DNA of 64,000 nucleotides, from contig CP154954.1 of the NCBI GenBank assembly GCA_039621445.1, positions 4,330,714-4,394,713 on the forward strand, in the 5' to 3' direction. Both the position numbers and the translations under genes were made by a program. This document shows, one piece after another, positions 1 to 64,000 of this stretch. Position 1 is the stretch's first letter; every line of letters begins with the position of its first letter. The notes beneath the pieces are model-generated. The model did not search any database, had not been told where the DNA came from, and worked only from the letters and a program-made list of their open reading frames with translations. This DNA is from Euglena gracilis (taxonomy: Eukaryota).

Positions 1-2720
1 CATGTGCGCATTCTTGTGCCTCGTGCAACCTTGGACAGGAGCCATTTTGTATCGTTTGTGAGGGTTGTTTGGAGGGTGCTCTGTGGCAAAAAAAAGGGGG
101 TTGGAGCGGGGTTCCGCTCCGGAGCTTTAGGAACCAGTGGCGCACAGGAAACGCGTACAAACCAGTCCCCCCCCCTCCATACCCAGCACCCCATCCCAAC
201 CGTCAGACCTAAACACAGGTGGTCCCACATGGTGATGTGCTGTGGTGCCTTTGAGAAGGCGCAGAGCGGACACCGTGCACGCTGGAGGGATGCTATGCCT
301 GCATGTGTTTTGGAGGGGTGAAATGCACCAAGCCCTCCTTTACAAACACCTGGCATATGTTTAAAAACACCGTCACCCACCACTCTCTGAAATCATACAA
401 ACCACACAATTAACTGCACACCATCGCCCCCTCGTGCGCTGCTTCCAACGCAGGTCACAGAACCTCCCCTCCACTCTAATCATAGAGATGACGGTACCTC
501 CTTCCTACAACCACCCCCGGGAGCCACAATAACCGCCCAAATCTTCAGGAAAGGGCGCTGATGAAGATGGGGTGAATGCGACTGCGCATTCACTGGCACC
601 ACAAAAAGGAAGGGACAGCAACAGGTACAACGGCTTCAACTGACCAAGATTCTTCCTTGTGAAACAGCGTTTGTGTCGCACCCACTTCGCCAGACGGGGT
701 TTTCCCCTCGGTCGGCAGAGGTGGTAAACCATCATTTTCAAACCGAAAAAAGTCGGTTTACCCAGGAAAAAACCCCGGGGATCGAAAGCAGTGGTACCCA
801 TTTTCGTACTACGGGTTTCAGTTGGCAGGTGCGCTGCCCCGTCAAGTGATGGCAACACACTTGGTCAAGATCGCGCAAATGCGCAAAAAACCACCAAAAG
901 TGAAAAGTGCATTCCCGGCCGTCTAAGGTGCACCTTAGCAATTTGCAAAAGCCCTGCCAACTTGGATGGCCAACTGGCCGTGATGGGATTGCAAGAGCTT
1001 CAGCAGCCCCAGACCACTGTGCAAATATGGTCCCCTACACGGCTCCTAATAGCTCCATGGTTCATTCCAAATTTGGTGTTCTGGCCACTGGTCGGCTTTA
1101 GCCGGCATATGATGGGACAGAGGTTGAGGAGGGTATGTCAAAACAAAGCAATCATGATTCAACACTGATATTTGTGTACATTCACATACATTTTTTGGCC
1201 GTCAGGGCTCAGGGAATATTGTCACAGAATATGTCAAACTTTTAACTCCTTTTGTCACACAATGTTTTGAATATTCGATAAATTCAATTACTATGACTTT
1301 TTGATGTCTTCAGCCACATAGAAAACCTGAGCCCCCCAGGGAATTTATTAAATCGGATCGCTCAATACCCCCCCACCGAGGGTCCAGCAAGCCAACATCG
1401 TTTTTTCGGCCAACACCTGCCATTTGGAGTTAATTGAATGGAGGACCCCTCGGGGGCACTTTTCTTCCAGCTTCAATGACAGCAGAATCAACTGCAATAC
1501 AGCATTTTCATGGAATTTCTGGAAAATATATGTCGGAAAGAAGATGCATTTCATTCAATTAAGAAAATACATTGTCTTCAAATGCTTTCTTCTCTTCAAC
1601 AGTCAATTTATCTCCAAAGGGCCAGTTTTAGACCTATTTTGGCATTTTGCCATTTTGCCATGGTGAGCCATTTTTTCCTGCAACTTTCAAGTAGTTTTGG
1701 CCATTTGAATTTAAAACCAATTTAACCGTTTTGAGCCATCATTCGAAACTTACTCCATCTGATCAATGGCGCGCAATGTTGGTGTTCCTGTTTTCCCACC
1801 CTTTTACCACTCTGTTACCACTCTATTACCACTCTATCACCACCAGGAAATGGCTTCAACCGGCACTGTCTTGAGGGTTCACAAATCACACGCAAATGGC
1901 ACCAACCAAGGCTCTAGACAAAAAGGAGCTGGGAGAGGTGCAGGTGCTGGCTGGACCCCCCACAAATTGGTTCCCCTCCAGCTTAAGGCAACCCCTGCTT
2001 CAAGCACAGAAAAAATCACTTTCTACATAACTCTCAGACAAATTGAGTTTTGTTGGCCATATCGCCTTGATTTTTTTTTGGGTTTCTGAATGCAGTTGGT
2101 CACAATGGAAGAAGACGGAGACCCCAATGCCTGCATTTTTTTCAATCATCTGTTTCTCTTTGGATTATTCTCATGACATCTTCGTGACACTTAACACATT
2201 GTCTGTGGAAATTGCATCGCCCTGTAGAGGCTCTTCCTGATCAACAATGCCATTGTTTTATCTTCATAGGTCTTCAGCAAAACTTTAGACGGTTTCGAAA
2301 CACAGCAGGCGCTCATTTCCTTCACAACATTCACTTGCAGTGTGAGCAAGACAGAAACCAGAGAATGAGGAGAGGGAGAGTGCTCGCACCAAAAGGGCAG
2401 GGTTGAAAAGAACAGGGGAGAAAAGCTTCACAACCTCACTAACTCGGCCGACAAAATTCGGGACGCTTCGGCAACACGTGCATCACATGTTTCGCGGCAC
2501 GGCGTGCACCGCATGGTGCCGCAAGTGCACCATGTGCGGCACTCTGTGCCACCATATCTGCAACCACCACACAAGGTAAAAAGAACTGGCTAAATTAGGA
2601 TCGAAATTGAAATGCTGTCAAACTTGCATAACAGTTGCCATAAAATGACCAACAGTAGCACGAAAAATGGTTCAAATGGGAAACGACTCCAAATAAAGCA
2701 AAAAAAAAGCCAAAATTGTA

Positions 2721-2978
2721 CCCCCCCCCCTAGTCGTATGACCGGGTTCCTGCAACCTGTGACCGGGGGGGGAGGGGTCATAACACCCCCATAACCTGCA
2801 ACCTGTGACCGGGGGGTGGTCGTAAATGAGGTGGCGGTCATAGGTAAGGTGGTGTTAAATTTTTCGCAACCTGCAACCTGTGACCGGGGGGGGGGGTCAT
2901 AACACCCCCATGACCTGCAAACTGTGACCGGGGGGTGGTCATAAATGAGGGGTGGTCGTACGACTAGGGGGGGGGGGG
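2721..2978. mobile_element. MITE with TA flanks (Tc1/mariner-like) and internal tandem repeats
   Basis: TA-CCCCCCCCCCTAGTCGTA ... TACGACTAGGGGGGGGGGGG-TA; internal repeats of ACCTGCAACCTGTGACCGGGGG. Confidence 0.75.
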
Positions 2979-4018
2979 TACAAAGTAGCCGAAGATGGAG
3001 AAAGACAAAAGTGGCCAAAGGTTGCCAAAATGCAAAAAAAATGTTGGAAATGAGTGAAACTTCCCACATGGTGCACACGCTGCGCCATGTGGTGCACACG
3101 TTGATGACGTGGTCCACGGGGTGTGGCAGCATCCCCCCCGGTCGGCCCTGTTTGTAACCCTGCCTACGGGGATCTGTGAAGTCGGTCCTGGTTGGCCCAG
3201 GTGTGCACTGGTCGGGCCGACTCGCCTAAACCCCAACGACCACAACAACAAAACTTCAGGAGTGAAATCTCCAGGGGAAAAAAGGACAAAAAACACGGGA
3301 AAAAATTGCTGATTGTCGGCCTATGTATTGATTTTCTGGAAATCAATCACTGCAAAAACATGGTCGCTGACCCTGCGAGTTTTCTGTCTTGTATTTGAAA
3401 ATTGTATGCAATCCAATGCAAGCACAAAAAGCATATTCATCCAGGGAAGGTTGACGCCACCCCAACCTTCGGCTAAACGCGGCAATCGCCTGCACGCCAT
3501 CCGAGCCGCTCTGGAGCCCGTACACTCAACCCGCACATCGGAACCGCAGGGCAGCAACAGAGAGGAGAGCATTTTGTTGGGAGGATGGCTTGCCTGGGAA
3601 AAGGTGGGGGTGGGGGCGGATGGAATGTTGCAAATGCCGTGCAAGTCTGGGATGAGGTTAAATGCCCCGCCCCCCATTGCGGTTGTGTTGGCCACAACAA
3701 ACCAAGGGGGAAATTTCAGGACACCGATGTAGACACCAATGGCCTGAGGGGGCCAACGGGCAAACCAGCTGAAAACGCCTAAAAAAGGGGCTTCGCTGTT
3801 AGGGGGGCCAATGAGCCACCCAGATGAAAATGCCTGTTGTTGAAGGCCAGCAACCAGGTCGGGGGAGTAACCAAAAGAAAAGACAGACTAATGACAAAAC
3901 AACTGAACCATGACGTTGCTTGATGACCCCAGAGTGGGGTCGAGCTCAGGGGCTGGAAAATCTGGGCTGGCTGGAAACAGGCCGCTCGCTGGCTGACCAT
4001 CCCCATATGGGTCATGGG

Positions 4019-4477
4019 CAGGGGTTTTCAGAAGGACCCCCAGGGGTCCAGCCTCCGGCTGGCAAAAAGGCTGCTGGCTGGAAATGAGCTGCTGGCTGGA
4101 CCCCCCCCCCCGGGGTATAGGGGGGGAGGGGGGGTCCGGGGCTGGAGGGGGCTGGGCTCGGCTGGGTCGATGAAAAACAAAATTTGCTCAAACATTTTTG
4201 CCTTCTCGACATTTTGATGGATGGGGCTAGGTCAAGGCTGGGGGGCTGTGATGGAGGAAGCTGTGATGGGGGGAAAAAATGCAGGGACAGGTGAGCTGGG
4301 CAGCCCAGTTGGCTGACCAGTCTGCGGCCGGCTGGCCCGGCCTCCGACCGGGCTGGACCCAACTTTATTTCACTCAACCCCCCCGGGGGGGGGGGGGCTG
4401 CTGGCTGGATTTGGGCTGCTGGCTGGCTGGACCACCAGCGGGGGGATAGGGTACCCTCCGGCTTAAGAAAACCCCTG
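4019..4477. mobile_element. hAT-like MITE (family A)
   Basis: TIR CAGGGGTTTTC.. / ..GAAAACCCCTG; TSD GTCATGGG/ATCATGGG; paralog at 38782-39233. Confidence 0.85.
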
Positions 4478-6798
4478 ATCATGGGCTGGAGCTGGGGCCG
4501 ACCCGGGGTCGAACCGGGTACCGAAAACACCGAAATTGCAAAAAATGATCAAAAAACAGCCAATTGCGCAAAAAATACACTCTTTGACTCCTAAAATGTC
4601 CTGCACAGGTTGTTTTCGACCCACGACCTTCGGACGGCAGGAAATAACTAAATCTCGTTGACGGGGTGGAGCGGTGTCCGGGGCTGGAAACTGGAAAAAG
4701 GCTGCTGGCTGGGAAAAGGCTGCTGGCTGGCTGGACCCCCAGGAAGTGGGGTCAAATTTTTAAACAACTCACAGAACTGAATGCTAACTATAAAAAAACT
4801 GAATACTAATTTAAAAAACTGAACTAGAAGTTGTCATATTGCCAGGATCAAAAAAAATGCATTGCCAGAATACACAAAATACACAAAAAAACCAAGCAAA
4901 TATGATGAAACAAAAATAAATTTTGCTTTGTGAAGCACACAACAATGCTCCCCAGCTCCCATGAGCACAGCAGCCATCTCAAATAAAAATTGCCCCCACA
5001 AACCTGCCACTTCTCCTATCGAATGATGAGCTTTTGACAGCAACAATTACATGACCGAGCAGATCCAAATAACGCCGGAAATGGACCGCTGAAAAAAAAA
5101 ACAGAAAAGAAGAGAAACCGAAGAGAAAACCAGCAATATGTCAAAAACAACGTTCCCTTATTTCCCAAATCAAACAAATTGCACGACACAGTGGTGCAAT
5201 CACACGCTACTCATCAGTGTTTCTCAGCTGGCGGGCACCGACTGGCACGATGGGTGCACAGGATGGAGGTATATACCTCGGATGGTGGCATGAGGTTGGC
5301 CATAAGCTACAAAGGTGCTTGCGCACCAGCGAGGCAGGAGGGGACGTCGATCGAGTTGAGGGCCGCAAATCAGAAGAGCCTTGTGTTGATGCCGTGTGTC
5401 AATCGTGGACGTTGAGGCGGTGTGTCTTTGACAGGCAATTGCGTCCTTCTGAAAGGTGGATGGCGGGGCGTACTCATTCCACGTTGGTTTGCACCTTCAG
5501 ATTTTTTTTCATGGTGATGAGAAATAATATAATGACTTCAGTTAATCATTTCCAACCACGAAGGTGTTCTGCTGGGGCGAAAAGAACAGGTCTGGGACCA
5601 AACAAAATGGTGACTTTGAATGACAACGGAAATTTTGAATGTTCTGATGAACAGACAAAGAGGAGGGAAGATGTGCACACCTCAAGGGACATTGAAGGGG
5701 TTTTCAGCGCTAGCGGAAAGAGGTTGGCAGAGCGTTCCTGGGGTCAGCTGCGGAAACAATCCAAACGATCATGCTGCACCAACACTACACGAAACCAAAA
5801 CTACACGACCACAGCTTTCATCCCACAGAAATGCCCGCAGGACGGTTTAAAATTGAACAAAAATTGGAGCTCAGCTGCCTAAAAATTCAATGAAAAATAA
5901 TACCTCCCCAAACACCGAATCACGAACACAACCGATTCAGAGCGCTAACAGGGAACAGGAAACAATGCATCGGCAAACATGCTGCATTGGTAAAAAAAAA
6001 AAAGAAATTGTCCAGGTACACCAAATGTTACCAAACTGACCGACACCCATATGCAATGCGGAAAAAAATATGGGAGGCAAAACTATAAGAAACCATTTCC
6101 ATTTTTCGTGTCACAATTTTTGGGTGTATTCAAAAGACCTACTCTCATGGGGAATCAAATTTGAGAAACAAATAAACTTCGTTTGATTTCAGCATCTTTT
6201 CGAACTGAAAGGGAGAGATCAAATGAGACATTTTTTACCATTTTTTGAACTTTGGGTTATTTATTTTGCCGAAAAAAAAACATTCAAATGAAAAACAGTG
6301 TCATCAATTTCATTTTGCCTAAAAGGTTGATTTTGTTTAAATGCGGTTTTCCTCGTTTTTTTTTAAATCAATATTCCCATAATTTTTTGTCCACCATTTT
6401 CTGCGCCGCAAGCAACCCCAAATCTCAACAATCACCAAAATATGCGCAAAAATGTCAGACATCGAAGCAAAACAAGCACAAGCATGCATTGCAAGAACTT
6501 ATTGGCATTTTCTTTGAAAATATTGCATTCACACTTTATAACAGCCCAGGTGTTCAGGATTGTATGGGAATCTCAGGGGGGGGGGGTGCCCCCTTCCAAA
6601 ACTAGGGGTGGGGGGCACCCCCCTTCCAACCTTTCAGTTTTTCAGCCGCCGAACTACTCGCGGTGAGTGCAAAATTTCATATTGAGACTCAAGAAAACCC
6701 TAAATTACAAACCGAAGCGTCGGAAGATTTTTTTTGCCCCCGCAGAAGAGGAGGGTGGGTGGACCGCTTCAGGGGAGGGGGCCAGGGACCAGGATAAC

Positions 6799-7646
6799 GC
6801 TGAGCTCATGGGACTTGAACGTAATGTAAATTTCACATAATTTATGATTTACACATTACACACCTGCAATTTACGGTAACTCACAATAATTTTTGAAATG
6901 TTAAAAGCTCAGCGACCCCCCCCCCAAACCCTCCTACCCCTTTTCTTGTATTTTTCGACTTTTTTCGACCCGAAAATGATCCAAAATGCAAGGGATTCGG
7001 ACCAAAAAAAGGGGCGCTGGGGGGGGGTCGAAAAAATGCTTTTCCGCATTTTCGGCTCGAAAACAGCTTTTCCGGAACCAACAGGCCAAACCATATCATT
7101 TCAGGCAATTTTATTCCAATTTTTTTCGACCCTTTTCGACCCTTTTAACCCAAAAATGGCCGAAAAAGGAACAAAGCTGTGCAAAATGGCCAAAATTGGC
7201 CGAAAAATGGCTGTAACTCGGGCTAGTTTTCGAATCACCTCCATTTGACCTCAACTCCCCACCAGGCCGAGCTTTCACCCGCGAAGGAATCCAAACTGAG
7301 TGGGATTGACCAACCCACGCTCTTCCAACTCTGCCATTTCGGTCCAAACATTGGTCAAAAAATCGATTTTTCAAAAATATCTCGAGAAAACATACATATA
7401 TTTCCGGAAATGTCAGAAAGTAGACCGTTTTCCTTGAAAATAGGCAGTTTTTGGAGCCTTTCGGCACCCTATTTTTGTGCCCCAGGTTGTGGTAGGCACC
7501 CAACTAAATATAACATGGTCACAACATTTCAAAAATTACTGTAGGTAAGCATAAATTGCAGGTGTGCAATTTGTGAATTATAAATTACGCGAAATTTGTA
7601 GTCTTTTCGGCCGTCCAGTACGTGCAAGTCCCATTAAGAGCTCAGC
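6799..7646. mobile_element. TIR element with a nested second TIR element (~6880-7544)
   Basis: Outer TIR GCTGAGCTCATGGGACTTGAACGTA / TACGTGCAAGTCCCATTAAGAGCTCAGC; inner TIR CTCACAATAATTTTTGAAATGTT / AACATTTCAAAAATTACTGTAG. Confidence 0.7.
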
Positions 7647-8814
7647 ACCATTCAAAACCGCATTTGCCGTTCTTTTGAAACAAAAAAATTCTGAAACAGA
7701 CGAGTGTACAGACTAATGGTGGGCATATAAGCCCTTCAGCTGGTGGCATGCGCTGGAAAGCCAGAGTGCAGTCCAATTGGGTCGTCGATATCGAATTGCA
7801 AGTGGTGGGCAATCAGATGAGCACTTTGACAGGTTAGAGCCTTGGGTACAATTAAATTTGTGCAGCCTTTGGAGGCTTTGGCAAGGGGAGCCTGAGCAGA
7901 CATACACTTAGTGTGTTCACAAGGATGCTGGTGAACACATTTTTTTTTGGTGGACACAGGTGAACACAAAAAAATTTGGTGAACACAATAAAAAAAAACC
8001 TCAAAGATCGTTTGGCCCTAAACTTGAGCTGGCCGGACTTTTTTTCGGCCCATTTTGCAACCCCGAAAGCCAAAAATGCGTTACCGTCTAGCCGCCCTTC
8101 GGGCGGAGGCAAAAAAAAAAGTCAAAAGGCAAAGCTTTGCCGGCGGGGGGGGGGTTAACCTGGGGGCGGGGGTCCCACTTCCTTCGCCCCCCGGCTTCAT
8201 ATTTGGGCGGGAATTGAAGACCCTCAGAGGGTTTTATATTTGGGAAGGATATATATTTGGGGTGATCAAATTATTAAATGTGGCTTCTGTGACCTTCGGC
8301 GGCCTTCAATTGTGGCCGAACGCCGATTTTGTGTCAAATTTTCGGTGTTTTCTTCCTTATTCCCCCAAAAGTGTGCAATTATTGTGCAGATTGGGAACTG
8401 CGCATTGGGCAAAGCCCCCAAGAGGGAGGGTCCTGAAGTCAGGGGCAGGAGAGGAAAGGAGGAAGGGAGGCAAGAGTCCACGGAGGGGGTAAGGTGATAA
8501 GAAGCAGGCAAATTTTAGGCGTAAGGCAGCCACAGGTTAATACAGAAACAGTTTGAATGTGTGATTCTTGCCCACTCCCACTTTCTCCACTTACTCACCC
8601 ACCCACCCACCCACCCACTCACCCACACACCCACTTACTCACTTACTCACTCACACAAACACACACACACACACACATTATCTCTCCTTCTCTTCTGGAT
8701 CGGTGTTGCTGGGGAGAACTCCTTGGGGGGAACTCCTTGCCGACCCGAGAGTGTGTGCTTGTGGGGGAAATGTGTTGTCAGTCGGTGTGGGTGCGTGTGT
8801 TGTCAGTCTGTGTT

Positions 8815-8887
8815 GCGGTTTCGCCCCAGGCTGGCAGGTGGGGCATCGTCACGGGTGACGACCCTGCCAACCCTCGTCCCCGACCGC
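8815..8887 (-). ncRNA. Type III hammerhead ribozyme-like motif, copy 1 (C3G core variant)
   Basis: Minus strand: GCGG-UC / stem I GGGGACGA..UCGUCACCC / GUGACGAU / stem II GCCCCA..UGGGGC / GAAA-CCGC. Predicted cleavage between 8882 and 8881. Confidence 0.75.
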
Positions 8888-9322
8888 TCTTGTCTGGTGC
8901 AGACGGTTAAAAACGAGCTCTACGTCACCCTCCCGGGGGTGGGGGAGGGGGGTGGGGGGCTGAAAAAACCGGCCCCCAAAAACAAGGCAGCGCAGGACGG
9001 AAAAATGGCTCCGCCACCTACGGGACAGCACCCTTTGGGCTTTGGGGAGGGCGAGACAAGGCCCTTTCGGTGTGGAAAGCGGCAAAAATTGCCAAAAAAA
9101 ATACGGAACACACCCGAAGGCTTGGGGTGCGAGTACCCAAATTAAGCAGCCGGTCCTGGGGTCGCAGCACCAACCCCGGGGGGAGGGGGTGGCCTGAGCC
9201 GTCGGTTGCTCAGCAGAACCGTCGCGGGTTTAGCCCACAAAATGGGGCGCTGGGGGCATTGGGGTGCGAAACAACCGCGCCATGCAATTCTGGGAAAAAT
9301 GCCATGGAAAGCTCCATGGGAC

Positions 9323-9570
9323 CAGGGGTTTTTTTAAGACCGGGGGGGGGGAGGGGGGGTGGGGGGGCCCCGGGGGGGGAGGGGGTCCCGGGGGACCCAC
9401 AAAAAATGGCCGAAAAATCGCGAAAAGTGCCAAAAATAGAATTTTTTCGGCGCCTGCGGCGCCGAAAAGTATATCCCACCCCCCTGCGGGGGGGGGGGGG
9501 GGGCTCGGCCGGACCCCCCCACCCTACCCCCCCCTCCCCCCCCGGGGGTCCAAACTTAAAAAAATCCCTG
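9323..9570. mobile_element. hAT-like MITE inside the retrozyme-like spacer
   Basis: TIR CAGGGGTTTTTTTAAG / CTTAAAAAAATCCCTG; TSD CATGGGAC/CGTGGGAC. Confidence 0.85.
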
Positions 9571-9722
9571 CGTGGGACGCAGGGTCACTGCGTAAATCTC
9601 TCTTCTGGATCGGTGTTGCTGGGGGAACTCCTTGGGGGGAACTCCTCGCCGACCCGAGAGTGTGAGCTTGTGGGGAAGTGTGTTGTCAGTCGGTGTGGGT
9701 GCGTGTGCTGTCAGTCCGTGTT

Positions 9723-9795
9723 GCGGCTTCACCCCAGGCTGGCAGGTGGGGCATCGTCAGGGGTGACGACCCTGCCAACCCTCGTCCCCGACCGC
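9723..9795 (-). ncRNA. Type III hammerhead ribozyme-like motif, copy 2 (A15.1G variant)
   Basis: Minus strand: GCGG-UC / stem I / CUGACGAU / GCCCCA..UGGGGU / GAAG-CCGC. Predicted cleavage between 9790 and 9789. Confidence 0.75.
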
Positions 9796-9874
9796 TCTTG
9801 TTTGTTGGTTGCAGACCGTTACAAAAGAGCTCTGCGTCACCCTCCCGGGGGTGGGGGAGGGGGAGGCTGAAAAA

Positions 9875-10178
<304 letters not shown>

Positions 10179-12402
10179 TTTCAGAATTTTCATGCCATTG
10201 GCTGGCACTTTTCTTCCAGTTATTCCGTTTTATGAGGGTTTATTCCGGTTTTCGCTATTCCGGTATATTCCGGTTTATTACGGACCGGAATATCTCCCTG
10301 CCCCTGATTTCACTTTCCTTGCACCAAAAAATCAATGCACATTTCTCATAAAAACAATTTTGCAGTATTTTGCGGCATTTTCCAGGACTTTGTGAAAACT
10401 GCATGACTTTGCAGAATTTTGCAAAAAAAAGAAATCATTTTCTGAAAGATGGTGCAGGTGCTGGTGAAATGCTTATTTGGCATTGTTAGCCACTTTTTTA
10501 AACGAAAGAGGGTGGCAGAGAGCAAAGTGCGTGGAGAGCAATTATCACCCCCTTGACATGCATAATTGTTTTTGGGGGGTTGTGTGCGATTATTCATGAC
10601 TACTCGGTAATTTGTGATTTTGTATATTCCCAAATTTGTGCTGGTTCGTGATTATTCGTGATTACTCTGGCATAATTTGTGGAAATCTCAGGTACCTAAC
10701 TCATAAGAATACACATCTTCAATTGATTTTTTTTTCGGCTGAGGTCCAACAACTTTCATATTTTTTATTGTCTTCTTCCCCCGCACTTCTTGTTTATATT
10801 TGTTTTGATTTGTTTTGTTATATTCGCTCTCTGTGCTCATGCCATCTTCTGATTCTGGTGTGCAACAATCTGTGTCCCAAAGAACGAAACTGCAGAAAGT
10901 TGGGAGTAAGAAAACACAGCCGTCCAAACCTTCAAAGCTTCAGTTGCAAAAAGAGAAAAAGACAACATCGTTGTCCAAAAGAAAAAGCCCAATTCGTGAA
11001 ATTTCGTGACTTTCGTACCTGTCACCTAACAAATCCCCCCCTTGTCCTTGATACTCCAAAGAATGGGGAAAATGCAGTTGACACGGAGGGGGGGGGTGTC
11101 ATGGACACGCTGTGTCATGTGGACTGTACCATAAAAAAAGCATTTTTGTGTCATAGACCACCTATGTCAAGGTCAAGGGATTTCGACCTGGGAATCAGAA
11201 ACGGTGGCCGCCTTCGCGGAGGGGCACACTCCGTTACAACAAAGGCTGAAACAGGTGTTCTGTACAGGGCGCACGTATGGAAGGACCTGAGCCAGATGAC
11301 GCTCTGCAGAAACAAAACGTTAAAAGAAGGGGTTGAATACAAGAGAAAATGTGGCATGGATGATTTGTACATGCATATTTGAATTGATGGGTTGGCATAT
11401 GTTGCAAACTGGCAAACGGGAAAAAAAAGTGGTGGGGTATTGAATGGGTTAAATGCTTTTTTTCTTCCTGCGAGTGTGGAAGGAGGAAATATGAAATAAA
11501 ATCGAACCAGTGCCCCTGTGGTGGACATTTTAGATCCTCATTGATTACGCAGGCTGCTGGGACACCGAGCAATGTTGTCCTGAATAACACAAAATATCTG
11601 GTGCCTAAAGGTACATGCAGATCATCTGACTTCCATCCCTGAAAGCAGCACTGCTGGCAAAAACGATCATTATGAATTAAACAATCATCTACCTTGTAAA
11701 TAAATTCGCCAGAAATCCTGGGCCAGGGGGGTGGGGTATTTGGGAGGTTACAGCTCGGAAATTATTGTGAGATTTTGGGGCGAAAATTAAAAAATAAACA
11801 GCGAAAATTTTTCTTCCGGCGTGATGGGAAATGCATAAAAAAAATTCCTTCACCCTTTTCACGCTCATTTTAAGCATGGTGCCCACTTTGTGATGCTTGG
11901 GTATTTTCCACATGAAACTGTTTTCATTGCCCAGCGCAGCAAAGCCAAAAACTGGTCAGTGAAGGTCGCAACAAATCCAAAAATCCCCTCCTTTGGTGTT
12001 GTCAGGGGGAGATGTATTCCTCAGATCCTAAAAATGGCAGGTGAAATTTATTTGAGACAATCTTTCACACAACGAATTGAATTTGTCCTTTTTAAGGCAG
12101 GGACATCTGCGGGGTCAATCAGACGAACTGTTCAGTTGTGGTGACGCACAATGGACCAGGGACACTTCGCAATTGAGCCAATGAAAACATTCAGAGAAAT
12201 CAGCTGTCTGTTAAATTGATGTGCTGTGATTCCCCGCGGTAGAATACACTAAAGCAGGGCAAAGCAGTGAAGCCAAGAAATGGCGAAGGGCAAGGGACGA
12301 AACTCGATACCATTTCTGACCCCATCTGTGAATTATCAGTCTAAATGAAAAATAAATTATTGACAATACAAAAAAATACAAAAAGGTGAGGGGCGTCAGG
12401 TT

Positions 12403-12732
12403 CAGGCTTTTGCTTAAGGACCCTGGGGGGGTACTGGCTAGCCAATCGGCTACCAACTGTAAAAAAAAAATTCCTCCGGCGCTGCGCGCCGAGGTGGAAA
12501 TGAGGTTTTTAATAGGTTTTTGGCTGATTTTGTTTCAAAAATTCCCAAAAATGGCCAAAAACGGGCATTTTTTGCCATTTTTGGGGGTCCAAAAAAATTT
12601 CCATTAGCTAGCCCTGCTGGCAGACCCTCCCCACGGGGGGTCTGCTAGAAATCCCACTAGCCAAATTTGGACTAGCTGCAGTCCAGCCCCCCCCCCCCCC
12701 GGGGGTACTGCAATCCCTTAAGCAGAAGCCTG
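12403..12732. mobile_element. hAT-like MITE (family B)
   Basis: TIR CAGGCTTTTGCTTAAGG / CCTTAAGCAGAAGCCTG; perfect 8-bp TSD GTCAGGTT. Confidence 0.9.
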
Positions 12733-13877
12733 GTCAGGTTGCGGCATCTGAGGGGGGTCTGCAGGTTTGGTGGATTGAAAATCTTTTAAGGCAGGTGTTC
12801 ACATCTTTGGATATAAATGCCGTCAATGCTGTAAATTGCTGCAACTAGTTGTTTCCCATGAGAATGGCGACGGTTTGAAGGCTTTTTTCTTCTCATCAAA
12901 AAAATGACGGATGTGAACAATTGATCTGACGCTATCTTCAAAGCTCCAAAATATCGGACAGAGATTGTTGGGACTGTCCAAGCGATGGTATGATCACAGC
13001 CCAGTGTTTTGTGGGGCGGCAAGCAGTGCATATGGGACGGGACAGTTGCGACGACGAAATTTTTGATGTGATTGCGGTCACCAGGGGGCTGAAAGCACCC
13101 CGCGGCGGGGCCATGGGGCATGGAGTGCAGTTTAGGATATTTTTCCCCACTCAAAACCCCCAAAGTGGAAGCAACCCTACGCTGTAAGCGAGCAACCCCA
13201 ACAGCCACCCCAGACGCAATACGTATGCTACATCTATAAATATAAAACAAAATTCTAAAATTAACATTAAATGATTCCATCAAAATCCATAAAGACGATA
13301 GAAATTTTCAGAAGAAACAGCATGGTTGTAAATTTTTTTTACCAGTTTTCATTTTTGAAAAAAAAATAGTGGATAAGAGTACCAACCCTTCTGGTTGGGA
13401 TGCTTGCACCCCTTCACATCGTGGAAGGAATTTAATGGATTCTGAAAATTGAAAAGGAAAAATGACCCCCCTGTTTATCAGCCTTTGTTGAGTGAAGCCT
13501 TAAACAGAGAACACCTCATAACAAAACATCTTACACCCCAGGCATGCTGGAAAATCACACAGCCAGAATGCGGAGTCTGAGAGTGGGGTCTGTAGGCTTG
13601 AGCACACCGTCGTTAGACAGACTGGGGTCCCAGGGTTGAGATTATTGATTCGAAGAAGGGATATGACAAACATATTAATAAAACCAAAAGAAATACTCCA
13701 CAAATTTATGGCCATCGTCCTGAAATGTGGCCTTGACACCGCTGCAATGTTTCTGATGTGCAGTTGGGAAATTGCTTTCAGAGCAAAGCAGGCCAGCAGA
13801 ATGAAATAAAATAAAACTGGCATGCTACTTAAACTTATGCGTAAATATATACATGTGTGTATATATAGCTATGCACT

Positions 13878-13908
13878 ATCATCTATCTATCTATCTATCT
13901 ATCTATCA

Positions 13909-13987
<79 letters not shown>

Positions 13988-13999
13988 CATCTATCTATC

Positions 14000-14030
<31 letters not shown>

Positions 14031-14069
14031 CTATCTGTCTATCTAGCTAGCTAGCTAGCTATCTATCTA

Positions 14070-14125
<56 letters not shown>

Positions 14126-14165
14126 TCGATCTATCTATCTATCGATCTATCTATATATCTATCTA

Positions 14166-14263
<98 letters not shown>

Positions 14264-14272
14264 TAGATAGAT
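13878..14272. repeat. (TCTA)n/(TCTG)n/(GACA)n microsatellite
   Basis: Direct reading. Confidence 0.95.
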
Positions 14273-14291
14273 ATGTGTGTGTGTATGGCAA

Positions 14292-14351
14292 AAGTGCCAA
14301 ACCGCTACCACCCCCCTCACCGGTGAGGGGGGTGGTAGCGGTTTGGCACTT
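14292..14351. repeat. Perfect 60-bp palindrome without spacer
   Basis: AAGTGCCAAACCGCTACCACCCCCCTCACC|GGTGAGGGGGGTGGTAGCGGTTTGGCACTT. Confidence 0.95.
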
Positions 14352-15329
14352 GGGTACACTTTTTGCAACGTGCTTTTTCCTCTCTTATTTGAGAGAGTAG
14401 AGTTAGGTGCGCACACGCATGTTGCGCTACATGGCCATGTTTTTATGTATATGTATTCTGACAATTCCACAACAGGAACACTCATTTTTGCACATATCAA
14501 TGACCTAAAATCCGCTGGGAAACAGTCTGCTGGATTGTGCTGCACAGCTGCTGCTGCGGAGAAAAGCGGGGGGGGGGGGAGGGGTGCTACTTCGTGTTCT
14601 GATTGGCATAAAATTAAAAACGTACGACAAACTCAATTTGGAAAGGCTACGTTTGTCTTGTAACATGAACATTTTTGAAAAGGTAAAGCAACTCATTCCA
14701 TTAATTTTTGAGTGACAGGAATTCGGCGATTGGACTAAGATTCCAGAATTGTATCATATATCAAAATGCCACATTTTTTAAATGAAGGTTTGTTGGGACA
14801 TACAAACTTAAGATTGACCAAAGTCGTAACAAAGGCGTCAACCCAAGACGATCGAAAGAATAGGGGTCATGAACAAAACAGCCGCTTGCGGCTGGAAATT
14901 GCGCAGCAAGGGCAACGAGGGCACAGGGGACGGGCAGAGGTTGGTTGGCTGCAGGCGTCGCTTCATCGTGTGATGTTTTTTAGGAGCAGTAATGGCACAC
15001 AATAACCACCCACCCCCACCTCCACACCCCCCTGCTTTAACGTTTACTTAGACCAAAGATTGGGTCCCTTGGAAGGAGCACAGGTTCCGAGCCGGGCAGC
15101 ATCAAATGGGCGAATGGCAACAGGCAGAGGAGCAATCCAACTTATTCTGGTATTTGAGAATGAGCGGCACGGCGTTCAGAAAAAAAGCAGGAACCCATCG
15201 ATAATATATAAAAAACCTGGAACAAAAAATTCAAATGCACAGGTGGAAGGGCTATGAACACACAACTAGCCAGAAATGCCATGCAACGTTCAAAGTGAAA
15301 AGCAAAACAACGATGGGGCCGATTTCCGG

Positions 15330-15457
15330 CGGAAGCGCGGCCCGTTGCCTTGCAGTTCACCGGGGCGGCCCCGAGGGCCGCCCTCGGTGGCGGGCTCGGC
15401 CGGGAGCCGGGCGGGCTCAAAGAAGGGCCTAGCCGGGTTGCTGGTCCGGGGCAAGGC
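15330..15457 (-). pseudogene. Duplicated fragment of the 25712-25942 exon
   Basis: [40 protein letters not shown] versus [40 protein letters not shown]; no in-frame acceptor found. Confidence 0.6.
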
Positions 15458-17300
15458 AATTTACCAAGTCTCCCGGTGTAGCGCAACAGTGGAACCCTGC
15501 TGAGGAGGTTACCTAGAGGAGGTTCTGGGAAAATGGCCAAAAGTTGCCAAAAGCGCCAAGGAATAGCCCAGTCACGCCCAGTCACGCCCAGTCACGCCCG
15601 GTCATTTAATGGGTATTAAATGACTGGGCGTGCTTGGGCGTTTGTTAATGGGTGCTGGGCTTCAGGGAGGCTCCTCACATAACCAGGCCCACGGGGGCTC
15701 CAAAAATGACCAAAAATGAAGATTCCTAATTCTCTGGGACCCAGGTTTTTGTTCTTTTTGGATTCGTAAATTCGAAAGAAAAGAACAAACCCCCTTGTCC
15801 ATCACGCTGTGTCCAGAAACAAAAACAAAGAACACCTGACAATGAAATTGCGTGCACCCAAGAATGCTGAAGACACACACAGTTAGAATACAGAGTGGGG
15901 TCCGTAGGCTTGGTCCCAGGGTGTAGAGTATATTTCCCTTTAAAAAATCACCCCAGGTGTCACAAACACACAACTGTCGTGCAGAAATGGGGCCAACAGA
16001 GATAACTCCAATGCTCTTGATGTGTCCTGATAATGCAAAAAGAACATATCTGAAAGGGATTGTACAAAGGGATTTGATTGTACAAATATATATACTGCAT
16101 ATACTATATATACATATATAAAAATATATATCTATATCTCTACCTACATATACTATATAGATACTACATTTTTTACATGAAGGTTTGACATCAAAGGACT
16201 ATACAAACTTGCGATTGACCAAAGTCGTAACAAAGGCGTCAACCCAAGACGATCGAAAGAATAGAGGTCATGAACAAAACGGCCGGTTGCGGCTGGAAAT
16301 TGCGCAGCAAGGGCAACGAGGGCACAGGGGACGGGCAGAGGTTGGTTGGCTGCAGGCGTCATTTCACTTGAGAATTTTATGAGGTCATACCCAACCCCCA
16401 GCTCCAAAGCTTCTGCCAGCCCATGGGATCGCAAGCGACTGGATTTCTACTTTCTGAATCACCTCCATTTGACCCTCAACCCAAAGGGGTCCAAACCCCT
16501 TCGGATTGATGGGTTGAAGGATTGGCCCCCTCTTCTGACTCTGCCATTTCGCCGAGGTCCAAAAATCGGTCAAAAATATATTTTCCGCAAATATATCGAG
16601 AAAACATACAATATTTCCAAAAGTGTCCCGCAGACGAAATGCACCCCCCTGGAGGCCCTCTATCGCCCCTCGTTCGCCGACACGCCTGGCCCGTGTTCCA
16701 GCGTGATTTTGCGGCCCAAAACGGCAATTTTGGGGTGTTTTTAGGGCCCCGTTTTTTTTCGGTCAAAAATACATTTTTCCAAAATATCTCGAAAATGAAG
16801 CAAAAGCAAAGGAAATGTCCGGAGACCACTTTAAAATGCCCTATCCAAGGGTATTTTGATTTCCCCGCAACTCCCCGCCTAACCCGAGTTACTGCAATTT
16901 TTCGGCCAATATGGGCCATTTTGTACAGTTTTGTCCAGTTTTGACTTAGCCGTTTTAGGCCATTTTTGGAAAAAAAAATTCGAAAAAAATCAGGGAAAAT
17001 CGAAAAAAAGAAATTGGGGTATGATTACTGCCATTCAGGCAAATCAGCTGTCAGTTGAATTGGCGCTGTGATTCCCCACGGTAGATCACACTAAGGCAGG
17101 GCAAAGCAGTGAAGCCAGGAAGGGGCGAGTAGCGAGGGAGGAGGATCCATACCATTTCTGACCCATCTGTGAATTCTCGGTGTATATGTGAAGGCGGTCG
17201 AGCAACGGCCAATTTGAGGGATCTCAGGGGGTCTGCAGGTATTGGGGATTGGCAACACTTATGGTGTACATTGGTCTCATCCTTCTTAGCGAGTCGTTAA

Positions 17301-17715
17301 CACTGTAACCCCCAAAAATGAGACACCCCCAAAAATAAGACCCCTTGACCCACCCAGGCAGATCGAGCAAAATCCAAAAATAAGACCCACCCCAATCCAA
17401 TGATAAAGACCCCCCTGATGGCACAAAGCGCTGGAGACGTTTGAACATTTCCTGAAAAATTACCAAAACCCCCGATTTCAGACATAAAATGATGAAATTT
17501 CAAAAATATCGGATTTTTGAGGTGATGGCAACATGTATGTCTTTACACATGGCGCAAAGTGCCGAAGGAATACCTGCTGTTATTGGGAACCGTCTTTTTG
17601 GGGCCTGGGTCGGTCAAGAAAAAATAAGAACCCCCAAAATAAGAACCCCCTGGAGGTTTCCAGCAACGGACCCCCCCCCCAAAAAGACCCGGGTCTTGCT
17701 TTGGGGGGGGTTAAA
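17301..17715. mobile_element. MITE with AAAATAAGACCC subterminal repeats (Tc2/pogo-like ends); copies at ~21401-21815 and ~23499-23875
   Basis: Imperfect TIR CTGTAACCCCCAAAAATGAGAC / GTCTTGCTTTGGGGGGGGTTA; absent from paralogous sites at ~12830 and ~19920. Confidence 0.65.
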
Positions 17716-18632
17716 TGGCTGCCAGAACCCTCCTCCCTTCAGAAAACTCGGTTTTGAGGTGGCTATTCACGGTGAGAAAAAGGACAATTTCTGATAACAA
17801 TCTGAAACCAGACAAAAAGTTGTTGGGATCGTCCAAGCGATGGCATGATCACAGCCTGGTGTTTCACAGGGGCATATAATGGATGGAAATGTTGCAATGC
17901 TGAATTGATGAGATTGCAGTTACAAGGGGGCTGGAATCAAACAGCAGAGTCATGGGTCATGGAGTGCAGATCAACTCCCAAAAAATGGAAGCAACCCTGC
18001 ATTATAAGCAATCACAAATGGGAGCAACCCCAAGGGCCGACATCAGACACCCAGACACTGATACTTTGTAATTTGTACTTTGTTCTTTGTACTTTGTCCT
18101 TTGTAAAATTTGACCAAAATCTGACAAAAATTTTGTAATTTTGTAAAAATTACAAACAATTTTAAGCATTCCATCAAAACACATACAGCCGACATAAACA
18201 TTTCAGTACAAATAACGTTGTTAAAAAAAATGTAAGAACTGAATGCAATTTTACCATTCTACGGGTGAGAAGGTTCTAGAGGTTCCGAAAAAAAAATGGC
18301 CCAAAAGTTTCCAAAGCGCCAAGGAAGAGCCAGTCACGCCCAGTCACGCCCAAGCACGCCCAGTCATTTAATGGGTGCTGGGCTTCAGGGAGGCTCCTCA
18401 GGTAACCAGGCCCACGGGGGATCCAAAAGTGACCAAAAATGAAGATTCCTAATTCTCTGGGACCCAGGTTTTTATTCTTTTCGGATTTGTAACATTGAAA
18501 CCCCTTTGTCTATGAACCTGTGTCCAGAAACAAAGACAAAGAGCAACTGCCAATAAAATTGTGTACACTCCAGGCAGTGAATGCTGAAGGCAGAAAACGT
18601 TAGAATATAGAGTGGGGTCCATAGGTTTGGTC

Positions 18633-18903
18633 CAGGCTTCTTTTTAAGACCCCCGGGGGGGGAGGGGGGGGGGCCACCCACCCAGGGTGGCGCGGGACCC
18701 CCCCCAGGGAGGGGACCCCCCCCAAAATCGGGCCCGTTAAAGGCAATTTTCAAAAATTTTCGGCGCTTCGCGCCGAAAAGGTATACCCAGCGCCTCTGGC
18801 GCGGGACCCCCCCCCCCCCCGCGGGGGGGGCCGGCCCGGACCCACCCACCCACCCCCCTCCCCCCGGGGGGGGGGCGGGTCAGGTGACTTAAAAAGAAGC
18901 CTG
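18633..18903. mobile_element. hAT-like MITE
   Basis: Perfect TIR CAGGCTTCTTTTTAAG / CTTAAAAAGAAGCCTG; perfect TSD GTTTGGTC; empty sites at ~15908 and ~24692. Confidence 0.92.
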
Positions 18904-21900
18904 GTTTGGTCCCAGGGTGTAGAGAATTTGATATGAAGGAGGGATATGGCAAACACATTTTAAAAATTACCCCGGGTGTCACAAACACACAACTTTCGTC
19001 CAGAAATGTGGCCCAACCAAGATCACTGCGCTGCTCATGATATATCCTGATAATGCAAAGAGAACAAATCTGAAAAGGAAATTAAAAATAAATTCTACGA
19101 AAACTTTCTGACTTCTTAAAATAAAGGCTTGTGATCGGACCAAATACAACATTTTAAGATGAAGCTTTCGTGAAAGGGCCATAATAAAATTTTGAGTGAC
19201 AGGAATTCGGCAAACGTTTGACCGAAAGTATATCACAGGCGTCAACCCAGAGACAATCGAAATAATAGTGGTCACGAACAAAAAGACCGCCTGCAGCTGG
19301 TTTGGTTGCACTGCACGGGCAACGAGGGCCGAGGAGGCGGGCTGAGGCGGGTTGGCTGCAGGCGTCACTTCACCGCCGAAGAAAACATGCCATTAATTAC
19401 CATACGTATTCTTTTAGGTGCAGTTATGGCAATGGCATTCAATAATTTGCCACCCACCCCACACAGGTGGCTGTTTGAGGCAAAGCATACCGGAAAATAT
19501 GGCACTGGATTCACACCCCAACACGCTGGGGGGCACCTCCCAAACCAGCAGGGCAATCTTGAGGGGAATTCCCACACTCCCAGAAATAACACTATGTCCG
19601 CCTAAGGGGCTTCTTCTGGCAGTTTTTTTCTTCAATGCCAAAGAACCCAACTACAAAAAAAAACTGCTTAGGGTGCCCTCGTTTTCAGAACAACCAAGAC
19701 AAGAAAAGGCGTACACAACGAAAGGCAAAGAAACACCGGAAAATCATTAACAACCATTCTTAACATTCCGTTTGGGCAGCTTCTTCCAGCCCCTTGTCCA
19801 TAATGAGAAAGGGCGAGGGCCGGCAGGTTTGCGGGATGTGCGGGGATGTGCAGGTTTTGGGGATTGAAAACATTTAGAGGGAGAGAGTCAAGACTTTGTA
19901 TGTAAGTGCCGCCGATGCCATAAATTTCTGCAACTAGCTGTTTCCTGTGAGAAGGCTCAATTTGAAAGTGTGTTTTTTCCCCCTCTCCAACAAATGACGG
20001 ATATTGACAATTGATCTGATACTGACGCCATCCTTCAAGCTTCAACATATCGGGCAAGAGATTGTTGGGACTGTCCAAGCGATGGTATGATCACGGCCCA
20101 GTGTTCTGCGGGGCGGCAAGCAGTGCATATGGGATGGGACAGTTGCAACGATGCAAATTTTGATGTAGTTGCGATGTGAGGGAGCCGTAAGCACCCCGCA
20201 GCGGAGCCTTGGGGCATGGAGTGCAGTTGGGTTTTTTTTCCCACTCAAACCACCCAAAAATGGACAAACAGCAAAATGGAATCAGCCCTACGCTTTTTCC
20301 CCGCTTTTTTCACGTTTTTTTTTTAACAACCATAAATGTGAGCAACCCCAAGAGCCAGCAACCCACACACACATATTATATATGAATATGTACAATACAT
20401 ATAAATATATTAAATACAAATAAAAAATCACATTTAATGATTTCATCGAAATCCAAACAGCCAATGCAATTTTCAGAAGAAATAGCATTGTTGTAAAATA
20501 AACAAGCAAATTTCAGCAGTTGATATCTTTAAAAAAATAATGAATACGAGTATACCAGGATATTTGCTTTCCTCCAAATATGTGGAAGGAAATTATTGGA
20601 TTCTGAAAACCAAAAGAAAAACCGACCTGATGTTGAGTGAATATGCCTTAAAAAAGAGAGCACCTCAGAACAAAACATCTTACACCCCAGGCAGTGAATG
20701 CTGGAAAGACACACAATCAGAATGCAAAATCTGAGACTGAGTGAGAGTGGGGCGTGAGCACACAGTCATTAGGCAGAGTGGGGTCAGGGCTGAGATTATT
20801 GATTCGAAGAAGGGATATGACAAATAAATTGGTTATTGAGAGGAATCTGACAGCATTCCATAACTTGAACATTCATTTTTGGCCATGGACTGATCTTAGG
20901 TCTGATATTTGGGGAACAGTCTGCTGGATTGTGCTGCACAGCTACTTCTTGGGGGGAGGGCTGCTTGGGGTGCTGCTCGTCATAAAATGGAAAATTTACA
21001 AGCATTTGCTTTGTAACATTTTTGAAAGGGTGAAGCAACTCACTCCATACAAAGTTTTGAGTGACAGAAAAGTTTGACCAAAGGTATAACAAACCCAAGG
21101 ACAATCGAAAGAATAGGGGTCATGAACAAAACGACCGCTCGCGGCTGGTATTTGCACAGCACGGGCAACGAGGGCAGAGCGGACAGGCTGAAACGCACAG
21201 TAGATCAGTGAAGCCAGGAAGGGGCGAGTAGCGAGGGAGGAGGATCCATACCATTTCTGACCCATCTGTGAATTCTCGGTGTATATGTGAAGGCGGTTGA
21301 GCAACGGCCAATTTGAGGGATCTCAGGGGGTCTGCAGGTATTGGGGATTGGCAACACTTACGGTGTACATTGGTCACATCCTTCTAGCGAGCGTCGTCAA
21401 CACTGTAAACCCTCCCAAAGTGAGACCCCACAAAATAAGAGTCCCCTTATAAGACCCCCCTGGGCCGATCGAGCAAAATTCCAAAAATAAGACACCCCTG
21501 ACCGCGAAATGTGCCGGGGACGGTAAAACACTTCCTACCAAAACAACCGATTTTAGACAAAAATGATGAAATTCCAAACAAATTCGGAATTTTGAAATGC
21601 TAAAAAAACATGGTAAATGCGTGTTTACATATGGCTCCGAAAGAAATTTTTCACTGTTTTTGAGAATTTGATAAACAATGAGTTTTTTTTGTGTTCCAGG
21701 GTTAGTCAAAGAAAGAAACCAAAAATAAAATAATCAAAAATAAGAGCCCCCTGGAGGTTTCCAGTCAGGGACTCAAAAATAGCAGCAGGTCCTTGTTTGG
21801 GGGGGGGGGTTAAATGGCTGCTAGAACCCTTCTCCCGTCAGAAAACTCGGTTTTGAGGTGAATACTCACGTATTCTGACAATCTGAAACTGACGCCGTTG

Positions 21901-24900
21901 TCTAAGCCGCAAAATATCCAGACAAAAGGTTGTTGGAACTGTCCAAGCGATGGCATGATCGCAGCCCGGTGTTTCACAGGGGGAAAGCGGTGCATACAAC
22001 GGATGGAAGAATTGCAATGCTGAATTTTTGATGAGATTGCAGTTACAAGGGGGCTGAAATCACCACCCCACAGCAGAGTCATGGGACACGGAGTGCAGCT
22101 TAACGACCATTTTTCTCCTTGTACGGGCTTAAACTCCCCAAAAAAATGGAACCCTACGCTATAAGCAATTACAAATATGAGGGACCCCAAAAGCCGATTT
22201 TTCAGACGCCCAGACTAAAATGACTTTAATTCATTCCATCAAAACACATGCAGCCGATAGAAAATTTTCATGTTGTTGTAAAGAAAAATGGAAAAACAAT
22301 ACAAAATTTAACTACAAAAATGTAGTGCACTACAAAAAGTACATTACATTACACTACATGGTTATCACGCTACAATAATTAGTACACTACATGATTTTTG
22401 TAGTATACTATAAAAATGGAACCATGCTGGGGAGAGGAGGTTCCTGGTTAGAGGAGGTTAGAGGAGGTTCCTGGAAAATGGCCAAAAAGTTCCAAGGGTG
22501 TCAAAACAGAGCGAGTCACGCCAGTCACGTCCATTCACGCCCAGTCACACCCAACTACGCCCAGTCTTTTCCATATAGGTAGGCTTCGGGGAGCAGGGGT
22601 ACCAGGCCCACGCGGGCTCCAAAAGCGACCAAAGTTGAACATTCCAAATTATTTGGGACCCAAGCCTTTATCCTTTGCGGTTTCGTAAAATCGAAAGAAA
22701 AGAACAACCCCTCTTGTCCATCACGATGTGTCAAAAAAAACAAGGACAAAGAACACCTCACGAAGCTTTCGTGAAAGGGCCATAATAAATTTTTGAGTGA
22801 CAGGAATTCGGCAAACGTTTGACCGAAAGTATATCACAGGCGTCAACCCAGAGACAATCAAAATAATAGTGGTCACGAACAAAAAGACCGCCTGCAGCTG
22901 GTTTGGTTGCACTGCACAGGCAACAAAGGCCGAGGAGGCGGGCTGAGGCGGGTTGGCTGCAGGCGTCACTTCACCGCCGAAGAAAACATGCCATTAATTA
23001 CCATACGTATTCTTTTAGGTGCAGTTATGGCAATGGCATTCAATAATTTGCCACCCACCCCACACAGGTGGCTGTTTGAGGCAAAACATACCGGAAAATA
23101 TGGCACTGGATTCACACCCCAAAACGCTGGGGGGCACCTCCCAAACCAGGAGGGCAATCTTGAGGGGAATTCCCACACTCCCAGAAAATAACACTATAAC
23201 ACTATGTCCGCCTAAGGGGCTTCTTCTGGCAGTTTTTTTTCTTCAATGCCAAAGAACCCAACTGCAAAAAAAAACTGCTTCGGGTGCCCTCGTTTTCAGA
23301 ACAACCAAGACAAGAAAAGGCGTACACATCGAAAGGCAAAGAAACACCGGAAAATCATTAACAACCAACTGACCAATCTGTGAATTCTTGGTGTATATGT
23401 GAAGGCGGTCGAGCAACGGCCAATATGAGGGATCTCAAGGGCTGAAGGTATTAGGGATTGGCAACACTTACGGTGTACATTGATTTTATCCTCGTTAACA
23501 CTGTAACCCCCAAAAATGAGACACCCCCCAAAAATAAGACCCCAAAATTAGACCCACCCAGGCCGATCGAGCAAAATCCAAAAATAAGACCCACCCAATC
23601 CAATGATAAAGACCCCCCTGATGGCACAAAGCGCTGGAGACGTTTGAACATTTCCTGAAAAATTACCAAAACCCCCGATTTCAGACATAAAATGATGAAA
23701 TTGAAGTGCATGGCAACATGTATGTCTTTACACATGGCGCAAAGTGCCGAAGGAATATCTTTGCTGTTTTTGGTCAAGAAAAAATAAGAACCCCAAAATA
23801 AGTACCCCCTGGAGGTTTCCAGCAACGGACCCCCCCCGAAAAAGACCCGGGTCTTGCTTTGGGGGGGGGGTTAAATGGCTGCCAGAACCCTCCTCCCGTC
23901 AGAAAACTCGGTTTTGAGGTTGTTATTCACGGTGAGAAAAGGACAATTTCTGATAACAATCTGAAACTGACGCCGTTGTCAAAGCCGCAAATTGCAATGC
24001 TGAATTGATGAGATTGCAGTTACAAGGGGGCTGGAATTAAACAGCAGAGTCATGGGTCATGGAGTGCAGATCAACTCCCAAAAATGGAAGCAACCCTGCA
24101 CTATAAGCAATCACATCAGACACCCAGACACTGGTACTTTGTAATTTGTACTTTGTACTTTGTACTTTGTAAAATATGACCAAAATCTTACAAAAAAATT
24201 GTAATTTTGTAAAAATTACAAAAAGTTTTAAGCATTCCATCAAAACACATACAGCCGACATAAACATTTCAATACAAATAACGTTGTTAACAAAAATGTA
24301 AAAACCGAATGCAATTTTACCATTCTACGGGTGAGAAGGTTACCTAGAGGTTCCGAAAAAAAATGGCCCAAAAGTTGCCAAAGCGCCAAGGAAGAGCCAG
24401 TCACACCCAGTCACGCCCAAGAACGCCCAGTCATTTAATGGGTGCTGGGCTTCAGGGAGGCTCCTCAGGTAACCAGGCCCATGGGGGATCCAAAAATGAC
24501 CAAAAATGAAGATTCCTAATTCTCTGGGACCCAGGTTTTTATTCTTTTCGGATTTGTAACATTGAAACCCCTTTGTCTATGAACCTGTGTCCAGAAACAA
24601 AGACAAAGAGCAACTGCCAATAAAATTGTGTACACCCCAGGCAGTGAATGCTGAAGGCATAAAAACTTAGAATACAGAGTGGGGTCCGTAGGCTTGGTCC
24701 CAGGGTGTAGAGTATTTGATTCGAAGGGGGGATATGGCAAACAGATGTCCCTATAAAAATCACACCAGGTGTCACAAGGACACAACTGTCGTGCAGAAAT
24801 GAGGCCCGACCGGGATATGTCCTGATAATGCAAAGAGAACAAAACTGAAAAGGAAAATTAAAAGGAAGTTTATAGAAACTTTCTGACTTCTCAAAATTCA

Positions 24901-25413
24901 TCATTATTAAGGCTAGTGATTGGACCAAGAATCTAGAATTGCAGCATCTATCAAAAAAATCGGCAGTACGACAGACTTCGTTTTAAAATGCTACATTTTT
25001 TAAATGACGGTTTGATGAAAGGGCCATACAAACATTTCAGTGACAGGAATTTGGCAAAAGTTTGACCAAAGGTAGAACACATGCGTCAACCCAAGGACAA
25101 TCGAAAGAATAGGGGTCATGAACAAAACGACTGTTCGCAGCTGGAAATTGCGCAGCATGGGAAACGAAGGCAGAGGGGGCAGGCATAGGTGGATTGGCGG
25201 CAGGCGTCGCTTCACTGCAGTAGAAAACTTGCGCTCGAATACCATCATGTATATTTTTTTAGATAATACCCCCCTTTGGGCGGTACTGCGTGCGAAAAAA
25301 ATAATACTGCGGGGGAGGTGTTACTTGGGGGAGGGTTTAACTTTGCCGAATTATGGCCACTGCTTGCTGCCTTCGGCTGCAAAAGTATATAATATCTCGA
25401 AAAGATAATGGCA

Positions 25414-25664
25414 TGTGTGTATAACATATATATGTATATATATATATATATATATACATATGCATATATATACATATATAAAGGTAATTATATATATGTA
25501 TATATATGTATATATACATATGTATATATACATATATACATACATATACATATATATACATATATATATATGTATATATATATGTATATATACATATGTA
25601 TAATATATATATATATACATATATATATATTATATTATTATATATATTATATATATTATATATA
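25414..25664. repeat. (TA)n-rich microsatellite
   Basis: Direct reading. Confidence 0.95.
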
Positions 25665-25711
25665 TTTGTGGTTCATATGTGGTGTAAATACAGAAAAGTG
25701 TGTGTGCGCAC

Positions 25712-28700
25712 GTTGGAATTGGAAGCATGGCCCATTGCCTTGCGGTTTGCTGGGGCGGCCCCAAGGACCGCCCTCGGTGGCAGGCTCGGCCGGAAGTCGG
25801 GTGGGCTCAAAGAAGGGCTCGGCCGGGTTGCTGGTCCGGGGCAAGGCGTACTCTCCAGCGTCGACGTCCATCGGGCGCACATGACTGCGCCGAAGCCTCC
25901 GGCGCCTTGACAACCCTTGAGGAGGGAGCGGGGTGGCATGAGCTGTGGGGGCCCAACCCATCACCGGGATGGCGGGCCCCACTGGGAACCAAACAGAAAA
26001 TTTTTACTTGAAAATGGTCACTGTTTGTGGTCGCCTCCGACGTCACATTGAAAACGATGGCGGGAAGGAGAAGGGGGGGGGGTTAAAAATCATCGCCAGA
26101 ATTCAATTGGAGCTAGGCTTCTTTTTTCAGGATGGTCGCACCCCGGAGGGGGTTGTGGGTTCTGCACGAGGGGGGAGGATACCTCTGGTTTTCTAGCTGG
26201 AAAGAAAGCCACCAGCTGTACCCTCCCGGGGGGAGGGGGTCCGTGGGGTCTCTCTAACCGGAAAACATTTCTTCTCCGGCGCTGCGTGCCAAGTTAAAAA
26301 GCTTGTGAAATTTTACTTTACTGTGAAATCCCGGACGACAAAAACGGGCACATTTGGGGGGGTTGTGAGTGGGGGGGGGGTTTACAGCTCAAAGAATATT
26401 TGAGCTATAAAAGAACTGTCAAAATAAAATACCGACCCCCAAAAAACCCCAAAGGTCCACTTTTGTAATAAAAAAAAAGTTTGATTGTGCCATGAAGTGC
26501 CAAAAAATCAGCTTTTCAGCGTTCTATGGACAAAAAAAAATCGTCCCCGGCGTCGTTCATTTTTCTTCCTGGGGGGGTAAATCAAAGTTTGTTGGGTCGG
26601 CCCGAGGGGGGGGGGGTTGCAAAGAGGGGGGTACGAACGGGGTTGGGGATCCACTCAAAAAAGAGGGAGGGGAATCCAATACATCAAATTTTGCAGTAAC
26701 ATGATGGGCAACGAGGAGTCCAGGGAAACAAGTTGCGGCATAGGGACCACAGTATCGCATCTTTGACTTGTTTGAGTCACGGACCTCTTGAGAGGGGTGG
26801 CCTCAAGACATGAGAAACCTACTTTGAGCAGTCATGTGGTGCTCATACGGAGGCGGAGGACAGCACTGGTGCGGCAGCACGCCAGGGGTTCTCGTAGGGA
26901 TGGAGCAGCCCACTGAAAAACAAAAGATAGACTAAAATAACTGTTGTAAAACCTTAGGGAATAATTTAAAATATGTATAAAAAAACAACAACCCAGCGTC
27001 GATAGTTTGTTTTGATTGTTTGTCTTCTTTTTACAAAATGCATCTGTTTTCAAATTCCATTCACACTGCACAAAATGGGCAATGCAAACAGGTTACTTTA
27101 AGGAACCTTGTTGGCCCTCTTTTGAGCTCGCTCTTCAAAGCTCGCCTGTTCCACACCGTGCTCCGGGAAAACTGCACACACCCCCGTCCGGTTTACGCTT
27201 CGGCGGAAAACAACCATTGGGAAACACCGGCCAACCCCACACCCCTGCCCTGCTTGGCACCGTTTGTTGAACCGGCTGGGAGGGGGGGCAAACCAAAACG
27301 CCTCCGGGCACCGGTCGGGGGAAGCCCCGAGCAAGGCGGGGGTGTGGGGGGCCGGGGGGCCCCCGAGGGGAGCGCGGCGCAGCGGACGAAGGGGGCGTCG
27401 GAACCCACGCTGGCGTCCGAGCTGGCGGGGCTGGAGGGGGAGGGGGCTGCGGGACAGGCCAGGGCTTGTCCCATTGCCTCGGGGGGGGGGGGGCTGCTGA
27501 GTTGCGGGCAAATAATCTAATTTTTTCTGTTTTCTTGTTTATTTCTAATTATTTTTAATTTATTTTCTAATTTCTAATTTCTTTCTAATGTCTAATTTAT
27601 TTCTAATGTCTAATTTATTTCTAATGTCTAATTTATTTCTAATGTCTAATTTATTTCCAATTTCTAATTCATGTCTAAATCATTTCTAATTATTTCTAAT
27701 TTATTTTCTAATTTCTAATTTATTTCTAATTTCTAATCATTTTTTTCAAGTGACAGATTAAGTTGTAGGTCAACTGGACGAATGGGCTCCTTTGTCGACA
27801 ACCGCAGTGGGTGGAGTGTTGGGGGGAATTTGACAAATAAAAACCACAAAACCCACCACTGCAGGATTTTTGGCCCGCGTCAGGGGATTTGGTATGTGTC
27901 CAGTCAACCATTTTTTTGTGTATCCACCATGGCACCCAGTCAAAGAAAATTCCAAAGGCACTGAAAGAAAAATTTGCCAAAAATCGGCACCCCCGGAAAT
28001 ACGAGGGAGGGGGGGGGTCGCCCCCCCCGCCTGCCACCAGTATGGGGGTGGAGGGTTCATCGAGCCCTCCCCAACCACCACCCATAGGGTTGCGGGGTTT
28101 GCCATACAGCCCTGGATGAAAAGGAAGCATTTGAGGTTGGGGTTTGGTCCTCCAAACACAGAGGTGGGGCGGACCCCCGCTGACAAGTCGATACTGAAAG
28201 GGGTCGGCAAAAATTTCGGTTGTGTAAACTCGCCAAAGGCCGTGAAACAGGTCAAACTTGCACAAGAATCCTGATGTTTCTTTGGAAAAAACCCAATTCA
28301 AAGATGCTCATTTTTTTGAATTATTTGAATAATTCAAATAATTTTTTGTGTGGAAAACACCAAATCATAAAAAGGTGTGCAACCCCATCGGACCCTCTGG
28401 TCCAGACCCCACACCACTTTACACCCCGGAGTGTGCAGGGGGTGTTCGGGACCACCGCTACCACGAAATATTGCAGTGCAATAATGAAATGTGATGTCGA
28501 TGTTGCAGACTTAAACATGACTTGTCCCTCTGTGGCACCCCTCCAGGTGACGATAGCTGATACCCTTCCCCCTGCCGCCAAAGACCCCTGTCAATTTGTT
28601 GGGGGTGGGCCCAAGGAGGGTGTTCAGGGGGCAGGAGCGGGGGGGTCCCCCTCCCTCCTGGACCAGAGGTGGGGTTCGACCCCCCACCTACCTCATATCG

Positions 28701-31700
28701 AACCTCGCCAGCAGGTCGACTGCTTTGGGTTGAATGGTTAAGGGCTTTACTACAGAGTCCCTGAAGCGCTGGGCTTCCTGCTGGTGCCCCAAATGAGTTA
28801 ATTCCTAAGTGGGGATTTGCAATAAAAAAATACAAACAATAAAATAAACAAAAACAAAACAAAAAAAACAATAAAATAAAAACAAAAAAATAAAAAAACC
28901 TGATTTTTAAATGCATTCGGGTCAAACATTGACCTTTGATCATGTTGCTCTTGGGAAGGCCCAGTCAAAACATCACAACAGTTGGCTCACTCGAGCAGAC
29001 CGACCTGGCTGGAGAACGCAGGGGAGACTTTGACACGTTGTCCACAGAGGGCCATTGTGGCTCCTTGAACAAAGATTTCATGTGAACCTGATTCCTGTCC
29101 AATTCAACACGTTTGTGTTTGCATATGCTTGACCTCCCACATGTATAACATTCAAAAACATATATTACTCTGCATGTTTAGGAGCTGGAAATCAAGATGA
29201 AATATTTGATTGAAGGGTGCAAAATCTGACCTGTTGAAGACTTTCCACAGGTGGTTGAAACTGCCCAAATTGCTCACAACCTCACGTGGCTGACAACCTT
29301 CGACATAGACGAGAGGTAAGCATGCGCCAATGCTCATGGAAACAAGCAGCAACTTTTCTTCGTCTCCCCACAGAGGGGTAAAATAGGCAGGTGCTCAGGT
29401 TGAAATAATTTCAACATTGTTTCCCACCATCTCAGGACAGAAAATGTTCATGACCACAAAGAAGCGGAACAATGTAAGAAAGGCAGATGTCACGACTGCA
29501 ATCAACAATCACCCAGACAACTCGGACAGCCAACTGTCGTTGATGAGACTGCAGAATCTTGAGCAACAGCAGACAACTGTCATTCTACCATAAAAAAAAA
29601 GGCCGTAAACCTTGATGAAAGGTTTAAAGATGAAAGGCAGGTGAAGGGAGGGTCTGCATGCGAATCACACAACGATTGTGCACATATGGGGAGGAAGACT
29701 TATCCATGTCTGGGGGGGGAGTGTACGTCCCACCCCGGCTTTTCTACTTATGCTTTCCTCCTGAAAAGTCCGTGGGGGGAGTAACAATAAAATTTGCTTC
29801 CCTTTCCCCTTTTTATTGCAAAGCACAAAGGCAAAGAGAATTGGTGGGACCGCAGTCCCTTAGCGAAAGCTTAGCGACAGTAACTGGTTCCTAATTCAAG
29901 GTTACAGGGTTTGGTGCTTTGCAATTCTCTTTTAGAATTCTGAGGGCGAAGTCCCATTTGAACAGAAGTTTTATTTCTTTTTTTTACAAAGCTCGGAGGA
30001 GAAACACCACCACCCAAATGAGCAGGGCACAAAACCAAGCGGAAATTGCCTGCACGCCGCCTGGGCCGCCTTTGAACCCGTCCACTCCACCCGCACGTTG
30101 GCGCCGCAGGGGAGCATGAGGGAGGAGACCATTTTGAGCAAGAAGAGTTACTGTCGGAGAGGGAGCTGGGAGGGAGGCGGACGCACTGGAAGAAATCATT
30201 GATTTTTCAGCTCTCGTTTTTCATTGTTCAAAATTGAAAATATTTAAGGAAAATTAAAAAGTTTAAAATTCAATAAAAATAATAATAAAACATATTTTTT
30301 TTCATTTCTTCATTTTTTCATTTTTTGATTTCCTCATTTTTTTTTAGTTCCGTTCTGCACTTCATTCATGCACCACTCTGAACAACCCCCAGATGGTTCT
30401 GTTGGAGGACGTGCACGTGGGAAACATAACATTGTGTGATGGTGGAAGGGAACTGAATGCCGAGCAAGCACCTCTGGTCAGCCATGCCCTTGGGCCCAGC
30501 ATCGCCCAGCATCGCCCAGCATCGCCCAGCATCGCCCAGCATCGCCTTTGGAGCACTATACCTACAATGCCTGCTGCTTTTGCCGCTCCACCCCACTTTT
30601 GGCTACTTTTGGCCATCTTTGGTTGCTTTTTGACCATTTTGACCAATTTTGACTGCTTTTTGACCACTTTTGCCCATATTTGCTGCCTTTTGACCAATTT
30701 TGATTGCTTCTTGACCACTTTTGCTGCTTTTTGCCCACCTTTGCCCATTTCCAACCACCTTTGCAGCTTCTTGATCACTTTTGCTGCTTTTTGACCACTT
30801 TTGGCCCCTTTTGCCTGCTTTTTGACCACTTTTGACAACTTTTGTTGCTTTTCAACCACTTTTGCCCACGTTTGCTACTTTTTGCCCACTTTTGGCCATT
30901 GTTGCAGCTTTTTGATCGCTTTCATTTTTTTTGCCCACTTTTATTGCTTTTTGACCACCTTTGCCCACTTTGCCCACTTTTTTTACCACTTTTGCTGCTT
31001 TCTGACCACTTTTACCCCACTTTTGCCTGCTTTTTGACCACTTTTTGACCACTTTTGCTGCTTTTTGTCGGCACAGGATGTGGTGCAGGCCTGTGAGATG
31101 GCAACATCGAGTGCAAGTTGCAAGCCTCTTGCCGGTCAGACAAACAAAGTCCAAAACAGTTGTTGCGCTGGAGGGTGGAGGGAGATGCATCTTGTCCACC
31201 ATCTACACGTTGTCCAGTTTCTGCATCCAGTTCATCTTGTCCAGCATCGGCATCTTGTCCAGTGTCTTGTCCACCATCTACATGTTGTCCAGTGTCTGCA
31301 TCCAGTCCATCTTGTCCAGCATCGGCATCTTGTCCAGCATCTGCATCTTGTCCAGCATCTGCATCTTGTCCAGCATCGGCATCTTGTCCAGTACCTTGTC
31401 CACCATCTGCATTTTGTCGAGTGTCTGCATCCAGTTCATCTTGTCCAGCATCGGCATCTTGTCCAGTGTCTGCATCTAGTTCATCTTGTCCAGCATCTGC
31501 ATCTTGTCCACTATCTGCCCAGTATTCATCCGTTGGCTGCTGACCAAGCCAAAATAACCACAAAAGCCCAAAAAATGGCCACAAAAAGCCCAAAAGACCC
31601 CAAAAGGCCCCAAAAAGCAACCAAAATAACCAAAAATTGCCCAAAAACACCAACAATGTCCAAAAAAGATTGTGAAAAATGACCCAAAATCACCAAAAAA

Positions 31701-32059
31701 GTGCAAAATGGCCAAAAATGCATTAAAATCTGTCTAAAAATCTCTAAAAATATCTAAAAAATGCTTCAATTCTCCAAAATATACAAAAAAATGCCAGCAT
31801 CGCCCAGCATCCCCCAGCATCGCCCTGCATCGCCCAGCAACACCCTGCATCGGAACCCCACCTCTGGTCTCCAAAAATCCAGCATCGCCCAGCATCGCCC
31901 AGCATCGCCCTGCATCGCCCAGCATCGCCCAGCATCATCAGAGGTGCTTGATGCCGAGGCAAGAAACAGAATGCAGTTGCCGCACCGAAACCGCCCCCCC
32001 CCCCCCCCCTCCCACGCCCCACCCCCCCGCCCCCCCCCCCCCCCCCCCCCTCCCCCCCG

Positions 32060-32107
<48 letters not shown>

Positions 32108-32307
32108 CCTGGATGACCGATCTGTAAAAGAAAATATAACACTGTTAGGCAGAAAAACACTGTGGGAAAGGAAATCTTCCAACTGGAGGATGCTCTGCAG
32201 AGTCTGAAATGCCTGAGTGAGAGCTGCGGATCCAAAATGATGGAAAGCCCGGAAAAAAGGGGACTGCCGGGTCCAGTCCCCGGCAGTGGGGGGCGTGCAG
32301 AGCTCAT
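25712..32307 (-). CDS. Putative tandem-BRCT-domain protein with Ser/Pro-rich C-terminal region; 3' end not located
   Basis: Approximate exons: ~32215-32307 ([22 protein letters not shown]), ~30050-30148 ([22 protein letters not shown]), ~29515-29577, ~29281-29370, ~29005-29063 ([17 protein letters not shown]), ~28748-28777 (EAQRFRDSV), ~28535-28579 ([12 protein letters not shown]), 27775-~27810 ([11 protein letters not shown]). Then three in-phase GT-AG-bounded exons 27312-27446, 26823-26912, 25712-25942 (135, 90, 231 nt). The BRCT call is pattern recognition (LF.G....., GG.V) only. Confidence 0.5.
27520..27737. repeat. AT-rich TTTCTAAT tandem repeat
   Basis: Direct reading. Confidence 0.85.
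30490..31935. repeat. Composite tandem-repeat block
   Basis: (CATCGCCCAG)n at both ends, degenerate TTTTGACCACTTTTGCTGC repeats, and CATCTTGTCCAG-based ~18-bp repeats at 31188-31510. Confidence 0.85.
31991..32108. repeat. Poly-C tract (~118 nt)
   Basis: Direct reading. Confidence 0.95.
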
Positions 32308-32447
32308 GGGTCAGCCCAGGGGTGCCCAGCGGCAGCTGTGTCTTTCAGAGGGCGAATACAGAACGACGACGAGACGCGGGGTGGGGGCAAGAGTACCAGC
32401 ATTGGCACCGCGCGTCTGGTCGGGGGGAGGGAGGGAGGCCCCGCGAC

Positions 32448-32749
32448 CATACCATTGCTTAGCGACCCCCGGGGGGGGAGGGGGGGTTACTTTCCACTCC
32501 GGAAAAACCAGTCAGTCACTTTTCCCCAAAAAAACCAGCCAGTCACTTTACCCCCCCCCCCGGCCACTCTTCAGGAGGCAATGAAAATGTGCCAAAAAGT
32601 CTCAAAAAATCCAAAAAAAATTCCGGCGCCAGACCAGCCACTTTTCCCATTTTCGGGCCTACCCCTCCCCGGGCCTGGGGGTCTGGGCCAAAAAAACCAG
32701 TCAGTCACCCCCCCCCCCGGGGGTAGGACAGGTGTTAAGCAATGGTATG
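32448..32749. mobile_element. hAT-like MITE with CAT termini
   Basis: TIR CATACCATTGCTTA / TAAGCAATGGTATG; TSD CCCGCGAC/CCCGTGAC. Confidence 0.85.
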
Positions 32750-33041
32750 CCCGTGACACAGCCCCAGGGGAAGGGCAGCCACTACGTGGCAGCCCTGGCC
32801 GAGGGGGCGGTCACGGGAGTTGGTTGGGAATGGGAATTAATTGGACGGGGGCGGACAAAGTACTGAATCAGAGGGGCAGTGGGGAGAAAACAAATCGCTG
32901 GAAAAACTTTCAAAACTTTCAGGGATTTCCAGTGCTGAAAGATCGCGCTTTTTCAAAACTGATTATAAACGAGATGAAAATTTTCGGTGCAAAGCGCCGG
33001 GGAATTTTTGGTGGAACATTTGGGGGATCATGCCCCCTGGG

Positions 33042-33472
33042 CAGGGTTCGATATAAGGACAGGTGGGGGGGGGGTGGTCCGACCCCCCCCTGCGGGCCAG
33101 GAGGGGGGGGGAGTGGGGGGGACACCCCCCCCCACCTAAACAGGTGCGCGGTCAGGGTGGCCGAATTTTCGGCCCGGCGCGAAGCGCCGGGCCGAAAATT
33201 TTTGACCCCCAAAACGACCAAAAGTGCCATTTTGGGCACTTTTTGGGCAAAAATGTGCCAAAAATGCAAAAAATTTTCGGCGCGAAGCGCCGGAGGCAAA
33301 AATTGACCCTTTTTGGGGGGGGTCAATTTTTGCCCCCGAGGGTCGGTCCGGACCCCCCTTGCAGGTGGGGGGGGGGGGTGGTCCGGAACCCCCCTGCGGG
33401 CCAGCAGGGGGGGGGGTGGGGGGGGACACCCCCCCACCTAAACCATGTACGCCCTCCTTATATCGAACCCTG
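33042..33472. mobile_element. hAT-like MITE
   Basis: Perfect 17-bp TIR CAGGGTTCGATATAAGG; perfect TSD CCCCTGGG. Confidence 0.92.
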
Positions 33473-34267
33473 CCCCTGGGCCAAGAGATGGGGGGTGCTA
33501 GTAGCTGCAACTAAAACATAGGTCTAATCCCGAGGGAGCTAACTTTTCCCAGAATTCTGCAAACTCATAAACAGAAAATAAATGGTGCCGACTCCGGATA
33601 TTAGAAATATTAAACTGAAATATAACCGAACCCATACCACATGACATCCCACAAAACTCAGGACCCTGTCAAATCCAGATGGACCAGAAAGGTGGGGCGT
33701 TAAACGGAGGCCTGTGCCATTGACAACAGCGATAAGACCGCTCGGAATGGTTTTCCACCGTAAGGTGCAGTACGGGCGACGCGCCATGGCATATGTATAT
33801 GCTGCGGCACCTTTCCCAAGGAGAACATTGCTGAGTTGAAACTGCAAAAATAACCCCAAAAACTGCCGAAAAAACCATTCCACCCCGGGATTTAGGCAGG
33901 CTAGATCTTCCGATCCATTTTTGCCCATTTTTGGCCGAAAGGCAAAAATCTGAATGACACTCGTGGACAGGGAGGGGTCCGGGGCTAGAAAAGGGCTGCT
34001 GCTGGCTGGGTTCCCATCGACTTCAGCAAAATCCTGTTCTGAACTTGAAGAACGATCCCCTTGGGGGAGCCCATTGCCCTCTTTCACAAACCAGGTGGTT
34101 GTTTTTCGAACCACCACCAGTCAGTCTTCTTACCTCCTCCCCAGCAGGGCCGGTCACTCTTGCCACTCGGTTCTCACCGAGCGCAGAACTGGTCAATTCC
34201 TCGGGGACACAGATCAAGTAATGGCGCGGCCCAGGGGGTCCACTCTTCGTGGCTGGTGCCCGGCGGT

Positions 34268-37200
34268 TCATTTAAAGCCCAGGCGGAGGCTTCCATCGGC
34301 CTCAGAGCACTGTTGCGCACCTCGGTGGACTCTTCGCCGCGACCTGGAATGGAGCACTGTGGGGGGTTGCCACTGACAACGTGTCAACAGCAGCATAGAC
34401 AGCGATCGCCCACTGCATATCCAGGTTACAGTGAAGCACTCCTGGACATGGGGGACCAATGTGGTCGGACGCGACGAAAAGTTCAAAAGTTTCAGCCCCC
34501 GACTGGAACTAGGCCCGAGCTGAGGTGGATCCGAACCAGAATTTGGCACCAGAAATCGAAACTGCAAAAGTGGTCGAGAATCGCCAATTAAAATAAATAT
34601 TTTGACCCGAAAATTTGGCTGGCTAGCTGTTTCCTGCCCCCTTTTGCCAACTTCGATAGATGGGGGGGCTAGAGCTTGAAAAAGGTGGCTGGCTGGCTGG
34701 ACCCAACCCTGGGGATGGAGTTCCTGTCGGCTTCAGCAAATCCCTGTTTTGAGCCCGTTTGAAAAATCAAAAACCATTTGATAATCCCTCGTCCCTGAAA
34801 CGGTCTCCCTCATCGACGGGGGGCTGCCCACGAGAGGCCAACCCGCCTGCCGCCACCCCGGGCTGCGGTACGGTGCCCTGGACCAGCCGGACGACCTCCC
34901 CGTTCAGGTACGGGCTCTCCACCGCGACTTGCACCAGCGCCGCGAATTCCTCCGGCCGGCCGAGGCGCTTCGGGAATGGCACTGGACGCAGCAAATGGCC
35001 CGATGCTGGCTTTTGGGAAAACGTTGAGCGGTCAAGCAGACATCCTTCTCAAAAAAAAAAACGACACCCGGGTCTATTGTTTGGGCCGGTGCTCAACATC
35101 CTGGGGGTTCGTTTTTCCAGGTATTATATATGTATAATACTTATATATATGTGTAAGGAGAGAGGAGAGAGATTATATAGAGAGAGCGATAGAGGTGTTA
35201 TATATAATAATATATAGATCTAGATATATTATATAGATGATAATATATAGATAGAGATATATTGAGAGATAAGAGATATATATATATTATAATATATATA
35301 TATATATATATAGATATATATATAGATTTATATATATATATATATATATATAGTAATATATATATATATATATTATATATATATACATATTTGGATCTCC
35401 GGGGAAATTTTTCAGGAAAAAAAAGGTTAAAAAGTGCAAATTCTAACACAAATTAAATGGGCAAAAACAAAAAAGCCAAAAATGTCCCTTTGGGGCATTT
35501 TCACAACTTTAAGGGTTTAGCCTTCTCAATTCTTTCAAAAAATGCGGGGTGTCTTAATTAAATGACTTTGGTGTTTTGCTGAAAACTGAAGTGGGGCTGG
35601 AAATTTGGGTGTTTAGGGAAGGGAACTGCAACTGAACCCAGGGTGCACCAGCGAGGAAAAATACAATCCCAAATAAAATACCACATACATATATCTCACA
35701 ACTTCTTTCCTCGATTTGTTTTCACACGCAACAGAGATGACGGGGAAAGACTCAAAACAATCAATCACCATTACTGCATTTGTTTTCACCCCACCAACAC
35801 CCTTCTGAACAGCAAAAAGACTGTATGCACAATCAATTTTAAATGTGCTTTTGCCCATAAGGAATGGGAAAAATCACAAAATACTCGATCTTCGCTATGC
35901 ATACAGCCAAATTTACAAAGCCATCGTCTGGCCTGCTGGGCCAACACCTCCCGAGCCGCGGCGGGCACGGTCTCCGTCATCATCTGCGTCTCAAACATGC
36001 CGGGGGCGATCTGGAGGGGGGGGGGCGACGAAATTCATCCCAAAATTTTCGTAGGTCATATTGTGATCCCTACTCATTCGGCTTCGCAACTTTAAATAAA
36101 CACCCCAAATGTAACAGCCCCCCAAATAAAAAAAAAAATCCTCTGAGGACCTTGAAATCCCCCCCAAATATAAACCCCCCCCTCCGGCGCGAAGCGTGGG
36201 AAGGAAAGTTATATGACATAATATCTCCTCAAATTGTGATCCTTGGAAGATTTGGGAGCCCCCCAGATATAAACCCCCCGGTTTTATATTCGGAGGGAAA
36301 TTTCAAGACCCCCAGGGGCGTTTTATATTTTGGAGGGTTTTATATTCGGTCGGAAAAATCAACTTCTTGGCGGGATCCAGTAGTCGCTTTTCTTTTTAAT
36401 CACAGATACGCCCACCCTTGGGAGTCCGAACATTTCACTTTTAGGGCGAAGGAGCAAATTTCACATGTTTTTGGTAGGGGTTACGTCGCCGCATCAAGGC
36501 TACTCCAGAATTCCATCAACATGGCAAAATCGGAGAGTGGGTGGGGAGAAGTTTCTTGGGTGATTCGAAAATTACGGGGCATTTTGAATAAGTCCCGAAA
36601 AACGCAGGTTTTCCAATTGCTGCCACACCTCTTGCAAGATTTGAGCTTGGGGCCCACGTTTCAAAGGTGGCTACACTCGGGACGCCCATTGCAAAAGCCC
36701 TCCCCGTGCAGTGCAAAAGCCAGACCATGGCACACCAGACCATGACCTGAAAAGGCTTGGACTGCCCTATGGGGTTGCTCCCCCAAATCCAATGATCACT
36801 TTCCTGGGGGGAAGAAGCGGCCACAACCAGCAGAAGTGTAGACCTTAGTGGGGAGGGTCGCCCCCTTCAAAATCCGGTCACAAAAATATGCAAATGAAAA
36901 TTTTTCACTTTTTATTTCCTGGTTTGATGGGGAGGGATCAGGGGTTTTTTTTAGTCTTGGACCCCGTCCCCGGGGGGGAGGGGGGGTAAGGTGGACGGGT
37001 CTTGGACCTGGGCCTTGGACTCCCCTCCCCCCCCCCCTGGGGGCTGGGGGGGTGGGTATTGGGGCTGGTGGGTATTGGGGCTTTTTCGGGGCCGAATTAT
37101 TTTGGGGGCCCACCCCAGGGGGTGGGTGGGTGAGTGCTGACCCCCCCGGTCTTAAAAAAAAACCCTGGGAGGGATGTGACCTCTGCGCCTCAGGAGCTGC

Positions 37201-40200
37201 CTTTGGCTGAAATGCTGAAGGTTTGGCACATTTGACGAGGACCCTTAGCCACCAGGGGATTCCCCAGGTGGTGTCCCCAGATGGTCGGACCCCTGGCTGG
37301 ACAAGACCATTGCACCTCAGAAAAAACAATGGCCTGAAAGATGAAAGAAATCTGCCCAAACGAAAGCCAAGAAGGCAAATTTGGGTGGAGTGGTTGGCAT
37401 AATCAGCAGGCCACAAAATGCCAGCAATCTGGGACCAAGCTTTCCTTAACAGCCCTTGACTATCCACTGTGTGATGAAAACCTTGAAACCTCATCCCAGG
37501 TCCCAGGTGAAAATTTGGGACCAGGATCCTTTTGTTGCGCACGTGCGATTGGCACAACACGTGCCAACCCAACCGAAATGCTACATCCACAGATGGACAC
37601 CACAGAGTGCACACACCGTGACCACTCGGATGCCAAATTCACTCGAAGAAGGACAGCTGCTGGTGGCTGCTGGTGGTTCTTTGTCCAGAAATAAGCACGC
37701 CACTCTTTCTTTCAGTCCTTTGTGAGTCTGCATCCCTGGGGCACAAACCATAAGGCAAATGCTTGCACTGTACTTTGTGTCCATGACAAAACGCAGAAAG
37801 CTGGGAAATCAAAAAAAATATCCGAGTGAATCTTCAAATATCAACTTTTAATTTCAATTTAAAAATTTTTTATTAATATTCAATTTTTTTTTAATTTTAG
37901 TTAAATTTGTTTATTTTTGAAGAAGCACCACCACTTGAAGCATATACGCCTCTCACGAAACGAGCATGTGTTCAAAATGCAAAAATGAATATGCAAAACA
38001 TGCGAACAAATATGACCGTTTTTGGAGATCGTGTGTAGGGGGGGGGCAAATTCTGCAACAGAGTACCCAGCCAGAGGTTACTTTTTAAGGTGCATTAAAA
38101 AACTTAAAAAAAACCTTTAAAACCGGTTTAAAAATGTTTGGTCAAAATGCTTTAAAAAATTAAACACCTGAAAATGAAGTCACAAAATCTCGGCAAAAAG
38201 CAAGCCAACTCCGGGAAAAAAAATGATCTCTGGCATCGGTGGAAATTGTCTATCCAGGGGCAGGGAGATATTCCGGTCGGCCAAAATTTTTATTCCGGGG
38301 TTATATTCAGCTTTATTCCGGGTTATTCCGGTTTATTCCGGAATTTGTTCCAGTTTATTCTAGTCAACCTCTGCCTAAATGGACGTAAGACTTTTTGAAG
38401 TACAATTCGAGCTCACCCGGGCTTCGGGAAAAGGAACGCAATCCTTGGTTGTTCAGCCCCACCAAGTGGCCATTTTGGTCTGCACATCACAGCAGATCCC
38501 CGCCTTTTCAGGAAAAACCAGCTGATAAAAATTGGTGCACAGGGTTTTCTCTTGAGGCAGGTCCCTGGCACCATTTCCTTTTTCTACTCAAAAATTGTCC
38601 TGCTGAGTGCTTGTTGCTTGTTCCAACATGCGGTCAACTGAACGAAACCTTATAAATACTGCACTCGTTGTGCAGTGTAATGGGGTCACTTTGGCAGCGA
38701 AGCGAGATTCGACGTCCCCATTACAATACAGCATGATGCTGGCCTTCCGCAATAATGGCCTTGATGTCACACGGTTCCAATCAGGGGTTTCTTAAGGACT
38801 CTCCCCACGTCCAGCCTCCGGATGGAAAAAAAGGCTGCTGGCTGGAAACGAGCTGCTGGCTGGACCCCCCCCCCCGGGGGATAGGGGGGGGAGGGGGGGT
38901 CCGGGGCTGGAGGGGGCTGGGCTGGGCTGGGTCGATGAAAAACGAAATTTTCTGAAACATTTTTGCCTTATCGACATTTTGATGGATGGAGCTAGGTCAA
39001 GGCTGGGGGGCTGTGATGGAGGAAGCTGTGATGAGGGGAAAAATGCAGGGCAGCCCAGTTGGCCGGCCAGGTCAGCCTACAGCCGACTGGCCCGGCCTTC
39101 GGCCGGCTGGCCCAGCCTCTGGCCGGGCTGGACCCAACTTTATTTCACCCCGGGGGGCGGGCTCCCAGCCCTGCTGTCTGGCTGGACCCTCCCCCCGGGG
39201 GATAGTGTCCCCTCCGGCTTCAGAAATCCCCTGTATCCAATACGGCAGCCTTCGAAAGAACTCTCTCCGCGCAACTTATTGAAGATGGTGTTGCCAACAA
39301 TTAAGTTAGCGTTTTTCAAAAAAAAAGTCAGACCGGATGCCTAAGTTGAATTGAGTTCCTTGCGCTCAACACGGCTGGCCCCTCTCCACCACGTACCATA
39401 CTTCTCCTGTGATTGTGCACACTTCATGACCAATGTCGTTCAGCCACCCATCAAACATCACGTACAGCAAACAACCGTTTCTGCCGTCTTAAAAGCTTGC
39501 TTGATGGCCCGGAGATGCTTGTTCAACAATTTTGTCAAATTTGGGTCCAATCGCAAATCGGATGCAGACCTGGAAAAAAATCTTAACCAAAATTGAAGAA
39601 AACCCTGAACAATCCGTACACATCAGTGCACTTACGAAGGAACCCCTGATTGGAGGATGATCCACTTTGCCCAATGGGATCGCTTGCCACAAAAAACGCT
39701 GCAGTCAAATCAGCATTAATATTGCCCTTGTTCACGTCCCTTTGGAAAGCACTCAGGGAAAAACATTCACTTCTGCCTCTTGCTTCACTTCTGATACGCC
39801 AAAAAAACTATGTGTGCCCGACTGGACGTTAGTCATCGATCAAACTGAGTTGCTTTCACACCTTTATGTTTTGCAGAAGCCACGTGGTTACTATTCTAAA
39901 TTGCTTTGATGTGGTTTTAAATAACTGGGTTTCATCGTATGTCCTTTGCGAACACAAAACACTCCCTTGGGATAATCCTGAATGTGCAATCAAGCTGTCA
40001 TTGCACTCCTACATTTCGCCTTATTCACCCATCCTTTGGAAGATCTTGTCTTCTTCATTGGTGGTCCACCCTCTTCATCCGATCCATCTGACATGAGATT
40101 GACTGAGGAAAACATGAAATCACATCAAACTTCACATTCATTGCCCTTGTGTCTTGCAGAATTTTCATACCACCGGCTGGCACTTTTATTCCGGTTTACA

Positions 40201-40733
40201 CCGGACCAGAATATCTCCCAGCCCCTGGTTCATCAAAAAAAAAAAAAAAGGGGTTGCAAATGCTTTTTAATTTGGATCCTAGTTCGATGTAGGGACGGCC
40301 CTTGGACTTCCCTTCGAAAAGAGACGTCTTATAATTTCTTGGATAATTTCCCTTGGAAAATAAACGCCTTAAAAACCAAAAAAAATACACTTTACGACGT
40401 AAAATATATATGTAAAATATATGTATATATACTTATCTATACATACATACATATATACATACATACATACCTACATACCTACATACCTACATACATACAT
40501 ACATACATACATACCTACCTACCTACCTACATACATACATACATACATACATACATACATACATACATACATACATACATACATACATACATACATACAT
40601 ACATTCATACATACATACATACATACATACATACATACATACATACATACATACATACATACATACATACATACATACATTCATACATACTTACATACAT
40701 ATGCAAACGCCTTAAAGATCTTAAAAAATAGAG

Positions 40734-40765
<32 letters not shown>

Positions 40766-43700
40766 CATACATTCATACATACATACATACATACATACAT
40801 ACATACATACATACATACATACATACATACATACATACATACATACATACATACATACATACATACATACATACATACATACATACATTCATACATACTT
40901 ACATACATATACAAACGCCTTAAAGATCTTAAAAAATAGAGTTTACGATTTTTTTAAAAAAAAAAACTCTCTTCCCAGCACCCTGCAGAGGCCCTGGCAG
41001 GTCCCGCGCCATGGGCAGCGTCAGGGCGGCCACGGCGCCCTTCGAGGCGGCGTACGCAGCCTGCCCGCTCTGCCCGTCGAAGGCGGCAATGGACGCAGTG
41101 TTGACCAGCACGCCACGCTGCCCCACAGCGTCCGGGGCAGTGGCCCGCATGCGGGCTGCGGCCAGCCGGCAGACGTTGAATGTGCCAGCCACGTTGACGG
41201 TGAGGACCTGCGAGTGGGGACGGGGGGAGGTCAACCTGTGGAACATGTGATGTGTGGGGTGCATGTGTCACGCATGACAGAGTTGCCACGTGTGGCACGT
41301 ACGGTGTGGAAGGTGTGGCACGTTTGGCAGGTGTGACTCATGAGGCACGCGTGGCAAATAATATACCCCTTCAACCAACCACTTGCTCTCGTAACCGAGA
41401 ACATTAAAAAAAAAACAATACTTTCAATTGCTCAAAATTTTATTCATAATCCATGCTCCTGTGATATGGTCGTGCAACGTTCCTGTGCAGTGAGTCGTTG
41501 AGGTGGGGGGAAATTCAAAACAACACAACCGGTAAAATAAACACCGGGGTTTTTTTCAGACCGGGGGGAGGGGGTACAAGGGATCCACCCCCCTACCCCC
41601 CCCCCCCCGGGGGGAGGGGTCCAAGACTAAAAAAAAACCCCTGACACCGACATATCGCCTAGGCAACGTCCTTCCTCTTTTTTATCTGGCAAAAAAACGA
41701 CAAGTTGATGGAAACTTTGTGGGTTGCCAGCAACTGTGGGTAACAAAGCAGCCACGCGCGTGGCGGACCTTCAAGAAATCATTGAGTTTGTGGGGCCCCT
41801 TCTTGCCCACCGTCTTGGAGGCCACCAGGATGCCCGCACAGTTGACTGCCACGTTGACCTCCGACTGAAAGGTGCGCTGGGCAAGGTCAGGGGACAGCCT
41901 GTCTCCGGGTGCTGGGAGTCCTGAGTGGAAGTCGACCATGTATCCCAGAGGACAGAGCAGGACTCTATGGGAAGGCCTGCTCCAGGAACGGACCCGCCCA
42001 CAAGATAACTGTTCAAACAAAAAAAATTCATTTCCAAAATGAAACAATGAGGTCGTTATGGGTTGGCTAACTCAGGACAGCCAGGCAGGCAGGAGGCGAG
42101 CTTTGCCACTCCACCACCCCATCCGAAACAACAGCCATTTGGAATCGTGGGGGTGTGCCCCAGCGGCGGCCTGCTTCAGCGCCGCCTCCACATCCGCCTC
42201 GGAGGTCACATCCACGGGAGCAAATGCCGCGTTGGGGCCGAGCTCCTGGTGTGAGGTGGGGACAGGGAAACAGAGGACACCACGGGTAGTGCCATGATAA
42301 CAAAAATGAATGTGCATGTGAGAGCGGAAACACGGAATGAATAAAAGGCCGGAAGGCCAGAAGACGTCGGTTTTCTTTTGTAAAAATACACAATGTTTCT
42401 TTGTGTCTGCCACAAGGACTCAAAAACCGAAATAAATGAAATGTCTGAATATGCATATATTTGGGTGACTCTTGGAGGCTATCCCTGCTAGCGTGCACCT
42501 CTAGGCACTTAGCATTTTGGCGGTGTTGCCTGAATTTGCCGGGATTTGTCGGGATTTGAAAAATGGTGGTGGGGTCCCAGCCACATGAGTAATGGCCACA
42601 TCTGGGTCACCTTTGGCTACTGTTGCCCAAAATTGTTGCCATGTTTGTCCATTTTTGACTCTTTCTGTCACTACTAAACCACTTTTGGCCACTCTTGGGT
42701 ACTTTTTTGCTATTGTTGATTGTTGTTATTCACTTTGCCAAACTTTCGGCCACGTTTTGCTGCCTTGGACTGCCTTCCACTTCTGCTGACTGTTGGCTAC
42801 TTTTTGCTGCGTATGGCTTCAAAAAAGCATAAAAAACATCTTGCAATGATGCTCTTTGCAAAAATTATTTGCATGTTTGCTTGGTATTTTGTTGGGATTT
42901 GTTGGGATTTGTCGGGATTTGTCAGGATCTGTCACTGGAGGTGCTTGCTGCTAGCAACCCCCCCCCCCGGCACGCCAGGTGGTCCACTGGTATTCCAAAT
43001 TTGAACTAGGTGCAGCCGAGCCCAGGAGCCCAGCCCCCCCACCAGAGGGGGGGGGGGGGTACTGCGAACCCTTAAGCCAAGGCTCACCCCTGATGAACGT
43101 TTGCCCCTCGTGCCACTGGCCAAAGCGTCACGAAGGGTCCCGGACCTGGGCCAACCGGGCGGCGCCGGACGACGGGAGGTCGGCCAGCACGACACGGGCG
43201 CCCTGCTCCACGAACCGCAGTGCGGTGGCCCGGCCGGGGGGCAGCCATCCCTTGCCACGGGGGGGGGGGGGGGGGCTGGTTGGGGGCCAAAGGCTGCCGA
43301 GAACGGGCAAATAATGACCCCAAGCGCCTGAAAGGGGGGAACACTGGTCAAAATTGCGTCAAAATGAACAGAAATGGCCCAAAGTTGGTATCACCGAATG
43401 GGTTGTGACCAGGGTGTCGCTTGGTGACACCCCGGGGGGGGGGGGGTCCAGCTCACAGGAAAAAATGGCCTGGCTGGAAAAAATTCTGTTTGCTGACCCC
43501 CCGTGGAGATCCCAGAGCTGAAACGGGGCCCAACCAAGGGTCGAACACCTAAAATGCCGAAAAGATGCAGAAAACTGCTTTTTGACCAAAAAAAAAGCCC
43601 TTGGCCCTGGCACATAACAAAATGATTTCGCCCGATTTCGCCCCTGGCACATAACAAAATGAATAAATAAAATAAAATAAAACTATATGACCTGGGGTGG

Positions 43701-43979
43701 GGTGGAAAAAGGCTGTACCGCTTGAAGGATGGCATAAGAACTTCTGAAGATGCCCTCGGTGTGACACCCTGGCATCCGAACCACAGAGCATCAGGGGGAA
43801 AATGGTTTTCAAAAACGTATTTGCATTCACGGACAGAAAGACAACACGCATGACCGCAAACACATAACGTTTTGCATGCAGTCACCAGCACATTGTTGGC
43901 CAAGTCAGTTAAGGGCTGCCTGGGCAAGTCCCTGCGCAGCACCAGTGACCAAGGCAACCACACGAGCCAGCGGAGCCAT
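34268..43979 (-). CDS. HSD17B10: 3-hydroxyacyl-CoA dehydrogenase type 2 / 17-beta-HSD10 (SDR family), 9 exons, 258 aa
   Basis: Exons: 43926-43979, 43146-43235, 42171-42245, 41769-41882, 40999-41207, 37617-37644, 35934-36010, 34884-34983, 34268-34297 (sum 777 nt; exon3/4 junction ambiguous by 6 nt). Motifs [102 protein letters not shown]. Confidence 0.95.
34298..34883 (-). other. Intermediate intron (HSD17B10 intron 8): GT 5' end, nonconventional 3' end
   Basis: GTC-CAGGGCAC ... GTGCTCTG-AGGCC; removal gives [13 protein letters not shown]. Confidence 0.85.
34984..35933 (-). other. Nonconventional intron (HSD17B10 intron 7)
   Basis: GGC-CAGACGATGGCTT ... GGGCCATTTGCTG-CGTCC; removal gives VLAQQVPFP. 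Confidence 0.85.
35125..35390. repeat. (TA)n/(GA)n microsatellite in HSD17B10 intron 7
   Basis: Direct reading. Confidence 0.95.
36939..37167. mobile_element. hAT-like MITE in HSD17B10 intron 6
   Basis: CAGGGGTTTTTTTTAG ... CTTAAAAAAAAACCCTG; perfect TSD GGAGGGAT. Confidence 0.88.
38782..39233. mobile_element. hAT-like MITE (family A) in HSD17B10 intron 5
   Basis: CAGGGGTTTC .. GAAATCCCCTG; TSD GTTCCAAT/TATCCAAT; internal similarity to 4019-4477. Confidence 0.82.
40435..40946. repeat. (TACA)n microsatellite, tandemly duplicated with its flank
   Basis: AAACGCCTTAAAGATCTTAAAAAATAGAGTTTAC occurs after each of two TACA arrays. Confidence 0.9.
43236..43925 (-). other. Nonconventional intron (HSD17B10 intron 1)
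   Basis: GCC-CAGGCAGCC ... GGCTG-CCCCCC; removal gives TGAAQGL|GRAT. Confidence 0.8.
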
Positions 43980-44439
43980 TGAGGGGGTGACCTTGGATGG
44001 CAACGCGCAAGCTGATGGGGCGAAGGCCACAGTGTGTGTCACACGCGTTCGTTGTCAATTTGTGTTTGTGTTCTTGTGTTTGTCTGCTGGCCCCCTCGTG
44101 TTTTGTGTCGTTGTGTTTGGAAACAGGTTACCTGGGGTTGCACCTCTGGGATCGAAAGTCAAGGCCGAAGGCCAACTTTTGGGGGGGCCAAATTTGTTTG
44201 TTTAGAGAAGCGGGCCAAGAGCCGGTGGGGGGAACCTGGCAGCATCCTTCCAGCAGCAATTCTCATGACTGTGAAGCGGTCGTGGCACAGCAGGGCACGG
44301 CAAGGTTGCGAGGTGTTCCCCAAAACGGGGGGCATGGGAACTGATGTTTTCAAAAATGGCCGGGAAAGCGGCCAAACCATCGGGTTCAGCAATGACAACA
44401 TTTCGCCAGGTCTTGCCGTTTTGGAGCAAGGTTTCAAAG

Positions 44440-47400
44440 CGGTGCCTAGCGGTGCAAGTGGTGCCAGCACTGCTCTTTTAGATATCCGATCTGATGATGC
44501 CATGGCGCAGCAGATGTTTGAAGCATCTGCCTACCAGGCCGACCTGGCGGCCCGGCCCGGCCCGGCCCAACGGCCTGGCTGCCCGCCCAGCCCAGGGGCA
44601 CAACCGGCCCTGGCAGTCTATGCCAGAGGGTTCCAGGGGCTTCTTTTACGTCGCCCAGTGATTTCGTTTGATTCCCGAACAGTTTGGAGAGATTTTGAAG
44701 TTTCGATTTTTTGACCCAAAGAATGGCCCCGAAAACGGCAAATCAAAATGGCCAAAAAAAAATGGGTGGGGCAGTTGAGGAAAAAGGAAAGAGTTGTTTG
44801 GACACTTCCTTCATTTTCGAGATTTGAAATTATTGGCTTTTGACAAAAAAAAAAAAGCGGCCCAAAAACACTGTTTGGGCCACAGACGACAGAGGCCCTC
44901 TAGGGGTACATTTGGTCTAATTCAGACTTCCGGAATAATATAATAATCCTACTTTTTTTCGAGATATTTTGAAAAATTTGGAGTTTTTACAAAAAAAAAT
45001 GGCCCGAAAAAAACCTCACAATAGCCGATTTGGGGGGCTATAGACTGCCTCCAGGGGAACATTTGGTCTGACCGACACTTCCGGAAACAACAGAAACAAA
45101 CGTTTACTCGAGATATTTTCGAAAAGTCTATTTTTTGACCGAAAATCCCACCCCGGCGAAATGGCAGAGTTGAAATTGGGGTTGGCGAATCCTGCCCAGT
45201 CTGGACCCCTTCGCGGGTGAACAACTCGGGCCCGGTGGGCAGTTGGGGGTCAAAAGGAGGTGATTCGGAAACTCGGGATCCAGTCGCTCGCGACTGAAAT
45301 AAAAAATTCTGGGAACGAGTCCCAGCCATGGTGATAATCCGTAGTCTTCATTACCTATCCAGGGGCGGAGTGCTTCTACCCCTCCTTTTCCCTGGTGATA
45401 AGCTTCGCTCTTACTTTGAAGAGAGAAGAAATCAGCTACCCCCTAATTGCTTGCCATCTATCCCTGCCCGCCCCCTGTGGGTTGGTGGGTGGGTTCCAAC
45501 CTCTGGCCATTCATTCCCAAAAGCTACCCCTTCCGCAAGGCTGGTGAAGCAAAACTGGGAGCACAGCGGGTGAGCCGATGGCCCAGGGCTGGTCGGGGAG
45601 GGCAAGCTGGCGGCCATCCCAGAGCCCCTGTGGGGGGACGGGGCAGCCACAACGTTGGCAGCCCGAGGCATCGGCACGCCTGGGGTCCCGTGGCAGCGGT
45701 GGCGGCAGGGCGGTCCTTGAAAAAAAATGTCTAAGAACAAACCTTTGCTCTCCCCGGGACGCTGGAAATCCAGAGCAAAAAGTGGTGGAAAACTGACAAA
45801 TTCTCGGCGAAAGCGGGAGACACGGGTGAAACCCCAAGAGCCGCCTGACAGCTTTGGACCATCGCCCTTGCACCAAAATCATTAAAAAAAGATGTTTTCG
45901 ACTTTCAATTTCGAGCCCGTTTGAGCCGGGCTAGCTGTTCAATGACGGTGCTCAAGGGTAGGTCCTTTAATTTAAAAAAAAAACACCACCTGGCCGGTCC
46001 TTTGAGGACCGTCGTGGGTGGGCCACTGGGCCACTGGGGCCAATGGGGTTAGGCAGGGCCGAGGGGGAGGTCGGTTGATGTGTGCTCTGGGGTGGGGGGA
46101 GGGGGGCGGGAAAAGGTGCCATTGGTGACGGGGCGGTATTTCCCCAACCCATAAAAGCTCAGGGATTCTGGCAGGGTTTAAAAATGATCGCCTCCTCGCC
46201 CCGTCTTCTGGTTCGGTGCCCTGACAAAAACTTCGGGGGCGTACGAGATTGCATTTACGGCTGACAACTACGCCGGGTATTTTTGTCTTCGTGAAGCGTG
46301 TGATGTTCCAAAGAAAGAATCCCTTTCCTGGGGCAGCGATTGCCATGAAGAGGGTCTGGCATTTAGATGCCAACCACACCAACCTCGTCCTGGACCACAC
46401 CAACCTCGTCCTGGACCACACCAACCTCGTCCTGGACCACACCAACCTCGTCCTGGACCACACCAACCTCGTCCTGGACCACACCAACCTCGTCCTGGAC
46501 CACACCAACCTCGTCCTGGACCACACCAACCTCGTCCTGGACCAGTTGGACGGGGGCTGGTTAACCCTGCTCATACAAACACTGGGGTGTGCTATCACAG
46601 CCCTGGGGAGAAGGGTGGCTTGGGTCAGAAAAAGAAAAGCAGGGGAAATTTGGTGTGTCTTGTTGGTGAAGCCGGGGAGGAGGAGAGAGCTGGGTTGGAT
46701 GAGAGCAGTGGCAACCGCTTGGCTTTGGGTGTGGTGAGATGGCTGGCAAAAAAAGGCAGAAACCACACAAAATCATTAGAGAGGATGGTTAGTTGGGTCA
46801 TAAGAAAAAAAATGAATAAATAAATGAATGAACGAATGAATAAATAAAAAATGGCAGAAAGAAATTGCATCCTCTCACCTTGAGAGTCCCCACCGTGTAG
46901 GGTCCATTTGTAAAACGATGCAGGGTCGTCGACCGCCTAACATTTTTAACCAGGGCTCCCAACTGTAATTTTCCTTTGGCCAACGCAACCAACACTTTGC
47001 CCCCCGGCCTCCTGAGCCGTGGATTGCATTCGTCACAAAGATGTGGTTAAGGTTTCAGTTAGCCGTCGGATTTGGGGTAAGATTTGGGGCTTAAACCTAA
47101 GGGACTAGAAAAAAAACACGAAGCAAAAATATGGAGGACTGAAAATGAATTCTTCAGGGAATGCAAAGCCAGTTGCTCAATTAAACAAGGGTCAGGGAGT
47201 GCAGCAGTCAGAAGGAAAATAAACAAATAGACAGGAGGAGGCCACAATGAAGTGAATGCTGCGGTACGCCAGCAAAATTCTTTGGGCGTGGGCAAAATGC
47301 AGGAGTGTAGGTGGCTTCCCGGAAATTGAGGCACGTCAAATAATGTGAACAACACCGCTTGCCAAAAACACATATCATCACCGCATCCCAGATCTAAGAA

Positions 47401-48375
47401 CCACATGAATATCACACGACCATGCTGAATCATGAAAAAAATGATTCAATAAGAGACACCAATAGACAATTGAGAAGAAGAAACAAACAAAGGAGGCATG
47501 GGGCAACGACACACTGTGTGGCACCATTGACAGCAATGGCAAATGCGGGTCCAAATCTTTACGTTTGGGGGGGGAAAGCAGAAAGCGGTCACTTTGGGAC
47601 ATATGGTCAATTCAGTTTGCTGTCCCAGGGCAACTTTGAGTTTCCTGGCAGAGCTTTGGAGTGCGGGTGCACCGACACCATTGTCCCTGGGCAAGGAGTC
47701 AAGACTAAAAGCAGCCGCCGTCACCACAGGATCCAATGGGCAGTCGGTGCCACGATGGACAAAATGCACATACGGCGGAGAAGGTTGGCCCGTGCACGGT
47801 GGGTCAGGGGCAAGCCAGAAACGGCCGGGGGAGACCTCTCGGGCAGGCGCAGCGCACGGAATTTTCGGTGACACAGACCCCCTACAGACCGCCGTTCAAA
47901 AACCATAACTCGCATACGAATGTTTGAAGCAAAATAAGGACTGCAAAATATTGATGATGGTGGACTTAGCAATACCTCCCAAATAATATCCCCCCTAACA
48001 ATGACCCCCCCAAACAATATTCTGCATCCTGGGCACAAAACAGCCCCACTTCAGCAGGGCGGACTTTACGCAAATAAAAGGAGAGTAATTAAAAACCTCT
48101 GCCGTCCAAATAATACTCCCAAGGGGAATATTATTTTGATGGTCGACCTCCCCACATGCAGCACCCACAGAGTTTCAGGGATTCACAAGGCCCTGAACCC
48201 AGGATGCACCTGCTCAGCCACGTATACGACAGGAGCAGAAGGCAATCGCCGGGGGAACTGAAGACAAAATAAATAACACAAACACGAATACTGAGAAAGC
48301 CCACCGATAAAATACCTCATCGATGCCATAACAAACCCTCGACGTGCTTGATGGTCCAGATGAATGTATGTTATC
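44440..48375 (-). CDS. Possible unknown multi-exon gene between RAB21 and HSD17B10
   Basis: GC-rich blocks with AG/GT-like borders at ~48315-48374, ~48210-48257, ~47775-47881, ~45570-45715 and ~44480-44617. The first three join in frame (DNIHSSG..YGIDE|FPRRLPSAPVVYVAEQ|GSVSPKIPCAAP..). No recognisable homology and no start codon established. Confidence 0.25.
46373..46544. repeat. 21-bp minisatellite, 8 perfect copies
   Basis: (ACCACACCAACCTCGTCCTGG)x8. Confidence 0.95.
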
Positions 48376-49158
48376 CTGAAATTTTCATGGTTTGGATTTG
48401 GAACTCTGAAGACGATTATTTCTTTTGTTCCAACGAGAGAAAACACCCTGGCAAACCACAAGATCAACTCGCACAAAGAACACAAGATCCAAAAAAAAAA
48501 CTTGGGTTTATGGGAGACGTTTGCTTGGTCAACAAAAACAAGGAAATAAGGGTCCATTGGTTTCCAATTTTCCAATTTTTTTTTAATGAAACGATACGTC
48601 AGATTACTGATTGCTGTTTTAAACATGTCTCCGCCACCTCCAATTTGAACACTATTATAAATTACATTGCAGATATGAAAGCTTGGCAGACGTTTCAAAA
48701 TAAAAATACCAAATCGAAAGCAATTTGAGGTTTTCTGGTGCCCAAAGGGAGAATTGAACCCCCCCTTCCCAGGTGTGAAATCGACAAAAAAGCAGTCAAC
48801 CAGCCCTTCTCCCTCTTCACTTTTAAGCAGACTGTGTTCTCTGCATGATGACAAATGCCAAAAAAAATGAAAAATAACAAAATTTGGACTCTTTTTTAAA
48901 GAAAAGTCAGGTATTTCCAACAATTTTGGCCTGGTATCCGGCCCTTGACCATCCACGAAACCGATTTGAAGAGACCCCCCGCCTTGGGCTTTCAGGGAAT
49001 TCTGTGCAGCCCTTGGATGGGCAGGATGGAAGACTCAATAGAGTTTCCAAGATTCCCATTTAACTGCTTGTGGGGGGGGGCATGAGTACAGCAGATGACT
49101 CAACCACAAAAAGCTCAATCCGCCCAACACTCCCCTGGGGCACACACACCCAGAGGGC

Positions 49159-52100
49159 TCACGCGTAGGAGCAGCAGCCGCCCTGCTTCTTCACAACGGG
49201 CTCGTCGTCCACAATGCGGATGCCGGCCCCCTTCCGGCCGTACACGCCGCTGCCGAGGCCCCGCGACGTCCCAGGCGGCTCTTTGGACCAGACATTCATT
49301 TAGCGTGGTGAACCACGATCTTTGTAGTGTCCACAGACGAAACACACAAACAGTTTCGCATCCACAAATGAAGTACAGGAAAATAGATATACGCCGTGTG
49401 TATATGTCTGTGTACATACACATACATTAGACGCATATTGTATATGAATGAAATATTTGCACTCGTAATACAATACGTACGGTGTTGCATGCACACGTGT
49501 CCTTGAGGACCCAGGGCGGATGCTGGCTAGGACTAGAATTTTGGGCTGGCCAACCCGCCCCAGGAGGGGGGGGAGGAGCTGGACCCTAGCTTGATATGAG
49601 CTGGGCTGGGCTCGGTCGAAATGGGGCGATTGCCAAAAATAATGACCCGCGAAACACAGTTTTGAAAAGATTGAGATCGATCTCAATCTCAGATCTGACA
49701 ACTCCCAAAAAAAAAGAACACCCAAAACACCCAAAACACACCATTTTTTGGCCATCTCTGAACACCTTTTTCCATATATACATACAACATGTACACATAC
49801 ACGCAGCGGAACACGGGAAGGATTAGAAGCATATGGACTCCTATTCCCCTATCTCCCCCAAACCACCGCCTGAGTGGGGTCATGGAGGCCTTCCGGGACC
49901 GCACTGCCACCATTCCTGCCGAATGGCCATCGATGGTGCAACAGGCCAACAAAAATCCTGAGGGGTTCCATTGCAGGCATATACGGGAAGGAAGTTAGAA
50001 TTTCAAATTAAATTGAATTTTTGCATAATTAATGGCCTGGATAAAAATGAAAATGAAAAAAAAACAATATAGGTAACTTGATTATCTCCCCAAAATAAAA
50101 CCAGATGGCTCTCTAAAGAGCAAACAAACGATGGGATCCCTGATAATATAATAAACGTTGAAAACAGCAGAAACAAAAGCAGTGCCAGCCAGATGTTTAA
50201 AATGGGATGCACGCGTGAGCCGTTCGTATGAAATTACGAAGGCATACTGCGGGTCAGGGCCACGAACGCCTCCGCCACGTTCTTGTTCAGCTTGGCGGAG
50301 GTCAGGCAGTGCTCCGCCCCCACTGACTTGCAGTACCTGCAGCGGGAAACCACCCGGTCCGACCCCCTTCGCACCCCGAGGGTTGGCTTCGTCCGGACCA
50401 TTGGAGTTGCCTTCTGCCTCCCCCCTCCCAACATAAACGCTTATTCTGGTGAAAAGCAGTGCTCGTGTTTGCCCACTGGCAGTGCTCCACCGGGACAGAA
50501 CCGCGGCATTAATGTGGAGCACGTCCCGTGATTCAAAGAGAGAGGGATGGTGCCCATCCGCCCCACCGACCAGATTCCTCCAACCCCCAGCCAGAGGGGG
50601 GGGTCATACCAGGCGGTGGTCGCACGACCAAATGCAAAAAAAAACCCCACCTTAGGTCATCTACAACCCAGGACCCGGGGGGGTTTGACGGGCAAGGGGG
50701 GTCCATACCCAACGGCGTCCTCCTGCGACACTTGCCGGTGCCGCTCCAGGTCGCACTTGTTGCCACAGACCACCACCTCGATCACACTGCCATTTTGACC
50801 CAGAAGAGATTTCAGAAGTCCCGAGATGGGACTCCCCACGGCGGAGTCCATCCGCCGTCGAAATGCACAGATGGGGGTTGAAGTTAAAGGCTTGCAAAAA
50901 CTTGTTGGCTGGTGAGGGGAAATAACCCCAACGGACCGAACCCCACAGTCGAACCATTGGCATTGGCCTCCTTTTTTGGGAACATGTAATTTATGTCCAT
51001 TTTTTTCCAACAGTGGCAAAGTCATATTTAAGAAATTTGTGCGGCAGTGTCAATGACCCCCCACCCCACGAGCAGCGAGTCACCCTGTTCCTCGGGTTCA
51101 GGGGGATTTGTTCTGGGTCGTTGGGCATCTTCTTTTGCTTCCACCTCACTTTCTTCGCCTGATGACAAAAAAAAACGGCATAACGTAAAATTTGTCCAGA
51201 CGTTGTTTGTTTGGCTTGGATGCATTTCGTTAGATAACCTATCCCCTTATGTTGTAAATTGGCTCAGAAGGCTCCGTGCGGATAATTGGCTATGACGATC
51301 CCGGAGGTCGTACCGACCATGGTCGGACCGACCTAGGTCGGGCCGACCATTGGCTATGGCCTATCGACCATTGGAGGTCGGGCCGACCTGGTCGGCCCGA
51401 CCTCCAATCATCCGCATTACCCCCCCTTTTTTGGAAATTTAAGCCCCCCCCCCCCCTCAAAATTTGATTCGGCAAATTTGACTCAAAAAGGATGGAAACA
51501 CACCTTGAAACTGTCAAAAAGCATCCCATATGATAAAAAAAAGGAAAACGCGAACTTAGTCGGTCCGGGGGGGGCTGCCGCCCCCGGACCCCCCCGCCTA
51601 AAATAACAAAATCCCCTTGTGTGTGCAAGGCAAGGATGGCCAAAACGCGCCCCCCAACAAACTCCTTTTGTGTGCCCCCAGGTAGGTAAAATAGCCCATC
51701 TGTATGTTCCACAGGGTTTGGCCAAGGGTTTTTATGCTTCTGAAATGGAAAACCATGGAGGTCGTTTCTACCGACCATAATGGTCGGTAACAAACAGGTC
51801 GGGCCGACCATGGTCTGCCCGACCTATACCGACCTATAGTCAAAAATCCTTTGAAATTTTTGAAAAAGGGGGGGGGGTAATGCGGTTAATTGGCTAGTCG
51901 GCCCGACCTCCAGTGGTCGGCCCGACCTAGGTCGGGGCGACCATGGTCGGGCCGACCAATGGTCGGGCCGACCTAGGTCGTTACGACCTCCAGGATCGTC
52001 ATAGCCAATTATCCGCCCGGGGCCGGCTCGGAAACTGCAAGGCATCAACATGCCTCTATCTTTCTCGACGTCCGGTTGATCCCAGCTTTCTAAAATCAGC

Positions 52101-54566
52101 GGGGAGGGGGGGGGCAGGGGGGCAGCCCAACGGGAAAAATATATTTCTCCGGCGCTGCACGTGGAGGTGGTCTGCACTGAAATTTCCGACTGGAATCGGA
52201 AGCTGAGGGCTTCTGATGGCGGATCCAATCATTCCGCCCATACCAGAGAAGAAACCCCACCCTGCGACCTCCCGAGGACATGGGACATGGGGGGGGGGGT
52301 CCAGCTAGTGGCTATTTTCCAGTGTCAGCAAAATGGCTAGCCATTGACTCCTGGGGTCTTTAAGGAAGAATGGGGATTCTACTCACTTCCACCTCGGAAC
52401 TAGTCCAAATTTGGACTACTGACTAATGGAAATCCTAGGGAAGGGGGGTCCGCTGGCAGGGCTAGCTAATAGAAAATATTCTTCAAGTGACCAGCGAGAA
52501 CCACCGAAAATAATTTTTGGACCCCCAAAACTGGCCAAAAATGCCCATTTCGGCCATTTTTTTTGGAACAAAATGTGCCAAAAAATATTTGATCCCCCCA
52601 CCGAGGGGTACTGCAAACCCTTAACCTGAAGCCTGCCTGCAAAAAATCCCATTTCCTCCAGAAACCCCTCCATTTTCATTTTTGGAAACCAGACAACAAA
52701 AAGAAAGACAATATTATCTGTCTGGGTTCAGGAGTGCTCATCAGGGCCACTCGGAGGGAGGGTTGTGGTTATTGTCCGGGGGTTCATTTTGATAAAGGAA
52801 AAAAGACAGCCTGTACTCGATGTCGTCCCCGACCACCGACTTCAGCTCCTTAATCCAATGCTTCACCCGCTCGAACGTGAGAACCAGGCTTCACCATATC
52901 ACCAAGGCGCCAAAATTCAGGGCAACAACATCACATCAGGAACAACAATGAACCATGAAAAAAAAAAGTTGCCACTACTACTGTTCTACGCATATGCACT
53001 AGTGCTTCCCACCCTTGTTCCAGCAGCGTAGATGGAAATAGCTGGCGGAAACGAATAATAAAGAGGATCAAATAAAAATGAATGGTGTCAGTTCTCTCGA
53101 GGGCACAAAGACAACCTGAGCCTTGAACCAGAGAGGGGGGATCGGAAGGAGGCATTTGCTTAAGGACCCCGGGGGGGGGGGGTCCGGGGGTGCCCCGGAC
53201 TGGAAAAAAAATTTACCCCAACGCTGCGCGCGGAAGGAAAAATGAGGTTTTAATAGGTTTTTGGCTGATTTTGCTCCAAAAATTCCCAAAAATGGCCAAA
53301 AACGGGCATTTTGGGCCATTTTTGGGGGTCCGAAAAAAATTTTCGGCGCTTCGCGCCGGTCACTGGAAAAAAAAAATTCCACTAGCTGGCCCTGCTAGCA
53401 GACCCCCCCGGGGGGGGGGTCTGCTAGAAAGCCAAATTTGGACTAGCTGCCCCCCCCCGGGGGGGGTACTGCAATCCCTTAAGCAAATGCCTGATCGGAA
53501 GCCGTGTGTGAACAACAGCTAGTACAAAACACAGGAAAAGTGCTGGCGACAGGAGCGGCGAGCAAGAAGCCAGGGGTGGTCCGGGAACAAGGAAGGAGAG
53601 GCCTGATCTCAGCGTCGGTGATGTCGTACACGAGCAACGCGCCTGGTGGGGCGGACACTCAGGGAGTCGCAACGAACACAACGCAACACAATGTAATCCG
53701 ATGTGCATTGGAATAGAAATGGAGCCCGAGAATATGAAATGGAAAAAGAAGAAGATGGCGTGAGAAGCCCCCCTGGGTGAAGAGGGTGGGGCGGGAGTGG
53801 GGACGGGGGCGGAGAATACCGTTGGCGTCGCGGTAGTAGATGGGCCCGAGGGCGTGGAACCGCTCTTGGCCAGGGCTGTGCGGGTGGTCATCCAGAGTCC
53901 CAAACCCAGTTACGCCCAATCACGCCCAATCACGCCCCATCATTTTATCGGTGCTTCGTGGCGGCGATCGACCACCGTCACCCATTGGGGTTTCGGGCAT
54001 TCATTCCCGCACAGCCCTGTTCCTGGCCAGCGGTGTCCCAGATAGCGATGGTGACTACCTGGTCCTCGATCTGCAGCCGCTTCTTGGAGTACATGTTGGC
54101 CTACGGGGCCCAACCGGAGACGATTGGGGCAGAGTGCTAGGCAAAGAGTTGAAGAATGGCAAAAAAAAAAAAGACTCAGAATTACACACAGATGGAAAGA
54201 TTGCTTTACAAGAGGCTGCGAAGCGGTTTTTTTTTACGTTTTTCTGGCTGAAGATATAAAAAAAACCAAAAATTTCAAATGGCCAAAAGACTTGTCGTGC
54301 AAATAAAGGGCAATATGTCGCACAAATAAACACCTGCACCGGATGATTGAAAAAAACTCAAACATTCCAGTGTGCATTTCTTGTTCTGCACATGGAACAG
54401 AAACGTACAGGGGTCTCACAAAAGAAACAGGCGGGAAAAACAAAACACAAACCTGCACTGTGGTTTGCTCCTTTTCAGAAAAGTCATCCACGGTGTACCG
54501 CCGGACGAGGGAAGTCTTACCCACTCGGCCCTCTCCGAGCAGGCAGATCTTGTAGTGGTCCGACAT
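49159..54566 (-). CDS. RAB21: Rab21 small GTPase, 9 exons, 218 aa
   Basis: Exons: 54453-54566, 54023-54100, 53820-53865, 53609-53642, 52817-52879, 50709-50777, 50248-50336, 49876-49915, 49159-49282 (sum 657 nt). Motifs GEGRVGKTSL, WDTAGQERFHALGPIYYR (Rab21-type), GNKCDL, TSAK, and C-terminal CCSYA prenylation signal. Confidence 0.93.
49283..49875 (-). other. Nonconventional intron (RAB21 intron 8)
   Basis: ACT-CAGGCG ... TGTCTG-GTCCAA (N6 variant); needed to reach the CCSYA terminal frame; junction +/-2 nt. Confidence 0.6.
50778..52816 (-). other. Intermediate/nonconventional intron (RAB21 intron 5)
   Basis: GTA-CAGGCTGTC ... GGCAGTGTG-ATCGA; GT start but no in-frame AG end; ATCGAG repeated at both junctions. 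Confidence 0.8.
51274..52020. mobile_element. Long-TIR (foldback-like) element in RAB21 intron 5
   Basis: ~45-bp TIR GCGGATAATTGGCTATGACGATCCCGGAGGTCGTACCGACC followed by arrays of GGTCGG.CCGACC at both ends. Confidence 0.8.
52880..53608 (-). other. Nonconventional intron (RAB21 intron 4)
   Basis: GAT-CAGGCCTC ... GAAGCCTG-GTTCT; removal gives DITDADTFERV. Confidence 0.8.
53149..53493. mobile_element. hAT-like MITE (family B) in RAB21 intron 4
   Basis: GAGGCATTTGCTTAAGG / CCTTAAGCAAATGCCTG; perfect TSD ATCGGAAG; similar to 12403-12732. Confidence 0.9.
53866..54022 (-). other. Nonconventional intron (RAB21 intron 2)
   Basis: GAA-CAGGGCTGTGCGGG ... CCCGCACAGCCCTG-GCCAA; perfect 14-bp terminal inverted repeat; removal gives WDTAGQ|ERF. 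Confidence 0.9.
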
Positions 54567-54568
54567 CG

Positions 54569-54612
54569 CTGCAAAAATTGCATAACACAAACGTAACAAA
54601 ATAAAAGAGAGT
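54569..54612 (-). promoter_or_regulatory. Probable spliced-leader trans-splice acceptor for RAB21
   Basis: U-rich tract ending TTTTTGCAG 2 nt before the ATG; SL trans-splicing is established in Euglenozoa. Confidence 0.45.
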
Positions 54613-55021
54613 GTGCTTCTGCTGAGTGGTTGGCGTGTTGGGGCGCTTCCAGGTCTGGCTCCACCACTCCATGCAGGTTGAGAAACCCATCAGCCCACAC
54701 CAAGGCCACCCTTAATAAACATCCAAGAGATTGAGGTTGCAGGCTGCGGAGGCAAGCACAGACTGGAATTCGCAGTCGGCATGGGAAGTCGGCCGGATTT
54801 GGGTTATGGACACTCTGGCAGGGAACTGTGCGGGTCTAGCGGCTGGCGGACCGTTATCTTGTTGAAGCACAATTCAATGGGTAGTCGCAGGCAGAGCTCA
54901 TTCGAGGGTCAACTGTCCGCACACGACCGGCAGTGTGGTTGGATAGGGGGTACGCGAGGAGGCCGGGTTGAGGAGAGGGTGCAACATTGAAGGTTGGGAG
55001 TGGGGGGGGGGGGTTCGCCAG

Positions 55022-63575
<8,554 letters not shown>

Positions 63576-63972
63576 CTGGTGCAGGGGGGGGGGATGGAAG
63601 TCCAGCGGAAAATATGATGTGCCGGCTCTTCTATGACAAACGGCAAGGAACGGGAAAAACCACGAATGTTCACCACCGGTTTGGGCAGTGAATTGAACAC
63701 GTTTTTTTTGCCAGAAAATTGGTGCACAACTGGACTTTTGCATCAAAATGGGAGAAAATGCGCTCCCCCAGCCAGGTTAGTTATGTTGGCTTCTTCCCGA
63801 TGTGTTATATACTGACAAAAACAGTAATGGGTTCACACACGTTACCGTAGTGTTAGCTATTGTTTATGACAGAAGCACACGGTTTCCCTTGTGTGCATGC
63901 AAAATGGATGTGTGTGTGTGTGTGTGTGTGTTTCCACCACCTCCCTCCTCCCCTGTCTGTTGTCTCTTGGGT

Positions 63973-64000
63973 CAGGCATTTGCTTAAGGACCCCGGGGGG
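63973..64000. mobile_element. Left end of a family B MITE, truncated by the window edge
   Basis: CAGGCATTTGCTTAAGGACCCCGGGGGG matches the family B terminus. Confidence 0.75.

Follow-up and report, generated by a model that had tools for sequence, protein, structure and literature searches.

Retrozymes have so far been described in two kinds, the LTR retrozymes of plants with type III hammerhead ribozymes and the non-LTR retrozymes of animals with type I hammerheads (PMC4918200; PMC7229834). As described in PMC4918200, the plant elements have a PBS (tRNA-Met) after the 5' LTR, a polypurine tract (PPT) before the 3' LTR, and a 4-bp TSD. Penelope-like elements (PLEs), as treated in PMC8557442, have pseudo-LTRs (pLTRs) formed by partial tandems and are often 5'-truncated; they insert preferentially at microsatellites, for example (CA)n, and non-autonomous PLEs have been taken in error for LTR elements. 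The hammerheads of the known non-LTR retrozymes and PLEs are described as type I, not type III (PMC7229834; PMC7761336), and what they do in PLEs is not yet clear, a role in cutting tandem precursor RNAs having been proposed (PMC8557442). In the literature, judged by listings, we found no report of natural hammerheads in the euglenid lineage, and the one paper that names both Penelope-like elements and Euglena is, judged by its title, unrelated.

Here, we describe an element on the minus strand of a 64-kb window of Euglena gracilis DNA (the window being the whole stretch that was analysed), together with its family, which was surveyed by placing the contigs and reads of two public runs, X1 and X10, on the element. 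It consists of two 276-bp direct repeats, at 8689-8964 and 9599-9874, that bracket a non-coding spacer. When the window is aligned with itself by blastn, the repeats are 92.9% identical over 263-267 aligned nt, and their starts are spaced 908-912 nt apart; the repeat start is TTTTTCAG and the repeat end is GAAGAGA. There is no third copy in the 64-kb window, the other 20 of the 23 blastn rows being matches of at most 64 nt to the parts with G/C runs. The initial annotation, made from the letters of this DNA, had described two direct repeats of ~280 bp, lying between (CA)n and (GA)n tracts, with predicted cut sites 908 nt apart, or ~652 nt after removal of a nested MITE and one TSD. The coordinates bear out each of these statements, with repeats ~93% identical and (CCCA)n/(CA)n and (GA)n/(TC)n tracts as the flanks:

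8571-8688, no strand: flank, with a (CCCA)n/(CA)n tract (8571-8680) and the GA-rich tail of the element
8689-8964, minus strand: direct repeat copy A, downstream, with a GA-rich tail at its end; elsewhere in the family, GA-rich sequence follows the repeat end
8815-8887, minus strand: hammerhead of type III layout in copy A, with G for C3 at 8852; predicted cut between 8882 and 8881
8965-9322, minus strand: non-coding spacer common to the family, all of its bins covered by X1 and X10 contigs, with no protein family
9323-9578 (256 nt), no strand: nested MITE plus one TSD (TGGGAC), with TIRs at about 9323-9367 and 9514-9570 and long G and C runs
9579-9598, minus strand: first bases of the spacer, which would be the 5' end of the unit if the insertion is a partial tandem; in other copies, ~23 nt lie between 9321 and the repeat
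9599-9874, minus strand: direct repeat copy B, upstream, 92.9% identical to 8689-8951/8964 and read as a putative pseudo-LTR, the 3' part of a 5'-truncated unit
9723-9795, minus strand: hammerhead of type III layout in copy B, with an intact CUGACGA core but with G15.1 and U11.1; the cut is predicted between 9790 and 9789
9875-10180, no strand: flank, with (GA)n, (TA)n, then an inverted (TC)n tract ((GA)n then (TC)n at 9879-10180)

In other words, the insertion comprises 1.4 units arranged head-to-tail, repeat B followed by the spacer and repeat A, and the 652-nt monomer has a GC content of 61%.

Both repeats carry, in the same order, GCGG (the 5' strand of stem III), a U, a C, stem I (8 bp, a single bulged A, and a 12-nt loop), a 7-nt core box, one extra U after A9, stem II (6 bp with a 10-nt loop), a GAA-N box, and CCGC. 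The three helices are in register (8 bp, 6 bp, and 4 bp plus the 15.1-16.1 pair), helices I and II being closed by loops and helix III open, and the cleavage triplet N-U-H located directly 5' of helix I is GUC in both copies. The layout is type III, since the open helix is helix III (5 bp). The twin hammerheads of the initial annotation are thus present as a layout in both repeats, but its motif was a composite, and no single copy holds it complete: copy A retains the GAAA box and the G10.1-C11.1 and A15.1-U16.1 pairs but has lost C3, whereas copy B retains the core box but is changed at 15.1 and 11.1. Because both of its hammerheads carry core changes, the present copy should not release a monomer, judging from the letters.

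A descriptor scan of the window gave two matches, both in the repeats, and scored copy B with one core mismatch, stems of 8/6/4, and a 1-nt insert. As a chance control, 2 x 16 Mb of Markov (random) sequence was scanned with stems of at least 6/5/4 and at most one core mismatch, and it gave 0 matches; with the stems relaxed to 4/3/3, 19 and 9 matches had one core mismatch and none had an exact core. A chance origin of the motif is therefore unlikely, even if the look-elsewhere effect is not nil, the extrapolated expectation being roughly 0.3 chance motifs of such quality per ~16 Gb scanned. The initial annotation had looked to the Rfam hammerhead models for confirmation, and they gave none: with the two mutated copies as the query, no hammerhead family reached the gathering score, and none matched when the limit was E<=10, either on 8500-10000 or on a 91-nt stretch per copy. 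Other RNA classes of Rfam gave only noise in the element (E 0.12 to 8, all far below gathering).

Longer helices, the extra U, and the lack of recognition by Rfam distinguish this motif from the plant retrozyme hammerhead. By analogy, the unusual helices and the extra U have parallels among hammerheads that are active. In the CChMVd hammerhead, an extra U between A9 and G10.1 is reported to raise cleavage 3-4 fold (PMC3705267), and type III hammerheads whose helices are longer and whose loops 1 and 2 form Watson-Crick pseudoknots are described in PMC7936874. The atypical type III hammerheads covered by that source (those of HDV-like circRNAs found in toad and termite, and the Drosophila pseudoobscura motif) share with the Euglena motif a helix II of 6 bp, a long helix I, and loops 1 and 2 that are Watson-Crick complementary. 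In contrast to what is described for them, the loop complementarity here amounts to 10-11 bp, which is too long to form beside both closed helices.

The element belongs to a very large, very high-copy family. The other copies that the initial annotation had hoped for were found as 2759 contig pieces aligned to the element in X1 and 1120 in X10, and the family is high-copy in two organism labels (20 run rows of 16 studies). At position 8852, the C3 letter is read by 378,612 of 381,251 depth units in X1 (99.3%, 80 contigs) and by 37,513 of 38,237 in X10 (98.1%, 58 contigs); 8819 and 8823, whose bins are covered at 494,000-624,000, show no majority change from copy A. Because C3 is restored and the latter two positions are unchanged, the family majority carries a complete core, with all 13 fixed hammerhead positions and helices of 8, 6, and 5 bp. 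No variant inside the motif reaches 8% in the family except at 8852 (per-site tallies, X1 and X10). Copy A differs from the family majority at 1 of the 73 motif positions and at 7 of the 203 positions elsewhere in the repeat, which is not a significant difference, and the conservation of the motif may simply reflect the youth of the family. Exact 24-25-nt patterns of the motif had 0 matches in metagenome contigs and 0 in viral contigs.

The contigs also reveal the anatomy of the other copies. Contig joints from 9321 to 8689/8692 bypass the site of the MITE, which is therefore missing from these copies and private to the present one, since they join 9321 to the repeat start via ~23 nt. The same joints indicate that the order repeat-spacer-repeat is a trait of the family. 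The repeat end mostly runs into GA-rich sequence, not into spacer (loose ends at 8712/8716, in 19 and 17 contigs of X1 and 14 and 14 of X10). Coverage of the repeat's 3' part exceeds that of its 5' part and of the spacer 3-5 times; 8711-8886 is covered at 270,000-624,000, as against 81,000-154,000 upstream of the cut site. We did not count the depth step at ~8887 as copies that start at the predicted cut, because a 4-nt deletion near 8896 that is private to copy A, which also has many private changes upstream, clips the contigs at 8896 (50 in X1, 31 in X10).

A coding element was rejected. Two plus-strand open frames overlap the element, at 8561-9145 and 9070-9870, and the second crosses the MITE, a later insertion. 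None of the 10 ORFs of the window with at least 194 aa, including these two, matched Pfam, and no Y/F-x-D-D motif occurs in the window inside open frames longer than 8 aa; in other words, no reverse transcriptase was seen there by either search. The initial remark that there is no convincing ORF holds in the sense that the two open frames have no Pfam match. A tRNA-derived SINE was also rejected, as there is no tRNA in 8000-10600. Because it has no protein family, occurs as repeat-spacer-repeat in other copies, and is high in copy number, the element fits retrozyme-like elements.

Its likeness to the plant LTR retrozymes of PMC4918200 consists of a type III hammerhead in each ~300-bp direct repeat, a non-coding central part, and a length of ~650 nt from cut to cut, which is within the 600-1000 nt class given there. 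Otherwise, the comparison that the initial annotation drew with plants is not supported, the LTR hallmarks being absent. As a rule, LTRs end in TG..CA, and these repeats do not. The 33 nt that follow the upstream repeat B contain no TGG with which a PBS could start, and no polypurine tract precedes the downstream repeat A, only a G5 run occurring in the 30 nt before it; no 4-bp TSD is discernible, and the flanking microsatellites differ and share no border 4-mer. The Euglena element further differs in its GA-rich tail, its microsatellite flanks, and the lack of circRNA evidence in sparse RNA-seq, and its copy number is far above the tens to hundreds per plant genome given for plant retrozymes (PMC4918200).

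The other systems compared were the metazoan non-LTR retrozymes and the non-autonomous pseudo-LTR PLEs (PMC7229834; PMC8557442; bioRxiv 10.64898/2026.07.22.740005). With these, the element shares head-to-tail partial tandem insertion and the absence of LTR hallmarks. As they are described there, their hammerheads are type I, often minimal and dimeric, and their units measure 150-450 nt with a GC content below 50%, whereas the Euglena motif belongs to type III, has a helix III of 5 bp that is stable, and lies in a unit of 652 nt and 61% GC. Because PBS, PPT, TG..CA ends, and a discernible TSD are lacking and because the element has microsatellite flanks, a GA-rich tail, and a repeat that is deeper in its 3' part, its traits agree better with a pseudo-LTR/non-LTR mode than with an LTR mode.

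We tentatively favour, at a little under an even chance, the reading that the locus represents one dead copy of a non-autonomous, non-coding retroelement, which is present in very high copy number and has a unit of ~650 nt. It would have been inserted as a partial tandem with a pseudo-LTR of the Penelope-like/non-LTR kind and would bear a type III hammerhead in the repeated 3' part of its unit. This keeps the "non-autonomous ribozyme-bearing retroelement" of the initial annotation as regards a repeated, non-coding ~650-nt element with a hammerhead layout, but the present copy has core changes. On this reading, the insertion would be a partial tandem of more than unit length, in which a 5'-truncated unit (repeat B) precedes a full unit (spacer and repeat A) head-to-tail, and the "terminal repeats" would thus be a pseudo-LTR and not true LTRs. 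Read-through or multimeric minus-strand transcripts would be cut after GUC in each repeat, and cleavage would free a unit-length RNA of ~652 nt that has a 5'-OH at one end and a 2',3'-cyclic phosphate at the other and that the tRNA ligase of the host might close into a circle. The enzyme of an autonomous element could then reverse-transcribe this RNA for more than one round, or along a multimer, to give partial-tandem DNA copies. In the present copy, this cycle would be broken by G for C3 in A, by G15.1 and U11.1 in B, and by the MITE within the spacer.

Folding complicates this reading. The hammerhead fold has -28.4 and -26.2 kcal/mol in the two copies, as against -37.4 and -37.3 for the minimum-energy fold, so that a rival 18-bp hairpin, which is both the MFE and the centroid structure, is 9-11 kcal/mol more stable. 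The competing hairpin arises because loops 1 and 2 are complementary over 10-11 bp: loops 1 and 2 form a 10-bp duplex of -19.9 kcal/mol, and the 3' strand of stem I has the core box as its partner. In prefix folds, the hairpin wins by nt 63, ahead of the 3' strands of stems II and III. One possible, though rather doubtful, extension of the favoured reading is that the family is an active and extremely abundant retrozyme family outside plants and animals, which combines plant traits (a monomeric type III hammerhead, ~650 nt) with animal/PLE traits (pseudo-LTR partial tandems, microsatellite targets, no PBS/PPT), and whose ribozyme is gated by a switch between the cutting fold and the locked hairpin. 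The parts of such a switch would be the 10-11 nt complementarity of the loops and the second partner of the 3' strand of helix I.

The same hairpin lends itself to another view, that the resemblance to a hammerhead is a by-product, or else a relic long dead, within an ordinary interspersed repeat, in which the long hairpin is the real structure and there is no self-cleavage. The stability of the hairpin (-37.4 kcal/mol) and its early formation agree with this, as do the lack of an Rfam match and the ~0.3 chance motifs expected over ~16 Gb. We consider it unlikely: apart from the hairpin, the motif requires three more helices, the GAAA box, and the U-H cut site to be in register; the 32 Mb of random sequence held 0 matches even at one mismatch; and in the family majority, the core defect of copy A is gone and no other is added. 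Moreover, viroid and retrozyme hammerheads usually have stable, inactive alternative folds.

It is likewise unlikely that a real hammerhead, like the ribozymes of some non-LTR elements, only trims linear retroelement transcripts and sets their 5' end, with no circle and no RNA-to-RNA or rolling-circle step. This view draws on the RNA reads. Two RNA-seq runs, of which ~5 in 100 were sampled, gave 69 and 60 reads on the element per 12.9 million records each, on both strands and at a depth of ~10 or less. The reads often lie only partly on the element (57 of 69 and 57 of 60), and 81-92% run into unlike sequence, mostly as chimeras. The circular RNA foreseen in the initial annotation received no support from these two sparse runs, which gave no circle-specific or abundant signal, and the RNA ends expected at the predicted site did not appear as a pile of starts or ends in the 69 and 60 reads at this depth. 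It should be mentioned that the junction of a circle would fall inside the repeat and read the same as the genomic DNA. The monomer is also neither rod-like nor unusually stable, a viroid-like rod having been rejected on a fold of 652 nt with z = -1.1 (circular) or -1.5 (linear) and 58-59% of bases paired. Trimming would accord with the cleavage of tandem precursor RNAs proposed for PLE hammerheads (PMC8557442), and the deeper coverage downstream of the cut would suit templates that start there. On the other hand, the depth step is confounded by mapping breaks, and the libraries may be poly(A)-selected and hence blind to circles, quite apart from the small share of each run that was sampled. 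In the cases from plants and animals that PMC4918200 and PMC7229834 describe, twin repeat hammerheads always gave circles.

A plant-type LTR retrozyme, with true LTRs and Ty3/gypsy mobilisation through PBS and PPT, is improbable. The 276-bp repeats, the type III hammerheads, the non-coding centre, and the 652-nt distance match the size classes given in PMC4918200, and Ty3-like elements are reported in Euglena gracilis (10.64898/2026.05.21.726589), but there is no TGG-starting PBS, polypurine run, TG..CA ends, or 4-bp TSD, and the GA-rich tail and uneven depth along the repeat also speak against it. Still less credible is a fragment of a DNA-level tandem satellite with a ~650-bp unit and no retroelement, for which the head-to-tail arrangement, the very high copy number, and the first sighting of animal hammerheads in satellite repeats (PMC7229834) could be cited, because just 1.4 units lie at the locus, enclosed by unrelated microsatellites, the 64 kb contain no other unit, and the repeat end of other copies mostly meets GA-rich sequence instead of spacer.

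If the favoured reading is true, a high-copy protist family that combines a type III hammerhead with a pseudo-LTR setting would widen the range of retrozymes and blur their division into two kinds, and it would bear on how ribozyme-bearing retroelements and viroid-like RNAs originated. Should the motif be unable to cleave, the locus would simply be a repeat that is abundant and forms a stable hairpin. So abundant a family would form a visible share of the genome and merit a name in a repeat library. Word shares, which are no evidence of habitat or expression, were 0.12-0.16 in three soil/leaf-litter metatranscriptomes and 0.24-0.32 in three runs labelled "RNA?". Pieces related to the MITE occur elsewhere in the window as well (blastn).

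The most probable reading of the locus is a decayed member of a non-autonomous retroelement family that carries hammerheads and is of a pseudo-LTR rather than a plant LTR type. Its parts follow one another on the minus strand as listed here.

Parts of the element in minus-strand order (from sequence reading, unless another basis is named)
(CT)n-rich flank, 5' of repeat B
Repeat B, 9874 down to 9599, minus strand, direct repeat
First piece of the spacer, 20 nt, between repeat B and the MITE, minus strand
MITE with one TSD copy, 256 nt, 9578 down to 9323 in minus-strand order, within the spacer, recognized by its TIRs and duplication
Second piece of the spacer, 358 nt, between the MITE and repeat A, minus strand
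Repeat A, 8964 down to 8689, minus strand, direct repeat
GA-rich tail, about 17 nt, after repeat A, minus strand
(TG)n/(TGGG)n tract, beyond the GA-rich tail, minus strand

The two repeats (copies A and B) share 92.9% identity over 263–267 nt by blastn, and a repeat search paired them in pieces of 136, 62, 55, and 41 nt (83–95% identity) at a spacing of 908–912 nt. No third copy was found in the window, where 20 of the 23 blastn rows were short matches to the G/C-run sequence of the MITE. The predicted cuts, between 8882 and 8881 in copy A and between 9790 and 9789 in copy B, lie 908 nt apart, or 652 nt when the MITE and one TSD are subtracted. The repeats, the minus-strand hammerhead order, and both cut spacings in the initial annotation were thus correct. 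An inverted repeat of 116 nt (86% complementary), formed by (GA)n at 9892–10007 and (TC)n at 10039–10154 around a (TA)n centre, adjoins the element.

In both repeats, the minus strand reads GCGG-U-C, helix I (8 bp with one bulged A, loop of 12 nt), a core box of seven letters, a single extra U, helix II (6 bp, loop of 10 nt), a GAA-N box, and CCGC, which is the arrangement expected of a type III hammerhead. In copy A, G replaces C3 of the core, and positions 15.1 and 11.1 of copy B read G and U, respectively. In other words, the layout reported earlier is present in both repeats, but the complete motif is a composite of A and B and occurs in neither. In hammerheads, C3 is essential and the A15.1–U16.1 pair is strongly preferred, and for this reason both copies should cut poorly. 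The odd features of the layout (extra U, long helices, and loop–loop pairing) have known precedents in active hammerheads: an extra U in the same place raised cleavage 3–4 fold in CChMVd constructs (PMC3705267), and PMC7936874 describes type III hammerheads in which the helices are long and the loops form Watson–Crick pseudoknots with each other.

Chance hardly accounts for the motif. A descriptor with at most one core mismatch, 0–1 base inserted ahead of helix II, minimum helix lengths of 6, 5, and 4 bp, and a permitted bulge in helix I was run on both strands of the 64-kb window and matched only the two repeats; it had no match in two random sets of 16 Mb each, generated by first-order Markov models of the window and of the GC-rich repeats. 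When the helices were relaxed to 4/3/3 bp, the random sets gave 19 and 9 matches that had a single core mismatch; no match had an exact core. By our own extrapolation, random sequence should yield an exact-core motif of this quality about once in 10^11 bases; a chance origin is negligible for the window, small for one genome, and not quite nil over many thousands of windows.

Several observations speak against a working ribozyme at this locus. The Rfam hammerhead families, named in the initial annotation as a check, gave no match at gathering score across the window, and none at E ≤ 10 either in 8500–10000 or in 91-nt stretches around copies A and B. The long helices, large loops, extra U, and one core change in each of the copies searched may be the cause. 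The predicted hammerhead fold (−28.4 and −26.2 kcal/mol) is 9–11 kcal/mol less stable than an 18-bp hairpin (−37.4 and −37.3 kcal/mol), in which loops 1 and 2 form a duplex of 10 bp (−19.9 kcal/mol) and the core box is paired to the 3' strand of helix I. In folds of successive prefixes, helix I is best at 38 nt, and the hairpin is ahead by nucleotide 63, a length still too short for a complete hammerhead. The modelled hairpin may act as a switch or as a trap, or it may be the real structure. The loop 1/loop 2 complementarity spans 10–11 nt (8828–8873, minus strand, and the corresponding stretch of copy B). Against the family majority, the commonest letter at each position in public runs, copy A has 1 change in the 73 positions of the motif and 7 in the 203 remaining positions of the repeat, a sequence comparison that does not show any sign of selection.

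Parts of repeat A occur in public runs from 16 studies (20 of 24 rows listed), with half or more of its words in four rows. We aligned 8689–9321 at 85% likeness to two DNA runs (X1 and X10, Logan contigs, X10 carrying a second organism label) and to two raw RNA-seq runs (X23 and X24). Because 2759 contig pieces aligned in X1 and 1120 in X10, with summed word depth, which is not copy number, up to 624,000 in X1, the element is a very high-copy family. Position 8852 reads the C3 letter in 99.3% of depth in X1 (80 contigs), 98.1% in X10 (58 contigs), and 22 of 22 covering RNA reads; at 8819 and 8823 there is no change among the variants listed, in bins of 494,000–624,000 depth, eleven weaker rows falling outside a list in which a majority change would rank high. 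Therefore, the complete core is present in the family majority, and decay private to copies A and B accounts for their defects. Position 9321 is linked to the repeat start through about 23 nt in contigs and in two RNA reads; the MITE is therefore private to the present copy, and the spacer-then-repeat order is a family trait. The original observation is partly confirmed: its anatomy stands, but the complete motif is absent from each single copy. Three soil or leaf-litter metatranscriptomes (X18–X20) contained 12–16% of the sampled repeat A words, which may be low-complexity words only.

As for the class of the element, the initial annotation likened it to plant LTR retrozymes, which are described as having LTRs of 300–400 bp, type III hammerheads, 4-bp TSDs, and the tRNA-Met PBS and PPT common to Ty3/gypsy elements (PMC4918200). 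The present element differs: there is no TGG in the 33 nt after repeat B, only a G5 run in the 30 nt before repeat A, no TG..CA repeat ends, and no 4-mer shared by the flanks, which are two different microsatellites. The initial interpretation is partly supported: a hammerhead-bearing non-autonomous retroelement is likely, but likeness to the plant LTR type is not supported. A GA-rich tail closes the repeat in this and other copies; loose ends occur at 8712 and 8716 (19 and 17 contigs in X1, 14 and 14 in X10), and depth over the 3' part is 3–5 times that over the 5' part of the repeat and over the spacer. At 8887, only a few bases from the predicted cut, summed contig depth drops from about 379,000 to 94,000 (bins 8865–8886 and 8887–8908). 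Many copies could start at the cut, but this step is not counted as evidence because a private 4-nt deletion in copy A clips contigs at 8896. An insertion longer than one unit, 5'-truncated and head-to-tail, would form a pseudo-LTR, and the GA-rich tail, the (confounded) depth pattern, and the absent LTR hallmarks fit such an insertion.

Penelope-like elements (PLEs) are described as showing partial tandems, frequent 5' truncation, and a microsatellite bias including (CA)n, traits that would match the present element, and non-autonomous PLEs were formerly mistaken for LTR elements (PMC8557442). Animal non-LTR retrozymes, described as lacking LTR, PBS, and PPT (PMC7229834, PMC7761336) as this element does, are derived from PLE pseudo-LTRs according to a 2026 preprint. 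Other traits do not fit: the hammerheads here are of type III and have a stable helix III of 5 bp, whereas those of animal retrozymes and PLEs are type I; the GC content of 61% is also a misfit, and the unit is 652 nt against 150–450 nt in animal retrozymes. For the proposed pseudo-LTR family, we infer self-cleavage, circle formation, and a mobilising enzyme. In a record-level literature search, neither natural hammerheads nor retrozymes turned up for euglenids or Euglenozoa.

In samples of 12.9 million records each (about 5 in 100 of each run), 69 reads aligned in X23 and 60 in X24, on both strands, and 57 of 69 and 57 of 60 lay only partly on the element; 81–92% ran on into unlike sequence. 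RNA ends at the predicted cut, anticipated in the initial annotation, did not appear, as neither run has a pile of read starts or ends anywhere on the element. Because the reads are sparse, mostly partial, and without such a pile, these runs do not support abundant RNA of unit length or in circular form, which their library type may exclude; the junction of a circle would read identical to the genomic repeat. The 652-nt monomer is predicted to be not unusually structured (z = −1.1 circular, −1.5 linear; 58–59% paired). Ten RNA reads (seven in X24, three in X23) carry only the 36-nt piece 8843–8878 between two unrelated, highly consistent flanks; this chimera is a family fragment embedded in some expressed transcript.

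The nested MITE has TIRs at about 9323–9367 and 9514–9570 and the TSD TGGGAC; its TIRs consist of T/A runs with long runs of G or C after them. Because short related pieces recur across the window (blastn: 18629–18872, 31994–32109, 36939–37168, 41543–41640, 58065–58108, and 61020–61219), the MITE-like element is a separate repeat family. The window resembles eukaryotic non-coding DNA that is rich in repeats, and none of ten scanned ORFs in it matched Pfam. The long ORFs at 40403–41333, 45975–46820, and 31015–31689 are translated short tandem repeats (HTYI; SRTRLVW/HQPRPGP; DADAGQ).

What the first reader, a model, noticed from the sequence alone, without database searches (positions are those of the whole stretch)
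8815..8887. 10-bp loop I-loop II kissing interaction in the hammerhead
Seen: loop I contains GGUUGGCAGG and loop II is CCUGCCAGCC, complementary over 10 positions with one G-U, identical in both copies. Established: loop I/II tertiary contacts activate natural hammerheads. Inference: an unusually long Watson-Crick pseudoknot variant. Its presence makes a chance match to the core very unlikely, though it could also act as a competing helix.
Basis: partly seen in the sequence, partly recalled or inferred. Interest (0 to 1): 0.75.

Follow-up and report, generated by a model that had tools for sequence, protein, structure and literature searches.

The report
Hammerhead ribozyme with self-complementary loops
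Two decayed copies of a self-cutting hammerhead RNA from a highly repeated, transcribed element carry end loops that can pair over 10-11 bases, and this pairing probably acts as an on/off folding switch, not simply as an activating contact.

Summary
On the minus strand, loop I GGUUGGCAGG (8872..8863) and loop II CCUGCCAGCC (8838..8829) are complementary over 10 positions with one G-U, or 11 with a second G-U. They are identical in the copy 908 bp away. Loop shuffles reach 10 or more in 1004 of 200000 trials.

The host is a type III hammerhead inside ~275-bp direct repeats of a retrozyme-like element. Both window copies carry core damage: C3>G in copy A, and A15.1>G plus C11.1>U in copy B. Rfam calls neither. 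Public reads of the same organism show a very abundant, transcribed family whose majority letters restore the canonical core at all three sites.

Nested folding uses the same complement as an ordinary stem. A second 7-bp helix pairs the stem I 3' strand with the CUGACGA box, so the core is hidden (P = 0.98 in the unit-length RNA; hammerhead stems P = 0.00).

My best reading (confidence 0.5) is a bistable switch: a partial 6-7 bp kiss in the nascent active fold, and the full helix in the stable inactive fold. Watson-Crick loop contacts of 4-6 bp are already known, so this is a new variant of a known kind. I could not test covariation.

The parts
8815..8887 (-). Copy A, type III hammerhead-like motif. 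Stem III 8883-8887/8815-8819; cleavage site between C8882 and G8881. Stem I 8874-8881/8853-8861 (8 bp, A8856 bulged). Core box 8846-8852 reads GUGACGA, so position 3 is G instead of C. Extra U8845. Stem II 8840-8844/8823-8827. GAA 8820-8822.
   Evidence: majority of family reads have C at position 3
8862..8873 (-). Loop I of copy A (GGGUUGGCAGGG); 8872..8863 is the 10-nt complement.
8828..8839 (-). Loop II of copy A (ACCUGCCAGCCU); 8838..8829 is the 10-nt complement. A8839-U8828 could instead extend stem II to 6 bp.
8845..8862 (-). Inner hairpin of the competing fold: GUCGUCA (8862..8856) pairs with UGACGAU (8851..8845), so the stem I 3' strand pairs with the catalytic box.
   Evidence: MFE structures
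9723..9795 (-). Copy B, the same motif 908 bp away. Canonical CUGACGA box, but 11.1 is U (9731) and 15.1 is G (9727). Cleavage site between C9790 and G9789. Loops at 9770-9781 and 9736-9747 are identical to copy A.
   Evidence: reads restore C11.1 and A15.1
8689..8963 (-). Downstream (3') direct repeat that holds copy A.
   Evidence: 21 mismatches and 7 gap columns in 279 aligned columns against the other repeat
9599..9874 (-). Upstream (5') direct repeat that holds copy B.
8964..9598 (-). Non-coding interior between the repeats. The unit from cleavage site to cleavage site is 908 nt, or 652 nt without the inserted MITE.
9323..9570 (.). 248-bp MITE inserted in the interior. It has 16-nt terminal inverted repeats and 8-bp target duplications (9315-9322 and 9571-9578). 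It is not part of the ribozyme element.
   Evidence: I16; joint 9316>9573 skipping 256 in 55+1 RNA reads of X24, 7 DNA contigs and 1 soil RNA contig; other copies in the window

Best explanation
The complement belongs to a type III hammerhead carried by a highly repeated, transcribed, retrozyme-like element. The element has ~275-bp direct repeats, each with one ribozyme, and the unit is ~650 nt once a later MITE insertion is removed. The two window copies are decayed and probably cut poorly or not at all. In the family, I think the 10-11 nt complement is the moving part of a two-state fold.

On state (inferred): while the RNA is being made, the stem I and stem II hairpins form locally. Part of the complement, about 6-7 GC-rich pairs such as GGCAGG/CCUGCC, then docks loop I on loop II. 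This would supply the stem I/stem II tertiary contact that natural hammerheads need at low Mg2+.

Off state (predicted by calculation): the full 11-bp helix forms as an ordinary stem. The stem I 3' strand UCGUCA changes partner from GACGA to the catalytic UGACGA box. Stems I, II and III are lost, so the cut or religated (circular) RNA is locked against further cleavage.

What is shown: the complement, its non-randomness, the canonical family core, transcription of the family, and the energy ranking of the nested folds. What is inferred: the kiss, the switch, circular RNA, and cleavage itself.
For: The complement is real and rare by chance.

Its two G-U pairs would be C-A mismatches on the + strand, and the + strand folds less well (-29.0/-26.0 against -35.9/-35.8 kcal/mol). 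The helix is therefore specific to the ribozyme-sense RNA.

Hammerhead identity: these are the only 2 sites at <=1 core mismatch in 128 kb of both strands. Sixty shuffled windows gave 23 loose hits but 0 with stems I>=8, II>=5, III>=5.

Family majority letters restore the core:
- Position 8852, + strand G: 39 of 42 X24 RNA reads, 6 of 8 X21 reads, and 10429 of 18324 of X1 DNA depth.
- Position 9727, + strand T: 11 of 11 X24 reads.
- Position 9731, + strand G: 9 of 9 X24 reads, against 1937 of 5721 of X1 DNA depth.

One soil-metatranscriptome contig (X19 record 10) differs from copy B at 7 listed places over 9573-9786. Two of these restore the core and none is in either loop.

Off state: the 73-nt MFE of -35.9 uses the complement as a stem, against -25.9 for the hammerhead fold. 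In the 908-nt and 652-nt unit RNAs, linear or circular, P(alternative helix) is 0.977-0.985 and P(stems I, II, III) is 0.000.

With loop I forced unpaired, the hammerhead fold becomes the MFE (-28.5), so the complement itself creates the competitor.

On state: the bimolecular duplex energy is -18.6 (10 bp), -11.7 (best 7 bp) and -10.1 (best 6 bp). Adding 6-7 bp to the hammerhead fold gives about -36 to -37.6, roughly equal to the competitor.

The usual type III loop motif (5' U in loop 1, 3' A in loop 2; PMC2632901, abstract read) is absent, which leaves the complement as the only visible candidate for the tertiary contact.

Stem I (8 bp) minus stem II (6 bp with A-U) is 2 bp. This is the difference that a supplementary figure legend quoted in the main text of PMC3088659 (passages read) links with pseudoknots in type III hammerheads.

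Precedent for transient activity: hammerheads of avsunviroids are active only during transcription (PMC11722881, passages read), and retrozyme hammerheads are hidden in a stable hairpin in MFE folds (PMC4918200, passages read).
Against: No covariation could be examined. The loops are invariant in the three sequences I could resolve, and a pair that never varies says nothing either way. In any case, covariation at these positions would not separate a kiss from a nested helix.

The nested prefix folds never favour stem I at any transcript length when 30 nt of upstream sequence are included. The 5' part of the motif pairs upstream instead.

The MFE of the 73-mer is not unusual against dinucleotide shuffles (z = -1.17 and -1.00).

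No pile-up of RNA ends was seen at the predicted cleavage site (table 6: none), and no read evidence distinguishes circles from linear multimers.

Rfam hammerhead models give no hit even at E<=10.

The pseudoknot energies are simple sums with no steric term.

Confidence: 0.5

Rival explanations
1. Pure off-state helix. The complement exists only to fold the ribozyme region into a stable hairpin that hides the catalytic core in the mature (possibly circular) RNA. It plays no part in the active fold, and the active fold relies on other, unseen contacts or on none.
For: The nested model gives the alternative helix P = 0.98 and the hammerhead stems P = 0.00 in unit-length RNA. The alternative fold is 10-12 kcal/mol more stable than the hammerhead secondary structure. 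A second helix of 7 bp between the stem I 3' strand and the CUGACGA box cooperates with it. Retrozyme and avsunviroid hammerheads are known to be hidden in their most stable folds (PMC4918200, PMC11722881, passages read).
Against: Once stems I and II are formed, two adjacent loops with -10 to -18 kcal/mol of pairing potential would be expected to touch. No conventional loop-loop motif is present to do the activating job (against the PMC2632901 abstract). Known hiding partners in retrozymes lie outside the hammerhead, not in its own loops.
Confidence: 0.2
2. One reading: a full 10-bp Watson-Crick loop I/loop II pseudoknot that activates the hammerhead, with the competing hairpin irrelevant in vivo.
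For: Ten to eleven contiguous pairs are possible. The simple sum of the hammerhead fold (-25.9) and the 10-bp duplex (-18.6) is -44.5, below the competitor at -35.9. Watson-Crick pseudoknots of 4-6 bp are proven activators in other hammerheads (PMC3088659, PMC11300833, PMC7936874, passages read).
Against: Only one linker nucleotide flanks the paired stretch on each side of loop I, and 0-1 on each side of loop II. By general RNA geometry (inference, not computed here), kissing helices closed by stems rarely exceed 6-7 bp. Published hammerhead pseudoknots in the passages I read are 4-6 bp. In PMC3088659, small changes in the register around the pseudoknot cut activity by orders of magnitude. The strongly favoured nested competitor cannot be ignored.
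Confidence: 0.15
3. No selected function. The element is a decaying repeat and the complement is a by-product of G-rich/C-rich loop composition or of an ancestral hairpin. The window copies are dead relics.
For: Both window copies have core substitutions. There is no Rfam hit. The 73-mer MFE is not exceptional. One-mismatch hammerhead-like motifs with weak stems occur at 0.38 per shuffled window. The loop compositions are biased, which raises chance complementarity about tenfold over random loops (1004 against 89 of 200000).
Against: Even with composition kept, chance is 0.5%. The G-U pairs make the helix strand-specific. The family majority and nearly all RNA reads carry the canonical core at the three damaged positions. 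Stems as good as these never arose in 60 shuffles.
Confidence: 0.15

Closest known systems
Hammerheads that use a Watson-Crick pseudoknot between the stem I loop and the stem II loop or tail (Perreault et al. 2011, PMC3088659; passages read)
   Same: Base pairing between loop I and the loop II region takes the place of non-canonical loop contacts. It is reported for types I, II and III. [quoted passage not shown]
   Different: The pseudoknots in the passages read are 4-6 bp; here 10-11 contiguous pairs are possible. Here the same complement also builds a nested competitor fold. No activity or covariation data exist for this one.
[quoted passage not shown] 2021, PMC7936874; passages read)
   Same: Type III topology; helices and loops larger than the usual 6 bp + 6-8 nt and 4 bp + 4 nt; helix II of 6 bp; Watson-Crick/wobble contact between the helix I and helix II loops. 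The YGGC/GCCR words occur here too (UGGC in loop I, GCCA in loop II), on the opposite sides.
   Different: Their contact is 4 bp and uses an internal loop of helix I capped by an extra hairpin. Here both partners are terminal 12-nt loops and the complement is 10-11 nt. There is no sequence similarity that I could test.
Plant LTR retrozymes (Cervera, Urbina and de la Pena 2016, PMC4918200; PMC7229834 and PMC7761336; passages read)
   Same: A type III hammerhead in each of two direct repeats that flank a non-coding interior. The distance between ribozymes is 908 nt (652 without the MITE), against 600-1000 nt. GC is 61-63% against >55%. The hammerhead is hidden in the most stable predicted fold. 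The family is transcribed.
   Different: No tRNA-Met primer binding site, and no polypurine tract or clear 4-bp target duplication. The repeats are ~275 bp instead of 300-400 bp. The family is far more abundant than the tens to about a hundred copies quoted for plants. The host organism is unknown to me. The hiding partner lies inside the ribozyme's own loops.
Avsunviroid hammerheads, which are active only during transcription (PMC11722881, PMC1636495; passages read)
   Same: A ribozyme that is active in a transient fold and silent in the most stable fold of the mature RNA. An extra residue between A9 and G10.1 is tolerated, and U there raised the rate 3-4 fold in CChMVd (PMC3705267, passage read).
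   Different: This one is genome-encoded and highly repeated. A ribozyme is seen in one polarity only. The loop-loop complement doubles as the switch helix.

Membership tests
Hammerhead ribozyme, type III | Three helices around a junction, with stems I and II capped by loops and stem III open | tested here: met
   My own descriptor scan finds stem I 8 bp (one bulge), stem II 5-6 bp and stem III 5 bp at 8815-8887 and 9723-9795. This fold has -25.9/-23.7 kcal/mol. Zero sites with stems this good arose in 60 shuffled windows.
Hammerhead ribozyme, type III | Conserved core C3 U4 G5 A6 N7 G8 A9 ... G12 A13 A14, with A15.1-U16.1 and a non-G at position 17 | tested here: not met
   Copy A has G at position 3. 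Copy B has G at 15.1 and U at 11.1. Both have GUC at the cleavage site. The family majority letters in reads are canonical at all three places, so the family meets the feature but the window copies do not.
Hammerhead ribozyme, type III | Match to the curated Rfam hammerhead covariance models | tested here: not met
   There are 0 matches at gathering score in 64 kb. None of the 36, 4 and 3 matches at E<=10 is a hammerhead. The consensus form could not be submitted.
Hammerhead ribozyme, type III | Site-specific self-cleavage | not testable with these tools
   No excess of RNA ends at 8881/8882 or 9789/9790 in the reads laid (table 6: none). Such libraries need not capture 5'-OH ends.
Pseudoknot-stabilised hammerheads (Perreault 2011) | Four or more Watson-Crick pairs possible between loop I and the loop II region | tested here: met
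   10 bp with one G-U, or 11 with a second.
Pseudoknot-stabilised hammerheads (Perreault 2011) | Pairing supported by covariation or by disruptive and compensatory mutants | tested here: inconclusive
   Only three resolvable sequences (copies A and B, and the X19 contig), all with identical loops. No relatives were found in metagenome, genome or viral contig scans.
Plant LTR retrozyme | Type III hammerhead inside each of two direct repeats, 600-1000 nt apart, non-coding, GC >55% | tested here: met
   The repeats are ~275 bp, a little short of the 300-400 bp quoted.
Plant LTR retrozyme | tRNA-Met primer binding site after the 5' repeat and a polypurine tract before the 3' repeat | tested here: not met
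   The recalled 12-nt PBS motif has 4 matches at <=2 mismatches in the window, none inside 8689-9874. The sequence before the 3' repeat is not a purine run.
Plant LTR retrozyme | 4-bp target site duplication | tested here: inconclusive
   Both ends abut microsatellites and the exact ends of the repeats are uncertain.
Metazoan non-LTR retrozyme | Type I hammerhead in short tandem repeats of 150-450 bp with GC <50% | tested here: not met
   The ribozyme is type III, the unit is 652-908 nt and GC is 61-63%.

The most novel reading that the evidence does not exclude
A hammerhead with a built-in two-state switch. One and the same 10-11 nt loop I/loop II complement first acts as the activating kissing contact in the nascent RNA. 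After the stem I 3' strand changes partner to the catalytic box, it becomes the stem of a hairpin that locks the ribozyme off in the mature, probably circular, RNA. The switch would belong to a very abundant, transcribed type III retrozyme-like family that lacks the plant PBS/PPT hallmarks and whose RNA turns up in soil and leaf-litter metatranscriptomes.
Probability: 0.3. Interest if true: 0.65.

Novelty: new variant of a known kind. Interest (0 to 1): 0.42.

Why it matters
Natural hammerheads must cut fast while they are being made and then stay quiet in the finished or circular RNA. How a given sequence encodes both states is usually explained by partners outside the ribozyme. Here both states could be written into the ribozyme's own two loops, which would give a compact, easily mutated model for kinetic control of a ribozyme and for engineered switches. 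It also flags a hammerhead family that current Rfam models miss. The family is very abundant and expressed in its host, and its RNA pool looks enriched for intact cores compared with the genomic copies. That is what one would expect if only self-cutting copies accumulate. If the complement turns out to be just a competing stem, the case is an ordinary example of a hidden retrozyme ribozyme.

Tried and rejected
- **Rfam:** the whole window at gathering score and three local scans at E<=10 gave no hammerhead or any other ribozyme.
- **Own genome:** none is held.
- **Relatives for covariation:**
  - The metagenome contigs pattern scan gave 2 loci, both unrelated bacterial hairpins on reading.
  - Genome contigs gave 0 and 0.
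  - Viral contigs gave 0 and 0.
  - Earlier findings of this scan gave nothing by place or by sequence.
  - Four sequence strings were found in no paper of the library.
- **More copies in the window:** blastn and nhmmer find only the two copies of the ribozyme element. The other hits are the MITE or microsatellites.
- **G3:C8 core swap** (a lead from an earlier finding): rejected for copy A, because position 8 is still G.
- **HDV-like double pseudoknot:** rejected, because the helix order here is stem/loop-loop/stem, not P1-P2-P3-P1'-P4-P2' (my reading).
- **DNA palindrome or plus-strand RNA structure:** rejected, because the two G-U pairs become C-A on the + strand and that strand folds worse.
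- **Splicing as the cause of the 256-nt skip in RNA:** rejected, because the same joint is in DNA contigs and equals a MITE plus one target duplication.
- **Host identification by proteins:** 40 of the 45 ORFs of >=150 aa were scanned against Pfam and gave 0 families. The 5 not scanned were 8561-9145, 9070-9870, 27770-28255, 59044-59544 and 62311-62763.
- **Supplementary figures** of PMC3088659 (S4, pseudoknot statistics) and PMC4918200 were not seen. They may hold longer pseudoknots or similar retrozymes.

Full report
**1. What is in the sequence**

Read on the minus strand, 8887..8815 is:

GCGGU-C | GGGGACGA-[GGGUUGGCAGGG]-UCGUCACCC-GUGACGA-U-GCCCC-[ACCUGCCAGCCU]-GGGGC-GAA-ACCGC.

This has the layout of a type III hammerhead:
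- Stem III is open (GCGGU/ACCGC, 5 bp).
- The cleavage triplet is GUC.
- Stem I has 8 bp with A8856 bulged and is capped by a 12-nt loop.
- The CUGANGA box comes next, followed by an extra U.
- Stem II has 5 bp (6 if A8839-U8828 pairs) and is capped by a 10-12-nt loop.
- GAA and A15.1 follow.

GGUUGGCAGG is 8872..8863 and CCUGCCAGCC is 8838..8829. Each has just two perfect matches in the window, the second set 908 bp away. They pair over 10 positions with one G-U, and G8873-U8828 adds an eleventh pair.

The complement is rare by chance:
- Shuffling the two loops with their skewed compositions kept gives a run of 10 or more in 1004 of 200000 trials, and 11 or more in 221 of 200000.
- Random loops at 57% GC give 10 or more in 89 of 200000.

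**2. The two copies are damaged, but the family is not**

The two copies differ at three places within the 73 nt:
- Copy A has G instead of C at core position 3 (8852).
- Copy B has the canonical CUGACGA box.
- Copy B has U at 11.1 (9731) and G at 15.1 (9727).

Rfam reports no hammerhead at gathering score. It reports none among the sub-threshold matches of three local scans either (36, 4 and 3 matches).

My own descriptor scan finds these two sites and no others in both strands of the window at one core mismatch or fewer, and none at zero mismatches. In 60 dinucleotide-preserving shuffles of the window there were 23 loose one-mismatch hits (0.38 per window), but none with stems as good as here.

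No genome is held for this window. I therefore searched public runs and laid four of them on 8689-9874 at 80% likeness or more.

One DNA run of the same coded organism gave 101,661 contig pieces, most of them 90-95% alike. This is a very abundant and diverse repeat family.

At each of the three damaged positions the majority letter restores the canonical core:

| Position (+ strand letter) | Restores | X24 RNA | X21 RNA | X1 DNA depth |
|---|---|---|---|---|
| 8852 G | C3 | 39 of 42 reads | 6 of 8 reads | 10429 of 18324 |
| 9727 T | A15.1 | 11 of 11 reads | 2 of 2 reads | 2820 of 3474 |
| 9731 G | C11.1 | 9 of 9 reads | 0 of 2 reads | 1937 of 5721 |

The RNA pool of X24 therefore looks enriched for intact cores compared with the DNA. 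The caveats are small numbers, different samples, and reads being assigned to whichever copy they fit best.

In the size-fractionated RNA run (X24), first mates lie on the + strand about ten to one. That step is an inference.

A 338-nt contig from a soil metatranscriptome (X19) covers 9573-9786 with seven listed differences and one insertion. Two of the differences restore the core, and none lies in either loop.

None of the 40 difference rows shown lies in a loop. However, 152 rows were not shown, so this is only weak evidence that the loops are the family majority.

**3. The element**

Each ribozyme sits in a ~275-bp direct repeat, at 8689-8963 and 9599-9874. The repeats differ by 21 mismatches and 7 gap columns in 279 aligned columns. 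They flank a non-coding interior.

The cleavage-to-cleavage unit is 908 nt. Most RNA reads, 7 DNA contigs and the soil contig skip 9317-9572. That segment is a 248-bp MITE with 16-nt terminal inverted repeats and 8-bp target duplications, and it has other copies in the window. The ancestral unit is therefore 652 nt, with GC 61%.

This resembles a plant LTR retrozyme in several ways: a type III ribozyme in each repeat, 600-1000 nt between ribozymes, GC above 55%, and a hammerhead hidden in the stable fold (PMC4918200, PMC7229834, passages read). But I found no tRNA-Met primer site (motif recalled), no polypurine tract and no clear 4-bp target duplication. I also could not place the host: 40 of 45 ORFs of 150 aa or more gave no Pfam family. 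I therefore call it retrozyme-like and do not file it as a member.

**4. What the complement does**

Two facts pull in different directions.

First, the nested thermodynamic model uses the complement as an ordinary stem.
- The 73-mer MFE (-35.9 and -35.8 kcal/mol) has the 11-bp helix. It also has a 7-bp inner hairpin in which the stem I 3' strand GUCGUCA pairs with the catalytic UGACGAU.
- The hammerhead secondary structure has only -25.9 and -23.7.
- In the 908-nt and 652-nt unit RNAs, linear or circular, the alternative helix has probability 0.977-0.985 and stems I, II and III have 0.000.
- With 30 nt of upstream sequence, the prefix folds never favour stem I.
- If loop I is forbidden to pair, the hammerhead fold becomes the MFE (-28.5). 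The complement itself therefore creates the competitor.

Second, a family that keeps a canonical core must fold into the hammerhead at some point, and natural hammerheads need a stem I/stem II contact at physiological Mg2+.
- The usual type III motif (5' U of loop 1 with 3' A of loop 2; PMC2632901, abstract read) is absent.
- Watson-Crick pseudoknots between these loops are established activators in all three hammerhead types. They are typically 4-6 bp (PMC3088659, PMC11300833, PMC7936874, passages read).
- Adding the best 6-7 bp of the complement (-10.1 to -11.7) to the hammerhead fold gives about -36 to -37.6, level with the competitor. All 10 bp (-18.6) would give -44.5.
- I doubt all ten can form. 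Loop II would have no linker or one, and loop I one on each side. Kissing helices closed by stems are, from general RNA geometry, limited to roughly 6-7 bp. This is my inference and was not computed.

The two G-U pairs would be C-A on the other strand, and that strand folds worse. The helix therefore belongs to the ribozyme-sense RNA.

**5. Verdict on mechanism**

My best reading (confidence 0.5) is a bistable element. A partial kiss forms in the nascent, active fold. The full helix plus a partner swap of the stem I 3' strand forms in the stable, inactive fold of the mature, possibly circular, RNA. This matches the known habit of avsunviroid and retrozyme hammerheads of being active only during transcription (PMC11722881, PMC1636495, PMC4918200, passages read).

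The rivals are:
- an off-state helix only (0.2);
- no selected function (0.15).

Covariation could not be examined. The loops are identical in the three sequences I could resolve, and every collection scan for relatives came back empty or unrelated. Covariation at these positions would show pairing, but it would not by itself separate a kiss from a nested stem. Mutants and probing are needed for that.

**6. Comparison and novelty**

The closest known things are:
- pseudoknot-stabilised hammerheads (Perreault 2011);
- the atypical long-helix type III hammerheads of HDV-like agents and insect genomes (de la Pena 2021);
- plant LTR retrozymes.

New here are the length of the possible loop-loop pairing (10-11 nt against 4-6 bp in the passages I read), its double use as the stem of a self-hiding hairpin, and the fact that Rfam models miss the family.

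The extra U between A9 and G10.1 is a known tolerated variant (PMC3705267, passage read).

I rate it a new variant of a known kind, with interest 0.42.

Noticed in passing
window 9323-9570 (target duplications at 9315-9322 and 9571-9578): A 248-bp MITE with 16-nt terminal inverted repeats (CAGGGG/ATTTTTTTAAG) and an 8-bp target duplication (7 of 8 identical), rich in G and C runs, is inserted in the interior of the element. The TIR start and the 8-bp duplication recall hAT-type elements (recalled, not tested). Other copies lie at about 18618-18919, 36865-37167, 57876-58132 and 60953-61241, with a partial one at 41564-41651.
   Followed up: partly
window 8852, 9727, 9731: RNA reads of run X24 carry the canonical hammerhead letters almost exclusively (39 of 42, 11 of 11 and 9 of 9). 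DNA contig depth is mixed (57%, 81% and 34%). This could mean that only self-cutting copies accumulate as RNA, or it could be a mapping or sample effect.
   Followed up: partly
window 9199-9316 and 9573-9786 (run X19): A 338-nt contig from a soil metatranscriptome matches the MITE-free form of the unit with 11 differences. A leaf-litter metatranscriptome also holds a small share of the words, but I did not lay it. So RNA of this family, or of its host, is present in at least the soil sample that was laid.
   Followed up: partly
window 8888-8917, minus strand: In nested prefix folds, the 30 nt upstream of copy A (CUCGUUUUUAACCGUC...) pair with the stem III 5' strand, the cleavage site and the stem I 5' strand. 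This is a second way of hiding the ribozyme. The pairing is weaker in copy B.
   Followed up: partly
window 9877-10186 and 8590-8680: The element is bounded by long microsatellites. Upstream (in ribozyme sense) is a (GA)n-(TA)n-(CT)n block that forms a near-palindrome and draws spurious miRNA-model hits. Downstream are (TG)n and (GGGT)n-like runs. Other genomic copies also show (CT)n next to the + strand start of the repeat (loose ends at 9597).
   Followed up: no
whole window: No Rfam family reaches its gathering score in 64 kb, and 40 of the 45 ORFs of >=150 aa that I scanned have no Pfam family. The window looks like gene-poor, repeat-rich eukaryotic DNA (GC 42-58% in 2-kb steps).
   Followed up: partly
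window 9342-9385 and 9486-9531: Very high RNA and DNA depth with poly-G loose ends over the G/C runs of the MITE. This probably mixes real repeat copies with poly-G sequencing artefacts, so depth there should not be read as expression.
   Followed up: no

Follow-up and report, generated by a model that had tools for sequence, protein, structure and literature searches.

Nonconventional introns of euglenids have reportedly been described by Milanowski et al. in 2014 and 2016 and by Gao et al. in 2024. The class has been defined genetically, and the Euglena nonconventional code derived by knock-in mutagenesis is 5'-N3CDG-/-CH'GN5-6|R (Nomura et al., 2025; PMC12501133). Passages of the same paper state that nonconventional splicing depends on base pairing that follows CAG and precedes CTG, and that nonconventional introns are most of the introns in Euglena, with 71.8% in E. 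agilis. The logos of E. gracilis nonconventional introns given in part of PMC11170887 read CCAGG/CCTG. For the tubA introns, release as full-length circular RNA has been reported, as cited in passages of PMC11282704 and PMC12501133. A MITE-like origin of nonconventional introns, together with TSD-like repeats at their junctions, has already been proposed in parts of several papers (PMC3935182, PMC6221363, PMC11282704, PMC12501133).

The Rab21-Type Gene and Its Interruption

The window, that is, the whole stretch of Euglena gracilis DNA analysed here (64 kb), was compared with RNA reads and DNA contigs from four sequencing runs. A minus-strand gene in it (Table 1) encodes a Rab21-type GTPase, and its coding sequence is split between the Q and the E of WDTAGQE, with ...AIWDTAGQ and ERFHALGPIYYRDAN on the two sides of the gap. 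When the Rab21 ortholog P0004 was used as a tblastn query, its matches gave exon 2 (54100..54023) and exon 3 (53865..53820); the exons of the gene share 75–95% identity with this ortholog, and all remaining ones are intact and in phase relative to it. Among solved structures, P0004 matches Rab-21 chains best (E = 9e-59; Rab5, 1e-39). Because the GT..AG intron at 54452..54101 is intron 1, the 157-nt interruption is intron 2. The sequence-only reading had given it the same number in Rab21 and had seen it split the conserved WDTAGQE motif, and both points are borne out by intron 1 and by the tblastn exons. Introns 1, 3, 6 and 7 of the gene are of the GT-AG type and four are nonconventional, and high-copy repeats also lie in introns 4 and 5.

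The exons are covered by RNA reads, and the spliced-leader end falls at the AG preceding the start codon: in run X21, 12 RNA reads extend beyond 54569 by a 10-nt loose end that looks, on the gene strand, like the T-rich end of a leader. This is a real gene and it is expressed, its mRNA being trans-spliced and freed of intron 1. With intron 2 retained, a stop follows 14 codons past the Q of WDTAGQ (ORF 53978..54100), and homology of the protein would require that this intron be removed from the mRNA. Of 402 joints in the reads, the 15 listed all lie in high-copy repeats, and no back-joint of intron 2, as a circular RNA would give, is among them. No spliced Rab21 protein of Euglena gracilis was returned by protein searches, which matched only P0001, the exon 1 read-through ORF, and the orthologs of other species; a metagenome scan for Rab21 loci gave 80 generic small GTPase loci, with 39–70% identity over the P-loop exon, and no close euglenid; these loci were set aside.

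Table 1. Positions of the Rab21-type gene features, of intron 2 and its parts, and of the CAGG...CCTG elements in the window.
Feature	Position	Strand	Basis or remark
Exon 1	54453..54568	-	Start codon 54566..54564; spliced-leader acceptor AG at 54570..54569
Intron 1, conventional GT..AG	54101..54452	-	RNA depth 0 in bin 54157-54347
Exon 2, 26 codons, last residues ...WDTAGQ	54023..54100	-	tblastn of P0004
Intron 2 (nonconventional, 157 nt)	53866..54022	-	Only placement matching the published code
Exon 3, first residues ERFHALGPIYYRDAN	53820..53865	-	tblastn of P0004; followed by GT..AG intron 3 at 53819..53643
Upstream 8-nt flanking repeat copy GCCAGGAA	54020..54027	-	First 5 nt exonic, last 3 nt are the intron 5' spacer
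Terminal stem, 5' arm (RNA sense), beginning with CAG at intron +4 to +6	54006..54019	-	Base-paired in both folds, minimum-free-energy and centroid
Interior segment in common with a high-copy dispersed repeat	53887..53957	.	Includes three 10-bp units at 53905-53942; TRF row 53912-53942
Terminal stem, 3' arm (RNA sense), ending with CTG at intron -8 to -6	53871..53884	-	Inverted-repeat pair and fold
Downstream 8-nt flanking repeat copy GCCAAGAG	53863..53870	-	First 5 nt are the intron 3' spacer, last 3 nt exonic
High-copy CAGG-type MITE in intron 4, for calibration only	53149..53493	.	Perfect 8-bp duplication, 53141-53148 and 53494-53501
CAGG...CCTG-ended elements duplicating 8 bp	12403-12732, 18633-18903, 33042-33472, 36939-37167, 53149-53493

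Borders and Stem of Intron 2

The 157-nt gap can be placed in 13 ways that give the same protein, and 53866/54022 is one of these. The end dinucleotides of the 13 placements are CT..CC, TG..CC, GG..CT, GC..TG, CC..GG, CA..GC, AG..CC, GG..CA, GA..AA, AA..AG, AC..GA, CA..AG and AG..GC. A conventional or intermediate intron is ruled out, as GT/GC-AG ends occur in 0/13 of them, and AT-AC ends likewise in none. At 54022 the 5' border consists of GAA (3 nt) followed by CAG, and on the 3' side the CTG at 53873..53871 is followed by a spacer of 5 nt, GCCAA, and by the exon base G at 53865. Inward from the two motifs the pairing is continuous over 14 bp, and both the CCAGG/CCTG logos of E. gracilis and the knock-in-defined code are matched. 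Judged by its borders and stem, intron 2 is an ordinary euglenid nonconventional intron, a member of a class already described.

The inverted-repeat arms, of 14 nt each, are 100% complementary (14/14) and lie 121 nt apart, and the element measured from arm to arm is short (149 bp) and non-coding. The RNA of the intron with 10 nt of flank folds at -79 kcal/mol (z = -3.43), a value equalled by none of the shuffles (0/200). Perfect inverted repeats started by CAG reach at least 14 bp three times in the real window (14, 16 and 18 bp), and 30 dinucleotide-shuffled versions of the window gave none longer than 12 bp within 3 kb. Stems in the other nonconventional introns of the gene measure 5–9 bp, compared with the 14 bp of intron 2. 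A longer imperfect inverted repeat past these 14 bp was tried and rejected, the end-alignment score of 8 being equal to the shuffle mean (8.0 ± 3.5).

Removal from the transcript may be pictured from these elements. Pairing of the 14-nt arms in the pre-mRNA would set both exon ends side by side. The nonconventional splicing machinery would cut 3 nt upstream of CAG and 5 nt downstream of CTG, and the Gln codon ending at 54023 would be joined to the Glu codon starting at 53865, restoring WDTAGQE. The exact cut sites are those predicted from the published code taken together with protein homology.

The Flanking Repeat and the CAGG...CCTG Elements of the Window

The stem is flanked by GCCAGGAA and GCCAAGAG, which are identical at 6/8 positions and were also detected as a direct repeat with a spacing of 157. 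A 157-nt intron with a perfect 14-bp TIR (53871-53884, 54006-54019) and 8-mers agreeing at 6/8 on its two sides had been pointed out before, and these details were recovered without change. Two random 8-mers compared in a fixed register agree at 6/8 or more with a probability of 0.0042. Introns 4 and 8 of the gene, viewed by eye in the same 8-nt register, agree at only 3/8 and 2/8. The 6/8 repeat of intron 2 falls within a conserved coding motif and does not by itself prove a target-site duplication.

In the window, there are 322 pairs of CAG...CTG perfect inverted repeats of at least 7 bp within 3 kb. At k = 8 their flanking direct repeats are perfect in 4 cases, have one mismatch in 2 and two mismatches in 3, and at k = 5, 6 or 9–12 no perfect flanking repeat occurs among the 322 pairs. 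When perfect 8-bp direct repeats around inverted ends of at least 10/12 were sought without further condition, 83 rows resulted, of which 76 were read as lying in arrays of AT dinucleotides, in a pair of poly-C tracts or in a tandem array that is palindromic; five of the seven that remain start with CAGG (one with a mutated first base). MITE arms in the window are 11–18 bp long. The elements 18633-18903 and 33042-33472, with perfect arms of 16 and 18 bp and 8/8 flanks, split no recognisable coding sequence, and paralogous copies without the element 18633-18903 have its 8-mer only once, which represents the empty site. Members of the 12403-12732 family are extremely abundant, and one copy, flanked by 8/8 repeats, lies within intron 4 of the Rab21-type gene. 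Reads and contigs have loose ends exactly at 53150 and 53493 in this copy, and the summed DNA-contig depth is ~1.9 million vs. ~90.

The MITE families of the window have the motif ...TTAAGGAC in common, and a subterminal ...AAGGAC is found in the CAGG elements; intron 2 is without these. Membership of the intron 2 arms in the CAGG families of the window was ruled out, CAGGG being all that they have in common. No transposase was found in the window, with 0 Pfam families in 37 of the 49 ORFs of at least 170 aa.

Copy Number of the Arms and the Interior

In the 64-kb window there is no further copy of the intron 2 arms at one mismatch or less, and three lone matches with 2/14 mismatches have no partner. 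A blastn search of the window with intron 2 recovered only the interior part with the 10-bp repeats, at 82–86% over 48–50 nt (15567, 18330 and 24397). The DNA contigs of run X1 reach a summed depth of 15,000–46,000 at 53903-53929, compared with ~90 in the single-copy flanks. RNA reads from other loci begin to match at 53887, the point just inside the arm at which the sequence of those loci departs, and only 53887-~53957 of the intron is high-copy. Adjoining the 5' arm, the DNA-contig depth sums to 224 at position 53999 and is made up of two contig forms (86.5 + 137.5), one of which has a 4-nt deletion; intron 2 is present in both, and a second run gave the same result. A likeness between the interior and the 1486-bp element 30465-31950 was suggestive by eye and by a score that is prone to effects of composition (23 vs. 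11.8 ± 3.6). The 12-nt end motif of that element is not enriched in the window, with 52 matches vs. 52 expected, and the link stands only as a lead.

Origin and Age of Intron 2

With a probability of roughly 0.6, intron 2 is a working nonconventional intron that most probably goes back to an inserted short CAGG...CCTG DNA transposon and that is not demonstrably recent. On inserting, this transposon would have duplicated 8 bp of target sequence. One copy of this duplication would be made up of the 3 + 5 nt that leave with the element, and excision from the RNA would erase the insertion precisely, because what is removed amounts to exactly one duplication copy. The spacers of the code, 3 + 5, can be equated with an 8-bp duplication since the CAGG...CCTG elements of the window carry perfect 8-bp duplications, and it is on these elements that the most probable origin of intron 2 in a transposon is calibrated. 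The stem, together with the flanking repeat, resembles a scar left by a transposon that inserted long ago. Other observations count against a transposon origin: the arms have no second copy in the window, CAGGG is the only shared sequence, the ends are no more alike than shuffles past 14 bp, p is only 0.004 for the repeat, introns 4 and 8 are without an 8-nt repeat, and no transposase was found in the 37 ORFs scanned.

Recency is not demonstrable for the insertion, as the arms are private to the locus, the flanks have decayed to 6/8 and the interior carries a piece of an unrelated or loosely related high-copy repeat. The perfect stem dates nothing, because splicing needs the stem. The sequence-only reading had taken intron 2 for a young transposon-derived intron with a TSD predicted at the two 8-mers, and for the best-preserved MITE-to-intron intermediate in the window; it did not mention that such introns form a described euglenid class for which a MITE origin is already in print. 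Its transposon-like ends and 8-nt register stand, the latter agreeing with the 4 perfect repeats of 322 pairs at k = 8 and with the empty-site paralog. The term MITE, which presupposes many copies, does not suit the element as a whole, the window holding no second copy of its arms. Youth is not supported, with two substitutions in the flanking repeat and the intron present in both contig forms, the stem being no clock. As to preservation, 18633-18903 and 33042-33472 surpass it in arms (16 and 18 bp) and flanks (8/8), though they split no recognisable coding sequence.

Intron 2 might instead be an ordinary nonconventional intron without transposon ancestry, in which the stem exists for splicing and the repeat stems from another route of gain, e.g., staggered double-strand break repair with filler DNA, or is a chance "slidable" repeat of the sort found at most Euglena introns. 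Short direct repeats are common at E. agilis introns and flank 84.4% of all of them, including conventional ones, and the pairing required for splicing implies that selection alone can keep a stem (passages of PMC12501133); a link to DNA repair has been raised in print (in part of PMC6221363). The arms are unique to the locus, and an 8-nt repeat is missing from introns 4 and 8 of this gene, as would be fitting. Such an origin is nevertheless unlikely, given a repeat in the exact 8-nt register used by bona fide insertions in the window, arms that begin with CAGGG as those elements do, and a stem of 14 bp that exceeds the 5–9 bp of the other introns of the gene and lies inside the 11–18 bp range of the MITEs.

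A recent intron gain, in which a young MITE copy is seen shortly after landing in an exon, is quite improbable. Intron 2 has 2/8 flank positions substituted, whereas the flanks are 8/8 at demonstrable insertions of the window; its arms have 0 sister copies in 64 kb, just two contig forms adjoin the 5' arm, both with the intron, and high copy is limited to 53887-~53957, other loci departing at 53887. [quoted passage not shown] It is hardly credible that the 157 nt are no intron and represent an insertion that disrupts a non-functional allele or pseudogene of Rab21, since the remaining exons are intact and keep the phase of the ortholog, the mRNA is trans-spliced with intron 1 removed, and the insertion has every element of the splicing code and is carried by both contig forms; in its favor, no junction read is among the 15 of 402 joints listed.

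The origin in a CAGG...CCTG insertion leads to a wider proposal, which we offer tentatively and at not quite even odds. The 3- and 5-nt spacers may mirror the 8-bp duplication of a recognisable and recently mobile CAGG...CCTG family, nonconventional splicing may be a host system for the removal of such elements, and intron 2 may be a fossil of one. Splicing would remove the insertion and exactly one copy of the duplication, and in the fossil each position of the 8-mer would have one unconstrained intronic copy free to drift. Passages of PMC12501133, PMC11282704, PMC3935182, PMC6221363 and PMC12621601 state the MITE idea and the "TSD-like" repeats, but not the 8-bp length or the 3 + 5 equality. 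A literature search joining Euglena, hAT, transposase and intron found no paper.

Comparison With Known Systems

DNA transposons of the hAT superfamily make 8-bp target duplications and have short inverted ends of the YARNG type, and the P and Merlin superfamilies also make 8-bp duplications. The CAGG elements of the window resemble hAT in their 8-bp duplication (6/8 in intron 2 itself) and in the CAGGG end. They differ from it in that no transposase was found in the window (0 Pfam families in 37 long ORFs), and the superfamily is left unassigned, as P and Merlin likewise give 8 bp. With these elements intron 2 shares the CAGG/CCTG ends, the 8-nt register and a similar size (149 bp vs. 229–431 bp), whereas they have 8/8 flanks, multiple or very many copies and the ...AAGGAC motif, and interrupt no recognisable coding sequence.

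Like the MITEs and introners of Micromonas, dinoflagellates and others, which are treated in passages of a review (PMC11282704), the element is short and non-coding and has terminal inverted repeats and a flanking repeat at the place of a TSD. As in transposon-derived introns, part of the duplication would serve in its excision from the RNA. Unlike introners, it would be excised without spliceosomal GT/AG sites from the element or from the duplication, and, whereas MITEs and introners are known by many near-identical copies, the intron 2 element as a whole occupies a single locus.

Intron 2 alone is one more example of the nonconventional class, and its value is that of a worked example. A single 64-kb window holds a coding intron that obeys the code, CAGG...CCTG elements with 8-bp duplications, and a filled site together with its empty-site paralog. 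The MITE-origin hypothesis for nonconventional introns thereby becomes testable genome-wide with existing data, and the elements of the window suggest why the code has spacers of 3 and 5 nt. The closest likeness is to the euglenid nonconventional introns themselves. Intron 2 has borders other than GT/AG, as they do, with CAG in positions +4 to +6, CTG in positions -8 to -6, spacers of 3 and 5 nt, a purine as the first base of the next exon, a terminal stem joining the ends and conventional introns in the same gene, and its junction is slidable because of the direct repeat. There is no difference in kind, a perfect stem of 14 bp being long for this gene.

The Rab21-Type Host Gene

Intron 2 interrupts a minus-strand small-GTPase gene whose exons are 75–95% identical, in the alignment, to the 211-aa euglenozoan Rab21 ortholog P0004, which served as the tblastn query. 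Rab-21 chains are the best solved relatives of this protein (E = 9e-59), followed by Rab5 (1e-39), and close protein matches are named Rab-21 in the source records. The organism's own spliced Rab21 protein was not found in searches of protein databases. At the gene start, 12 RNA reads of sequencing run X21 extend immediately past the AG at 54570..54569; their overhanging 10 nt are T-rich on the gene strand, and we read them as a spliced leader, which we take to be the Euglena leader. Judged by eye, introns 1, 3, 6 and 7 are of the GT-AG type and those numbered 2, 4, 5 and 8 nonconventional. Stem length is 14 bp in intron 2, 5 bp in intron 4, about 9 bp (imperfect) in intron 5 and 7 bp in intron 8.

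Features of the Rab21-type gene and inverted-repeat elements in the window
Feature	Position	Strand	Description
Start codon	54566..54564	-	
Exon 1	3' limit 54453	-	
Intron 1	54452..54101	-	GT..AG; RNA depth zero in middle bin
Exon 2	54100..54023	-	C-terminal end ...AIWDTAGQ
Exon 3	53865..53820	-	first residues ERFHALGPIYYRDAN
271-bp element	18633-18903		16-bp perfect CAGG...CCTG arms; 8/8 flanking duplication
Short CAGG-ended element	12403-12732		flanks 8/8
Short CAGG-ended element	33042-33472		flanks 8/8
Short CAGG-ended element	36939-37167		flanks 8/8
Short CAGG-ended element	4019-4477 (second copy 38782-39233)		flanks 7/8
Short CAGG-ended element	4301-4488		flanks 8/8
Copy of the 12403-12732 family	53149-53493		inside Rab21 intron 4; perfect 8-bp duplication (8/8); first base mutated on one arm
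1486-bp element	30465-31950		8-bp flanking repeat; 12/12 arms with CAAG start

Splicing Class of Intron 2

The sequence-only reading had described a perfect 14-nt inverted repeat, flanking 8-mers with six identical positions and a split WDTAGQE motif, and these observations were confirmed. The arms (53871-53884 and 54006-54019) are fully complementary, the 8-mers directly outside them agree at 6/8 positions, and the motif is divided between exons 2 and 3 (see table). When the window was dinucleotide-shuffled 30 times, CAG-started perfect inverted repeats within 3 kb reached at most 12 bp, and a match of at least 6/8 between two 8-mers in a fixed register has a chance of p = 0.0042. A folding energy of -79 kcal/mol (z = -3.43) was computed for the RNA of the intron, and translation through its 157 nt would meet a stop 14 codons past the Q.

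Thirteen placements of the 157-nt gap keep the protein, and GT/GC-AG ends occur in none of them (0/13). Only 54022..53866 starts with 3 nt plus CAG and ends with CTG plus 5 nt before a purine exon base. In the available text of Nomura et al. (PMC12501133), the Euglena signature 5'-N3CDG-/-CH'GN5-6|R was set by knock-in mutagenesis: splicing was lost upon mutation of CAG or CTG, spacers of 3 nt (5') and 5 (or 6) nt (3') were obligatory, and base pairing inward of the CAG/CTG motif was required. The same text gives 71.8% of Euglena agilis introns as nonconventional and 84.4% as having flanking direct repeats, which make the border 'slidable'. Save at +3, intron 2 also matches CCAGG (+3 to +7) and CCTG (-9 to -6), the logos given for E. 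gracilis in PMC11170887. This agreement of placement and ends with the published code and logos argues for a standard nonconventional intron, of a class already known.

Intron 8 (window ~49868 and ~49270) has a 7-bp CAG...CTG stem, is in frame only with a 3' spacer of 4 or 7 nt, against the 5-6 of the code, and lacks an 8-nt flanking repeat (2/8). At 51290-52060, intron 5 contains palindromic 15-bp tandem units of the GGTCGG.CCGACC type, along with further sequence that is very high-copy.

Age and Copy Number

Intron 2 had further been called young and the best-preserved example in the window; neither description was borne out. Its flanking repeat carries two substitutions, versus zero in the demonstrable insertions of the window, and since splicing depends on the stem, a perfect stem is a poor guide to age. 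As for preservation, the 271-bp element at 18633-18903 has longer arms and an unbroken flanking duplication. No sister copies of the arms occur in the window, where the best other matches have 2/14 mismatches and are isolated. One such 12/14 copy stands alone at 55186-55199, which is some 600 nt upstream of the gene; no inverted counterpart lies close to it.

Contigs of both DNA runs span intron 2. Beside the 5' arm, at 53999, the DNA-contig depth of 224 is the sum of only two contig forms, at 86.5 and 137.5, one of which lacks 4 nt; the second run has the same deletion form, at a depth of 12.8/19.9. High copy is confined to 53887 to ~53957, where local DNA-contig depths reach 15,000-46,000, 51-96 contigs carry the family consensus letter at four positions, and the interior is 82-86% identical over 48-50 nt to a repeat at 15567, 18330 and 24397. 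It is also at 53887, two bases into the arm, that the match to RNA reads from other loci breaks off. In the window and the DNA contigs, the complete element therefore lacks the many copies expected of a MITE, and its make-up looks composite or, failing that, old. Its interior resembles the end of the 30465-31950 element, and RNA reads of other loci have a similar end motif immediately before the part shared with the interior.

Proposed Transposon Origin

As a calibration set, 322 perfect CAG...CTG inverted repeats of at least 7 bp and within 3 kb were collected in the window. Adjoining direct repeats were enriched at exactly 8 nt, with four perfect, two one-mismatch and three two-mismatch cases, intron 2 being one of the last; about 0.005 perfect flanks were expected by chance, versus the 4 observed. 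Perfect repeats numbered zero at k = 5, 6 and 9-12 and one at k = 7. A search without the CAG condition, for perfect 8-bp repeats around inverted ends of at least 10/12, gave 83 rows; 76 of them were left out because they belonged to arrays of AT dinucleotides, to a poly-C pair or to a palindromic tandem array, and five of the remaining seven started with CAGG.

The 18633-18903 element sits in one copy of a segmental repeat and is missing from two paralogous copies (near 24691-24704 and ~15.9 kb), which carry a single 8-mer there, a filled site against empty sites. The copy in intron 4 is of an extremely abundant CAGG type: its DNA-contig depth sums to ~1.9 million versus ~90 in single-copy flanks (summed depth is not copy number), DNA and RNA reads and contigs from other loci break exactly at 53150 and 53493, and partial copies lie at 52514-52635 and 63973-64000. 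DNA contigs also join 52512-52522 to 53333-53369 on opposite strands. Several short CAGG-ended elements have in common a subterminal ...TTAAGGAC... motif, after which come G/C runs, and 10-bp-unit arrays lie directly inside both arms of 30465-31950. Tandem repeats of 10-bp period are strikingly frequent window-wide (e.g., 7123-7146, 15566-15604, 30494-30546, 30628-31057 and 31794-31936).

From the calibration, the empty sites and the abundant intron-4 family it follows that the genome contains short CAGG...CCTG-ended elements duplicating 8 bp, and the ends of intron 2 are built alike and lie in the same register. The proposed transposon derivation is partly supported, and it was sharpened by the MITEs of the window itself. 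At flank position 6, the first exon base under the code, ten elements including intron 2 have a purine in 10/10 cases on the plus strand and 7/10 on the other (a small sample, by eye). The 'purine exon start' rule might partly be a target preference.

A scan of 37 of the 49 ORFs of at least 170 aa in the window found no transposase, so no superfamily was assigned, and a literature search combining Euglena, hAT, transposase and intron returned no paper. With 8 bp and a YARNG-type end, the elements have what we take to be a hAT-like look. A MITE-like origin of nonconventional introns is a published hypothesis in the available text of PMC3935182, PMC6221363, PMC11282704, PMC12621601 and PMC12501133; neither the 8-bp length nor its equality with 3 + 5 was found in the available parts of this literature, whose supplements may hold relevant logos. 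The 3-nt and 5-nt spacers of the code together have the length of one 8-bp duplication, so excision under the code would exactly undo such an insertion.
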